From NCBI GenBank assembly GCA_001244265.2, contig CDLV01000008.1, forward strand, positions 1,178,001 to 1,242,000: a stretch of DNA of 64,000 nt, given 5' to 3'. The stretch comes from Microbotryum violaceum (Eukaryota). The notes under the pieces are model-generated. The model worked only from the letters and a program-made list of their open reading frames with translations. It searched no databases and was not told where the DNA came from. Positions within the stretch are counted from its first letter, which is position 1, and every line of letters starts with the position of its first letter. This document shows, piece by piece, positions 1-64,000 of the stretch. The position numbers and the translations under genes were made by a program.

Positions 1-906
1 GCAGCGTCAGCTGGGAGTCGAATGCAAATTCGAAGTCCCCCAGGAGGCCGAGAAACTGACCTCGCCATTCGAGTTTCGTCTCCGTCAACAGAGCACCGAC
101 GACCAGACCGGAAGCGAAGCCGAGCGGCTGACCGGCACCGAGCAGGGCGAAAGCAATGTTTTTCCTCGGTCCCGGCTCAAAATGGCGCCTATGAATGCAC
201 CGGCGGATTAGAGGAGGAGTTTCAATATCTTCTGACCGGCGACCGACCGGCCGACTCCTGGCGGGGGATTAAGGCCTACCCGAGAATCCCTATCCCTGAA
301 GGAGTATTCGCTGCGGCACACTATTTCCCGGAAGGGGAAAAAATGTGTTCAGTGGAATGCCGATCTTTGTCAGCGAGTGAGCGTCGATAATAATGCTTAA
401 GGATTAGGGCGGCGACTGACGATACCGAGCATGGAGGAAAAAGCAGAAAAGCCGATCATCGTGGGACTCAATGCGACGGCGACGGATACGACAAAGTAAA
501 GCGCAGCTGGCAGACAGAAAAGGTCGCGATGTGGCCCTGGTATCAATATATTGGACTGGTGGTTCTTCGCGCCTCCGCGCCCCTATGATCGAGCTCGGGC
601 GCGGCTGGGAGGTCGGGGAATGGAGACGGGAAATGACTGACTACCGATCAAGAAGAGCAACCTCGGACCGTAGACGTCGGCCAACCGACCCATGGGAAGC
701 AAAGTTGAACCCAACACGAGCGCATAGAGCGTGAGCGGCCATTGCAATGCCGATGCAGCGATGTTGAGGTCCTTTTGCACTTGCGGAAGCGAGACGGTGA
801 GCGTGCCGCTGAAGTAGCTGTTGATGAAGCTGGTGCCACTGACCGCGGTCATGATGAGGTAGTCGCGCACATCGTCCCGTCTTCCCGAGCTTTCGTCGAC
901 CGACAT
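1..906 (-). CDS. MFS drug:H+ antiporter (DHA2-like), 5' part; gene runs off the window start
   Basis: The first exon encodes ...LTVSLPQVQKDL...LQWPLTLYALVLGSTLLPMGRLADVYGPRLLFLIG, containing MFS motif A (GRLADVYG). More hydrophobic exon fragments continue toward position 1. Confidence 0.8.
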
Positions 907-1148
907 GGAACCAGAGACGAATTACGGGGTTAGGGTGAGGGCGGAAAGGGCGAGGAGAGGAACGACGCAGGCGGCTCGGTGATTGATTCGATTGCTTGAT
1001 TGATTCTAATCAACTTACCAAAGAGTGGCTGGTTGACACTCATTGAGACGTCTCCGCTACCGACCCCACCGGGAAAAAAATGGACTTTCACTCCCCCACG
1101 CCAAAACAGTCACGTGACACCGGACGACGTAAATGGGTGTCGTTCTCA

Positions 1149-2768
1149 TTACACGGGGTATTCACGCTTTATAGTATCTCTAACCTTAGACATGATAATC
1201 CGATCCACCCATCCATCCGGATCAAACCCCTTTTCCCACTGGTTATGCAAGTGCACAGCCCACACGTTCCCCGCCTTCCTCTCAAGCGATCCGCGTCTCT
1301 GAGCGCTCCATTTCTTCTCCGCATGAGCCGAAGCGAAGGGATCCGGTAAGCGATTGTCGAGTCGACAAGTAACGCCGTCGGTAAAGCAGAAGGGAAGGAT
1401 CTTGAATGGCGCGATCCCTTCGGCGATGAGACGCCGGAAGACCTTGTAGTAAAGGCGCGAGCCCCAGTCGGTCGAATCCTTTTGCGGTGGTGGATCGTTC
1501 GCCATCGCGTACAGCATCTCACACAGGTAGGGACTGTGTTTAAAAAAGTGCATCATTGCACCGTTGAGCGGTTGGTAGATTTTATCTGCGTGATGGGCGG
1601 AGGTGAGGCGCGATCGTGGAGAGTGGCCGAGCGTAAATCCGAAACATGCTTCAGTATGGGTCGCCGGGTCAGGAAGAATATCTCAGGCTTCATAGTCGAT
1701 ACTCACCATAGCAGTCCCACTGGGTCACCCACTCATGCTCCCCTAGCACCCTCATGTCCCTCCCCGTCATGATAGTATCGAAATCGACCCAAACCCCACC
1801 CTCGGCCCAGAGTACAAGCAACCGCACCAGGTCGCCATCAAGCCATGCCTTCTGGTCGGCCAGATCTAGCAGGTTATGACCTTGCATTGGCGTGCCCTCT
1901 GCCAACACCTTCTTGTCGACGCTTCGCACGATCAGTCGGATCGGACCATATCGTTTCAGCAGAACGCAGAGCAAAGGATGGGTTTCGAGTCGCTCCGTCG
2001 TCAGCGCGTTTGTCCACAAGATCACAGTCGAAGTCTCTCGGTCCTGCATCGCAAGTATCGAGTCCAGCAAGTCGGTCTGCCGTGCACCGAGCGGCTTCAA
2101 ATCGTCCCGCCAATAGGTGTGAAAGATCGTTCGCTTCGGCAGATTCATCCCCGGCACCACGGTACGAGGTATGGTCGAGGCAAAGGCAAAGCAGTCATCG
2201 CCGACTTGCATCGAGAGTCCGGCATGAAGCTCGACGTACTTGGGGGAGTGGGCTATGGTGGTGTTGTAGTCCGTCGCAGCGATCGTCGCCGGATTGAAGC
2301 AGGTCCCTGACAGCGGTGGCACAGGGTCGATGTTGCGCCGGATCCAGCCCCGACGATAAGCTTGAATCTCGATGTGTAGTTGATAACGCCTCCACAGAAA
2401 CCCAAGCTGTCTGGTCCAGAAGGCGGGGACGGACAGGGGCGACGAGCCGAGCAGAAGAACAGAGAGCCGTCAGCTGATCAATCCCATCGCCGCTTCGGCC
2501 TCGTATCTGATATCTGATGCAGTCCTACATCCTGACGTACCAGCAGCAAAGCAGTGACAAAGACGTAGCTGACTATCCGTCTCGTGCTCGGAAGAGCTCC
2601 GTGCTGCTGCTTGCTAAATAGCTTGTCGCCGTACCGCGAGCTCGACGACGGGTTGCGCAGGTCAATGCCACTGCCGCCCGCTGTACCCAGCAAGCCAGGT
2701 CGCATCCGATTCGAACTTGTACCAAACGGCATCCTCATCGACCTTAGATCGACTGACTCGGCGCCCAT
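1149..2768 (-). CDS. Glycosyltransferase family 32-like (DXD sugar-binding) protein, multi-exon
   Basis: RTIFHTYWRDDL, DLVRLLVLWAEGGVWVDFD (the GT32 D-R-L-GG-DxD pattern) and C-terminal AVHLHNQW. The start codon at 2768 is inferred. Confidence 0.75.
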
Positions 2769-2992
2769 CTCGGTCAGAGTGCCCAGTTGAATGAGGCCCG
2801 TGCTGAGGAGTCGAATTGAAAGTGCCAACGAGCGGCAGCTGGTCACGCGGTCACGTGCAGCGGCCGCGCGAGTGGGGCAGACGGAGAAAAGAAATGGATA
2901 ATCTGCTCAGCTGTCCCATACGTGGGCTCACCAACCTACGGATTTCCTCGTAGTATCACAGAAGCACGTATTTACATTCATGAGTTGCTGCT

Positions 2993-4545
2993 CTATACAA
3001 CCGATATAAAATCTCCAAGACTGTCTACTATATACGTCGGCTTGGCGACCGCATCCTCGGCCTCTGCTTCGGCCCTCGTGTTGATGCCTGCGAGATGAAT
3101 GATTATTGGCACCAAATAGTGGATAGTCAGGAACAAGGATGTTAAGTATAGTTTTGAATAGATCCGTGATGCGCCAACTTACCGGTCAGGACGAGCATCG
3201 TGGAAATACCGCCGTTCACGCCAAACAGAATGTCCGTGTTCAGTCGGTCGCCAACCATGAGTATCTTGCTCTTGTCCAAGTCATAACTAAGAGGGGTGAT
3301 CGAGGAATTAAACATGTCAGTGAAGGAGATATCAAGATGCCTTTGTTACCAGCCTGGTCACTGACGTCTTCAAGATGCTCTCGAGCATCGCCGCTTCAGG
3401 TTTCCCAATCACGAGCGGCTGTCGGCCCATCGTCGTTATCAGAGGTGCGATCGTAGCTCCGCCACCTGTAGATGTATCAAGAGCAACTGTCAGTAAGTAT
3501 CCAACACAAGGTCTAGCTTGTCGCATATTCCACCTTCACTTGCCAGGATACAAGCTCCCATGGGTAGGGAAAGTCGAATCCAAGTTGGTGGCGACGAAGT
3601 GACACCCCTCATTCTCCCGAAGGTACCGACACCCTTTAGCGATCTTCTTGTAGTTGAGGTGCATGTCGAGACCACACAAGACGGCGCCGACCTCTGGGTC
3701 GGATGTGATGGACGAGAAATCCATGAGGTCGATGAAAACGTTGTCGGCCGGGTCCTGGGACAGAAGTGGCCGTCGAGATATCGGGGCATTGTAACATGCA
3801 CGATAAGCTTCCACTTCGGACGCCTTGACATGGTCCTTCTTCTCCGAACTCACCGTCCCACCCGAATGCCGAATGCCTACACTGTCCAACTCATCCTCGA
3901 TGCCCTTCTCGCCAATGACATACACCTTTTTGTCCGCGGGGAAGTTGAGCACGTTCTTGAGATAGGCCGCACTGGCGCAGGCCGAGGAGAAGATGTCGTC
4001 GACGTGACATTCGATGCCGAGCTTGTCGAACTTGGCTTTGTTGGCTTCACGCGATTTGGTAGCACTGCGTTTCCAGGAAGAGCGCACGGAGGACAAGAAG
4101 GGGGCGGCGGCGGGTCGGGAGGATGGGAATGGAAGCAAGGACGCCGCATCTGATCAGCTCCGGAGGACTTGGATACAGTAGTCTCAATTTTTGGTGATGA
4201 ACTGACTTGTTGGTGACGAAGAAGAAGCGCTTGCCCATTTTGCGCAGTCCAGCGAGCACCTCCTTGACGTGCGGAATCAGGAGATCACCCTCCCAGATCA
4301 CTCCATCGCAGCTATGGATCGGCGTGGATCGGCGAATGTTAGTTCGTGCAAGATAGCTTCCCTCACTGCATGGCCTCGTCTACCCTTTGGACTTGTCCAT
4401 GCCGGCCTGACCAAGCGAGACCACGCCATTGACCGAGCTGTCGCGAGTGCAAAAGAGGCAGAGGCCGAACTTACTCAAACAAGATCGTGTCGTACTTGTC
4501 AACGATCTCTTTCAGGTCATTTCGTGTTGTCAGATCGCGCGTCAT
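2993..4545 (-). CDS. PHO13: HAD-IIA phosphatase (4-nitrophenyl/phosphoglycolate phosphatase), multi-exon
   Basis: Splicing gives KYDTILFD|CDGVIW (HAD motif I). Also FFVTN, FVATNLD, VIGKP and [13 protein letters not shown]. Confidence 0.88.
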
Positions 4546-4776
4546 GTCTCGTGTCTGATTGCGTGATGCGAGGAGGCTACGACAAAGTGAGGTCGTAAGG
4601 CGCGAGCGAGTATCGGTGTCGGCCCGACTGCCGTCTCCGAGAGTTTCTGAGGATCTTCGAAGTTCAAAAAGGCAGCTAAGCAAAAACTTGTTCAAGCATC
4701 CAACTTGCGACTACTATTGAATTATCAAATCATCATCAAGCACCACCAAGACCCATTCCATGCTAAAATGCCGTCT

Positions 4777-6628
4777 CTAAGCGACCTGTTTGATCTGACC
4801 ATCTCCCGCCCTAAGCTGACGCATCGCCTCCTTCTTGTGCCTGCGCATATGTTTGGCCTTTTTGACTCCGAACCCATCGCTGAACACTTCGAGCGTCTCC
4901 TCTAAGCTCAAAAGCGCCGTTTCAGGGTAGAGAAAGATGCAGAACAAAGCGCCGAGGAAACAAATGCCCGCGTAAAGACCTGATCGAGGAAAGACAACTT
5001 TCCGGTTAGCACAGTCCGTCGATTTCGAAAAATTGTGAGCACGGAAGACTGACCGAATGCTCCCGAAGGGGTGATGGCGTTGATCAAACTCAAGAACGTC
5101 AACGAGATGATCAGGTTGCCCGCCCAGTTGCACGCTGTACTGATCGAGGTCCCAATCCCACGAACGCTCACGTGGAACAATTCTTGTTGTTGCCAAGGGA
5201 TGTTTCCGATACCCTGGGGCCGTGTGAGAAGCAAAAACCCTGTTAATCGACTGTGACTCACAAATACACTCGATTGAAACTTACCGTAGCGTAGAAAGCG
5301 ACGTAGATGATCATCGCGGCCAGGACGACTGGCGACCATTTTTGGTCAAGTAGTCCGTTGTCGGTCAAGCGTCCGTCGGTCCTGAGCGTGAGGAAGTGGA
5401 ACGCGACCGCGGCCAGGATCAAAGCGAGCGACATGCCTGGGATCGTCCAGCACGCGATACGGCGGCGGCCGACCTTGTCGACGATGATCAAAGCCACGAA
5501 GGTGAAGAGCAGATTTGTCAAGGCAATGACGAGTCCAATAACGAGGGGGTCCGAGAAGCCAACGGACTGGAACAAGGTGGGCGAGAAGTACATCAACCTG
5601 CATGGGAAAGGAAAAGTCAGGACCTTGCGATATTATCACCTTTGTGACACAAAAAAGGGAGGCACTTACGTGTTGAATCCGCACAATTGCTGGATACCCT
5701 GCAATCCGCAGGCGATGACGAGCCCGCGGAAGTTGGCGGGGACGAAGTGCAGCTTTTTCCACGACGCGAGCAATCCGCCCTCGCCGACTTCCTTTTGCAC
5801 CCGCACACCGATGACCTTGGACTTGAGCATGATCTGGTCCTCCGTCGCAAAGGGGTAAATCTTGCGCAACACGGCGCGCGTCTCTTCGAATTTGCCGTGG
5901 CGAAGCATGTAGCGCGGCGTCTCGGGCAGGAAAGGGAGGAACGCGAGCTGAACGAGGGGAGGTATCGCTCCACCTCCGACCATGAACCTCCACCCATGCG
6001 AGACGTTGCGGAAGGCGATGTTGATGATGTAGGCCAGGACCTGACCACCGGTGATGGCAATGACATTGAGCGTCACGAGTCGACCGCGCTGGCAAGTCGG
6101 GGCCAATTCGGAGATGTACAAAGGCACGATGAGCGCCGCCGAGCCAACGCCGAAGCCGAGGATGAGCCGCCCAACGGCGGCAATCCAGTAGGCGCCTGAA
6201 CCGAACGCAACGGCTTGCATGATGGCTCCGACGAGGAAAAACATATCGGCGAGGAAGATGACGAGCTTGCGACCGGCGCGATCGGCGAGCACACCAGCGC
6301 CGAGGGAGGCGATCAGCGCACCGAGGGTCGTGGCGGCGGTGAGCACCTCCTTGTCGAGGTTGCGGAGGGGCACGCGTCCGAGATCTCGAGCCAAATCCTC
6401 GTGGACCAGACTGCCACCGATGACGCCGGTGTCGTAACCGAAGAGTAGTCCTCCCCAAGCGGCCATGATGACGAGGTGCCAGAGAAACATGGTAGTCCGC
6501 TCTTCACCTTCGGCGCGTACGATCGCATCGTCGTAATCGCCGGTGGAGATTTGGTCGAGGCGCTCATCGACGACGGTCGAGTTCGAATGGACCGCCTTGA
6601 GACCGGGCGAAGGGGGCGACGCAGCCAT
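4777..6628 (-). CDS. Sugar-porter family MFS, myo-inositol transporter-like, multi-exon
   Basis: [31 protein letters not shown]...[41 protein letters not shown] and YPET. Confidence 0.88.
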
Positions 6629-8109
6629 GTTGTAGGTGATTACGAGTGTTTCTTGTGATTACGGTTGTCTAATCCGTGCGCCTTGTATGCCCGCACTCGA
6701 TGTCTTGCGAGATCTGACGGGTCATCAAAAGATGGCCCAATCGAGCCGGTCAGACGCGCCCCTCGCGAACACCCTACTAGTAGGCTGCCACCTTGTAGGA
6801 CATACCCGCGGTGTCCTAGAAGACTCAGAAGAACACCAGAGATGTTAGTTTGACTCATGCGTGTATGCATGAATGTCAGGTGAGATCGTCCCGGAACTTA
6901 CGGTTGTGAGACGACCTGAAAGCGCGGATAGGAGGATGGGGATGAGGATGAGGATGAGGATTTGATGGCTGACGTCAGGCTTGACCGCGGCTCATGATAT
7001 TCGTTGAAGACGTAGTACTTACGAAAGCTGGTTGGAAAACGTGGTGGGCAACTCTGACCAGGTGTACGACTACACCCGACGATACCAAGCAGTGGCTACG
7101 AGTTGGTTGGGGCTGTTGGAGGGGCGGAGCGAGGCAGAGGGACGTGACCATTCCGGTAGTGGCCGACAAGCATCAACTTATTGCCGACTCCCGAGAAGGA
7201 CTCCGTCGGGGTCGTCCAGAATTAGCGCGACCTCGCAATGTTAAGTCGGCCGTGCGACTCACAGATTCAAGTCTATGCCCTCCTCTGATGCTTCGAAGAA
7301 TGATGAAATTACTGAATTAGGGCTGCATGCCAGCCACGCGATCTGGAAGCTCTCTCGTCACCGCCGATTTTCGTCGGATCCTCTGGAGCCGATCGCCGAA
7401 ACGGCATTCGAGGAGCTCCGCGCGTCCATCCAGGAGTCCAAGGGACGACTGGTTTCGCTGTAATCACCTAAGGGGGTTTTTAGTGGGTATGGTTGATTTT
7501 GTTCCAAGGTCAACGAGTCCTACACTACTGGCCTAGGCAGTGTGCTTAATTGCATTCCCTCCGGCTTTTCCGAGGATTTTTAGGCATTAATATAGATATG
7601 CTGTTAATGAAATCTATTAGATAAAAAAAATCAAAAAATTGACTGGCACCCGGCCGGGCCGAATCGCGCATCGTGTGAGAGAGTCAGCATTCACAAGAAA
7701 CGAGCATCATCATCTGCAAGAACATCGGAAGCCTGTATAAACATACGAGATGCGTCATTCTCGAAGAGGAGCGAGTACTAGCGTGACCCGTGAAGCCCCT
7801 CCGAGTGTGAGATCGACGGAAAGGGACGCGTTTGCCGCCGGCCTCGCTCAGGAGGTGAGGCTCCTGTATCTCGCGAAGACCGGTAGAGGAGACCTCACCC
7901 CGCAAACTGAACTCCCATCAACACTGAAAAAACGTACCAGATCCTGAGACAAAAGGACACGGTAGGGTCAGCGAAGCGAGCCGGGACACGCGGTGTGCAG
8001 TGGCATTTGATCGGTCGATCTAACCGGAAGAAGAGCAACATGCCGACTCGGAAGGCTGCCCCAACTGTGTTCCCTTCTTCTTCCCCCTTTGTTACACCCT
8101 CCTTCCACC

Positions 8110-10443
8110 ATGCCGCCCGCTGATGCCATCCGTTCTCGCACGGAAACACCGGCCAAGTCGAGCCCCTCGGGTGCTGCAGCGACTAGTGCCACCGCTCGCT
8201 CCGGATCGACCGCGACGAGACGAAGCAGCTCGAGGACTCGTTCCACCGCCGCCTCCGCCTCCGCCTCCGCGTCACACAACAACAGTCCCGCGACCGATCG
8301 CAAGTGGACCGTCGCCACAGACGACGTGCATCACGAGTACGAGTTTGGAGGTCCGGTCGGCGTCCTGGCCATGATGACGCTGTTCCCGTGCCTGTTCTAC
8401 TACCTATACGTATGCCTTTACTTCTATGATGGTCAGTTCGATCGTGCCCGATGCGAGGCGAGGCGCACTCCACCTCGACGCCGTGCAGTCGTAGAGCTCG
8501 GCCTTCCTTTCGGCGTCATAAAGTCGAGTCGTCTCGGTGCTAACAAGCTCGATCTGGACCCCGTGCAGGCAGACTCGCCAGGCCAGTCGATCCTTCGACT
8601 CTCACCGGACCCGGAGGGTGGCTCGACTTTGTCAAGCTCGTGTTCCGTCTGGTCGTGACGGTCAGTCCTCCGCACTGTTTGGTTCGAGCGCGCGGGGGGC
8701 GCCCCATCCATCGCCTCGCGCCGAACCAATCCTCCGGATTTGGCATTTTTTTGGACTGACTCGTTTTCTCTTTCTTGACTGGGCACTTCTTTCGCATGAA
8801 TTTCACAGCATGCCGCACCGACCCGCAAGGCCGTGGCCTTGTACTTCTCCCTCATCTCGCTGCAACTCTTGCTCGCTTTGATCATGCCCGGTGTGCAGCA
8901 ACGCGGTCTCCCCGTTACGTCGCTCGGAGGCAAAACTCTGGTCTACAATTGCAACGCCTACACCTCGCTCTACGCCACTATCGCCATCGTCGGAGCGTTG
9001 CACTACACCAGCGTTTTTAACCTCGCCGACATCATCGACCTCTACGGGCCCCTCTTCACTATTGCCCAATTGAGTGGCTTTGGTCTCGCCGCAATCGTTT
9101 ACATCACCGGCGAGAGATACCGCATGAGCGGCAACGTAATTTACGACTACTTCATGGGCTCGAGCCTGAACCCGAGCCTGGGTTCCGTCGACATCAAAAT
9201 GTGAGCACTCTGGTGGTCGTTAGAACAGGTTCCGACGACGCACTGACGGTCCCATTCTCGACATAGGTGGGCCGAAATCCGCGTGTCGTGGATGTTGCTC
9301 TTTGCGATCGCCATGGCGGCTTGCGCCAAGCAGTACCAGACCTATGGTTACGTTTCGGCCAACACGGCGCTCTTTGCCTGGGGAACTGGCTTGTACCTGA
9401 ACGCCTGCGCAAAGGTATGTCGAGGATGCACGGGTGCTCGAGGCGTTTCGAAAGCTGATCGTCTGTCTGGTGCTGGGTACTCCACAGGGCGAGCAATACA
9501 TACCCCAGACATGGGGTAAGTCGTGAACGCGCCTACACGGTTGTAGCACTGAGGAACTAATTCGTGACACTTCGCTTGCCTTTGCCAGACATGAACTATG
9601 AAAAGGTGAGTATTCAACCATTCGAGTCTTCGCACTAAATACTGACTGGCCTCTTTACGTCCACAGTTCGGATGGTTGCTCTCTTATTGGAACCTTGCGG
9701 GTGTCCCCTTCTCCTACGCGTACTCGGCGATCTACATGGCGACGCACGACCCCAAGGCCTACTCGTACCCGACGTGGTTCGTCGTACAGCTCTTCATCTT
9801 GTTGACCGTCTCGCACGGCTTGTAAGTCACTACAGCACGACATCCTCCATCACGCGGGATGGTCGAAACTCATGTCCAAGCTTCATGCATAGATTCGACG
9901 TGGCAATGGGACAAAAGTCGTATTTCAAGGCCAAGCAGACCAACACCTTCATCAAACGCTATACGTTCCCGCAAATTCCCGGTACCGAGATCGAGAACCC
10001 CAAGACGATGAAGACCATCACCGGCACCGACTTGTTGATCGATGGCTTGTGGGGTATCCTCAGGAAGCCGAGTGAGCACGACCTCTCTTGTAAGGACCAT
10101 ACCACCCTATTATCGGGATTCTCACCTCCTCTCCGTTTGCGCTGTACCAGATTACACGTTCGACTGGTTCCAAGCCGTGGTCTGGGGTCTTTCGGCCGGT
10201 CAAGGCTCGGCGATCCCTTACTTCTACCCTCTGTTCCACATCACGATGCTGTTGCACCGCAACGCGAGGGACAATGCGAGATGCGCGCGCAAGTATGGCA
10301 AGAGCTGGATCGAGTACAAGCAGAAGGTGCCGTATACGTGAGTTAGGCTCAAGCTTTTCTCGTTGACGGTAATAGGAAGTGGCTGATTCCTCCACTCGCC
10401 TTGCCGCTCGCTCGCCCACAGATACATCCCTTACGTGTACTAG
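8110..10443 (+). CDS. ERG4: Delta24(24-1) sterol reductase, multi-exon with micro-exons
   Basis: YEFGGPVGV, YNCNAY, SGNVIYDYFMGSSLNP...DIKM, the spliced [30 protein letters not shown], and LLHRNARDNARCARKYGKSW...VPY. Confidence 0.88.
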
Positions 10444-10848
10444 AAGGTACCAACGAACGTTGGAAATGATGATGAAGATAACGACGTCCATATGATGATT
10501 TCGCCCGACGACGACTGGGACCAATCGAGGATGAAGTTTATAAATAATACCCTGTGCCAGTTTCCCGCTGTTCCCTATACATTTTTCATTGCCGCTCGGG
10601 TATTCACGAATGCAATCCTGCGTACTAGATCGGCTGGCTGCACGCCCGAGCAGAATCAAGCGCAGTTGAGCACAGTCGAGCACAGTCGAGCACTTGACTG
10701 CACTTGAGAGCACTTGCGCATGCTTGGTCCGACTGACATCTTCGGCTCCGCTCGTGGACTACGTCCCCCTTCCCACCTTCGCCATTCCCCCGTCTGACTT
10801 GTGCTACCCGTTACAAGCGCCCACAACTCGTCGACTCCACCCACATCT

Positions 10849-11867
10849 ATGGCTAGCAAGAACATCATTGTCCTCGGTGCTACGGGAGAAGTAGGACGTC
10901 AGGCGCTTGCATCTGCTCTCGCTGGTCAGTTGATCCATCAGGGCTCCACCAGTCGATCGTCTCGTCGAACTCGTTGTGGCGCAGGACTGATCAACTTCCG
11001 ATACCTTTCTTCAGCCCCAACCACTCAAAGCGTCTACTCGTTTGGACGTCGACCACCTCCCGTCCCCACGGATGCACCAGGGATCGACAAGCTCAAGCAT
11101 TCCGGCCTCGACTTTGACAAGCTGCTCGCCGGTGATGCCGCCGAGCGTCGGAAGCTGTCCCAAGTCCGAGCCGACGCTGTCGTCATCGCCCTCGGTACGA
11201 CTCGAGCCAACGCCGGTAGTGCGACCAACTTCATCAAGATTGATCGTGAATACGTCCTTGCCGCGGCCCAGTCTGCCAAGTGTGATGACAGACAGCAGAC
11301 GCTCGTGTATTGCTCGGTCAGTCCGGTCTCGGCGAGCGCATCTTCGGTCACGGCAGTCGGCGTAGACGTTCGCTGACCGCGTGATTGCGTCTCTTTACAG
11401 TCGGGAGGCTCCAACTCTTCTGCGCCGTTTCTCTATATGAAGTCCAAAGGTTTGACCGAAGAAGGCCTTGCCGCTCTTTCGTATGCCGACACCATCATCG
11501 CTCGTCCAGGCTATCTCGAAGTCCCCGGCGGAAGGGGAGAACGTCGATGGATCGAAGGCATCCTTGGGTCAGTGCTTCAGAACAAACGAAGATCTTTTCC
11601 AGCGCAGGCAATAGTAAGCGATTGCTGATGAGATTGTTCTGCGTTTCTTGCGTTCATAGCAAGGTCACGGTTGTTCTGAGCAAGTTTTCCGACTCGGTCG
11701 CGGTCACAACGCCTGCAGTCGGCAGCGCACTCGTCCGTGCCGCTCTCGAGGGGTCTGAAGCATTGCGAAAAGCCAGTCTCGGTCACGAGGAACAACTCAA
11801 GGGTCACAGGGCTTGGATCTTGCCCAACCCTGCTATCCTCAAGGCCGACCGCGAATCAGAAATTTGA
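10849..11867 (+). CDS. NAD(P)-binding Rossmann protein, FMP52/HTATIP2(TIP30)-like
   Basis: IIVLGATGEVG, ALGTTRANAGSATNFIKIDREYV, LYMKSKGLTE and IARPG. Confidence 0.8.
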
Positions 11868-11997
11868 GTGCAAAATGAGCTTTCCCCACGGCCTCCTCAC
11901 TATGGCAAATGTCGCTTCCATCTGTAGACTTTCTCCATGTTATAGCTTACAGTACTCTGGAAACCACATCAATTTACTACAATCGAACATGAAATTT

Positions 11998-14900
11998 CTA
12001 CTCCTGCGAGACCTCCCTCGCCGTCGCAGCTTCAGATGCCGCCTTCTCTTTGAGTCGATCCGCTTCCACACCCAATTGATCCCACATCGCCCTCAACTTC
12101 TGCAAATCACCACAAAGTTCGACCAACTCCTGCGTGGGATCCTCGTCTTTCGCCTGCGGTCTATGGCTGAGGTAGATCCGGTTCGCGACGATGGCGAGCC
12201 CACGTCGATCGCCAAGGATCGCGACGAGGACCGTGCCTGAGCGATGAATGTATTGCGAACGAGGGGAAGGACTGCGTTTGTAGGAATACTGCACGTCGAC
12301 GTCGGAGGGGAAGCTGGAATCGGCGCCGATGTCGAGAAAGAAGCCGAGCGAACGGAGAAGACCAGCTTCGTAGTACCTGAACGATATGGGAAAGATCAGC
12401 AACCATGGTGCAGCTTGTCGAGAAGTGTGCAAAAAGTCAGAGTGCTTACTCTTGCGGTAATGTCGAGTCTACGATTGGAGGTGGAGGTACCTTGAAGGGC
12501 AAGATCGTGGTCGATTGAAACGGGTTGTGCAGGTCTTCGACAGCTCGCGTCGAGACCTCGATCAGCCTTAAGCCAAACTTTTGCACCTGCCTCGACCAAG
12601 CCTGGATTGCGCTATCAATGATCTTGCCCGACCCAGAAAGCCAGTTCAATTCGAGGTGGTATGCTGCATTACGGTTGTGCGAGCGATCGAGGTGACAAAT
12701 GACGCGCTCGGCCCTGGACGACTTTTTGCCGAGGTGGTCGAGATCGACAATGACCGCGTACGACATTTGTACGACCGGTTTCTTGGGGGTAGGCGAAGGC
12801 GCCGAGGTGCCCATGTCGCCGAGGTGTTCTGGGGCGGAGATCGGTGAGGGCAACTGCATATCACGATCGAATAAAGGCGAAGCCGGTGGCGGCGTCTCCG
12901 AAGTGTTGGTGAGGCGCGACAGCCACGTCGACAAGCGAGGAATATGAGGGTTCGCTGACTGGGATGAATGAGCCGCACGATTCACCGCGGTCGCCAAAAG
13001 ATCCGGATTAGCCGACGTCGCATTGTTGGCCATCATCGAGGCCCACTCGGGGGCAGTGAGAGAGGTGCTGCAAAATAAAGGGCGAAGTTAGTTCAAGCAT
13101 ATACCCCGAGATCTACAGCGTATGTTCTGACTCACTGGGAGATCGGGATTTGCTCCCGATCTGCACCAGGTGGGATCCATCGCGCAGACTCGATGAGGTC
13201 TCTGAACGTGTAGAACCCCTGGTCATTGATCATCGCATCCGACGCGTCCGCTTCCAGTGCTTCCGTCGTTCGAATGATGCTCTCTCGCTCGTTTACGGTT
13301 TCAGCTGGAAGCAACACCAGCCGAGTCCGCCAAAAACGCAGCGAAGGCCGGAGGTCAGGTCTCTCTGCGCCAGCAACGAGCCGGTCAAGATGCTGCCAAT
13401 CGTCCGGCTCGATCATCGAAGGATACGGGAACTCAAGCTCGGTGTAGCGATATACGTTCGAGCCTTGGGTGAAGATGAGACCTGAGAAGTTATAGCTCTC
13501 TTTCGACCAAGTCCGGCGGCGGCGCATGATCTTGACGTGCACGGCTTGGGTTCGACGGTCGTACCAGATGCGATGGATCTGGTTCGCCAAGGTGAGGTAC
13601 ACTGCCGTCGAATCGCCGATATCGACCTCGTGCAGGACATCAGGCAAGGTCTTGGACGACGCCACAATGATCTCGTCGAGCGCACCGATGTGGTTCGCGG
13701 GCGTGACGAGCTGGAAGCCGTGCGAGAGCCGCTGCGACACCATCTCCAAGACAAGTTCGGCCACAACGTTGCGACCCGTCCTGCCCTGTTCCGACAACAG
13801 AAGGAACGAGTTCGATGTCGACGATGTCGGTACAGTATAACCGAAGTCCGAGTATTCTGTCGCCAGCGCATCGGCGGTGGGCAAAAAGTCGGTCGTCAAA
13901 GGCAGACAAGCCCCGCGAGTGATGGACACCCAGTTGACCGAGCGTTGGTCATTGGCGTGCCGGACAAAGATCGAAGCCCATCGTCGAGCCTGATCAGCCA
14001 GTCCGTTGCTTCGCCTTCCCGGCTTGGAAGGGTTAAAGCGAAAGGCAGTTGAGCGGTGGCCTGAGCTCTTGCCTTTGCTAATTCCCGTTGTGGTGAAATG
14101 CTTGAGCGAAGGCGAATTGCGCAAACCCCTTGAGGGTCGATCGGCCTCCTTGGGCTGGATGGCCCGGGTCTTGATCGAGATGGGGAGAGTGGGCCCTCTG
14201 ATTTGGGGAGAAGTCAGCAACGAAGTCCGGTTCGACGGAGGAGGGGATGTCGTGCCGTGATCAGATCTCCCGGAGGTGACAGACATGTCCGTGTCGAGGT
14301 CGAACTGGGGTATCACATTGGCTTGAGCTTCAACCCTTTGCACCGCAACCGAAGGGGCTGGCGTTGCGTTGCTTGTCGAGGCCGGTCCACGGAAGAGTCC
14401 AAGCCAGCCCGGTCGAGATGAATGGAACGATTGATTCGTAGATGACCCGCTGCCAGATGGGGTCGCGATTGTGTTGGTCAATCGAGCGATCAAAGCCGGG
14501 GTCGCCAACTTGTTACGATCCGTCTTGGTTTGGGCCGACGAAACGGTCCGAACCGAAGTGGCGACCGATGCCGAACGCGGTCGACTTGGCATCGGCGTCT
14601 TAGACCTCGAGCTTGTAGCCACTCGTTCCGCTTCGGAGATGCGTTGTTGTCGCCCTCGCTCCTTCTCGATTACGATCTCCTGTTCCCGCTCCCGCTCCAG
14701 CGTCACGCGCTTCATTTCCTCATCGTGCACCTTGGCTGTCTCAGCGGCTCTCTCATCCATTTCCCTTGAGCTCTGCGCCGACAAACTCCTTCCACCCCTC
14801 CCGCTTCCATCGCTCCCACTTTCGGTCGTTGCATCGCTATTGCTATGAGCTCCCTTGATCTTCGCGCCGATCGTCTTGTCCCAGCTCCCACCGGCATTGT

Positions 14901-17150
14901 TCGCCAACTCGACCGAACTTTCAGTCGTCGTGCTCATGGCTCCACTCTCTTTGGACCAGGTCGAAAGATCTTCCAACCCATCCCGAGCACCGACGGCCAT
15001 CGCATCATGCGTCTCCCTTTTGGCCTGACGCTTCTCCCATTCACTTAGGTAGCCAACGGGTTCACCATTCGCACCAGTTCCACCATCCTCGGCGTCCATC
15101 GCGGCATTGATTGGTGGCAGCAATGGGATCGCGATCGGCGTCCTCTCCCCTATTCCCTGAGAGAATAATTCGTAGCACCTCGCGCGGGGCATAAACCGAT
15201 CGATCCGATGCGGCTTGTCGACTTGCAGACCAAAGAAGGAGCAAAAAATGAACATGGGCTCGGCGTAATAGATCGACGTCTCTTGAAAAGGTCGCGAAGA
15301 GTCGTAGTACAGAGGATCCTTCTGATTATTGGGCAAGGCGATGCGGGTGGGGTCGCGGCCGAACGGGTTCTGCGGCGTGTTGTGCGACGAACCAGAGTGC
15401 TCGGCCGTAGCGGTCGTGTAGGGTCCCGAAGTTGCCGAATGAGTCGTACCATGCGATGAAGGGAGACCAACGTTCGTGGGCTGGATGTCCGTGCCGGCGC
15501 GCCGTTTGCCTTTGAAGCCATTGAAAGCGATATGAGGCTCGTCGGACAAGCCAGGCTCGTGACTCTGGAAGGCGAACAGCGGCACCGTATGCAAGGGGGT
15601 CTTGCTGAGCGAGATGAGGTCCAAACCAATTCCATGGTAGAGCATGCGTTCCGTTGTCAGTCGCAACAGGCGCTTGGGAACTTCGTAGTACGACGTGCCT
15701 GCGGTGAGAACAAGCACTTCCAAGCCGGTGCGTTGTAGATCTCGATCAATCCAATGCTCTTCAAACGAGTTGAGAGCGAGGTTCGTTGCTTCCAGCACCG
15801 GCGACTCGTGGGCGTAGGCGATCCGGCCCGTCAGTTTCTGCTCGCCCGTGGCTCGCGTGCGCAGCAGGACGGACTCGTGCCACCTTTGGATCTCTTGCGC
15901 CACCGTGCGAACAATGGAAGGATGAGGGGAGGGCGTGAGATCCATGATGACCTGAAGCAAACAAGATAGGGCGCGTGAGTCATGGGGCCGGTGGCCAGCA
16001 GCAGATAAAAAATGTGATTGACCTTGAAAAAGTCGCGATAGAGGGTCCCATTCTCGTGCCTCTTCATCGGCGCCCTCGCCTCTTCACCTTCTCCGTTGTC
16101 CTCATAGATTACGCGGCCATACAGAATGATGGAAACGGTATGGCTCGTCGAGTAGCCCCTATTCTTGGCGCCTCCCATGCCTTTTCTCTGCTTGCCCGAC
16201 CAGTGCTGGAACACTTCGTCGAGAAAGACTTCGCACCTTTCGCGCAGCATCGATCCGTCCTCTTCAAAGTGCCACATCTCTTGACTGATCTCGACAAAGA
16301 TGAAGCAACGCGCCGACTCTGAACGAAAAATGATCTTTGTCTCGTCGGTGATGTAGGCCGAGCGGAGGTGATGGTTGTTCAGGTTGAAGATGGCGCCAAC
16401 TCTGAGACGAGCGCCGATCAGTACCTCGGAAGTGACGCGTTGGTTGACAAATAGGCAGGTGCGAGCCAAACCGAGCGTGAGACGAAACATGTCCGGTCGC
16501 GAGAGGTAGAAGTTGTTGAAGTAGAGCTCGACGTGCGAGGCGACCAGTTCGTCAGGTGGGGGTGGGGTGAGCTAAAGCGTGTTCCGAGCAAGTAGCGCAC
16601 ATCATGGCCAGCGTTGCCGGACGAACAGTAAGCAGAATATACTAGAATATCACAATGCATGCACGAGATTTTCCTGTGGACTCAGTGCTGCGCGCCGGGG
16701 ACTGACCTGATGGTTGCGATCGGCTCGACTGAGCACCTCGACGACAACTTCGGTGCGCGGTTTGATCCACTTGAATGTCTTCTGCACGCTCTGTGAGACG
16801 AGCACTTGGGCCTTGGGCGGTCTTCTCCTTTCTCTGTCGCCTTGACTCGCTGCAGCGGCTGTAGCGGCTGTTGTGGAATGCTGCGCAGAGCCCTGCCCCT
16901 GTGCTGCGGAGGTATCGGCATTGGCCCCAATGTTCGTGGCTGCTCCCGCCGACGAGGGTGCAGCACTATCCGAGAAACGATCGACCTTGAACAGTAATGC
17001 CCGATCCTTGCCCTTATTCTTGCGCGAAGGGGTGGTAAGCGGTCGGATCGTCAGCAGATCACCGACCTGCGTCGAGGGCGGGTACGCCGAGGGGTGCACA
17101 AACACGTCGACCTTGGACAAGGCATCAACGTGCAGTTCGACAGGTGCCAT
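11998..17150 (-). CDS. IML1: SEACIT/GATOR1 subunit Iml1 (Sea1/DEPDC5 ortholog), multi-exon
   Basis: TKIIFRSESAR...EMWHFEEDG, LYRDFFKV, LEATNLALN...IDRDLQRTG, LRLTTERML, LPLTTDF, FWRTRLVLLP, HNRNAAYHLELNWL and QYIHRSG. Confidence 0.9.
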
Positions 17151-17684
17151 GCCTCAAGGTCGTGGCCGGTAAACCGAGCAGAACCCCGCGTACGGGGGAA
17201 GCTGGTTGAAGCTGGTAGAAGCTGGCAGCTCTTCCTCAGGCTTGAGATCTTTGAGAGGCGCGTTCCCTGCCGCTCGGACCCATTGGTGGATTGCCCCCGA
17301 CGCTCAAGGCCAAAATAACCCAGTGGGGTGAGCATCGACAGGGATTGCGATCGCCCCCCCAAGTTATATGGCCTTGAGGGAAGTAGTTGCAAATATGAAT
17401 TACAGAATTGACTTTGAGGTACGTCTTGAGTTTTGGACGGCGATAATCTAATAAACTCGGGCCGGGCCCACTGCACTGCAGCCACAGCCGCGGCGGCGCT
17501 CACGCGCTCTAAGCGGGAGCGCGATCGTCGGGCAGCCAATTTCCCTATTGGGCTCCATTACTCTCAAGCGCCGGTGGTGTAATGCTCTCGTCGACCACGT
17601 CGGGCTCACCCGTGCGCTCTCCCCTCAACACGCTCTCCCCCCGCCCCCTTCCTCATACCCTCTTCACACTGCTTCTCCCTTACC

Positions 17685-19760
17685 ATGTCTCGAGATCGAT
17701 TACGTGAAGCTCGGGTAAGTTTTTGAGTGTCGTCTTCTTCTCTGCAGGGAAAGTGACAAGAGGTTGTCCACACTCCATCGACCGTCGATTCACAGGCGGC
17801 GCTGTTGTGTGGCCCACCCCCCCGCGAGCGCTGTTTCGCCGAGCCAGCCAGCCAGCCAGCTAGCCGCCTTTGGCTCGTTCGAGAGTTGAACGAGCGAGCA
17901 CCGGGGAAGACAATAGCTGACTGAAAGATGATCGAGCCAAATAACCCGAACCGATCACCCTAAGCCAAGGAGCTACACTGATCCGTCCTCGTTCTCGTTG
18001 AAATGTCCTCCAACAGAGCCAACAGCAGGGGGGGCAGCAGCCCGGCGGCCAGCAGTACGGTTACGGATACGGGTGAGCGAGCGAGTGCCAGTCCGATCCT
18101 CCATCTGGTGAAGCCGTCAACGGCTGCCGGTCTCACCTTTCGTCGGCGTCGCGTCCGGTAATCGGCAGTTGCGAGAGCAAGAGGAGGGTTTCATACTGTC
18201 AAAGGCATCGTTCTGACCTGAGGGCATTCGTCCATATGGCTTTGGATCACAGTCAACCGGCACCGGGAAGCTATGCACCCCAGCAAAGCGCCCCCGCCCC
18301 CGCAGCAGCGTCGGGCTTTTCGCAACCGTCCTACGGTCAATACCCACCACAGCAAGCCCAGCAGCCCTCATACCCTCCTCAGCAGTCGAACCAAGCTAGC
18401 TATGGTAACGGTGCAGCTGCGGGAGGCTACCGACAGGGGGATATGCAGTCCTTCTTTGCCGAGGTCAGTGCCGATTCTGTATCATCCGGGTATCCCACCC
18501 AGCCCCGGTCCCACCAGTGCTGAAGAACCGTGCATCATTGTGATCGCAGGTTGAAGAAATCCAGGACGATATCAAACAACTGCACCAATACGTCAACCAG
18601 ATCTCGGACCTTCACTCCCGACGCTTGGCCACGACCGACGATGCGCAGCAATCCGAATCGTCGGCCCACCTCCAAGAACTGACGCAGGCCACCTCGTCCC
18701 TGATCAACTCGATCCGCGACCGCATCACCCGACTCAACAATCTCAATAAGCAGTCCCCGCCGGGCGACGCCGAGTTCAACACGCGCAAGCTCCAGGTCGG
18801 CGGTCTGCAGAACGCCTTCCGACGGGGCCTGGAGGAGTACAACTTGGTCGAGAAGAAGAGCAGAGAAAAGTACAGGCAGAGGGTCGAGAGGCAGATTAGG
18901 ATTGGTGCGTTTCGTTTCATGAGTTTAAACATCTAACCTTGAGCTGACGATCAGCGCATTGGCTACAGTCAAACCCGATGCCACTCAGGCCGAGATCAAG
19001 GCGGCCTTCGATGATCAACAAGCTGGCCAGCAGATCTTCTCTCAAGCAGTCAGTTGCACTATGCGTACTAGCCAAGGCGATATGGTAACTGACTTGCAAC
19101 TCCTGTCCCGGCGTCTCCCCAGCTGGTCTCGTCTCGTCAATCCGGTGCTCGTGCCGCTTTCGCCGAGGTGCAATCGAGGAACCAGGACTTGCGCAAGATC
19201 GAAGAGACCATCACTCAGCTTGCCCAAATGATGCAGGATGTGAGTCATTGGTTTTCCACAAATTTTCCACTGGTGTGACCCCGACCTGAGCCGCGCCGAT
19301 GGTACGTTCCAGATGGCTACTCTCGTCTTGGAGCAAGACGACAGTGTCAAGCAGATCGAAGCCACGGCTGTGCAAGCCAACACCGATGTTGAGCAAGGGT
19401 ACGTAGGCTGGTATTTCCAAGATGTACAAAAACCAGCGGCTAATGTCTAGCAATCTCATCAGTTTGCAACAAACCCAGAAGGCCGTCAAGTCAGCTCGCG
19501 CTGCTCGAAAGAAGAAGATATTCTGTGCCGGTATTGTGGTCGCGTAAGTCCTTTGCCGCGCACTCATTCGCCACCCGCGATCACGCAGCTGACTTCGCCC
19601 TTTGTGCTATCTCCGTGCCATCAATGTTCAGCATCATCGTGGGTAAGCCGAAGCGTGTTTGCTGTAATCTCCCGGGTCTAGCCCACCCAGCTGAGGCGAC
19701 TTATCCTTCTTCCTGGCAGTCGTGGTCGTCGTGGTCGTCGTCGAGGTCAGGAAGAAGTAG
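17685..19760 (+). CDS. Plasma-membrane syntaxin (SSO/Psy1-like t-SNARE), copy 1, many introns
   Basis: MSRDRLREAR|intron, a Habc region, the SNARE helix EVQSRNQDLRKIEETITQLAQMMQD, AVKSARAARKKKIFC and a C-terminal TM ending VEVRKK*. Confidence 0.85.
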
Positions 19761-20797
19761 AAGGCGTAATAAGAAGATGAGTCTCATCTCTGAATATCCT
19801 CTTGAACCGATTTATATCACCCATGTCTCTTGTGTTTTCTCCCCTCTCTCTTCCGACGCTCCTTCACTTTCCTTTCTGCTTGCGTTAGCTTCGCCCCATC
19901 GTAATTTCCGCTCTCTCTTTCTTCTGTTCTTACTACGTTCTTTGAGTCTGTGTCTGTGCCTGCGTGATCAAAAGAAAAGAAGCGACGAACACTCAAATCC
20001 TCTATCATTTGTTCCCTTTCTTGCGGTGAGGCCCGCTGGAGTGGGTCCGAGCGTGGGCCAGGCGCTCGTGCATAGATCCTGCGTTGTCATCAAGTACAAC
20101 TTGCTTACTTGATATGACATGACTTGCACGGACCCGCTTCTTCACTTCTTCCCGTAGATCTGAGCTCAAATTTGAGAAAGGTCTCGGGCCCGGGGAAGAA
20201 AGGGTTTCTCACGAGGTGGGTGCTTGTATGCAGTTTGGTAACTGAGGACAAGACGCGTGTGAGAGGTTGAACGACGCGCGCGTGCGCCTCTCGTTTCCTC
20301 CTCGCGAGACCCTGAGTCTGTGATTCCCAAGTCACTCGTTAAGATACCCCTCCTGTGTCTTGTACGACCTTCCCGGAGAACACAATCGACGCCGCCGAAC
20401 GTAGGCTTCCCAGTGTGTGATTCTGACAGGTCAGTGAGCTCTTGCCCCAGCCTCAGTGTGGGCTCAGCGACCCAAGCTCTCCTGAGTTTGGTCCCCTTGT
20501 TCACGGGCTCAAACGGGCCTGGCGCTGATCTTGCCTCCTTTCCCACCCTCACAGCATACACGATATACCATACGCCCATCACATCGAGTTGTGCTCTTAC
20601 AGGCCCCCTTCACGGTGTCATCCCAAATTAGCCCCTGTGGCGACCGATCCGCTCCTACGATCGAGCGACGAACGCGCCCGCGCACAATCCCTCAGCTCGT
20701 GATCATCTCTCTCGTGCTTCATCGAAACTCGACTCTTCAAGAGATCTCACCTTTTTGAAACCTGTGTACCCTCTAACTACTCCACAACCACCACAGA

Positions 20798-23700
20798 ATG
20801 GCGCCCCGATCACGCTCACCCGCGGCTGTGCCCGTGCTCAATTCAGTCTCAGTGACGGGATCAGGAACGAACCCTACAAGTCGTGGTGGTGACCAACACG
20901 CCTCCACCTCGGCCTCGACATTCACTTCCCAAGTACCGCACCACGAGAGGCGTCTATCGAACCCCGCGATGCCGGTCTCGTACGCGTATGGCGCTCCACC
21001 CGCGCCCGTCGGTTCTTCACCCCTTGGATCGCCGGCTTCGAGATCATCGAACCGGAGGGTCAACACTGGGGAATCGAACGATGCACAGAGTACGAGCTCG
21101 AATTCGAGACGAGGTGTGTCTCTACGAGCGCAGTCTTTGTTGAGGGGAGAGGTCGAGGCGGGTCAGGACGAGACCATCCTCATCACGGGTGAGGATGACG
21201 AAGAAGAAGAGGACGAGGATTCATTCGAACTCGAAAAGCAACGACACTTGGAGAGGGAAGAATCGATCGGAAGGTCCCTTGAACCCGCTGCAGTGAGATA
21301 TGCTCGTCTAGCTGAAAGAAAACGGAACACCGGTTCGGCCCTTCGACAACCGACCAATTTCGGGACGACGACGACGACCGGTGTGGCTTCGACATCGAGT
21401 TCAAAGACGAGGCCTGCGACGGACCTCAATAATACGAGCGTCAATATCGCCAATGCTTTCGCTGCTGCTGTAAAAGGAACCTCCTCGGCCGAGGGATTGA
21501 TGAGAGTTGGAGGCAAAAGGGCCACAGTGCCGGTACCAACACAGGAGACCGTTGGTCAAGAGGACGCCAGTGAAGAGGAAGATAGTGGCAAGGAGACCCA
21601 CTGTGCTGGTGGAGGGGCTGGAACCGATGGTAGTAAGAAGCGAAAGGTGAGTGCTCACAGCTCGCGCCAACAGTGAATGAATAACCGAGCTGATCACAGC
21701 ATTCGTGACGGCAGAAACGCAACTCGACTCCGAAGGATGTCTCGTTCAAGCATCGGACTGGGGAAACGACAAGCGAGGAGGAGCTATCGGAAGAGGCCCG
21801 AGCCAAGGCGAAGCGACCCAAAAAGATGACCAGCACGACCTCTCCCGAACGGGAACGCGGCAACGATGCCGAGAAGGAGCATGTGTCCGGGCAGAGGAAG
21901 ACTTCACCGAACGCAAGGAGAAAGTTGACGACTGATTCAGCCTACAAACCCACGGGCGAATCGGAAGCAACCTCGGGGGACGACATCTCTGACGACGCAA
22001 ACGCTCGTAGGAGAAAGAGCAAAGGCAAAGGTCGGGCGAGCACCGGATCGGCAACTTTGAGCGCAATTCCGATTGGGAGACGAGACAACGAGGTGTGGCA
22101 GAAGGCCAAAAAGAGAAAAGGGCGGAAGGGGAGAGGCACAGGCGAAGGCGAAGGCGTCGACGACGAAGGAGCAGGCTCGGATGATGAATATGCTCGAAAC
22201 GACGACAAGGAGCAGGATATGGGAGGCATGGAGCACGATTTTGAGCCGAACATCTCGGTCGAGCCACCGTCGGTCTCGTTCTTTCTTCGAGACAAATCCC
22301 CCTCCGATCGAACGCAGGCATCGGCGCAGAAAGAAGTGGTCACACCGCAGCTCAAGCTCGGAGGATATCCGACGTCTTCCCCGGGCACACATTCGCCATT
22401 CCAACCCTTGCGCGCCTTCACGTTTGGCTTTGGTGGTCGAGGCGCGAATGCCGCCGCACCACCTGTCGATCCTTCCTTCGACGATTTCGATCAGACTCTC
22501 AATCCTGGCCGCACTCAACCCTCACATTCCTTCAGTCGATCCCTAAGCCTCGACGACTCGCTTACTCGCGGTAGTTCCTACGATTATAGCGAAGAAGAAC
22601 GCATCGTCGCCGCGCTCGAGGAGCAGCGACGGCTCAATCAGCTTGCGACCGAGCAGTCGAAAGGTGGTGCGGGTGACGGTGTCAACAGCTTGACGGCGGG
22701 TCTGCGACGGCGCCATCGACTCAATGGCGCCCCGGCCCTCGCTGGTATTCAAGAAGAGTCCCAGCACGTGAGGAGGAGCGGGATTGGTGCCTTCCTAGGC
22801 CGACAACTGTATCGTCTCTTCGCTGGCGTGTGGCGGACAATACAGGACCCGTTGTTGGACTGGCGCAAAATCTGGCGGGCGATCGGCCTGTTGCTGCTTG
22901 GTTTGCTCGCGATGGTATATTTAGTGTGAGTACGTTCGTGAGTCTGAATACTGGAATCTTGCTGACCTTTTCATCTCGCTCACAGACCCAACTTGACGTC
23001 CGATTCACCATCCAAATCGGCGTCATCTTCCGACCATTCGCCGTCCATCATTCATTACGTGCCCTTCTTCCGGCCATCGTCGACCTATCGGGCTCCTGCG
23101 ACACCCGCAGACTCACTCGAGGAATTGATCGCTCGCCTGACGTTGCTCGAAGGAGCGATGGGTCAGCTCTCTTCGCTTACCGACGGTGACCGAACCCGCA
23201 CAAAGGCGAATAATCAACTCATGTCAAAGATAGCGGAGCAGCTCTCTTCACTCGAGCAAACCCTGTCGGCCGAGCGCCAGAACGCTGCCAAAGCATTCGA
23301 ATCTTCCGTCAAGGCCAACGCAAAGCAGAACCACGAGCTCGAGCAGACTCTGAAGGGGGCGCGTGCCGACCTCGATGCGCTCGTGACGCGCGTGCAGACC
23401 TTCCAGGACGCTCATTCAGGCGATGCAGCCGACTTGCGCAAGCTCAAGGCCAGCATCGACGCCGCGGCCAAGGACATCGCTTCGCTGGGGGGCAAGGTCG
23501 CCCAAGTCGCGCAGGACGTGCGAAAGGGTCTCGACGGGGAACGCATGGCCAAAGTCGCGCTTGAAGCCATCGAAGAACGCCTTCCACCCAAGATGGCGGT
23601 CAAAGTCAACGAGAACGGCAAAGTTGAAGTCGACGCCACGTTCTGGCAATACCTGCGAGATGCGTTCGTCGACAAGAAAGAAGTCGAGAGCATCGTCAAT

Positions 23701-24870
23701 AGCAAGGTGGCCCGAGAAGTCGCCAAGCTGCCCCTCAAGACCGGCGGCGGTGGGCCGCTGGCTCCGATCGTCATCCATGAACCGCCCAAGTGGGATGATT
23801 TCCTCGAGGCCAATGACGCTGCGCTGCGCGCTCTCGTCTCTTCCAATATCGAAGGCCGCACGGGCTCAGATGCGATCGTGACGCGCAGGGCTTTTCTCGA
23901 CACGCTGCGGCGCGAAATCAAGACGCTTAAGGCCGACTTTGAGGCCAAGGCGAACGAAAATGTCGAAAGGATCGGGCAAGAGCTTTTGCGCAAGGTGGCT
24001 AAGCAAGAAGAGATGAAGCGCAAGGAGAGTGGTGGCGACGGGATCGCATCGCATCTACACCTTCCCTTCACCGGTCACAAAGGAGGCGAGGGCGGCTCAT
24101 CGGCAACCATTCCGAGCGACAACGTGGCGGCTTTGGTCTCGTCGCTCGTCGATTCAGCTCTACTTCGCTACTCCAAAGACGTCCTCGCTCGCCCAGACTA
24201 CGCGCTCTTCACCGCAGGTGGCCGGGTTGTCCGGACGCTGACTTCGCCAACGTACGAAGCCAACCCTCTCGGGGCAAGTCGGCGAGCTCTGGCTTGGGTG
24301 ACCGGCACCGCTGGGCCGCGTGGTCGACCCCCCGTCACGGCCTTGCATCCCGACAACGCACCAGGGTCGTGCTGGCCCTTTGCCGGTTCACGTGGTCAGC
24401 TAGGGATTCAGCTTAGCCGCAGTATCGTGCCTAGCGACGTCACGATCGAGCACGTCTCCATTGACGTCTCCCTCGACGGGACTGTCGCCAGTGCGCCTCG
24501 CGAGTTTGAGGTCTGGGGTGTTGTCGAATCTCGCTCCGATATCGATCGCTTGGCTCGCTACCGATACGAGCAGCTCGAGGCGCGTCGAAAAGCGGAGGTG
24601 CAGGGGGACGACGAGGCCAGAGGTTTCGAGCTCGAGCCTCCTACCTCGATCCCTCCGACGCCCGACCACATCCTGCTAGCGATCGGCTCGTACGACGCTG
24701 CGTCGCCTGCGCCGATCCAGACTTTCCCCGTGACACCTATGGCCCGCCAACTTGCGATTCCCGTCCAAGTAGTTGTACTCAAGGTCCTAACGAACCATGG
24801 CGAGTCGGCTTACACCTGCCTGTATCGCGTCAGGGTCGGTGGCACGTCCACCACCATCTCGGCGCAATGA
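20798..24870 (+). CDS. SUN-domain (Sad1/UNC-84) nuclear envelope protein
   Basis: Disordered N-terminus, TM (AIGLLLLGLLAMV), coiled coil, then the SUN domain: PDYALFTAGG, PGSCWPFAGSRG, VTIEHV, SAPREFEVWG, NHG...YTCLYRVRV. Confidence 0.88.
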
Positions 24871-25231
24871 AGGGACAACGAGCTTGACCGTCTGCTCGCC
24901 CCACTCCACTTCCATCGACGTTCCTTGTCGATTACTCTCTTTTGTTGTTCTTGTCTTGTCTCCTTTCAGTAACACCTATTCATTCGCTTCAGTTGCTTAC
25001 ATCGAACCTGTTCTTTGGCTTTTTTTGGCAACGCAACGCTTCAATCGTTTTCGTCACAACATTACACTTTTGTACTTGCGAATCGCATACAGAGAAGCAA
25101 TACTATGGATAGACCAAATACACTAAGAGACTAACTCGAACACCTATAAGCACAACACGGTAAACCCTTGCTCTCCGTCCCACTTCTGAGCATTCACGAT
25201 AAATTTATGGCTCCTGTCGGGGTACGAGTCT

Positions 25232-26944
25232 TTACGAGAGCGGTGAAGGATACGTCTGGAACGTCTTCTGATCCGTGATTGGCGACCACTGCAGCCAAGC
25301 GTCTTCGAAGCACGGTGTGACGACAGTATCGGACGGGTCGGAAAACCAGTAGGGCGTCGTCGTAACGGCTGCAAGAAGCCCTGAAAACGTAGACTCGGTA
25401 GTCGCGGCTGCCGTTGCGATACTGGTCATCGTGCCCACGAGTGAGGGTGCGATGCAGGAGTCGCCGAGGTAGAAAGCGTCCGGGACGGCATCGGGAGTAA
25501 GCATGAGGCTGGCGCAGGGGGATGCACAGCTCGAGTAAGCCGAGGACAGAGGTGAGGCTGACATCGACGAGAGCGAAGAGGGTGAGGAGTGAGTCGGTGA
25601 TAAAGGCCCGAAGTAGGAAGGGTCGGGCAACGTGTCAATCGAGTACGGAACAGCAGATCCGGGGTCCTGGAAAACGACCTCGAGCGCAGGGTATTCATAG
25701 GGTACTGTGAACACTTCGGCGATCAAACCAGTCTCATTCATAAAGGGACTTGCGGAAGATTGGACGGTACTGGGCGCCTCATCGACGTGCATGGAAATAG
25801 ACTCTCGATCCGGAAGCTCCGGCTGATCCGGCAGGTGGGAGGTTGAGGCGGTAGGGGACAGGAACGCTTCAGGAGCTGAGGGAGGTGTGCAGAGTGATTT
25901 GACCTTCGAGTGTACTTCGGTCGGTTGCCGCTTGATGGACGTGGATGTTCCGACTTGATTCAAGGACTGCCCCATTTCATCCACACTGGCAGCCTTCTCC
26001 GAGCTCTTCTTGGGAGGTGGTTGGCAGGAGCTTGGTAGACGCTTGCGCAAAACCGTCTTGGACGCAGAGGAGCGAGCATTGCCCAATGAGCTCGATGACG
26101 AAGACGATGACTTCTTGTTCGATGACGAAGACTCGAGATCCGAGTTAGAGCGGTTGCGCTTCTTGCGAGCTACGATGATAGGGAACCACCGGTGAAGAAA
26201 AGGAGACGATCAGCACAGGTCGCTCAAGCGCTCAGGAGTGATCGCAAAGACCAGACAATCTCGCAATTCCGAGTGGAGATGCATTCTGGGAGGTTAAAAT
26301 GACTCGGATGGGGAAGGGTCCAACAAAGAAAAGAAGGACGAGACTCGGCGCCGACGGTATAGCTCAGGAGGCTCCGTCACCCGGGGGCGAAGAGATCCCT
26401 TCCGACCGGAGCAGGGTCACGTGGCCCTCGGGCCGCGGGTGGCAGTAGCACTTAGGCAATTGTGGTACTCACGCCTGACGCGATCTTCACTCTCTTCGCT
26501 GCATGGCCTCGTACCATGGTAGCCGCAGTAGAGTTCGTCCAGGTCATGGTTGCGAAATCGAGCTGTAGCAATGCAGGACATTCGGTTTTAGTTGCTGTGC
26601 GAGTGAAGAAGGCCATTTGAAGCTACCTGTCGCGCCGGCGGATTTAACCGCCCGAGTTACGGCACTGCATACATCGCCGACGGAAGCGGCGAAGACTCAC
26701 CAGTTCTTGTGCACGCCGCACAGGGCTGACCATTGACTCCAGTGCAGCGAACCCGACGAAGCCGACATCTGCCAGGGAGTTCATGATTCCAACGGACCTT
26801 GTCAGAAGTGTTTCGGTGCAAGGAATCTCGGCAACTGATTAGACCACGCTACAAGCTCGAAACCTCACCGGCTAAGCAGGGCACTCACCTGTTGCAGGCG
26901 TCGCCTTTGGCCTTGACTTCGAGAACTCGGCTTGGAGAGAGCAT
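25232..26944 (-). CDS. Zn(II)2Cys6-like transcription factor, copy A (4 exons)
   Basis: Exons 26944-26889, 26768-26701, 26562-26473 and 26169-25232 splice in frame at GT-AG sites, giving MLSPSRVLEVKAKGDACNRCRLRRVRCTGVNGQPCAACTRTARFRNHDLDELYCGY, then a basic stretch and a Ser/Pro-rich tail. Confidence 0.75.
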
Positions 26945-28170
26945 GGTTTTTTTTTATCGGTTCGTGGTGAGCGATGACAGAGGGGAAGAAGGTAAAGAAC
27001 AGCGCTCCAGGATCGACGGCTGAGACCCCGGTGGTCTCGGATTCGACAGCGGTTGCGACAAGCTATGTCGCATTGTCCGGGCTATGCTTTCACACTAGCG
27101 CGGTGAGCGGACTTCTCATTCTACTGCTCCTCTGTGCTCTTAGGGGAGGTACGGCTCGAAAACTACTTTTAGGGAAATCCTGCGGACAAAGCCCCGGCGG
27201 GCAGTGAACAATAGGGGCTGGTCGTGTGTCGGATGCGGTGCTTACCTGGGCCTCATTAGCGCGATCGGCCAGGGCTGTTCTCGGCGACCACTTTCCGTCC
27301 ACACGTTGCGTTGCCTTGTGAGATTTTTGCAGCATCCTTGTCACTCTGATCCGGTTTTCACCGTCTAGTACAAAGCTGACTCTACAGGTACAGATGAGAC
27401 CTGTCAATAAGATGCTCCGTGGTTTCTGCGAATGCAGACGGCTGAACACTTTGGCCTCTACGGCGCTGGAGGAGGAAGTAATCTTGAGCAATCTTTGCCA
27501 CAGTCTCTGAGCAGCACAACAGCTCAAGTGTCAGCAGTATACCTCCTATCGCCGCCCCTGACTTGGGCACCGCCCGTCGCACCTGTTCAACGAGTCTCTC
27601 AACTAGTGCGCGTCGGAAGTGGACCCGGTCAGACATACCGACATGACTCAGCTAACTCAACGACGAAAGCGGTGCTGATGCCCCGAACACTAGCTTAGTA
27701 ACGTCATTAATGTGATTCACTTTTTTTTGATGCCTTTCCTTTTGTCACAAGCATTACAATTGACAAGTGAGCAAATTTGGGTCCAACGGCCACGCCCGGG
27801 AGCGCCCGGTTCCTTCGCCGGAAGCACGTCGGAACCGCATTCTAGTGTGGTGCGGCCCAAAAAATTGGGTGATGCAGGCTGTCTCGGGCCTTCCGTGCAC
27901 TTATTCCGTGCACATATTGAATGCCTATGGTGCACGTAGGAAATTTTATGTCGGGGGACCAGCCATGTCACATGGAATGGACCTATCGCGTAATCAGGTT
28001 TCTTGCAGTATCGATGTTTCCTCGATCCCCCGATCCTCAGAAAGTTGAAACTAGATTATGTAAGACTGACTCTACCATCTCCAAACCCTCGCCGGCGTTT
28101 AAACTGAGTGCCGGCAGCACTACACTGGCTGAAATTGTGCGACCCTCGGCCCGGAAGCGAGGTCTGGCGC

Positions 28171-28210
28171 AGTCTGATGCAGTCTGATGCTGTCTGATGC
28201 AGCCTGACGC
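28171..28210 (+). repeat. 10-bp tandem repeat (agtctgatgc) x~4
   Basis: agtctgatgc agtctgatgc tgtctgatgc agcctgacgc. Confidence 0.8.
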
Positions 28211-28619
28211 GGCGATGGCCTCGCCGCACTAGGCCATCGCCGCACTAGCGCTGCCGGCTCCTTTCCTAGGAATCAATCACTAGCGGTGTATCGTGAGTGT
28301 GGCTATCCCATACAAAGACACCTCCGGCTTTCATTAGCGCTCGGCTAAGACCTGCAGCGCCTCTGTCGATCTGCGTTGGGCACTGTAGTCTACTGCAGTA
28401 GCCGATCCTCCCCGGGCTGGCCACGATGGCGTGCGGCATCGGCGTGCCGAGGCCGAGATCCAAGTCCTGACACTGACACGTCCCGGTTCACCTGTCCTGC
28501 AGACCTTCCCGTCGCGGACTTGCTCGCCAGTCATATTCAAAAAACTTCAACTCCACCCACCCCCAATACACACGTCTGCTTTGGTCTGCGTTCATTCGGC
28601 CGTTGCTCTTCCTGGCGCG

Positions 28620-28673
28620 TGCTCGTTCGCGCCCCACAGACGCCTGCTCGTTCGCGCCCCACAGACGCCTGCT
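28620..28673 (+). repeat. 25-bp tandem duplication
   Basis: tgctcgttcgcgccccacagacgcc occurs twice in tandem. Confidence 0.85.
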
Positions 28674-28709
28674 GCGGCGGCGGCCCACGCGGCAATCGCC
28701 GACGTCGTC

Positions 28710-29453
28710 ATGTCAGACGGCACCAACCAGCCACCGCCCTCCACTCCGTCCTCGAGCCAAGGTCAAACACCTGCTCAGGCACCGTCTTTGGGTAATCCTG
28801 GCCCCGAACAGTGTATCACACCGCCGTCACAACGCCGCCGCGAAGCACGGATCGCATACTGCCAAAACATTTACGCCCAACAGGCCGAAGCCATCCCCGC
28901 CGACCCAGAAGTCATCCGCGACGGTGGCTACCAGGCAAGAGAGCTCGATACGCGTGCCGTGGACTGGAGAGAGTGGGAACAAACCGCCGAAAGGGCTTAC
29001 CAACCGGTCAATGCCGGTCGCGTGCTGGGCCCTGATGGACTCGTGCGAGATTGGGAGGTTGTAGCACCTGGTCGCTTCGTCGAGGGTGCCGACAATGCGA
29101 TGCGTGACGCCCTACTGGGGCAGAATGGCGGCGCGACATATCGCGACTTCCTCCAAGGCATCGAGGCAACCCCTTCAACGTGGGAACAGGCTCGCTTCGC
29201 TCATGCTCAAGCTGTCGGCGCCGGCGCGGCTGGGGTCGGTACGCAGGGTGTCCCCTCTCTCGACGCCGGTCTTACGGGCCCCGCCACGGGCCTTGAATTA
29301 CCGAGTAACACGGTTGCGATTGCCTTAACAGCGGCGTACATTGTCGCTCGAGCCATGGGTTTCGTTCCGGGAGTGGCGAGGCGACGACGTCGCCGCGATC
29401 AAGAGGGCTTGATGACGCCCGAGGGCAAGGCCAGCAAGGCTGCGCGGCGTTGA
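28710..29453 (+). CDS. Hypothetical intronless protein (~247 aa)
   Basis: Open frame from MSDGTNQPP with a C-terminal hydrophobic stretch followed by RRRRRR. No family recognised. Confidence 0.45.
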   Translation: MSDGTNQPPPSTPSSSQGQTPAQAPSLGNPGPEQCITPPSQRRREARIAYCQNIYAQQAEAIPADPEVIRDGGYQARELDTRAVDWREWEQTAERAYQPVNAGRVLGPDGLVRDWEVVAPGRFVEGADNAMRDALLGQNGGATYRDFLQGIEATPSTWEQARFAHAQAVGAGAAGVGTQGVPSLDAGLTGPATGLELPSNTVAIALTAAYIVARAMGFVPGVARRRRRRDQEGLMTPEGKASKAARR

Positions 29454-30095
29454 GTGGAATGGGTGGCGGTTCTTCTTTCGAGTACATGTTTTTTGTTTAA
29501 AGTTTGCATTCGCCTTCCTCGTCATGTTCGGTCTACTCTTTGTACTTTATCTTTCGTGCTGCTTCAATGAGATGGTGAATTTGCTCCTGTGGACCACTCG
29601 GAATAATGGCAAATTTTGCCAGATACTTGTTCCCAAATGCTCGAAAATTGTGCTTAGGGCACCTACACGAATGTCATGGCATCCATTTCGGCTGGTCTTG
29701 GTATCTAAGCTAACGCGATGATGGGAGGGAGCTTCCTCGAGAGGGCCTCATTGAGCGTACCACTCACCTACCCTAGCTCTTTCGCATCAACTCTTGCAGC
29801 AGTGTTATTCCACGTACTTCATACACCGTCGGCGACAGTTTCGGAATCTGCTAGCCATAGCGAAGTAAGCATGTGTACAGCTCAGAACTCTCTGCGTTCC
29901 TCTTCGGCGGCCTTCCTCTTCACTGTGTGCTTGCCGTCGTAGGTATGAAATTGTGAACAAACAGGGTACCAAGATATTGTTTTTATGCAACATAAGAGGC
30001 CAAAGTAAAAACATGAGATGATGAGTGCAACTAAGCAATGAAGCAAAGAACGGAGCCATATGTCGGCAGGTTCCGAGTACGAACAAGAGTATGCT

Positions 30096-31473
30096 TCACC
30101 AGACCCACTCTCGCAGTCCTAGCTCGAGGGAGGGCGTCGACGGTAACGGGAAACATTGGGCAAGCGACTGGTGGTCGAGCGGGAGGGGCAAGTCCATCAG
30201 AAAGGGCGGTTCCGAGAACGGGATACCACCGCACTCGGCGAATGGTGGTGGCGACGGTGTGCAGGACCAATGCGAGGTGTCGTCCGCCGAGAAATCGCGC
30301 CAGAAAGTCGACTGGGGCGAGCCAAATGAGGACGAGTCGGAGAAAGTCGGACTTGGCGGCTTCATGGACATCTCCATCTCTAGAAGGGCTAAGACAGCGT
30401 CGGATCCATCGAGCGTCATGGATGATCTCGAGAGACTCGCGCTCGACCAATTCACCACCGAGGCCAGGGGCTTGGCAGGGAGCGCAGCAATGGTCCCCCG
30501 GTGCGACTCCGCAATTGGAGCGAAATTTCTGATAGGTCTGATAGATATATCTATCGGAGATGACAGGGGTTCCGGTGTGCCAGCCGAAACAGCGCTTGCC
30601 ACACCGGTGGCCGCAGTGAGGGGGGAGTGCATCGCGGAAGCCTCGGGCCCACCAGGGGCGACCTTGGCCTGCGATGTGGCGGCGACGGACGGAAACAGAG
30701 GCAAGGGAGGCAGCTCTGGAAGTCCAAGGGCGATCTTGAGAGTTGGTGGAGGTTGCGACTGGTCTTGCACCCCGTCAGGATATGTGATCGATGCCGCATC
30801 GGACGTTTGAGACGCGTCTGGGGGCGCGTACAGTCGCTGGTTAGCTCGAGTCAAGCTCGTCTCTCCCCGCCGCTTAGGACTCTGCTTCACCGCTAGTCGA
30901 CGCACCATTAGGCAAGCTGACCGTATGCCGCAACGGAGCAGGCGGCTGGGTAGGGCGTTTCTTGAGCGCCAATCTCCGGCTCCCTATGTTCTTGCGAGAC
31001 TTGCGAAGTACTTGGGTGTAGCAACAATGGACCGAGTCGGCTGAGCGCCCCTCGAAGGCGGCAGTGCGCAGGCACGCGGTGCACGCCGGGACCTTGGCAT
31101 CACATTTGACTTTTCTGGCTTTGCTGTAACGTAGCGCGTTTAAAAAAGTAATATCGAAATCCCCCAAAAATCCGGGTTCAGTTCGTGTTGCTCAAAACAT
31201 CCGGCATCGTCAGACTCCGTCAACTGAGGCTGTCGGCACGCGCGCCCGACGCCCGAGATCGGACCCGAGCTGACGTCGCGCGCCCGGGGGCCAGCGCACG
31301 AGCGACCCGCTCCCCGAGCGCGAGCGCGATCGCCGAGAATCACTGTCGGTAGGCGACGGCGGCAGATCGAACCTCGGCTCGCAGGAACAGCGGAACCGAC
31401 CGGGCACTCACCAAGTGATGCATGCTTGACCTTTCTCGAGAGGTGGCGATAACGCTCGTTTTCGTGAAGGCAT
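30096..31473 (-). CDS. Zn(II)2Cys6-like transcription factor, copy B (3 exons)
   Basis: Exon 31473-31412 splices to ~31124, giving MPSRKRALSPPLEKGQACITCKARKVKCDAKVPACTACLRTAAFEGRSADSVHCCY. A second intron at ~30920-30838 leads to a Pro/Ser-rich tail. Confidence 0.78.
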
Positions 31474-33135
31474 GATTGTGCTGGTCGAACAGCGGAGATC
31501 GAGAAGAACCTCAAACCGCGCGCCAAGTGGCTTGGTGAGATCGGTGAGAGAGAGCTGGACTGGTCTCCGAGGCGCGACAAACGGGGAGGGCACGACTACG
31601 GTCGACAGATGAGGGATGTGATGGTAGAAGTATGACGGTGAGAGATTCCTGGCTACTTTGTATCTGGCTGGTTTGGCGATGGTTTGGCGATGTTGTGAAT
31701 GCTGTGAAGACAAAGATTGAGGTTAAAATCGTCTCGGAGGAAGAGTGAGAGCTCGCAGATAATCGGAGCACCAAGACCATCAGCGGGTCAGACAAATAAT
31801 TTGGCGACGGGCGTCGGGCGCCGAGCGCCAGCTGATCAGTGGAGCTTCAAGCGTGCGGCAGTCATCTTTATTAGTCAGGCTCGACTACAAGCTTGCGATA
31901 GCTCCGCGGTCCTATTGCGTTTGTTTCCTGCGCGACAAATGAAGGGTTAATGATGACCGATTGCGCTCTGTTTCCACTGCTGCAGGGTAATTAGGCAAGG
32001 CAAAAAAGGCGGTCGCTCCACCGCGCCGACGCGCGGCACCAGGGTGTCCTCCATTCCTCCGAACAAGGCGTCACTTTTCCTCCGCCTCCACAGTACTCGC
32101 GCAAGTGCTTACGAGACACGAATCACGAAATCCGCCACGGGCGTTCTCAGAGGCCCGTTCGACGGTTGCGCTAGACCTACGTACGGAAATTCCTCCGATC
32201 TATTTAGGTCACCCTTTCTGACGAGGTGCGGTGTCTTGTCCCCGTACCTACCGACTACAACACGACTACGATCGGGCCAACTTCAGCCGCTTACCTCGAT
32301 TCCGACGCGCGGCCCGGCCTACTCTCATTATTATGATCTCATTCACCTATAACCTATAACCTATAAAGCTCCTCGCTGTTCTGAATCGCTGTCTCCCGAC
32401 ATACCCCAAGAAGAATGAGATGAGGTATTTATTTACGTCTCCGGAATCAGACTAGACTCAAGGATACGGACGAAGCAAGCTGCTTGGTCACCGGAGAAGC
32501 TGAGTTCGACGCTAGAGGGACGGCTGCGGCGATCTGGGGCGAGCTGGAGCAGGCTAAATCGGCTGGAGCCGGCAAGCCCAAGTAGCATCGGTCAGCTCTT
32601 CGAGTTTGAGTTTTGGTATACTTTCCCGGTCGTGCGTCTTTTACGTTATAGACTCTGCTTTCGAATACAAGCTGGGAGGGTGTGAGACTTACTAAAGTAA
32701 CTTTGGACAGATAATTAGCAAGTGACGTTTTTCTTTCCCGCGGTCACAATACTGATCAAGACACAACCGGCCTTTGGTTACATGTCTTAATTGTGCGAAC
32801 GAACTGTTCGATGAAACATTTGTGCCCGGTACAGGCCGGCCGAATACGCTTCTTTCCCGTTCAAGCGGTCCTGATGCTCGAGAGATCGTCGCCCCTGTGC
32901 GCTGCGGCTACGACGTGCCGCCTACACTTAGCGCTCCCTTGCAAAAACAGAGCGCTGACCAATTACCGGGCGCGGCGTTTAAAGTCCTCATAGAACCGAA
33001 ATTACTACCCCCTTGGCCAGCGTCGCTCCAGGGTCGTTTATAAGTGGAGGCTGAAGCAATGTCGAAGGAACGGCTTTCGACCTTGACGACCAATCCAGAA
33101 CCTCCATAATGCCAGCACCAACCTGATCTTTGATC

Positions 33136-33975
33136 TCGACTCTCCTGACCACTCGCGCGAGTCGTAGCGGAATAGTGGTTCGAGTTGCAGCATGACGAAG
33201 GACAACATTGGTGGTGTAGGAGTTGTTAAACAAATGCCTCAAGCGGTGAAAACCCAGCCTTCTGGGGAAGCCTGCAAGAAATTGATCTAAACGGAAGAGA
33301 GTCCGAACTTCTTGGTGATACACAGGGATGGTGGGCGGGATGACAATTGGGAGCTTTGCGACCCAAGCTTCTGGATGTCAGTCGGCTGCAACTGATGATG
33401 GAGCAAGTCCATTGATCGTATCAGCATACCTTTGCGACAAAGGCAAGACACTGTATAAAGACAGTTGGGGCGCGGTTGGTGCAAAGGACGGTAAAGGGTC
33501 TGCTGAGAGATATGCGATTTAGCTCGTTGCCCAACAAGGGCCCGGAGCAAAATGCCTCCACAAAGAATTTGCAGGGATCCAAGTGCAAAGTACACCGTGC
33601 AACAAGCTTGGGTGTATCGAAGCACTTACCCCGAGCTACTCTAAGCGAGCCACGTCGAGGGTTTCATAACGAGCTGCTAGCAGCTGTGAACGTCCGGCAA
33701 GATGGAACTCTCGATCAGCGACCTCGTCAGCTGGGAGGTAGTCTTGGGAGTGAGGAACGCACCTGTCCCTACAGGTGGTGAACGCAGCCGGAGAAGCTGG
33801 TAAGGAAACGTCGACAACGCAGTGAAGGCCCGAAAGGGAACGTGCATTGCGAGTACCGCCCGTGAGCCCGCGTGTGTGGGAAGCACAGCTATAGCATCCA
33901 CGGGGGAGAGAGGGTCCGTGCGCGCGAGCCTGAATCGGCGCGTCAAATCCTTGCAGCAAAAGCCGAAAAGACCAG
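33136..33975 (-). repeat. Dispersed repeat, probable LINE 3' region; uninterrupted copy of 43885-44713 + 52055-52065
   Basis: 33136-33964 matches 43885-44713 (829 bp) with only one substitution noticed. It continues gaaaagaccag exactly as the sequence after 52054 does. The element may extend left of 33136. Confidence 0.9.
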
Positions 33976-34531
33976 AACTTGGGGTAAGCCTCTCATCGGG
34001 GTGGTCACCATGCTTCTGCTGAAAACCTTGACTATTGCTGATTTGTGCACTGTTTTTCGCCCGCCAAGAGGTTGATGCAAAAAGAAGTGGCTTGTTGTTC
34101 ACTTAAAAAAGTATTGTTTAGTTTTCAGAAGCTCATGCAGGCGTTCGTTTCTTGATCAGGTACCAAAAGCTGGCGGCCGTACGTAGGCGCACTAAACTGC
34201 GCGGGTTGTGGCGCGTTGAACGTGTGAACGACGCGCCAACGCGGCGCACTCAAGACTCTCAGACACCGGTTGCACCGTCGCTTCACACGAACGCTCACTC
34301 ATAGTCTCAAAGCTCCGACATAGTGACACCAAAAAGGGATCATATCAGTCGACTGAGCGCCTGAATTTGTAAGAACTCCGCTGCTTGACGAGTTAACGTA
34401 TAAAAGCTGATGGACCTGACGAACTCGGTTCCTCAGACACACGCGCCACGCCACGACCCTTCCACGGGCCCCTCACCGACTCCGAGCTGCAGACGTCGGC
34501 CATTCAGACTACTCGGACTTCTGTATCGACC

Positions 34532-36577
34532 ATGGCCCGTGATCGTCTTGCTGCCATCCGCGTAAGTATTGGACCATTGCGATTTTCGAGCTGGCTCAGC
34601 TCCCTGCGAACCCCTGTCGTTGTCGGCTTGAAGGGCCTTCAAGGCATTCCTTTCGACTCATGGTCACACTCATCCTGCAAAATTCGTCTCTTTTCAGGCA
34701 CAACAAGCGGCGACAGACTCGCAACAGCAGCACCAGCAGAATCATTCGTACCCACAACAGCCGCAGCAGCAACAGCTCTACGGCGAGTACGGCCGCCCAT
34801 CCGCCGAAGATAACTATGGACGTCCCAACATGCATCGGCCGCCGCATGAGTCGAGAAACGCATCCTTCGATGATCCCGGACAGTACCAGAGCAATCCGCC
34901 CTACTCGAGGTCGCGCTCAAACTCTAGCCATGGAGGGTCCGCCGCCCGACCGCGCCCAAGTAACCCGCCGCCGGTGTCGATAGCGCCATCGAGCAACTAC
35001 ATGATTCCCAGCTATCAAGAGCCGCCACGCGACTTGAATCCGTACGAGCCCCAAGCCTACTCCCCGATCCAGGCCTCTGCTGGTCAACAACCGAAAGCAC
35101 AGAAATCGCAGTACACCCCTTTGGACCCCGTCAGAACGCGCCAACGCAGCATATCCGAGGGCAAACTCAACCCCGATCAGCGTCGAGCACTGGAGCAATC
35201 CTCGATGCCGCCGGCGCCCGTACCGGGCCAAAATTACAACTCGGATAAGACAAGAGGGTATCCAAATCCGCCACCTGAGATGAGGCCCGCACCTTCCTAC
35301 CAAAGCTTTGCGACCGAGTACGATGACTATAAGGGCAGCTCGGCAAACCTCGTCTCGAGCAAATCTCGAGCTGAAGAGTCATATGAGATGCAGAAGCGTC
35401 GCAGCAACAGCAACGACTCAAACCGCGGAGGCCCCTCGAAGAAGAAAAAGACCGTCAAGCGAGGCGATGTCGAATTTGAAGAGATGGGGCAGTTCTTCGC
35501 TGAGGTACGTGTCTCTAACGTGGCTGCCCCGTCTCGAGAGCGCATGAAAGCAGTCGCTGATGACTCCACGTGTACGCTGCACTGCTGCAGGTTTCGGATC
35601 TGCAAGAAAGATTGCGAGAGGCCAATGGGTTGGTTCAGCAGATTGCAGGGGTCCATGCTCGAATCTTGGCGCTCCCATCGACCGAAGACCCACAATCCGT
35701 CGCGCTGAACCAAGAGCTGAACGCCCTCACAACGTCGTCTCGAAAGCTGTACAACTCGCTCAAGAATCGCATCCTGGCGCTCGATCAAGGCAATGCCGGG
35801 CTCCGAGCTCTCGTACCGGCAGCCCAGTCGATGTACAATCTCACCATGGACGATGTGGATGTCCGGAACACTCAGGTGTCTGCTCTCAAAGAGCGCTTCA
35901 AGAGCGCGATCCAGCGCTACGCCGAAGTCGAACGAGACAACCGAAACAAGAACAGGTCGCGCATGGAGCGTCAAGTCATGATCGTCAACCCAGGTCTGTC
36001 GGCCCAGGAGGTCAACGAAGTGGTCCGACAAGCCGAGGAAGAGGGCTCGAACGCCGTGTTCTCCCAGGCGTTGCAGCAATCCGATGGTCGAAGGGGCTAT
36101 GCTGCTCGAGGAGCTCTTCGCGAGGTCGAGACCCGCGCCGCTGCGCTGGCTCGGATCGAATCTACGCTCGTTCAGCTCGCGCAGCTCTTCTCCGATATGG
36201 CCATCCTGGTCGAGGAGCAAGATGTGCAGATCGTCGCCATTGAAGCCAAGGCCGCCGAGGCGACGCATGACATGGAGAAGGGTCTGCAGCAAACACAAAA
36301 GGCCGTCAAGTCGGCGAGGAATGCTCGCAAGTGGCGCTGGATCTGCTTCATCATCATCCTCATCATCCTCATAGTTGTAGCCGTCGTCGTCGTCATCGAG
36401 GTCGTGCTGCCCATGATCAAGAAGAACAACGAGGCCAAGGCGAATGCGCCTGCCCCGACCACCGCTCCAGCGACGTCGACGCCGATCGCCCGTTTCGCTG
36501 CGGCCGCCGCCATCACTGCTTCGCCGACGGCTTCGGCCAACATCAGTGCTCCAACGTCAACACCAGCTAGACGGTGA
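34532..36577 (+). CDS. Plasma-membrane syntaxin (SSO-like), copy 2, with N- and C-terminal extensions
   Basis: MARDRLAAIR|intron, a long Q/P/S-rich region, MGQFFAE|VSDLQ, a SNARE helix, AVKSARNARKWRWICF plus TM, then an Ala/Thr/Pro tail. Confidence 0.85.
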
Positions 36578-36899
36578 TGACGACTAGAAGAGGCTCTTTC
36601 GCAGTTGACCGTCGTTCTCCTTCCAAGGTTTGCGAGACACGGCCCGCAAGCTTTTTCTGTCCCTTCGTTCTTTCGCGCATTTACATATATCGAGTAGTCG
36701 TGCACCCTGCTCACTCACTCATTCGAATATTGACTTTTTGTTTCAACACTGTAGTACTATTCTTTTGCGGCTTGCTTTTGGTCATGGACAATCGGAAAAA
36801 GATTTTCTTTTTTGCTTGTTGCCAGCCGGCGCGGCCTCGGGTGCTTCTTGGCTCTGCTCCATACTACTACCGCGCCCGACGCGTGATGTCAACTCGACG

Positions 36900-39149
36900 A
36901 TGAACCGAAACAGCCTGAGCGAGCTATGCGACACTCTGTTGGGCTCAATGACCAGCCGGGACCTTGACGCTCCGATTCCGACCACGACCGCTCACGACGC
37001 CTCTGCTACAGCTCCATTACCCGCCACAGAAGCGGGTGCAGTGACGACGATGTCACGGCCGAGTCCCGTCAGTCCCGTCGCGTCAACGAGCGGCGAGCAT
37101 ATGCAGCCATCCGCGTCAGCCGCACCACACGCGTCGACTTCATCCACACCCATGCTCTCCCAGCCTCGATCTAGCTCGAGCTCGACGTCAAACGCGTCCT
37201 CTGTCAGTGACGATGCCTCGCATCAACAACTGAGTCGGTGCTCGCAGTGCAAGCAGAAGCGCACGCTCGACCATTTCCCCGTGCGCTTGACCTCGCTGCA
37301 GCCCTACCTCGTCTGCAAGTCGCACGAGTGGTACTGGACCCAGGAGAAGAGGCTCACCTATTGGGCACCCGAGCATACCATCACACTCGAGGACGTGTGT
37401 GGCCAGCTCGCCGCCGCGATGGACAATCTCGTTCAGAAAGGCGCTCGCGTGGAAGACACCGTCGTGACCGGATCCTGGCTCGTCGATGGCGGAGAGGATG
37501 ATCGGGGCGCGTTGGTGAAGCGCATTACGAGTGCAGGGGGATGGAATGTCAAGCCAGTGTAAGTTGAAGATCGCGTCAGCGCACCCTGTCACCATGGTTT
37601 CTGGGCCACCAAGTTTCCCTATCCGTGACCCTCCGCCGAGGAAGAACAGAATCAATTCTCATGATTCAATGCAGAGCTAAAGAGATCGAGTCCGCATGCT
37701 TCCTCAATAACCAGACATCAACGACGGTCACGAGCGAAAGGACCGAATCCTCCCCCAAAGCCATGGAATTATCTTCTCCAGCAGAGCAAATACCCCACCG
37801 CGCCGCAGCTCCGGCTCGTCCTGACCCATCACGAGTCGTTTCAAAAGTGGGTCATCACCCTGCGTGAGGATGCCCCGCGTCAAGCTGGGCCCTGGGCAGA
37901 AGCCAAACGAAACAAAAAAGAAGCGGCAGCGGCAGCAAGCTCGACTCCTCAGACTGGTGGCGAAGATCACAGCTACGACCTCGAGCGTGAGCTTTCGCTG
38001 ATCGATCGCTTGGTCGGGCACTCAGGTGCACCGGGCTACACCGGCGAGGTCGTCGTCAAGAGAGGCCTAGGACGTCCACGAAAGAAGAAGGGTGACTTGG
38101 ACAATGCTACGCCCGTCCGATCTCGCTCGACGAATAGCCAGGTTCGCTCCGAGGAGGATCAGCAAAGGTACGACATGATCAAGACGCTCGAAGCGGCGAT
38201 CGGCCGTGAGGCGACGGCCGCGGCCATTGGTCGGGATCGCACTTTCGGTGAAGATACATCGATTCAGCATATCGGATCGTCACGCCCACCAAAGCGATCG
38301 AAATTGCAGACGTCATCGACATCGAAGGCTCATGCTTCCGTTATGACGTCGAGTCGACCGCCGCGGTCGACACTTATCTCGGCCGCCGGACAGGTGGCGC
38401 CGCGTGCCGCCTCTGCCCCTCTGCTGTCCGGTGGACAACCGACAAGAACATCTGGCCCCTCAATGCCTGCTCCCATGTCGTATCCGCATGTTTCCTCCTC
38501 GACCGACCTTTCGCTTCCGAATTTGCTCTACGAGCCTGCGTATTCTACGCCACAACCTCCGCCGCTTCAACCTCCTCATCTCAACCCCAATCACGCACCG
38601 CAAAACTTGTCTCGTCACCACCCCAACCGTCTGACCTTGGACGAACTCCTCGAATCGCCCTATACGGATCCTCCGATGATCCCTTTGACAAAACGAGTGT
38701 TTCAGGCTCATCCTCTCGTGCGTGCACCTGAACGACCTCGATCCTCAGCAGTACAGGGCAGGGTGCGCTTCGTCGACGACCATGTGCCTTCTAGCGATGC
38801 CATCGGACCCGATGAGGATGACGAAGACGAGGACTTTGAACAGCCGGATGAGGATGACGAGGATGCTTTCGAGGAGGATAGCTGCGAGGACGACGAGTCG
38901 GGGGATGGAGACGCCGAAGGCCTCGAGGAGGAATTCACTGACGGGGAGTCAGGTGATGATGACGATGATAATGATGAGGAAGGCGAGGATGAGGAAGGTC
39001 AGGATTGGTTGACGGGCTTCGTCAAGGGTCAGTTGATGCATTCGGGTCAAGGCGCCGGACAGGAAGAGGTGGACGAGTTGGAAGAAGAGGAGATGACGAA
39101 CGAGGCGCATCAATCTGTGGCGGGCTCGGCGACTCCTATCGCAGCTTGA
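36900..39149 (+). CDS. Hypothetical nuclear protein (putative Zn-binding motif, AT-hook-like motif, acidic tail); middle exons uncertain
   Basis: CSQCKQKRTLDHFP...LVCKSH, GLGRPRKK and a D/E-rich C-terminus. Confidence 0.55.
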
Positions 39150-39236
39150 CACACCTGAGCTTTCAGACTATTTGGGTATATGTGTTGTCATATTACAATC
39201 GTGTTGTTTGAGCTTGTCTGTTCCGTGGATGGTCTC

Positions 39237-40903
39237 TCACCGTCTGACTTGCCCGTCCTCATCCCTGCGCTCCATCTCCGCCTCGATGTCGGCGATGACG
39301 TTTCTCAGCGCCCCTCGTTCCCAATTGCCTCCCACAAAGCCGGTGTAGAGCATCGTCGCGCCACTAGCTCCCACAGCGGTACCCAAGACGACGAACAACC
39401 AACTCAGTGCGCCCCTCAGTGGTTGGTAGCTCGCAGCGATCGCGAGAACGGGGACGAGGAACAAGGCGAGCACAAAAAGCTGGAATTGCCTCTTTTGGTA
39501 CTCGAGCGCGTATCGATAGGCCATCATGAGGTTCTTGAGCATCGTCGATAAATCCTCGGACGAGATGCTTCCTCCACTACCCTGATTTGAATGAGAAACA
39601 TGTTCGGTAGTCGGGGTCTGCGGCTGGAAAGAGAAAGTCGCGGCAAGGCCGAAATGATCCGAGTAAGAAACGCCTAGTCCTGGGACCGGTTCGGTCAAGA
39701 CGATTTTGGTCGATTCGACTTGAAGCTTGCTCGAAGCCGTGGGTGGGGATCGGAAAAGGATGTAATCGAGTCGTTTCCCACCTCGAATGCGCGTCTCGTC
39801 GCGTGGATGTCGTTTCGCCAATTTAGCGGCCGAGTAGGTGTTGAGCGGCGAGTCGCACGTGATGCCGTGGACGAGCATCGTTTGGACGGGGGTGAGGTTA
39901 CGGTGCGCGATTGACGTGATGGAGGGTGGGGCTTGGTTCGTTAGAGCCCACGCGTCGGACAACGATGCACCTGATTCGAGGATTCGCATGATGATGGAGT
40001 AAGGTTGCGAGTTGAAGTCGCCCATCTGTAGAGAGGATCGGGCCCCGCTGATCAGGAAATGACCCCGAAAGTGCGAACTTCACTCGTCTGTCTTCGGACT
40101 CACGAGCAAGACATGCCGACCCCTTTCGAGCTTTTCCTTGACCATTTCGTTCAACTGCCACGCCTGTGCAACCCGATGAGCACCATCGATGCCATCCCCT
40201 TCGCCTCCAGGTGCGAACATGTGGGTGTTGAGCACGTCGACCAATCTCATTGAACCGGCTTCGGCCCCGAGATCGATCGTACACCCGCAGATGGACTTGC
40301 CGGCGAAGAAATCTCCGGCGATGAAGTGGAGTGGGTATCCATTGAGAGCGTAGGGTGTAATGAAGGAGGACACGATCGGATGTGCCGATAAAATTGCCAG
40401 CCCCGAGCCGATAGCTCCACTGAACGGAAAGCGGGCTCGTCTCGGTCAGTTTTGCAGCAGCAGCGCGCGTTCTTTATGAGGGATGACTCGCCTATAAAAG
40501 AAGCGGGCGTAGATCAAGCCGGCTTCTTTTGCCCTGGAGGCGACGACATCGAAGTCGGCCCTGACCCAGATCTCTTGCAGCGCAATGACGTCGTAGTGCC
40601 CTCCCTGACTGGACGACTGGAACGCGAGCGAGTCACCAGGGGAGGTGCTCGCCGCAAAGGCGCGTTCCTCGTCGTCATCGTCGTTACGTGAAGAAGATAA
40701 GGAGAGTGGGTTGGAGTGAGTCGCAATCCAGTCGGCAATGGCGAGTAGACGCTCCCTGCGCTTGTCGGCGACGAACTTGAGACCCCTGTCAAAGCGGGTG
40801 AGGTGACGCTTGCGATGAGATGCGGAGATATTGGGTATTTAGTAGGAGTGACTGACCAGCAATTCAGGGAGAGCACTCGCAGTGGCCTGGGTTGCGCCGA
40901 CAT
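39237..40903 (-). CDS. ISC1: Inositol phosphosphingolipid phospholipase C / neutral sphingomyelinase
   Basis: LRVLSLNCW|GLKFV, VIALQEIW, NTHM, GDFNS, KRLDYI, SDHFG and two C-terminal TM helices. Confidence 0.88.
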
Positions 40904-41012
40904 GACGGGGCCCCGTTCCTACTCGCTCGACCCTGGACTGTTTGGTGGTGGTGGGGGCCGAGTGAGAGCTGTCCTGCCAGCCAGCTTTTATTACAGCCAG
41001 AGCCAAAAGTAA

Positions 41013-41047
41013 CCAGTCGAGTAATACCAGTCGAGTAATACCAGTCG
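41013..41047 (+). repeat. 14-bp tandem repeat x2.5 in the divergent ISC1/TBC promoter
   Basis: ccagtcgagtaata ccagtcgagtaata ccagtcg. Confidence 0.75.
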
Positions 41048-41214
41048 TCCAGGCGCGCGCGCGCCAAACAGCGCCAAACCCCATATTGGCTCAATGGAAT
41101 CGAATTGGAATGGGGTGGTGGTGCTCCAGAGTCTGGCAGTGTCAGATGTGGCAATGAGGCTCAACCCCCGGCTGCCACTTCCCTTTGGCTGCCCCTCCCG
41201 GAAAGATTACAAAC

Positions 41215-43652
41215 ATGGCCGACTTGGCTGATGACATGTCGTTCGACATCACCGCTGCGCTCGATCAAGTCCATAGCCGAGTCCAAGCGCGCGACGACGA
41301 CGACGACGACGACCGTTCCGCAGGCGCTGCGGTTCACTCTGGCGACGCCGGCGCGTTGAGCCACGTCACGAACGCGCAGTTGCCCCAGCTCGACAGCGGG
41401 ATCCGTGGCGCAGCGGAACCAGACCACGCTGCACCAGCGTATTCCGAGCAGCCAGATCACCACCAGGACGACCAAGAAGACGCGGACGAACCTGCCTCCC
41501 CACCTGACGAGGGCGATCTCTCAAGGCCGAGCTGGGCCCAAGAACGCTCCCAGAGTCTGACCGGCCACCGCGTCGACGAGGAGGGAGGGGATGAACTCAG
41601 GGGCATTACTCTTGCCGCGGAAAGTCACAGCAAGAGTATCCCACACCATGACAACGACGGCGACGGCAACGACGATATGACGTTCCAAACAATCCGCCTC
41701 GACCAGTACACGCTCGCGTCCCCAACACCAGCCGCGGACGGTCCTTCCGAGATTCCTTCCGTCTCAGGCGCAAGATTAACCATGTCTCCCCCGCTTGCCC
41801 CGCTCGCAGCACCCCCATCCGCCACGCCATCACCGACACTGAGCGCAAGTGCAGACTCTTCGTTTGCACCCGAAACGACCACAACAGCTGCCACCTCAAA
41901 GCAGGATCTTGACGACGAAGAAGAAGAGGTTCAAGACGAAACCAACGCCGAGTCACAGGCAGAGGCCGCGAGGGACGACTCGCCAAAAGCTTCCTCCACG
42001 CCCGCCGACGGAGATGCTACTCCCGTCGATGCAGATGGTACTCCATCCAATTTGGTAGCCAAAAGGAAAGCATCTCTTTCTGGTCGACCTATCGCGGTCG
42101 CCTTCGATGGCCAACCAGCGGGTACTTCAACCCCGCCCGTTGCCATCGCGACTTCCCCGACCAAGGCTAAGCGACTGGGCACTCGAGTCCCGACCGAGAT
42201 CCAAAAAATAATGAGCATGACGCGGCAACGCGACCTACCACCCAAAGACAAACTCGAGGAGGAGCGACATCTCAAGCAACTCGAAGAAATGAGAGCAGCC
42301 GCGAAAGAAGCAGAACGAAGACGACAGTTTCAGCTTCAAGCCGCTGCAATGGCACGAGCGACTCGCATCGCGGCTGCTCATTCCGTTTGGGAGAACCAAG
42401 TGCTCCCTAACTGGCGAGCCGTGACACACGAGTCGGCCGAAGGTCGAGAACTGAGAAAGCTGTGGTGGGATGGAACGATGCCTGTGCGCTGGCGTGGTCG
42501 ATTGTGGAGCCTGTGCATTGGCAACGGGCTGGCCGTGAGCAGGACTTCGTTCGCTGGGATTTTATCCCAGGCCAGGCGCGGCTTGAACGATGGGACCTTC
42601 TTTAAGGAGACGATGGCTGCGCTGGAAGAAGATGTGCAGGGAACGCTGCGGAACCTCAAGCTGTTCCAACGCGGAGGGGCAATGCACGAGGACCTGATCA
42701 ATCTGTTGCTCGGCTATGTCGTTTACGCCAGCAAAGCGACGGGCCAAAAGCCTTGTTATGTGAGTCGCAGACAAGTAAAGATCAGACACACTCAAGGACG
42801 GCTCAGCTGAAACTTCACTTCGGTCTTTTACTTTTACTCTTAGCCTCCCGGTCTCGCCTGTCCAGCCGCGATGCTGTACGTGTTGCTCAGGAACAACACA
42901 CACACACACCCCCCAGCCCGTTTGAAACAATGAAAATGACCAGTCCATCCATGACCGTATAGCCTCATCAATATGTCTGTCGCCGATGCCTTCATCTCCC
43001 TCGTGAACCTCGTCAACAAGAGTTTCCTCAAGAGCTTCTATGGTGATAATCCCGACGAGGTTCGTCCCCCGAAACCTATGATATCTAATATCTGATCCTC
43101 CGTCCTGAACGTTCCCTGACAAACCGCTTCTACTTCTCGTAGCCGGATGCGTACTATCGCATTTTCGACACCCTCTTGGCCGACAACATGCCCAAAGTTT
43201 ACGAGAACTTTTACAAGGAGGTCGTACGACCGTCGCTGTACCTCCACCCGTGGCTCACGTCCATGTTCGTGCAATTCCTGCCGCTCGACCTGAGCACGCG
43301 CTTGTTCGACGTCTTCCTGCTTGAAGGCGACGCGTTCGTCTTCCGAGTCGCCCTCGTCCTACTACAAATCCTCGAACCTCGGTTATTCAACCCCGTACAG
43401 TCCGAGCTCGACGAGGTGTTCCGTGGCAAGGATCGTGGGGCCATTGCCGTCGTCAGGAGAGAGAGGATCGGGAGCATCCTTTTGGGCGGTGGAGGCGAGA
43501 CCGAGGAAGAAGTCCGCGATGTGCTTGTTGAGGAGGTGTACACAGAGATGGGGTGTACGGAGGATCGAGTGTTTGAGCTGCTTGGCCAGCAGGACTGGAA
43601 GGAGGAGACGTGGCACAGGCTCGTTGAACGAGAACTTCCCGAGGCCGATTAG
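41215..43652 (+). CDS. TBC (Rab-GAP) domain protein, TBC1D12/14-like
   Basis: TRQRDLPPKDKLEE, LRKLWWDG...RGRLWSLCIGN, and WLTSMFVQFLPLDLSTRLFDVFLLEGDAFVFRVAL. Confidence 0.82.
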
Positions 43653-44713
43653 AGTTTTTCCGTTTTCGTGTTCTGAGTACGTCCGTAGTTTCTCAGGAGG
43701 TTGTTGTAGAATGAAGCTAGGCAGAGTCCCAATCAATAATGAGTGCTACGCTAAGGCAAATAAGCTGGGAAAGATACGGAGCGTCCGGCTGGGCCACTAC
43801 GACCTGCGAGGTGCGATGTTGATACAGGGGACAGGCGGGCGGGGCCGGCGCCCAGTGCTATTTTGTGCTATTTCGGGCACTGATTCGACTCTCCTGACCA
43901 CTCGCGCGAGTTGTAGCGGAATAGTGGTTCGAGTTGCAGCATGACGAAGGACAACATTGGTGGTGTAGGAGTTGTTAAACAAATGCCTCAAGCGGTGAAA
44001 ACCCAGCCTTCTGGGGAAGCCTGCAAGAAATTGATCTAAACGGAAGAGAGTCCGAACTTCTTGGTGATACACAGGGATGGTGGGCGGGATGACAATTGGG
44101 AGCTTTGCGACCCAAGCTTCTGGATGTCAGTCGGCTGCAACTGATGATGGAGCAAGTCCATTGATCGTATCAGCATACCTTTGCGACAAAGGCAAGACAC
44201 TGTATAAAGACAGTTGGGGCGCGGTTGGTGCAAAGGACGGTAAAGGGTCTGCTGAGAGATATGCGATTTAGCTCGTTGCCCAACAAGGGCCCGGAGCAAA
44301 ATGCCTCCACAAAGAATTTGCAGGGATCCAAGTGCAAAGTACACCGTGCAACAAGCTTGGGTGTATCGAAGCACTTACCCCGAGCTACTCTAAGCGAGCC
44401 ACGTCGAGGGTTTCATAACGAGCTGCTAGCAGCTGTGAACGTCCGGCAAGATGGAACTCTCGATCAGCGACCTCGTCAGCTGGGAGGTAGTCTTGGGAGT
44501 GAGGAACGCACCTGTCCCTACAGGTGGTGAACGCAGCCGGAGAAGCTGGTAAGGAAACGTCGACAACGCAGTGAAGGCCCGAAAGGGAACGTGCATTGCG
44601 AGTACCGCCCGTGAGCCCGCGTGTGTGGGAAGCACAGCTATAGCATCCACGGGGGAGAGAGGGTCCGTGCGCGCGAGCCTGAATCGGCGCGTCAAATCCT
44701 TGCAGCAAAAGCC

Positions 44714-44852
44714 CACCTCAGGCGTACCTTCAAAGTTACAGCCTAGACCGCGCGCGCGAGCGCGCCAAAATCCTCGATCCTTAGCGGGTTTCACACTGGG
44801 GTTGGTCGCCCAATACCCGGATAGCCAGGACTCCCCATCCCGGGGCCGTCAA
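44714..44852 (+). repeat. Left terminal inverted repeat
   Basis: cacctcaggcgtaccttcaaagttacagcc...gtcaa; 5 mismatches against the right TIR by eye. Confidence 0.92.
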
Positions 44853-45699
44853 GGGGAAAGCAGTGTGTGTAGTCCAACTACGAGATTGTTGCGATGGATC
44901 CAAGCCCCTAAAAATACTTCCCAAGCTGCCATGTGATGCCACTTCGACTATATTCGTCTTGTCAGAGTCTCGTGGCCTCCGAGCTGAGTCTGCAGTGCCA
45001 CCCTGCGCCAGGTGCTTCACGGTCACGTGCAACCCATGGTCGAAGTTGCGCGACCAACGGCCAGTCGCCCACAAACCGCACGTGCCTGTTCGTCTCCTTC
45101 CACATTGCGAACGGCAGCCGTACATCGACACTAGATCTTCCGACACGATGACTCGCCGTTTCATCCCTGGACAGTTCAGACCACGCAAGCTGAGGCCGCA
45201 GGACCTAAACGATCAGCCCAGCGCGTCCTGCGCCAAGGTCAAGGTCTACGATCCCTTTGGTGGAGTGGACACCGTTTCGATAGACCAAGACCCACCGCAT
45301 CATCAGCGTTATCATCATCGACGTCGAGTTCGGTACAGACTCCCACTCCCCTAGTCCCACCCTTACCGGACCCGGCATCCGCATTTGCTGCCGCTGCGTT
45401 CGAGTATAGCGACTACTTTGGGGTAGACGAGGATGACGGCGCCGGAGAACGCTCAGATCTCGACGACAGAGCCATGCACGAAGGTGATGGTGGTTAGAAC
45501 AAAAATTTCGCCAACGCACACTTCCTCCTATCCTCGAACCCTGCCGACTGGACGTCTACGATTCACGCAACATGTCTCAGATGACGCTGGACCGCCTCAG
45601 GAATGAGCTCCATCCCATCGTCACCCTCATTCATACCTTTGAAAGGGTGGACAGGACATACCTCGCTTTCCTTGTGCGCGAGGCGGCATTCAGCAAGCA

Positions 45700-48600
45700 G
45701 GCACGACCTTGACTCTGGGTGCAGTACATGTCGTTTGTGGCGTGCCCAAAATCGCATCTCAATCCGCGCATCATTGAGGTCGAGAACGGATTCAGGATCG
45801 CCGACGAGGTGGCCCCGCCGCCGCGCGACCGCAAAGGCACACATGTCCTTTCCATTCTGGTCCATGGCGCCACCAGTCGTAAGCACTTCCGAATCTTTCT
45901 TCAGCTTTATCTGCTGGGGAACGGGGATCCTGTGTTTCCAATGGCTCCACTTGGCACAGGCTTTCCCCACGAGGTCTCTGTCTGTCCCTGATCCATTAGT
46001 GGTGATCCCCCAATCACATACGCCGAACGACTGGCTCAGACTGGCCTTATGAGTGCAACTGCCTCGAGACCGCTTTCACATTCCAAGCTCTACAAATGGT
46101 CGAATCTTGCTGGGTTGTTGATCCCTCGTCCGTTGATGGGATGACCCAAGGGATGGATGATCATTATGGAAGATGCGGATGGGGGATTCAGGTGGGCTGG
46201 CGTCTCATTAGATTGTAAATTGAGGTCAAATTCAGCGCGATTCATGAGTCTTGTGTGGGACGGTGCCAATCTAGTCCCCTGCATGCGCACTTCTCTAGGG
46301 CCGCGAGCCTCGAACACAATAGCAACGAGCAGCTCGACGAGTTCCGAGCATTGGCCGCACACGAGACCGGATCCGACAATCGCCTCTTCCACATAAAGGG
46401 TTCATTTGCTGACAAGTGTCCTGCAGAATTTGGACCAACACATTGAAGCTGCCAAACCGGGCACCTACACTTGATCATTTGTTTGCGCATGATGGAAGCT
46501 TTCAGCAATGGCGCAACCAGGCAGCCAAGTATGACCCACAAGCGACCACGCCGGACTTGTTCATCAGCGCGGCAGAAACTTCGGAAATGAAAGAGGTGGT
46601 CGAGCGGGCGCCGACACCGTCCAAGAAGGTACGTTGTTCAGCATGATAGTCCATATAACACCCTGCTCTGCCCTGATCCTCTAACACCTCCACTTACAAG
46701 CATGCACAGAATCTTAGAAAGTTGCTGACGATGGCGCTGAAAAGCTCTGGCCGGGAAAATCGACGCGGCTCTTGTGGCGTGCGTGTGTCGGCATAACGCG
46801 GTTTCCGAGACGTCCAACAGGCTTGAGAGGAGCGGCGGTACGTACGTATGACTGTACCATCTTCGCAAGATCGTTGCAGTGTTTAATTTCTGTCCTCCTC
46901 ATTGGGGAGGCTCGACATTGTAGGCTGTACTATGCATTGGCTCTGATCAAGCACGTCTCAGAACAAGAACAGCCCGAAGCCAGAATTGGGGTCTTGTAAA
47001 ACATTGCCTGCAACCTCAAGCATCGCCTACAGAAGGCGCGTATAGGTATCTAATTCACTCTTGTGGTCGGTCGAATCGTCTGAACTTACTCGTTTCTCGC
47101 CCTGTGTAGAGCGATGATTAGTGCCTAAACGAGCCCTAGTTAGTGCCTAAATTGCCCCCCGTCTTGAATTTGCCACAAGTGTCTTGGCGCTTTCGCGCAT
47201 CAATGGCCCTGTCAAGTCGAGCTGGACCCTCAACTTTTTCCCAACAAGTTCGGCTGCACCGATGGCGAAGGCGTCTAGGTATCACTTACTGCAGGTTAAT
47301 TAGATTAATCCTGCGCTTCAAACATGTCGTAATTACTCGGCGCTTGCCCCCACCCCTACCCAGATCTAATTTGCAATCGGCCGCCCACGCGTTTCACCCC
47401 AAGACACAGTGTTCAGCACCTCTTCTTGCCTTCGCCTAGTTCATTCTCATCTCATTATACCTTACGTGGCACAAGAGAAGGGTTCTCTGCTACCCTGTAG
47501 GGTTTTTCTGCTTCCATCCTCAGAATCACCAAAATCGAAAAACGCCAAAATCGCCAAGGGGTACCACTGCACTTTTTGCCGGTTTCTGAAGGCCAAAAAC
47601 GTTAAGCGTTTCAAACGGACCACGAGTTCCCTATTACCTCCCCAACATAGGCTCTTCATGCCTCGAGTCATCCGCACCTTCAGGAGAGCGAGGTTCAGAC
47701 CTTGATAGGGGCCAAAGGTGAATGTGCCGGGTTTAACCGTCAAGTGCGCGTGTTTCGAGGCCGAAAGTCGGAAAAAACTACAACGAAAAGTTCGGGCACA
47801 GTGAATATGGTCGCGAGGGTATTCTATTGAACCGCCCCGGAAGTTTGGAACAGCAGTATCTTCTTTCTATCTCCCACCCAGTCCGACCGAGTGCAAAACG
47901 TCAAGACTAATCTTGGTCTCGGGCATTTCGAGGCTGAAAGTCGGGAAACACTACAACGAAAAGTTCGGGAACGCTTAATGTGGTCAAGAAAAGAGAATAA
48001 TAGACTTCATTGAACTGTTCAATAGGTTTGGAACAGCGGTACATGTTTTCTATCTCCCACTCAGCCCGACCGAGGACCGAGTGCACAAACGTCGAAACGG
48101 ACCTTGGTCTCGGAGGTTTCGACGGTGAAAGTCGGGCAACACTACAACGAAAATTTCGGGCTCGGGCACCGTAAACATGGCCACGAAGCTACCTGGATAT
48201 ATTTTATTGAAACTTCCAAGAAGTTTGGAACAGCACTACATGTTTTCTATCTCCTTCCCAGCCCGACCGAGGGCAAGAACGTAACCTTGGTCTCGGGTGT
48301 TTCGACGGTGAAAGTCGGGGGACACTACAACGAAAAGTTCGGGCACAGTTAATATGGCCACGAGACTATCATCATAGAATTCATTGAACCGTGCAAGAAG
48401 TTTGGAACAGCAGTACATGTTTTCTATCTCCCACCCAGCCCGACCGAGGGTTCATGCGAGGATGCCGAGTCGGGAGGTCTTTTGCCCCCCCCCCCCACCC
48501 CCCCCCCCCCGCTAAAGTCAAACGCAGGGTTCCGCAAGGGTTCAGTTGACACCATGACATGACGGTAAGCCGGGTCAGGGGGGAGTACTCGACGAGCTGC

Positions 48601-51060
48601 CTTGAGTCAAGCCCTCAAATACCATCTCATACCTTGGGTAGGGGCGGTAGGCGCAGCGTGCCGTTGAGTTCACCCGATGCTCTTATTTTGAGCTCAATCG
48701 AAAGTGTCCTTTGAAGGCCGGCATGAGGCTCAACTTGATTGCTAAGCACGGTGGTGAAATTCAAATCAATATTATTCCAATGTATCTATGAAACTGGCCG
48801 GTGAATCATGAACACTGAGGTCGCTAGCCCGATAAAGGGGCGATTGGCCCGATTGCGCGTACTTCAATCCACAATGTCATGTGCTAGACTTTCTGAGGTG
48901 CATCTAGTACAGCGCAGTGATACCTGCACTTGGACACAATCGCCGATCGGCGATGCCCCAACCTCATCGCGCATACAAACCCGAGCTAGACGCGTCTTGA
49001 AGAGTGAATAATAATAGGAGCGGAGTCGAGTGGCGTTGTCCCTTTTCAAGCAGCGTGCCTCTTCCGTATGCACTTATTTTCTCGGTCACGCGGTCTTGTA
49101 TGCCAAAACCAAAAAAAAAGTCACACTTATAGAGCAAGAATTTGTTCTCACCGGTCACTGGAAGGTTCCGCCATTAAATGATTACTTCGAGAGCGCTCGG
49201 CGATTCCGCACTGGCGTCCTTCACGAAGAGTTTTCAAAACACAGAAGGCGAGCTAAGGCAGAATAAGCCAGATTGAAGTCGTTACGTAGTAACCTTGGCA
49301 GCTACAATTGTCGCTCTGGTGTTTCGTACTTGCCCCCTGTGCGAGACGGTCCGCCGGTCTCAAACGATCCCTCCCGAGTGGAGTGCGTTGCAAATGCTTG
49401 TGACTGATCAGACCAAAAGATGGCTTCTTCGCGTTGAATGTATGTTATAGCCACATTACATTCGTTAGAAATAACGAGTGTGATACGTTGCTGATGCGTC
49501 AAAGCGTTCTTGAACTACATTTTTCACATCGACGGTCGGCTAGATTCGTCTTGGGCGAGCCGGTCGGAGAGCGGAAATCGCTAAGGCGCAAACCCCCCGT
49601 TAGCATGGACAATCATCTTGAGAAAGAAGTTTCGGCCTGTTGAACCAAGTCTTCGGGTTGCTTGGCATGCCGACGTCTTCTTGAGCCCGTTGTGTTTGGA
49701 GTGCACCGGCTAATCGAGATAGTCGAGAGAGGGCAGAAAGGGATCAGGGTCAAGAGTCCAGATCGAACGGAATCGGTCCGACACGGGACGCGACGCGACA
49801 AACAGCAGTCACCAAACGCTTGCTGCACCAATTGACAGTACCAGATGCTGAGATCTCGAAATGTCAATTTCTTATCGTAAACGTCGCCGGCTCGCAAGGG
49901 TCAGCAAGAACGAAGAGGGCGAGGAGCATAGTCGAAGCGCGTGGTCAAGTTGGAATCTCCACCGCGCACCTAGCTGGATCGGTACATTGACTCCTCGAAT
50001 GCCGCATGACCAGTTACGACTTTGGTGAAGCGCTTGACTATATCAAGTTCCTGGTCAGTTCCAAGCCAGCCTATGCGTTCAGAGAAAGCCTCTGCCCCAG
50101 CGGAACAGCGGAAGGCGCGATCTTCCTTGCGCTCCACACAGCTGGAGCCGATCACAGCGAATGTCTCGATTTGGAAGTTCAACGGATAGTAGGCGCTCTA
50201 AGAAGCACAGTATGTAAGTAAGCGTGTTGAACAGACACGAAGAGACTCCACAAGAAGCTCAACTCACAGTATCTTGGCATTGTGAGGCAAGTTCTTTATA
50301 AGCTTGTGCAGCTGCCTTGTCAGACGCCGCCGCTGTACAGAGTCACGTGAAGGCAATGGTGGATACAAAATTGTCCACATCATCGGCACCAATGGCTGTC
50401 GTATCTTCCTCCAGCGCCGGAATGTCCTCACACTCGGCTCGCCCGCTTTCTGTCGCGTTGATCCGAGTCCACAACTCGCTGGCGATCGGTTGTCGTTCTA
50501 TCAGGCTGACTGGGACTGGGGAGTAGGAATAGCAGCAATGAGGCAATTTAGAGCACTCAACACGGAACGAGGAAGGTTTGACATCTACTTACGATCAATA
50601 CCATCATCGTTAGGTAGCTTCTCGAGAAGTACTGGCTCGTCCGGAAGGTGTCCCACGTGCTCAGCGCCCTTCGTTTCCTGACCGACCACCTTTGACTGGG
50701 TGACGCGTTGGAATCGCTCAGCCGAATGTTCTCGTCGCAATAGTACCATTCCATGACGGCACGGCAAGGATCTGCTGAAACGCACAGTGACGGTCCTTCT
50801 TTCTCTTCCTTGGGGATAGAGCGCTTAGGTGGCTTGCTTTGCACGCGCCCGATCATGCCTTATGGAATTCGAGCATTTGCGGGTAGGCATTCCTTGCGAG
50901 CGCCGGCGGAGGTCGGAGGCGGGCGCAATTGCTCGGCAGTGGTGCCTGAAGACCGTTGATCGAATGTTGAACAGGAGCTGGGATTGGGATACTGGCCACG
51001 CGCAGACTGATTGGACATGGAAAGACCAGGCATCGCGTTGGCGGTTGAGACGGGACTGAA
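45700..51060 (+). pseudogene. Decayed CxC-KDZ transposase, split by an insert at ~47280-48840
   Basis: Fragments in shifting frames, in the expected order: AERLAQTGLMSATASR/ETAFTFQAL (CxC-like), KCPAEFG, LFAHDGSFQQWR, LVACVCRH, IGVL*NIAC, AFAHQWPCQ...FGCTDGEGV*, and after the insert RLARLRVL and GIRAF. The outer limits are approximate. Confidence 0.8.
47748..48450 (+). repeat. Four diverged ~165-190-bp tandem repeats
   Basis: Units start at ~47748, 47913, 48104 and 48287. They share tttcga.g..gaaagtcgg, ctacaacgaaaa.ttcggg, gtttggaacagc and tttctatctcc...ccgaccgag. Confidence 0.9.
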
Positions 51061-51907
51061 CAAGAAATCCATCGTGCCTTCCATGGAAGATACAACTCTC
51101 AGAAGCTAGGAAGATTTTGTAGATTGATGCAAAATTGTCGCCCTTCTTTTTTGTCCTGGACAAAAACAGAAAATAAAAAGGGGCGCTTCTTCTTCTTTTT
51201 ATCTATTTTCTGAAGCTACTTCAGGTCCGAGAGTAGTCAGTCGATACTTCCAGCAGGAGCAATCGAAGCCAGGGTCGATCGATTGTCGTATACTACTAGT
51301 CACGTGGGCTGAGCTGGGCAAGAACGACGCGACGTACGTGTATTTTGGACCAGTATCGAACGGAGATTAGGCACCTAGAAAGGTAATATCACAACAGAGG
51401 TGAAATAGAAGAAGCCTAGGGATAAGTACGATGGCTTTGGGTGGTCAGACGTTAGTCTGACAGCATGCAAGCCAGTTCAGCTGGGAGGTGAGCTGAGCTA
51501 TTAGCAAGCGACGGTCAACGCCAAAGTCGCGGGGAAAACGTACGCGGCGCGACAGCGAGCATACACCTCTGGAACTCACTGATATGTTTTGGGCAGCTTT
51601 TGTACAACGCTGGTCGAAAAGTGCGCGCACAACGAGGGGAAAAGAGGCAGAGGCGAACACTGGGGCATCTTGGACGTCCGAAAAGGGCGCGCGCTGGACT
51701 GCGCTGGCGCGCGGCCGACACATGACGTGTGCTAAGCTGTGTAGCACAAGCCACGGCCACTGTCTGCCAAAAAGTTTGCGCGGTTGAGATGTCCCGAATC
51801 ACCAGTGTTCCACATTATTTTAAAATTGGGAAACATCATAACTTTTGAGTACTGGGTATAGCTTGATCAACGAAGTCATGTCGGTCCGTATAATGCATCT
51901 GCCGCTG

Positions 51908-52046
51908 TTGACCGCCCCGGGATTGGGAGTCCTGGCTATCCGGGTTTTGGGCGACCAACCCCAGTGTGAAACCCGCTGAGGATCGAGGTTTTTGGCGCGC
52001 TCGCGCGCGCGGTCTAGGCTGTAACTTTGAAGGTACGCCTGAGGTG
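51908..52046 (-). repeat. Right terminal inverted repeat
   Basis: ttgacc...ggctgtaactttgaaggtacgcctgaggtg. Confidence 0.92.
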
Positions 52047-52149
52047 CAAAAGCCGAAAAGACCAGCAGTGTCGAAGCGGGCACCCAAGCATTCAGTATCG
52101 GAATTTTGCGATACCTAGTAATCGACACAGAGCTCTGTTGGACAGATCT

Positions 52150-53111
52150 TCAGACTGGGCAGCCAGATCCTGTTCCACTCGACGTTTTTTGGTCGTGCGG
52201 TCGTGGGCAGAGGCCGGGGAGATCGACTTGGACACGGCGGCGGGGGCGGCGGTGGTAACGGTGGAGGCTTGCGGGGCACGTGACGTGGGGGTCCCTGGGG
52301 CTCGACGCATGACGGGCCGGGCAGTGCTGGGTGGCGTGCGAGGTGCTCGCGCAGGACTTGCACGCCGGGGCGACGGGGCAATCCTTACGGACGTGAGCCG
52401 CGGAACGGCAGAAGACGCAGTGGCGCATGCCACCGGTGATCCTCAGTGGGATTCGCTCAGTGACACCGTCACGAGCAATAGAAAGTGAGGCAGGGGCAAA
52501 ACATCTACATCCTTAAGGGCAAGGATAAAGTCGTACACCCCAGAGATGTGTTTCGTCTTTCCAATGTATTGGATGCGACGACGGAGGACCGTGGCGTAAG
52601 CAGCGATCTGCTCATCGAATAGGCAGAGGCCCTCGGGGTCAGAGAAAAAGCCCGTAAGGGTGCATTGTACAACACCTCCTCTAGTAGAGCTGTACAGCTT
52701 CTCGAATTTGCACAGAGTCTTGCCAACAGTGAGGCCGTTGGCCACCAGGGTGTCGAGATCGGCGGCCTTGGGAAAGCGGAGGCCGCGCTGACCCTTGATG
52801 ACGCATGGCATTGCGCCGGTAAGGCCAGGGTAGTATTTGTCAAGCGCGAGGAGGACTTGCTCGACCGAGGTTGAGGGTGGGGTGTTGATGATGACACAAT
52901 TCTCGATGTTGTGCATCAGTGGATGGGCGGCGACGGCAGTCGAGGCGTTGGCGGTGGCGTTTCCGTGCTTCGCAACGGAGCGGGCGCCGACCGCGGCGGA
53001 GTATGATTTGGTGGTGGTGGCGGGGGCTTGGCCGGGAGGATCGGGAGGGTCAGGGCGAAGAGGTGGTATAGCAGCATGGCTGGCGTTGTTGTTGGTGTTG
53101 TTGTTGTCCAT
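52150..53111 (-). pseudogene. LINE ORF1 (gag-like) with two CCHC zinc knuckles; frame broken near 52450
   Basis: The N-terminus reads PDPPDPP...KSYSAAV. The knuckles CVFCRSAAHVRKDC and CKSCASTSHATQHC (both CX2CX4HX4C) are in a different frame. Confidence 0.8.
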
Positions 53112-53354
53112 CCAATAAGAGTTTCCTTTTTCAAGTCGGCGACGACGCTTCGAGGAGAGTAGTGGCCTGCAGGCGATATTGTCAGAGAGTATAATGCTGC
53201 TTCATCCCACTTAGAGCCCCGATTATGATTAGTTACCAGTTGTAGATATCTGCGGCCTCTCGCGCCTCGAGCCTAGCTCGCGCGCGTTTCCATAGCCTTT
53301 CTTCTTTCTCTCCAACTATTCTATCTATCATCTTCGGCTCTCATACTTACGTAT

Positions 53355-55012
53355 CTCGTGCCTGGGCCTCAGTGTTCTAATAGATACGTTCGCTCGTCGA
53401 GCACGACGTCAATGGTGAGCTCTCTCTCGCAACCTTGACCCATCACATCACGTCCGAGCTTTCCATTGCAAGTACTAGGTTAGATACTGACAACACGGTA
53501 ATGACCTTGACTGTCCCCGTGTAATCTGCAGTGTTCATTTTCGATGCGGCAATGGCCTTTACCTACCTGTGGCCCTCGCCCTCTTCCCACCCCAACCCGC
53601 ACGGCCAAGCACGCGAGTTCCTCCGCAAGATCCAGTCCATGATCCATGATTGGACATCTCGAGACTCGCGATCCACCAAGTTCATTGTCTTCTTTGATCA
53701 TCCCCGTTTCCGACCCGAGTTGAAAAGGGCCACGGTGGAGGGCCGTCTCAAGAAGAGAACGACGTCCGTCCTCCGCTTCGCCCATCCCCGTGATCTCGGA
53801 AGACGCGTTCAACAAGGCCTTCCCAACAGCCCAACCATGGGAAGAGGACTTTGAAGGACAAGGTCGGAAGGTCGAGCTTGGCAAGATCGCTTCGAAAGGC
53901 GATGTATCGTTCGTCCTTGCCGTCCGCGAGACGGACCCGATCATCGCAGCCGCGACCAAGTTTGGCTCGATCGGCGGTGTCGAGCTCGTCTCGGAACGTA
54001 CCGCCCTCGTGAGCGGCGACAGCGATTATGCCATGCTCATATCAGCATCGGTTGCGAAGTATCGGATCCTCCCTCGCAGCAAGCGAACAGCAGACGATTC
54101 GAGTCTGTCGATATTCTTGACCTCGCCGCTCTCGACGCCGACTCGAAAGTGCTCGACTCTGACGGCCGCTTCGTCCTCTCGTTCCTTTTCGGCAACGACT
54201 ACTTTGGAGGGGTCAAGGGGTGGGGGTTCAAGGCACCAATCAAGGTGCCGATAGATAACCCTCTGTTTCAACTGAACACCTTTCTCCGCGATAACGACCA
54301 TGCTCACGGACGACTTGCCCGTGGGCCGCCAATCAATGCCCCGGCGCTCTCCACCGACGACATTCGTGAACTCTGCGACCATATCCGGGCCGTTCGACAA
54401 TTGTACTTGTTCGCATCCGATGCATTGTTCGACAAGAACGAACTCGTCGACGACCCTACCGCCAACCTCAGCGCCGACGCCGCCCGTCGCGCGATCACCG
54501 CAGCTGGCGGCAGCAACGTCCGATTCAGAAAGGAGAAGCTCTTTGACAAAGTTGCCAAGATCGAACGTGTATCTCCCCTGCTGCCCTCCGCCTTCCCTCG
54601 CAACGCCAATCCCAAGCATGGAGGTCACCACAGCATCAGCGACACCAAAGCCAAGTTCGACACCAAGGTCGCGACACGGTGCGAGCACAACTTTGCACGG
54701 GAGAGCAAGAAACCCGCTCGAACGATGTCCGCCCCGTCATGCGCCGTCAAGGGAGAAGTTGCATACTCACCGCTCATGTTGGAGGGGCCCGAGGATCCGC
54801 TTCGTCGAGAACCCGTCGTGTCGACTTCGAACAAGGCCAAGCAAAACGCGACGCCCGAGTCAGCGCTTCACCAATTCGAGGAAGCCTACGGCCACGACAA
54901 GCTTTTAGCTCTCACAAGCACCAAGCAAGGACTGACCTTGCGACTCAGGCGGGCAAGCTTGAGATCACTGAGGCTGCTCGGACTTACCACTGACCGGTTT
55001 GGAACACCGTAG
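53355..55012 (+). pseudogene. XPG/FEN1-family (PIN + H3TH) nuclease-like gene, frameshifted
   Basis: VPG/GL remnant, VFIFDA, FIVFFD...PELKRATVEGR, VRETD, LVSGDSD and FLFGNDYFGGVKGWGFK. Two short GT-AG introns at the 5' end; frame changes near 53790 and 54150. Confidence 0.7.
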
Positions 55013-55776
55013 TCAACGCTAAGTTGGTATAGATCTTTTTGGAACACTGTCTTCAACACTAAGCTGATGTATATCTCCGTAAGCTCTCTGTTGTGATTCA
55101 TTCTCAGGCCTTTCCACTTCTTCCCCCTTTTTTTTGGCTCGGACTAGTTAGCGGGCGCATCTTGGTTTTAGCCATGATGCTTGCAAACGGTCAAACGAAC
55201 AGATGTGCTTTCAAGTAGTATTTGATCTCTGGTACAAGTATGTTCCTATGTTTGACCTGAAAATTGACTTGATCTCAAAAGGTTAGGTGCTGCGTAAGGC
55301 GTAGCTCTCCGAGGCTCACGCGGGGCTGGCCGGCTGGCCGGCTCACACCCCGTGAACAAACCCGCGCCACTCCCTCTAATCTTTTCTTTTTTCTCTCCCA
55401 CTCTTACCGAATTTTGTGACACTCATTCAAGGAGATACCCTCGCCACTATGCCCCGGTCCTAAGGTCCCCAGGGAGGGCCAGGGAGGGCCATCGCAACCT
55501 CGCCAAGTCTTGCGGCGATGAGTGAAAAATAGTTTCTCTGCTGTCTTTCGTCATTATACCGTTCGATTCTCCCGCTATGTTGGAATCATATTCCCGTTAA
55601 TTTAAAGAGATCCCACTGGTGTATGGAAACGATGAATTCTCCCTATCAGTCGATTCAAGAAGTGTCCAAAGTATAGTACAACATTGCGCAGAAAGTGTTT
55701 CACCAAATTATCAAGGCGACCAAATCCGAGCACGACAAGGCTTCCTCCGTGACCTATAATCACATTATCTCCTCGT

Positions 55777-56711
55777 TCATACTAGTGGTTCAATGTCGCC
55801 AGTAGATTCGGCTTCGGATTCAGTGTCAGAGGGAATACCGTGCCATTCCTCTTCCTCCTCAGCCCCAGCGATCTGTTCTCCCTCCGAGCCGGCATCCTGG
55901 TTCCCCGAATCCTCTGCCTCGGATGATGGGGTCGACAGGGCGACTTGTGCCAGCGAAGCTTCCTTTATTTGATCGAGGCGGTTCAGTTCCTTCTCAATCT
56001 TGCGTACAAGAGCCTTGCTTGCCGCTTTGATCTTGTCGTCGCCCTTGGTCGAAATTTCGTCGAGCTGGGTGAGCAGCTTGACCAGCGCGTCCTCGTAAGC
56101 GTGAAAAGCGGCGTTGTGAGAGTCGTAAGCGAGCTTCCCGTTGCACGCGTGTAGCTTGGTAGCGATTTCCACCTTGGAGCGTTGCGCAAAGTGTCGGCAA
56201 GGGCCTCCAGCGCAGCCAAGGCCTGGCGACGGTAGAGTCGAGCTCGGAAGTGTTTCTGCAAGGTCGTGGCGGCACCTTCTTTGGTTGGACCATACATTAC
56301 AGGCTCGGTGATGGGGATTGAGATGCCACACCTGGTCGGAGAGACAGGCCGCTTGGATGACGAAGCTTCTTGTGAGATGTGCGCTTGTCGCGTCGAAGAT
56401 CCTTACACCTGCTCGGGCTCGGGCTCCTGCTCCGACTCCGATTCCTCGGCAGAGTCGTACTCATCCTCGCGCTCGTCGCCGTCGTCGTCATGGTGAACGT
56501 AATGATCCCTTTGTCGTGGATCCCAGGAGGGTGAGTAGCTCATCCGTCGAGCCCATTCTTGCTCTCTCAGTTGCTGTTCGTACGCCAATCGTTGTCTCTC
56601 GCGTCGTTGCGCCTCCATCGCAAATGCTCGGCGGCGTTGTTCGTGGTAAAGCTCGCGCTGACGTTGAGCTTGGGTCGAGCCGAGACGGTCCCGCAGCATA
56701 GATTGCAACAT
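55777..56711 (-). pseudogene. BAG-domain co-chaperone gene with a premature stop and a frameshift
   Basis: IQ-like AATTLQKHFRARLYRR and BAG core FHAYEDALVKLLTQLDEISTKGDDKIKAASKALVRKIEKEL. In-frame TAA at 56403-56405 and a frame change near 56190. The true start is uncertain. Confidence 0.65.
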
Positions 56712-58696
56712 CCGACGGCGCACCGAGTGTGCAGCCCGGGGAAGCTTCTTGAATGCCACCCGCACTGGTGTGTGCGATGTAATCTACCTAGACCAAACAA
56801 AACTATTTATACCCAAGCCGTAGGAGTGTTGCATCCCACCATCCGCTCTCTAAGCTGTTGTGCCGTCCTTATCCTTCCATCCCCAGCGACCTGCCAACCC
56901 GTGACTTGATATCCAACAACGACGACGATGCCAATGACGACGATGACACGGACGTTGTTGTTCTAAGTGAGAAGAATCAAGGGATGTCGCGTTGCTGAAT
57001 GTTAGCAGGCTCCTTAGGCTGGTTGTCGGATAGATACGGCGAGGAAAGCGTGACTTACTGATGATCGAGAGGGTGGGGACGATGGCAATGTTGGCACAAA
57101 GTGTGAGACACAAAGGTTGATGCGGGCGACCGGATGGAGCTGATTTATAGTCGCCCTAGGCGTCTGATCGAAACGAGGGCAACATCGACAATAGAGGGTA
57201 GGGGTGGGTTAGGAGAGCGAGGGTCAGCCGATTGAGTCTCTGAGCCAAGTGGGGTTCGGTCGCACGAGGTCGCACCGGGCCAATCCAAACGCAGCAACAA
57301 GGCAGCAGCCAACTCACCCAACTCCATCACTCTATACTCGGACTATTGACAGCGACATTGCACGAAGGGAGGGCGGGTGCGAAGTGTGGGTGGCAGTGGG
57401 CCTTTCTACGAGTTCGATGAGGAAAGAGAAAGAGAGAGGTCCGGCCGAGCCAGCGAGGTCATGCTCTAATCTTCCGTCTACGGACCCGCTTTGGGGACAA
57501 TTAGGTGATGTGCACCCGAGTTCCGCGGCATCACCAAACGTACATCGCGCCAAGCAACGGGTGACTATTCTACTGTCGGCTAGTTTCGTCTTTTTTTCTT
57601 TGTTCTCCCTGCCCAGAACAGCTGATGTCCCTGGTTTTCCAGGCTAGAATGTAGTTCGACAACTCGGATGTCGGCTCAACTCGAATTCTCCCGGTTCGGC
57701 GACGTACGAGCTGTCGGGACTCTTCCGAACATTCCGCATCGATTCGGTTATTTCAATGTGATGTTCATCGAGCTCATCCATCACGCCTTTCGGCATCCCG
57801 CTTTGTGTTGGTGAGAGCACACAAGGGTAGGAGCAAAAAGAAGAGCAAGGAGGAGTGAGAGGGCTCGAATTCGATCGATAGATTATTTTTTTGAATTCTG
57901 TAGTATATCTACATTTGGTCGTGCCATACATGCTCTGCCCAAGAGAGTGGAATCCATGTTTGCTCCAAGTCGAAATCCATCGTGAAAGTACTTGTGGAGT
58001 TGCAGTCATCAAAAACTTACTAACCCCATGGATCAGATCTCTTGCACATGATCCAGTGGATTCCCAGGACCTTGCTCTGCCGCTATAATGCAAGTGCACG
58101 CCGACCACGCACACTGATGCAGGCCCGTGCACCCACACGCACACTAGCCATTCCACTTCTGCCCCAGGGGCTGGTATGCATGTCCGTGCACAGACGCGTA
58201 GATCCTTGCATACGCTTGCAAGTTGGTCTACAGGAACTTTTGGCCCAAATGAAGGTCGGTGCACGCCCATGCACACTGATGCACACCCGTGCACGTCGAC
58301 ATCGACTGAATCAATGCCGCGCCGGTGCGGACCGAGGCGAGCCAGCCAGGGACTTGGTATTCGGGTGTAGGAGAGCCCAAATGTATGTGCAAAACACTTA
58401 TGCAGATCAAGTCTATTACTCATCATCTAAGGTAGCCATTGCAGAGACAAAAACAAGATAGTCGTCACACAGAATTCATTAAACAAGATGCGAAGAGCGT
58501 TCGCTTGGGAAGGGCGCGCGTAGGAATCAAAAATGGGGCGACTTCTAGGAAGAGCGCGAAAATGACTGACTTTCACGTAGGTATGCTGTTCATAACGAGT
58601 GATGGATTCCGAATCATAAGTCCTGGGGTTCTGGGGAACGCAATTGCGGACGACGGAGGGCACGCGTTCGAAGCGACGCCACCACATTTTCTTTCA

Positions 58697-60768
58697 TCAA
58701 ACGATGAAAGCGGCGAGAAGAGACAAGAGACCACCGACGACGCCGGTGGCTTGAATCGAGCCGGCACCACTGGCGCGGGTCGTCGTGCTAGCTGCAGCGG
58801 ACGAGGTCGACGTCGCCGAGGCGCCCGAGGCGCCCGTGCGGGACGAGGAGGAGCCTGAGCCTTGCGCAGACGAGGCACTGCTGGCGGCGCTCGCAGAAGT
58901 GGAAGTAGATTGGTAGCCCAACGAAGCAATCGGAAACAGAGCGGTCGAAGCGTGGGTTACGCAGTTGGACGAAGCGGGTACGCGGGGAGTCCAAGGGAGG
59001 GTCGAGGTCGCGGGCAAGTCCTCGGGTTGCGACCAGACCGTCGTCTTGCCGTTGGTGCCGGTGTACGTACCAACCTCGTCTTGCAAATCACCCTCGCACG
59101 AAACAAACTCGCCGACCGAGACATTGGATGGCATGTTGTAGTCACAACCAATGATGTCGTATTTGCTGCAGGCGTGAAGACGCGCACGCGTGAGCAATCT
59201 GCCGTCCCAATCGCTTGCTCGACCAAGGAACGGTAGTCTCAGAGGATTCACTCACTTCTGGCAATAGTCGGGGGTGGTGACATTGGGGAAGCACAACTTG
59301 AAGCAGAACACACCCGAACCGACGAAGCTGAGTACCGTGAAAGATAGGCGCGTCAGTCTAGGTGCTGCGCAAGAAAGCCCCATGCATGTTGCCTCGGCTG
59401 GTTGCGTGGACTGACTTGTTCCATTGGACGACTTGACCGTAAGCGTTACCCGAGGTGTTAGCGCCAGGGAATTGGCTCGAGTACACAAGACCACCAAGGG
59501 GATTACCGAGCTGGCGAGGGTTGGAACGAGAGAGCTGATGAGTGATCCCGGAACAAGTGAATAATGCTGCGCCAGAGATCGTTCACTTACCAAGTCGGCA
59601 CCGTGGGGGTCAAGCTCTCCGCCCGAGTCGGTCTCTTGCAAGCCGAGGCCGGTCTGATTCAGGTAACCGACAAACTGGATGTAGGCCGAAGTCCTCATGA
59701 ACTGTTGTTGGAAGAGAGAGCATCACAGTACTCGGAGCGATCAGCACTCGATTCGATTGGGCAGGGTAACGCAGCGAATTATACTCACTTGAAGACCTGT
59801 AATTGTGCCGGCGGGCATGATTCGCCCCCCGAGACCAGCCCTCGTGCACTGCAAATCAGAGAAAGACATCGAAAACCCGCTTCAGACCTTGTGGCAAACG
59901 TAGACAGGCACCCAGTGCAGCGCCTAGACGACCAGACTTACATAGGCTACGACCTCGGCCTCAATGTCGCCGATCGTCTCATTGGCCGTCGTTCCGGGGG
60001 AGCCCCACAGGCAGAAAGCTATGACAAGACGAAAAGGTCGAAACGCGTCAGCTCCCGCCATCTTCCGTTTTCCACCGCGCACATTAATATGGGATCGAAT
60101 GTCGTGCAGGGCAGGTAGTAGACGGTAGGAGCTGTTTGAGCTCGGGCTCGGAATCCCGAGTCGGACCGAGCAGCCCTCTACCCCGCCCGTGCGGAGCGGA
60201 AAGGCCACTCACAATCGATCGAGTTCAACAGAGCGGTCTGGCACATGCCATCGGCGTTCTCGGTGGTCGAGTTGCAAATGTTGGTACCAGTCTGAGGACC
60301 ACGGAGGTAACTGTACAGACAGTTTCCCAAGCGAACGACGGTGGAGTCTCGGCGTCAGCGACTGGCTTCTTTCGACAACGGCCACGACTGCGCGGGCGTG
60401 CCCCCCCCCCGCAGAGCGGAGTCCGCAATAGCGTGTCCTTGCGCCAGCGGGCGGCCGAGGCGCGTTGAGCAGGCGGACTGACTCGTAAGGGTTGACTTGA
60501 TTGGGCACCTGATTATAGGCATACGTGTACTGTTTGGTGGACAGATAGTGAAATACTGCTTAGTATCGCACAAGACCAGACAATGCTTGTAGAAGGGAGT
60601 AGGACTTGCAGACGTCAGTGGCAACGGTGTGTTACCGTCACCCGAGGCGCGAGCTTGCAGCGCGCGAGCAACCTCTTGTTGGCCCGGAGCTTGCGTCACT
60701 TGAGGCTCAGGTGCGGCGTGAACGGCCGAGGCCAAAAGAGCGACGAGCACGGTCGAAGCGGACAACAT
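58697..60768 (-). CDS. Secreted, probably GPI-anchored mannoprotein, Cryptococcus MP88-like, multi-exon
   Basis: Signal peptide MLSASTVLVALLASAVHA, FCLWGSP...IGDIEAEVVAY, GGELDPHGAD, FCFKLC, YDIIGCDYNMP, a Ser/Thr-rich tail and a hydrophobic C-terminus. Confidence 0.8.
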
Positions 60769-62125
60769 GACGGATGGGTGGAAGGAGGGCGGGGTGAACA
60801 GACGAAAGGAGAGGAGGGTTAAAGGGAAGAACGGCGCGCAGCAAGGACACGGGCGGTTGAGCGACTTCGAGCGACGGCGGGCGAAACGGGGCGAAACGGG
60901 GCGAAACGGGGCGAATCGTGAGAGACGATTGGTCGATTTTCGCACGGGCGAATCACAAGCGCGAGCTGAAAATTGACCGATTTGCGCCTGCGCGACGTAG
61001 GGCAGCCTGAGGTTGGCGAAAATGGGAGGGTGGTAGCTGACAATCGATGCAGACAATATCAATCACGAGCAGAAAAAGATGAATAACACGGGCACTAATG
61101 TTCGTTTTGCTATTCATTATCAGATATTGTGGTGTGCTGTGCTGCTGTGTCGGTCGACGGCGATTTTTGGTGGACCTGGCGCTCAAAGCTGTGCCGGAGC
61201 TCAATTGTGCCTATTTTTGGGCGATCACATCCACCCGGGGGTGCGTTCGGAATTATTTTCGCCCTCATGGGCATATGTCGTCCATGAGCACTGAACTCCT
61301 GGTCGTTCATTCAAAACCTTCGCGGGAGCAAGTTGCTGTTTGTAGCTTCCACGACACCACTGCACCGGCCCCATCCAGCCTAACAGTGTACAGAGGGACC
61401 CCCTCCCACTGCATCATCTATCTGCACGGCAATTCTAGTGAGCCGGTGCCTGCCGCCGTGAGCTGCACGTCAATTGAGCGGGCGATCACTCGACATTCGA
61501 CTTGGACCGTGCGGACGTCGTTGCCGCAAGCTCGACGTCTCGCCATACGCGGGTCGTCTGACAGGCATCCACCATCGTGCATAGGTCAATTTCAGTACAT
61601 CACAAGTGATGCCGGTTTACAGTCTTCCTCTTCAGGGTACGAGGCTACCAGCGCGCGAAGCAAACATGACTTCGGGAACTTCGTCTTCTAAGACTTCCGT
61701 GACCCGTCGTCGAGTCATCACTAGTGGCATCTCCCCAATACTGCTGAGGAGGAGCTTGTGAGTACGGAATTCGCCACCGACCAAAAGGCATAGACTTACT
61801 ACTTTCGACTGAGAGGAGGCTTTGCAAACGATCGCTGGCACGCGAGAAAAACTCAAAGTCAAAGACGTCATGGCAGTCGTTCCCAGCGGAGGTGGAGATT
61901 TCGGACCACTGTGACGACACGGATTAGCACAACGATCGGCATCAATGCATTCTCCCGCTTGACCAAGCAATGATTTGTCTTCCCAGCACTTATCAATACA
62001 AAAGAATCAGAAAAAAGTGAACCGAAAGCCAGCTTTGCCAGTTCATCCACTTTTTGCGATACTTAAAATGTGGTACTGGCCACCCAACAGGCTCCTACGA
62101 GTTCCAATCGACCGCCTCCAAGCGA

Positions 62126-62250
62126 AGATATCCATCTTATCTCCTAGGATATCTATCTATCAGATATCTAGGCCTCTATCTAAGATGTCTGACTAAGATG
62201 GGAGATAGTTAGATAAGGGCCAGAGCCCAATTTTCTTAAATAGATATCTG
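62126..62250. promoter_or_regulatory. GATA-site cluster upstream of the racemase gene
   Basis: 14 GATA/TATC cores counted in ~125 bp, including GATAAG on both strands (cttatc at 62136, gataag at 62212). Confidence 0.6.
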
Positions 62251-62431
62251 GTATTTGCGAGATGGTCTTCCCTAATGCGGAACCCTGGTCACTTGCATGC
62301 CCTCAGAAGCTCAGACGGTCATCGTCGGCTGAGTTCTGAACCTGACGATCGCTTCACCCGCTCGTCTCGATCGACACTCTCGGGCTCTTTGGCTCTTTCG
62401 CTCTCACCCATCTCGCAGCGCTTCCCTCACC

Positions 62432-63351
62432 ATGGGTTCCTCCACCCGATTGCCGATCCTGATCGTCAATCCAAACACGACGGAAACGATGACCAAGTCG
62501 GTCGAGGCGATGCTCTCTCCTTTGCTCACCTATACCTCGTTCGTAAGTCGGGCGCCGAACCTCCGTCCCCTCCGGTTCTTGGCGATACGCATTTGCGATT
62601 GCTAATCCCTTTCGCTTGTCCGTTCCCTCCACTCTACAAATATCGTGACCAAAAGCCCAAACCAACCTATTTCACGTGTCCATATCCTGGTATTGCGTCA
62701 ATCAACTCGTCCCACGACTGCCACCAATCAGCCACGATCATTCTCCCCCACCTGATCCCGTTGCTCGCATCGCATTCGGCCGTCTTGATCGCATGCTATT
62801 CGCATCACCCGCTCGTGCAGCAACTGTTGCCCTATACTAAAGGCGATAAAGCCGTGCTCGGTATCTTTGAGGCTTCAGTATTGAGTTCGATAGCGAATCT
62901 GACGTCGACACTAGGAATCGAAGGCCAGGGCGGACGGGATCGGGACCCACAAGCGGCCATTAAGAGCAAACGAGCTCGATTTGGGATCGTTTCAACGGGC
63001 AAAGGGTGGGAGCTGCTGTTGACACAAGCCGTCGATACCTTCCTGGGTACCTCGGACAATTCGGCCCTTTTCGCCGGCGTCGAAACAACGGGCTTGACCG
63101 CCGTCGAATTGCACGACTCGAGTCCCGAAATCGTCAAGGAACGGACCAAGGATGCGGTGAAGAAATTGTTGAGGAAAGGGGATGTTGGAGCGGTCTGCTT
63201 GGGTTGTGCCGGGTTTGCTGGAATGGATCAGACCGTCCGGGAGGCTGCGGTTGAGGAGTTGGGTGCGGCCGAGGGGGAGAGGGTCAAGATCATCGATGGT
63301 GTCAAGGTCGGGTATTTCATGCTCGAAGGCATGGTCAGGACAGGTCTCTAG
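62432..63351 (+). CDS. DCG1: Asp/Glu/hydantoin racemase family protein (allantoin racemase/DCG1-like), one intron
   Basis: ILIVNPNTTETMT, LIACYSHHPLV, GIFEAS, FGIVSTG..WE, VCLGCAGFAGM and IIDGV. Confidence 0.82.
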
Positions 63352-64000
63352 TGAGATATGTAGGCCGTCACGTGGGGTGGGGTAAACAGGCTAGAGCCTC
63401 ATTCTAGTTCGAAGTACTTGCGAATCGCAGCCACTTTGTTCTTTGCAGCATTCATATCCTATTCATTCACTTCGACAGCCAGATCTTTACCGACCCTGTC
63501 CTTGCTTGCTTTCATCTTCAGCCGCCTGTGTCTGGCTACTTTGACTCTTTCGGCCGGTTTAGTCCTCGTTGAACGGTTCGACGGTCGATCTTTGTGCGAG
63601 CGCCGTATCTGTCGAAATTCCATCATGGATCCCACCTTGGTTTGACGGCATCACACGATGATAGAGTGGTCTTCGATGCGTGTCACGATGGCGCCAAAGG
63701 CTGACGACAATGGATCGAGGTCGGTCTGGCCCGTCCTACGATAAGGCGCGGCGTGTCGCCGCCCTTCCATGGAAGTTGAAGCATTCGGGCGCTAGGATGA
63801 TGCGGGGCACGACGACGCGTCATGCTCGTGCGTGAACGTGTCTTGAGAGTTGATATGATGACGAGGCGGGCCATATCCGTTCAAGATCGCCTTGTGGATG
63901 TAGTATCGTCCGCTCCAGACCCGGTTTCGCTCCCTGCCGACGAGGACGAGCCATGCAGCAACCAATCCATGGCACCGCGGAGTGCCTTTTCGCCCGCTAG

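Follow-up and report, generated by a model that had tools for sequence, protein, structure and literature searches.

Whether the 7,333 bp between two copies of the 8-mer caaaagcc in this Microbotryum violaceum contig are a KDZ (Kyakuja-Dileera-Zisupton) transposon, whether that transposon could still function, and how it reached its present site are the questions raised by the stretch of 64,000 nucleotides analyzed here (“the window”). Microbotryum is a model for the accumulation of transposable elements (TEs) on non-recombining mating-type chromosomes. The accessible TE surveys name Copia, Ty3, Helitron, and generic terminal inverted repeat (TIR) elements, and KDZ is not among the classes named.

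Element Boundaries and Target-Site Duplication

The element spans 44714-52046, and both junctions with the flanking 8-mers can be read directly from the sequence (44713/44714 and 52046/52047; Table 1). The TIR arms recovered by an inverted-repeat search match at 134 of 139 bases and their similarity ends sharply past base 139, which confirms the TIR length given in a preliminary description of this locus; the 8-bp target-site duplication (TSD) described there is likewise present as perfect 8-mers on both sides. Once the TIRs define the ends, the calculated probability that all 8 flanking bases match by chance is approximately 1.5e-5. The terminal 30-mer has two exact occurrences in the window, one per element end and in inverted orientation, compared to zero expected from 100 shuffles. 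The element starts with CA and finishes with TG. The TSD length of 8 bp for this Microbotryum KDZ family is drawn from one insertion (n = 1). A TIR-like 20-mer inside the element (48709-48728) was rejected, as its local alignment score of 20 was below those of all 20 shuffled-TIR controls (21-25).

Table 1. Features of the element and of the R1 repeat, in coordinates of the window.
Feature	Position	Strand	Basis
R1 copy A, ~845 bp, uninterrupted	33131-33975		834 bp at 99.76% identity to 43881-44713; 11 further bases = 52055-52065
Uninterrupted target 8-mer (paralogous empty site)	33957-33964		within R1 copy A
R1 copy B, left part, insertion host	43881-44713		last 19 bp of copy B = 52047-52065
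Left TSD, caaaagcc	44706-44713		read directly; = 52047-52054; once at 33957-33964
Left TIR, 139 bp, begins CACCTCAGG	44714-44852	+	inverted-repeat pair I1, 96% complementary
Decayed KDZ transposase gene remnant with putative CxC1-like part	45148-47272	+	tblastn to P0024 residues 1-568, E 9e-113
Breakpoint and unassigned DNA	47273-47820		KDZ homology stops; sequence at break read
Tandem array, 183-bp unit, 3.4 copies	47821-48450		Tandem Repeats Finder, 74% matches, score 627; self-BLAST agrees
ORF2, second transcription unit, no assigned function	49285-51084	-	gene models P0034-P0037
Right TIR, 139 bp, finishing CCTGAGGTG	51908-52046	-	pair of left TIR; terminal 30-mer only at two ends
Right TSD, caaaagcc	52047-52054		read directly

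Repeat R1 and the Uninterrupted Target

The insertion interrupts one copy of a multi-copy repeat of ~845 bp (R1), and another R1 copy, 10.7 kb away, carries the target 8-mer once and uninterrupted. The two copies are nearly identical over the left flank (33131-33964 and 43881-44713), whereas the right flank matches over only 11 bases (gaaaagaccag) before diverging because the R1 unit ends there, 11 bp beyond the duplication, which places the insertion point 19 bp from the R1 end. The preliminary description had proposed an empty site with contiguous flanks; the single 8-mer and the contiguity of its flanks stand, but the right flank is short, and the site belongs to a second, paralogous R1 copy and is not an allele of the insertion locus. 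When the element and one 8-mer are subtracted, the uninterrupted R1 sequence is restored. Moreover, in contigs of three public runs, ...CAAAAGCC is joined directly to GAAAAGA(C/A)CA (six contigs in X1, two in X15, and two in X16), and these ten contigs show that R1 normally occurs without the interruption. The RNA nature of runs X15 and X16, as used below, is our guess; no run is listed as RNA.

The multi-copy nature of R1 is evident at position 43942, where X1 contributes 10 contigs and X13 contributes 13, and in a summed word depth of 670-1750 compared to 49 in the unique flank, these depths being sums over contigs and not copy numbers. The insertion was probably recent, given the 99.76% identity between the host R1 copy and the uninterrupted one, although its recency could be overstated if gene conversion homogenizes the two nearby R1 copies. 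R1 itself has no Pfam match and no open frame after removal of two contig-supported introns. The two 845-bp direct repeats were also considered as an LTR-retrotransposon, which was rejected since the intervening DNA contains host genes (syntaxin/SNARE and RabGAP-TBC), and no short matching duplications were seen in the flanks read beside either repeat. A second high-depth repeat is found on the right side of the element, starting from 52130.

A Decayed KDZ Transposase Gene

The coding remnant, which begins ~300 bp inside the left TIR, was recognized through its relatives. It matches the first 568 residues of P0024, a 931-aa KDZ transposase of Microbotryum intermedium, in blocks over three frames, and P0024 scores 195.8 bits for the Pfam KDZ domain (PF18758). 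The direct Pfam scan of the 91 element ORFs did return KDZ once, at 46413-46643, but below threshold (13.4 bits vs. the cut-off of 26.6; E 0.063) and no better than 11 unrelated sub-threshold matches of the same scan. Sibling gene models from two Microbotryum species match PF18758 in six of six cases, two of them above the curated cut-off (P0005 with 38.3 bits and P0006 with 42.2 bits), and the long relatives exceed it in 10 of 11 cases. CxC1 is listed for 6 of these 11, five of them above the CxC1 cut-off. Pfam detects a CxC domain neither in the ORFs of the window nor in the sibling models or P0024. However, P0013, which bears CxC1, can be aligned with P0024 over the full length, including the CxC1 stretch, where the window also aligns with P0024 but has its cysteines replaced (PPPRDRKG vs. 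RPCECEG). By way of these relatives, the KDZ identity suggested in the preliminary description holds for the remnant, and the TIRs are tied to the KDZ transposase by position only. As for the clade, our guess by analogy would be Dileera, in which, according to the accessible parts of the reports, both the Cryptococcus CxC1-KDZ proteins and Puccinia Zisupton-1_PGr have been placed (10.1101/2024.08.15.608186; PMC12730594).

This copy is dead, a truncated, pseudogene-bearing element and not a functional transposon. Four in-frame stops are located inside aligned blocks (near 45710, 45990, 46715, and 46997), including the conserved blocks ARP*LWVQY, TES*KVADDG, and VL*NIACNLKH. The frame changes at 46063 and 46440/46443 leave no space for an intron, whereas the change from 46628 to 46697 does, and the segment 45879-45960 is skipped by an RNA-type contig of X16, which fits an intron. 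Conserved Asp is replaced by Asn twice (CRHD by CRHN, and (H/Y)DIACN by a stop followed by NIACN). KDZ homology halts directly after ...GCTDGEG, and the last ~360 residues of P0024 (569-931) have no match anywhere in the window (tblastn at E 10, with matches below 1 listed). Neither an open frame with the catalytic motifs nor the C-terminal region was thus found in the element. As a possible cause of decay, RIP-like hypermutation left only a weak signal: the index (TTG+CAA)/(TCG+CGA) is 0.98 in the element vs. 0.55-0.74 in host DNA, the control ratios are also higher in the element, and the observed/expected ratio of CpG is 1.02.

All six sibling models (three each from M. silenes-dioicae and M. 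saponariae) finish at the same break, ...GCTDGEGVQ. Since the siblings of two species share this break, and with intact termini, a TSD, and a dead gene, the element looks like a non-autonomous deletion derivative needing transposase in trans. The element also looks multi-copy and recent: contigs over its KDZ part differ little (six differences in 869 bases in X1), and their depth exceeds that of the unique flank severalfold, again as contig sums and not copy numbers. Among 14 proteins of 512-1630 aa matching P0024 at E ≤ 1e-10, eight have 67-91% identity and all belong to M. intermedium; the other six, from M. silenes-dioicae and M. saponariae, have only 37-42% identity. The full-length M. intermedium family is represented by P0024, P0038 (920 aa), and six shorter models, and the M. 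intermedium proteome has at least nine KDZ transposase models. A cognate full-length transposase was not found in the close species by a word-indexed search and in the annotated proteomes, where a repeat-masked, unannotated copy could be missing.

Origin of the Insertion

In our assessment, the locus very probably harbors a non-autonomous, internally truncated, and mutated KDZ cut-and-paste element that transposed to this site in Microbotryum and was mobilized in trans. A KDZ transposase would have bound the 139-bp TIRs and excised the element from a donor site; integration through staggered cleavage at the 8-bp target in one R1 copy, 19 bp from its end, would have followed, and repair of the stagger would have duplicated the target. 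The cut-and-paste mechanism is presumed from the superfamily. The element's own transposase is broken, with conserved acidic and cysteine residues replaced and the C-terminal third missing, so the enzyme would have come in trans. It could have been supplied by an autonomous relative, since lost or still without annotation, or by a different KDZ family in this genome.

The repetitive flanks (R1 on the left and the high-depth repeat from 52130 on the right) and the unusual proximity of the insertion to the R1 end (19 of 845 bp) might instead suggest segmental duplication or recombination between repeats, with no transposition and an incidental 8-bp match. This is very improbable, as the perfect 8-bp direct repeats directly adjoin 139-bp inverted termini, R1 is restored by taking out the element with one 8-mer, and ten contigs from three runs carry the uninterrupted R1 junction. 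Even less credible is an autonomous, now active KDZ transposon whose broken appearance reflects dense introns. Short introns are numerous in fungal genes, the intron at 45879-45960 is backed by a spliced contig, and the frame change after 46628 has intron space. Nevertheless, the stops occur in well-aligned conserved blocks, two frame changes have no room for an intron, two conserved Asp residues have become Asn, and the 360 C-terminal residues are missing from the whole window; judged from its predicted frames, this reading is refuted for the copy at 44714-52046.

A somewhat less remote explanation, still improbable, is that the TIRs form the shell of another superfamily with 8-bp TSDs, such as hAT, that was moved by a non-KDZ transposase and contains the KDZ remnant and ORF2 as captured or nested passengers. 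The KDZ gene is indeed truncated and dead and has no functional tie to the TIRs, and superfamilies are not told apart by TSD length alone. On the other hand, no further transposase domain was detected by Pfam in the 91 ORFs (E ≤ 1), and the KDZ remnant starts close to the left TIR. Models of ORF2 are also the immediate numbered neighbors of KDZ models in two species, at three further loci, which is the pattern to be expected if both genes belong to the element. The TIRs of hAT elements are typically much shorter, which counts against a hAT-type shell. Mobile Cryptococcus KDZ elements have TIRs of 139-241 bp and 8-bp TSDs, as described in the accessible part of the report (PMC12810828).

Within the preferred explanation of a KDZ derivative mobilized in trans, it is conceivable, but rather unlikely, that the derivative lost its C-terminus before the split of M. 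silenes-dioicae and M. saponariae and stayed mobile without a cognate autonomous copy. If so, it may have been cross-mobilized by a KDZ family with only ~40% identity, such as the P0012/P0043 group (models of ~1,000-1,100 aa), or the conserved, spliced minus-strand ORF2 may aid mobility. KDZ would then be an overlooked TIR class in Microbotryum; according to one published survey, M. intermedium has no TIR elements.

Relation to Known KDZ Elements

The preliminary description took fungal KDZ elements to be defined mostly by their protein domains, a view that is outdated, as several families have reported TIR lengths and TSDs in the accessible parts of the literature (PMC12810828; 10.1101/2024.08.15.608186; PMC12730594). 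In Cryptococcus neoformans, KDZ1 (~11 kb) has 241-bp TIRs and an 8-bp TSD (Huang et al., 2024, 10.1101/2024.08.15.608186; PLoS Genet 2026, PMC12810828), and Cryptococcus KDZ2 (~9.2 kb) and KDZ3 (~10 kb) have TIRs of 139 and 169 bp, with TSDs of 4-8 bp. The same sources describe a transposase with CxC1 and KDZ domains that is intact in KDZ1-3, further genes of unassigned function in KDZ1, and transposition of all three caught in the laboratory. The Microbotryum element resembles these large basidiomycete elements, as far as they are described, in its long TIRs (also 139 bp in KDZ2), 8-bp TSD, and KDZ and putative CxC1-like regions, whereas it is smaller (7.3 kb), dead, and truncated, the comparison being one of descriptions only.

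Closer in host, the Puccinia/Melampsora Zisupton-1_PGr and TET+ Dileera families (Kojima, 2025, PMC12730594) share with the Microbotryum element the Pucciniomycotina, the KDZ superfamily, and 8-bp TSDs; however, the TET/JBP dioxygenase gene described for them was not found by Pfam (Tet_JBP) in the 91 element ORFs or the four ORF2 models (E ≤ 1 for both), a scan that might miss a strongly degraded gene. Kyakuja-1_LB and Kyakuja-2_LB of Laccaria bicolor are described with the same 5'-CA...TG-3' termini within the KDZ superfamily, but with 7-bp TSDs and without TIRs (PMC12730594). The nearest protein relatives, the M. intermedium P0024/P0038 family, are 39-76% identical to the remnant per aligned block; their N-terminal, CxC1-like, and KDZ regions are arranged as in the remnant, and they differ in their open frames, complete KDZ domain, and long C-terminal region.

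The Microbotryum copy is therefore a known type of element, since base-precise ends are available in these sources for Cryptococcus KDZ1-3, Puccinia Dileera, and Laccaria Kyakuja. Its family, or reference labels for classifying it, may already be included in the TE libraries of PMC10502011, PMC12730594 (Table S1/Data S1), or the supplementary information of the Cryptococcus papers. Base-precise ends, a TSD length, and an empty target are now given for a Microbotryum KDZ family, and the termini could seed a genome-wide KDZ census and tests of continued mobilization and of the responsible transposase. The general picture of KDZ transposition is unchanged because the literature already contains fungal KDZ elements that are mobile and fully delimited.

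Other Internal Features

Rfam and tRNA scans found nothing. The four gene models P0034-P0037 match ORF2 with 53-100% identity per block and have no Pfam family at E ≤ 1. An Atlas feature search for ORF2 gave no usable match, with all structural matches at TM <0.35 and a model pLDDT of 0.31. Splicing of ORF2 is seen in a contig of X16, from which 50196-50267 and 50516-50592 are removed at GT..AG borders on the minus strand. A weak joint from 48044 to 50764, which skips 2,719 bases, was observed in one contig each of X1 and X13 (side 30) and may mark shorter copies of the element.

Boundaries and KDZ identity of the element

The KDZ-type transposon has base-exact boundaries (see the table), and the ends, 139-bp terminal inverted repeats (TIRs) and 8-bp target-site duplication (TSD) in the preliminary description hold without change, as does its single 8-mer caaaagcc at 33957-33964. 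The inverted arms of 139 nt are identical at 134/139 positions and their likeness ceases at base 140. The terminal 30-mer is confined to the two ends of the element, against an expectation of 0 matches (100 shuffles).

The superfamily assignment was also upheld, although not by the open reading frames of the element. A Pfam scan of 91 of the 99 listed stop-to-stop ORFs of at least 50 aa, omitting those partly or wholly outside 44784-51814, returned sub-threshold matches in 12 of the 91. Eleven are to unrelated families (E 0.012-0.22) and one is to KDZ (46413-46643, E 0.063). The profile check proposed in the preliminary description thus gives a KDZ match, but its 13.4 bits fall short of the 26.6-bit cut-off, and the scan by itself would not establish the assignment. 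Judged from homology to related proteins, the KDZ assignment is nevertheless sound. All six truncated sibling gene models match the Pfam KDZ domain PF18758 (E 7.5e-4 to 9.8e-11; two above cut-off), and a HMMER search from protein model P0001 yielded 18 proteins with E ≤ 0.001. Eleven of these were scanned; the KDZ domain is above cut-off in 10, and the N-terminal cysteine-cluster domain CxC1 is listed for six, five of them above its own cut-off. The best intact relatives, P0024 (931 aa, KDZ 195.8 bits) and P0007, are from M. intermedium, and residues 1-568 of P0024 align collinearly with the plus strand at 45148-47272 (tblastn, E 9e-113). Where they align, translated pieces of the element are 98-100% identical to gene models of M. 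silenes-dioicae and 89-91% identical to those of M. saponariae, which places the window in an anther-smut Microbotryum (Pucciniomycotina).

Features of the window (coordinates within the window)
Feature	Position	Strand	Remarks
Sugar transporter	5669-6658	-	Pfam
Iml1	13135-16083	-	Pfam
Sad1/UNC	22966-24867	+	Pfam
R1, copy A	33131-33975		dispersed repeat, sharp ends
Syntaxin/SNARE	35564-36574	+	Pfam
RabGAP-TBC	43143-43649	+	Pfam
R1, copy B	43881-44713 and 52047-52065		dispersed repeat, sharp ends
TSD caaaagcc	44706-44713 and 52047-52054		abuts element on both sides
KDZ element	44714-52046		7,333 bp; first bases CACCTCAGG, last bases CCTGAGGTG
Tandem array	47821-48450		183-bp unit x 3.4; just downstream of transposase homology end
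C-rich run	48485-48509		13-bp unit x 1.9; after tandem array
ORF2, second transcription unit	~49285-51084	-	models P0034-P0037 map here
BAG domain	55783-56460	-	Pfam
Asp/Glu racemase	62209-63348	+	Pfam

Decay of the transposase gene and its truncated relatives

The preliminary interpretation erred on the integrity of the element: its resident transposase gene is dead through stops, frameshifts and the loss of residues 569-931. In the alignment with P0024, in-frame stops fall within the conserved blocks ARP*LWVQY (~45710), VCP*SIS (~45990), TES*KVADDG (~46715) and VL*NIACNLKH (~46997), and the frame shifts at 46063 and 46440/46443, where an intron would not fit. The intron at 45879-45960 is real, being seen both as a spliced contig of sequencing run X16 and as a 27-residue alignment gap. 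Ten long KDZ proteins share an invariant CRHD where the window has CRHN, and nine of the ten carry the Asp of DIACN (P0022 has Asn), which the window replaces by a stop followed by NIACN; the CRHD and DIACN Asp residues are putatively catalytic. The CxC1-like stretch is without its cysteines (PPPRDRKG versus RPCECEG). Contigs from the public runs have an additional G at 46180 and 46903 and further small indels relative to the window, so some of the frameshifts are private to this copy. The RIP-like depletion of TCG in the element is weak, so its decay is not chiefly due to hypermutation.

Transposase homology terminates at 47272, directly past GCTDGEG, and residues 569-931 of P0024 have no match anywhere in the 64-kb window. 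Each of the six sibling models, of which M. silenes-dioicae and M. saponariae contribute three apiece, ends at the same break (...GCTDGEGVQ), and to judge from these gene models the group is a family of deletion derivatives sharing one break. Among proteins of 512-1630 aa, P0024 found 14 matches at E ≤ 1e-10. Eight are 67-91% identical and all from M. intermedium, whereas the remaining six, found in M. silenes-dioicae and M. saponariae, reach only 37-42% and belong to other KDZ families. Because the close matches are all from M. intermedium, the family of the element is seen only as truncated copies in the species nearest the window, within annotated proteomes and a word-indexed search that may have missed an unannotated intact copy. 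At least nine gene models for KDZ transposases, 552-931 aa long and with 67-91% identity to P0024, occur in M. intermedium. A separate M. silenes-dioicae KDZ family comprises about 10 models of 178-1,111 aa, seven of them at least 982 aa, in a single 90% cluster.

Second transcription unit and other content

The minus-strand unit ORF2 has GT..AG splices at 50196-50267 and 50516-50592 in one X16 contig, and its spliced frame in the window copy meets a stop after ~140 codons. Its models P0034-P0037 directly adjoin KDZ models in gene numbering at three further loci, which lie in two species (g00415/g00416, Chr1-3g02509/02510 and Chr1-1g00982/00983), an adjacency which argues that the layout of KDZ gene plus ORF2 belongs to the element. 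The ORF2 models match no Pfam family at E ≤ 1, and the Atlas structure model is of low quality and gave no usable neighbours. Pfam found no TET/JBP domain in the element ORFs or ORF2 models, and Rfam and tRNA scans found no Rfam family or tRNA. The 106-bp A/T- and homopolymer-rich stretch at 51115-51220 is replaced by 'GA' in X1, X13 and X16 contigs and is therefore an indel between copies; a 32-bp piece at 51190-51222 matches an AT-rich, high-depth contig in three runs that is possibly organellar DNA.

Comparison with published KDZ elements

The supposition that fungal KDZ elements are known mostly from protein domains is out of date, as TIRs and TSDs have been published for Cryptococcus KDZ1 (~11 kb, 241-bp TIRs, 8-bp TSDs), KDZ2 (~9.2 kb, 139-bp TIRs, 4-8-bp TSDs) and KDZ3 (~10 kb, 169-bp TIRs, 4-8-bp TSDs), which encode CxC1 + KDZ transposases and were all three caught transposing (PMC12810828; 10.1101/2024.08.15.608186). 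The Cryptococcus KDZ proteins are placed in the Dileera clade (10.1101/2024.08.15.608186). Zisupton elements make 8-bp TSDs, as does the Dileera element Zisupton-1_PGr of Puccinia, and Kyakuja elements have 7-bp TSDs and CA..TG termini without TIRs (PMC12730594). The Microbotryum element fits the Zisupton/Dileera pattern, a likeness of pattern that assigns it to no clade.

No description of Microbotryum KDZ elements was found in the literature covered, by titles, the opening of abstracts and passages of main text. In PMC12730594, the sole mention of Microbotryum concerns RIP. Zisupton is absent from the main text of PMC10502011, where TIR elements form one class and M. intermedium is given as having none, in contrast to the KDZ transposase models in its proteome. 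The element is a defective additional example of an already known KDZ type, and its significance is modest.

Insertion into a dispersed repeat

The supposed empty site at 33957-33964 does carry the 8-mer once and has the pre-insertion form of the target, but its nature had been misread. The sequences 33131-33964 and 43881-44713 are 99.76% identical across 834 bp (window self-comparison), while past the right edge of the 8-mer 33965-33975 and 52055-52065 have only the 11 bases gaaaagaccag in common, with divergence beyond. Both places thus represent copies of a ~845-bp unit, R1, and the two copies are separated by a single substitution and a 1-bp indel. The element lies in copy B, 19 bp short of its right end. 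Contigs from four public runs, placed on 43100-53000, show that R1 is multi-copy: position 43942 lies under 10 X1 contigs and 13 X13 contigs, and the summed word depth of R1 is 670-1750 against 49 in the X1 unique flank (14-35 times; contig sums, not copy numbers). Uninterrupted junctions run from ...CAAAAGCC straight to GAAAAGA(C/A)CA, after which the contigs differ (six in X1, two in X15, two in X16). The empty site is thus a paralogue and not an allele, and together with the junction contigs it shows the target before insertion. The R1 pair was also considered as the LTRs of a retroelement and rejected, because host genes (SNARE/syntaxin and RabGAP-TBC) occupy the 9.9 kb between the copies. 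R1 has neither a Pfam match nor an open frame, and no TSD was seen flanking either copy within the window. Contigs from X16, presumed to be an RNA run, show R1 spliced on the minus strand at 44433-44511 (GT..AG).

The TIRs, exact 8-bp TSD and clean empty target form a cut-and-paste signature, and by analogy with the superfamily, integration would have been of DDE type with an 8-bp staggered cut. The transposase would have been supplied in trans, because the resident gene is dead. Insertion is later than the origin of R1 copy B. The near-identical R1 copies suggest recent spread, as do the few contig differences over the KDZ part (6 per 869 bases in X1), where depth exceeds that of the unique flank severalfold (contig sums, not copy numbers), although gene conversion between nearby R1 copies could imitate youth. 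The 19-bp distance to the R1 end (19 of 845 bp) may reflect chance or target preference, from a single insertion.

A second high-depth repeat, R2, begins at 52130, 65 bp beyond the end of R1, and reaches at least 53000. Its depth is 1,570-1,890 (unique flank, 49), loose contig ends precede 52130 in X1, X13 and X15, and its ORFs have no Pfam match. With R2 starting just past R1, the KDZ element therefore lies within a small repeat nest, with the RabGAP-TBC gene on one side and the next genes on the other. By Pfam matches of long ORFs, the host genes of the window are those of ordinary gene-dense fungal DNA (56% G+C).
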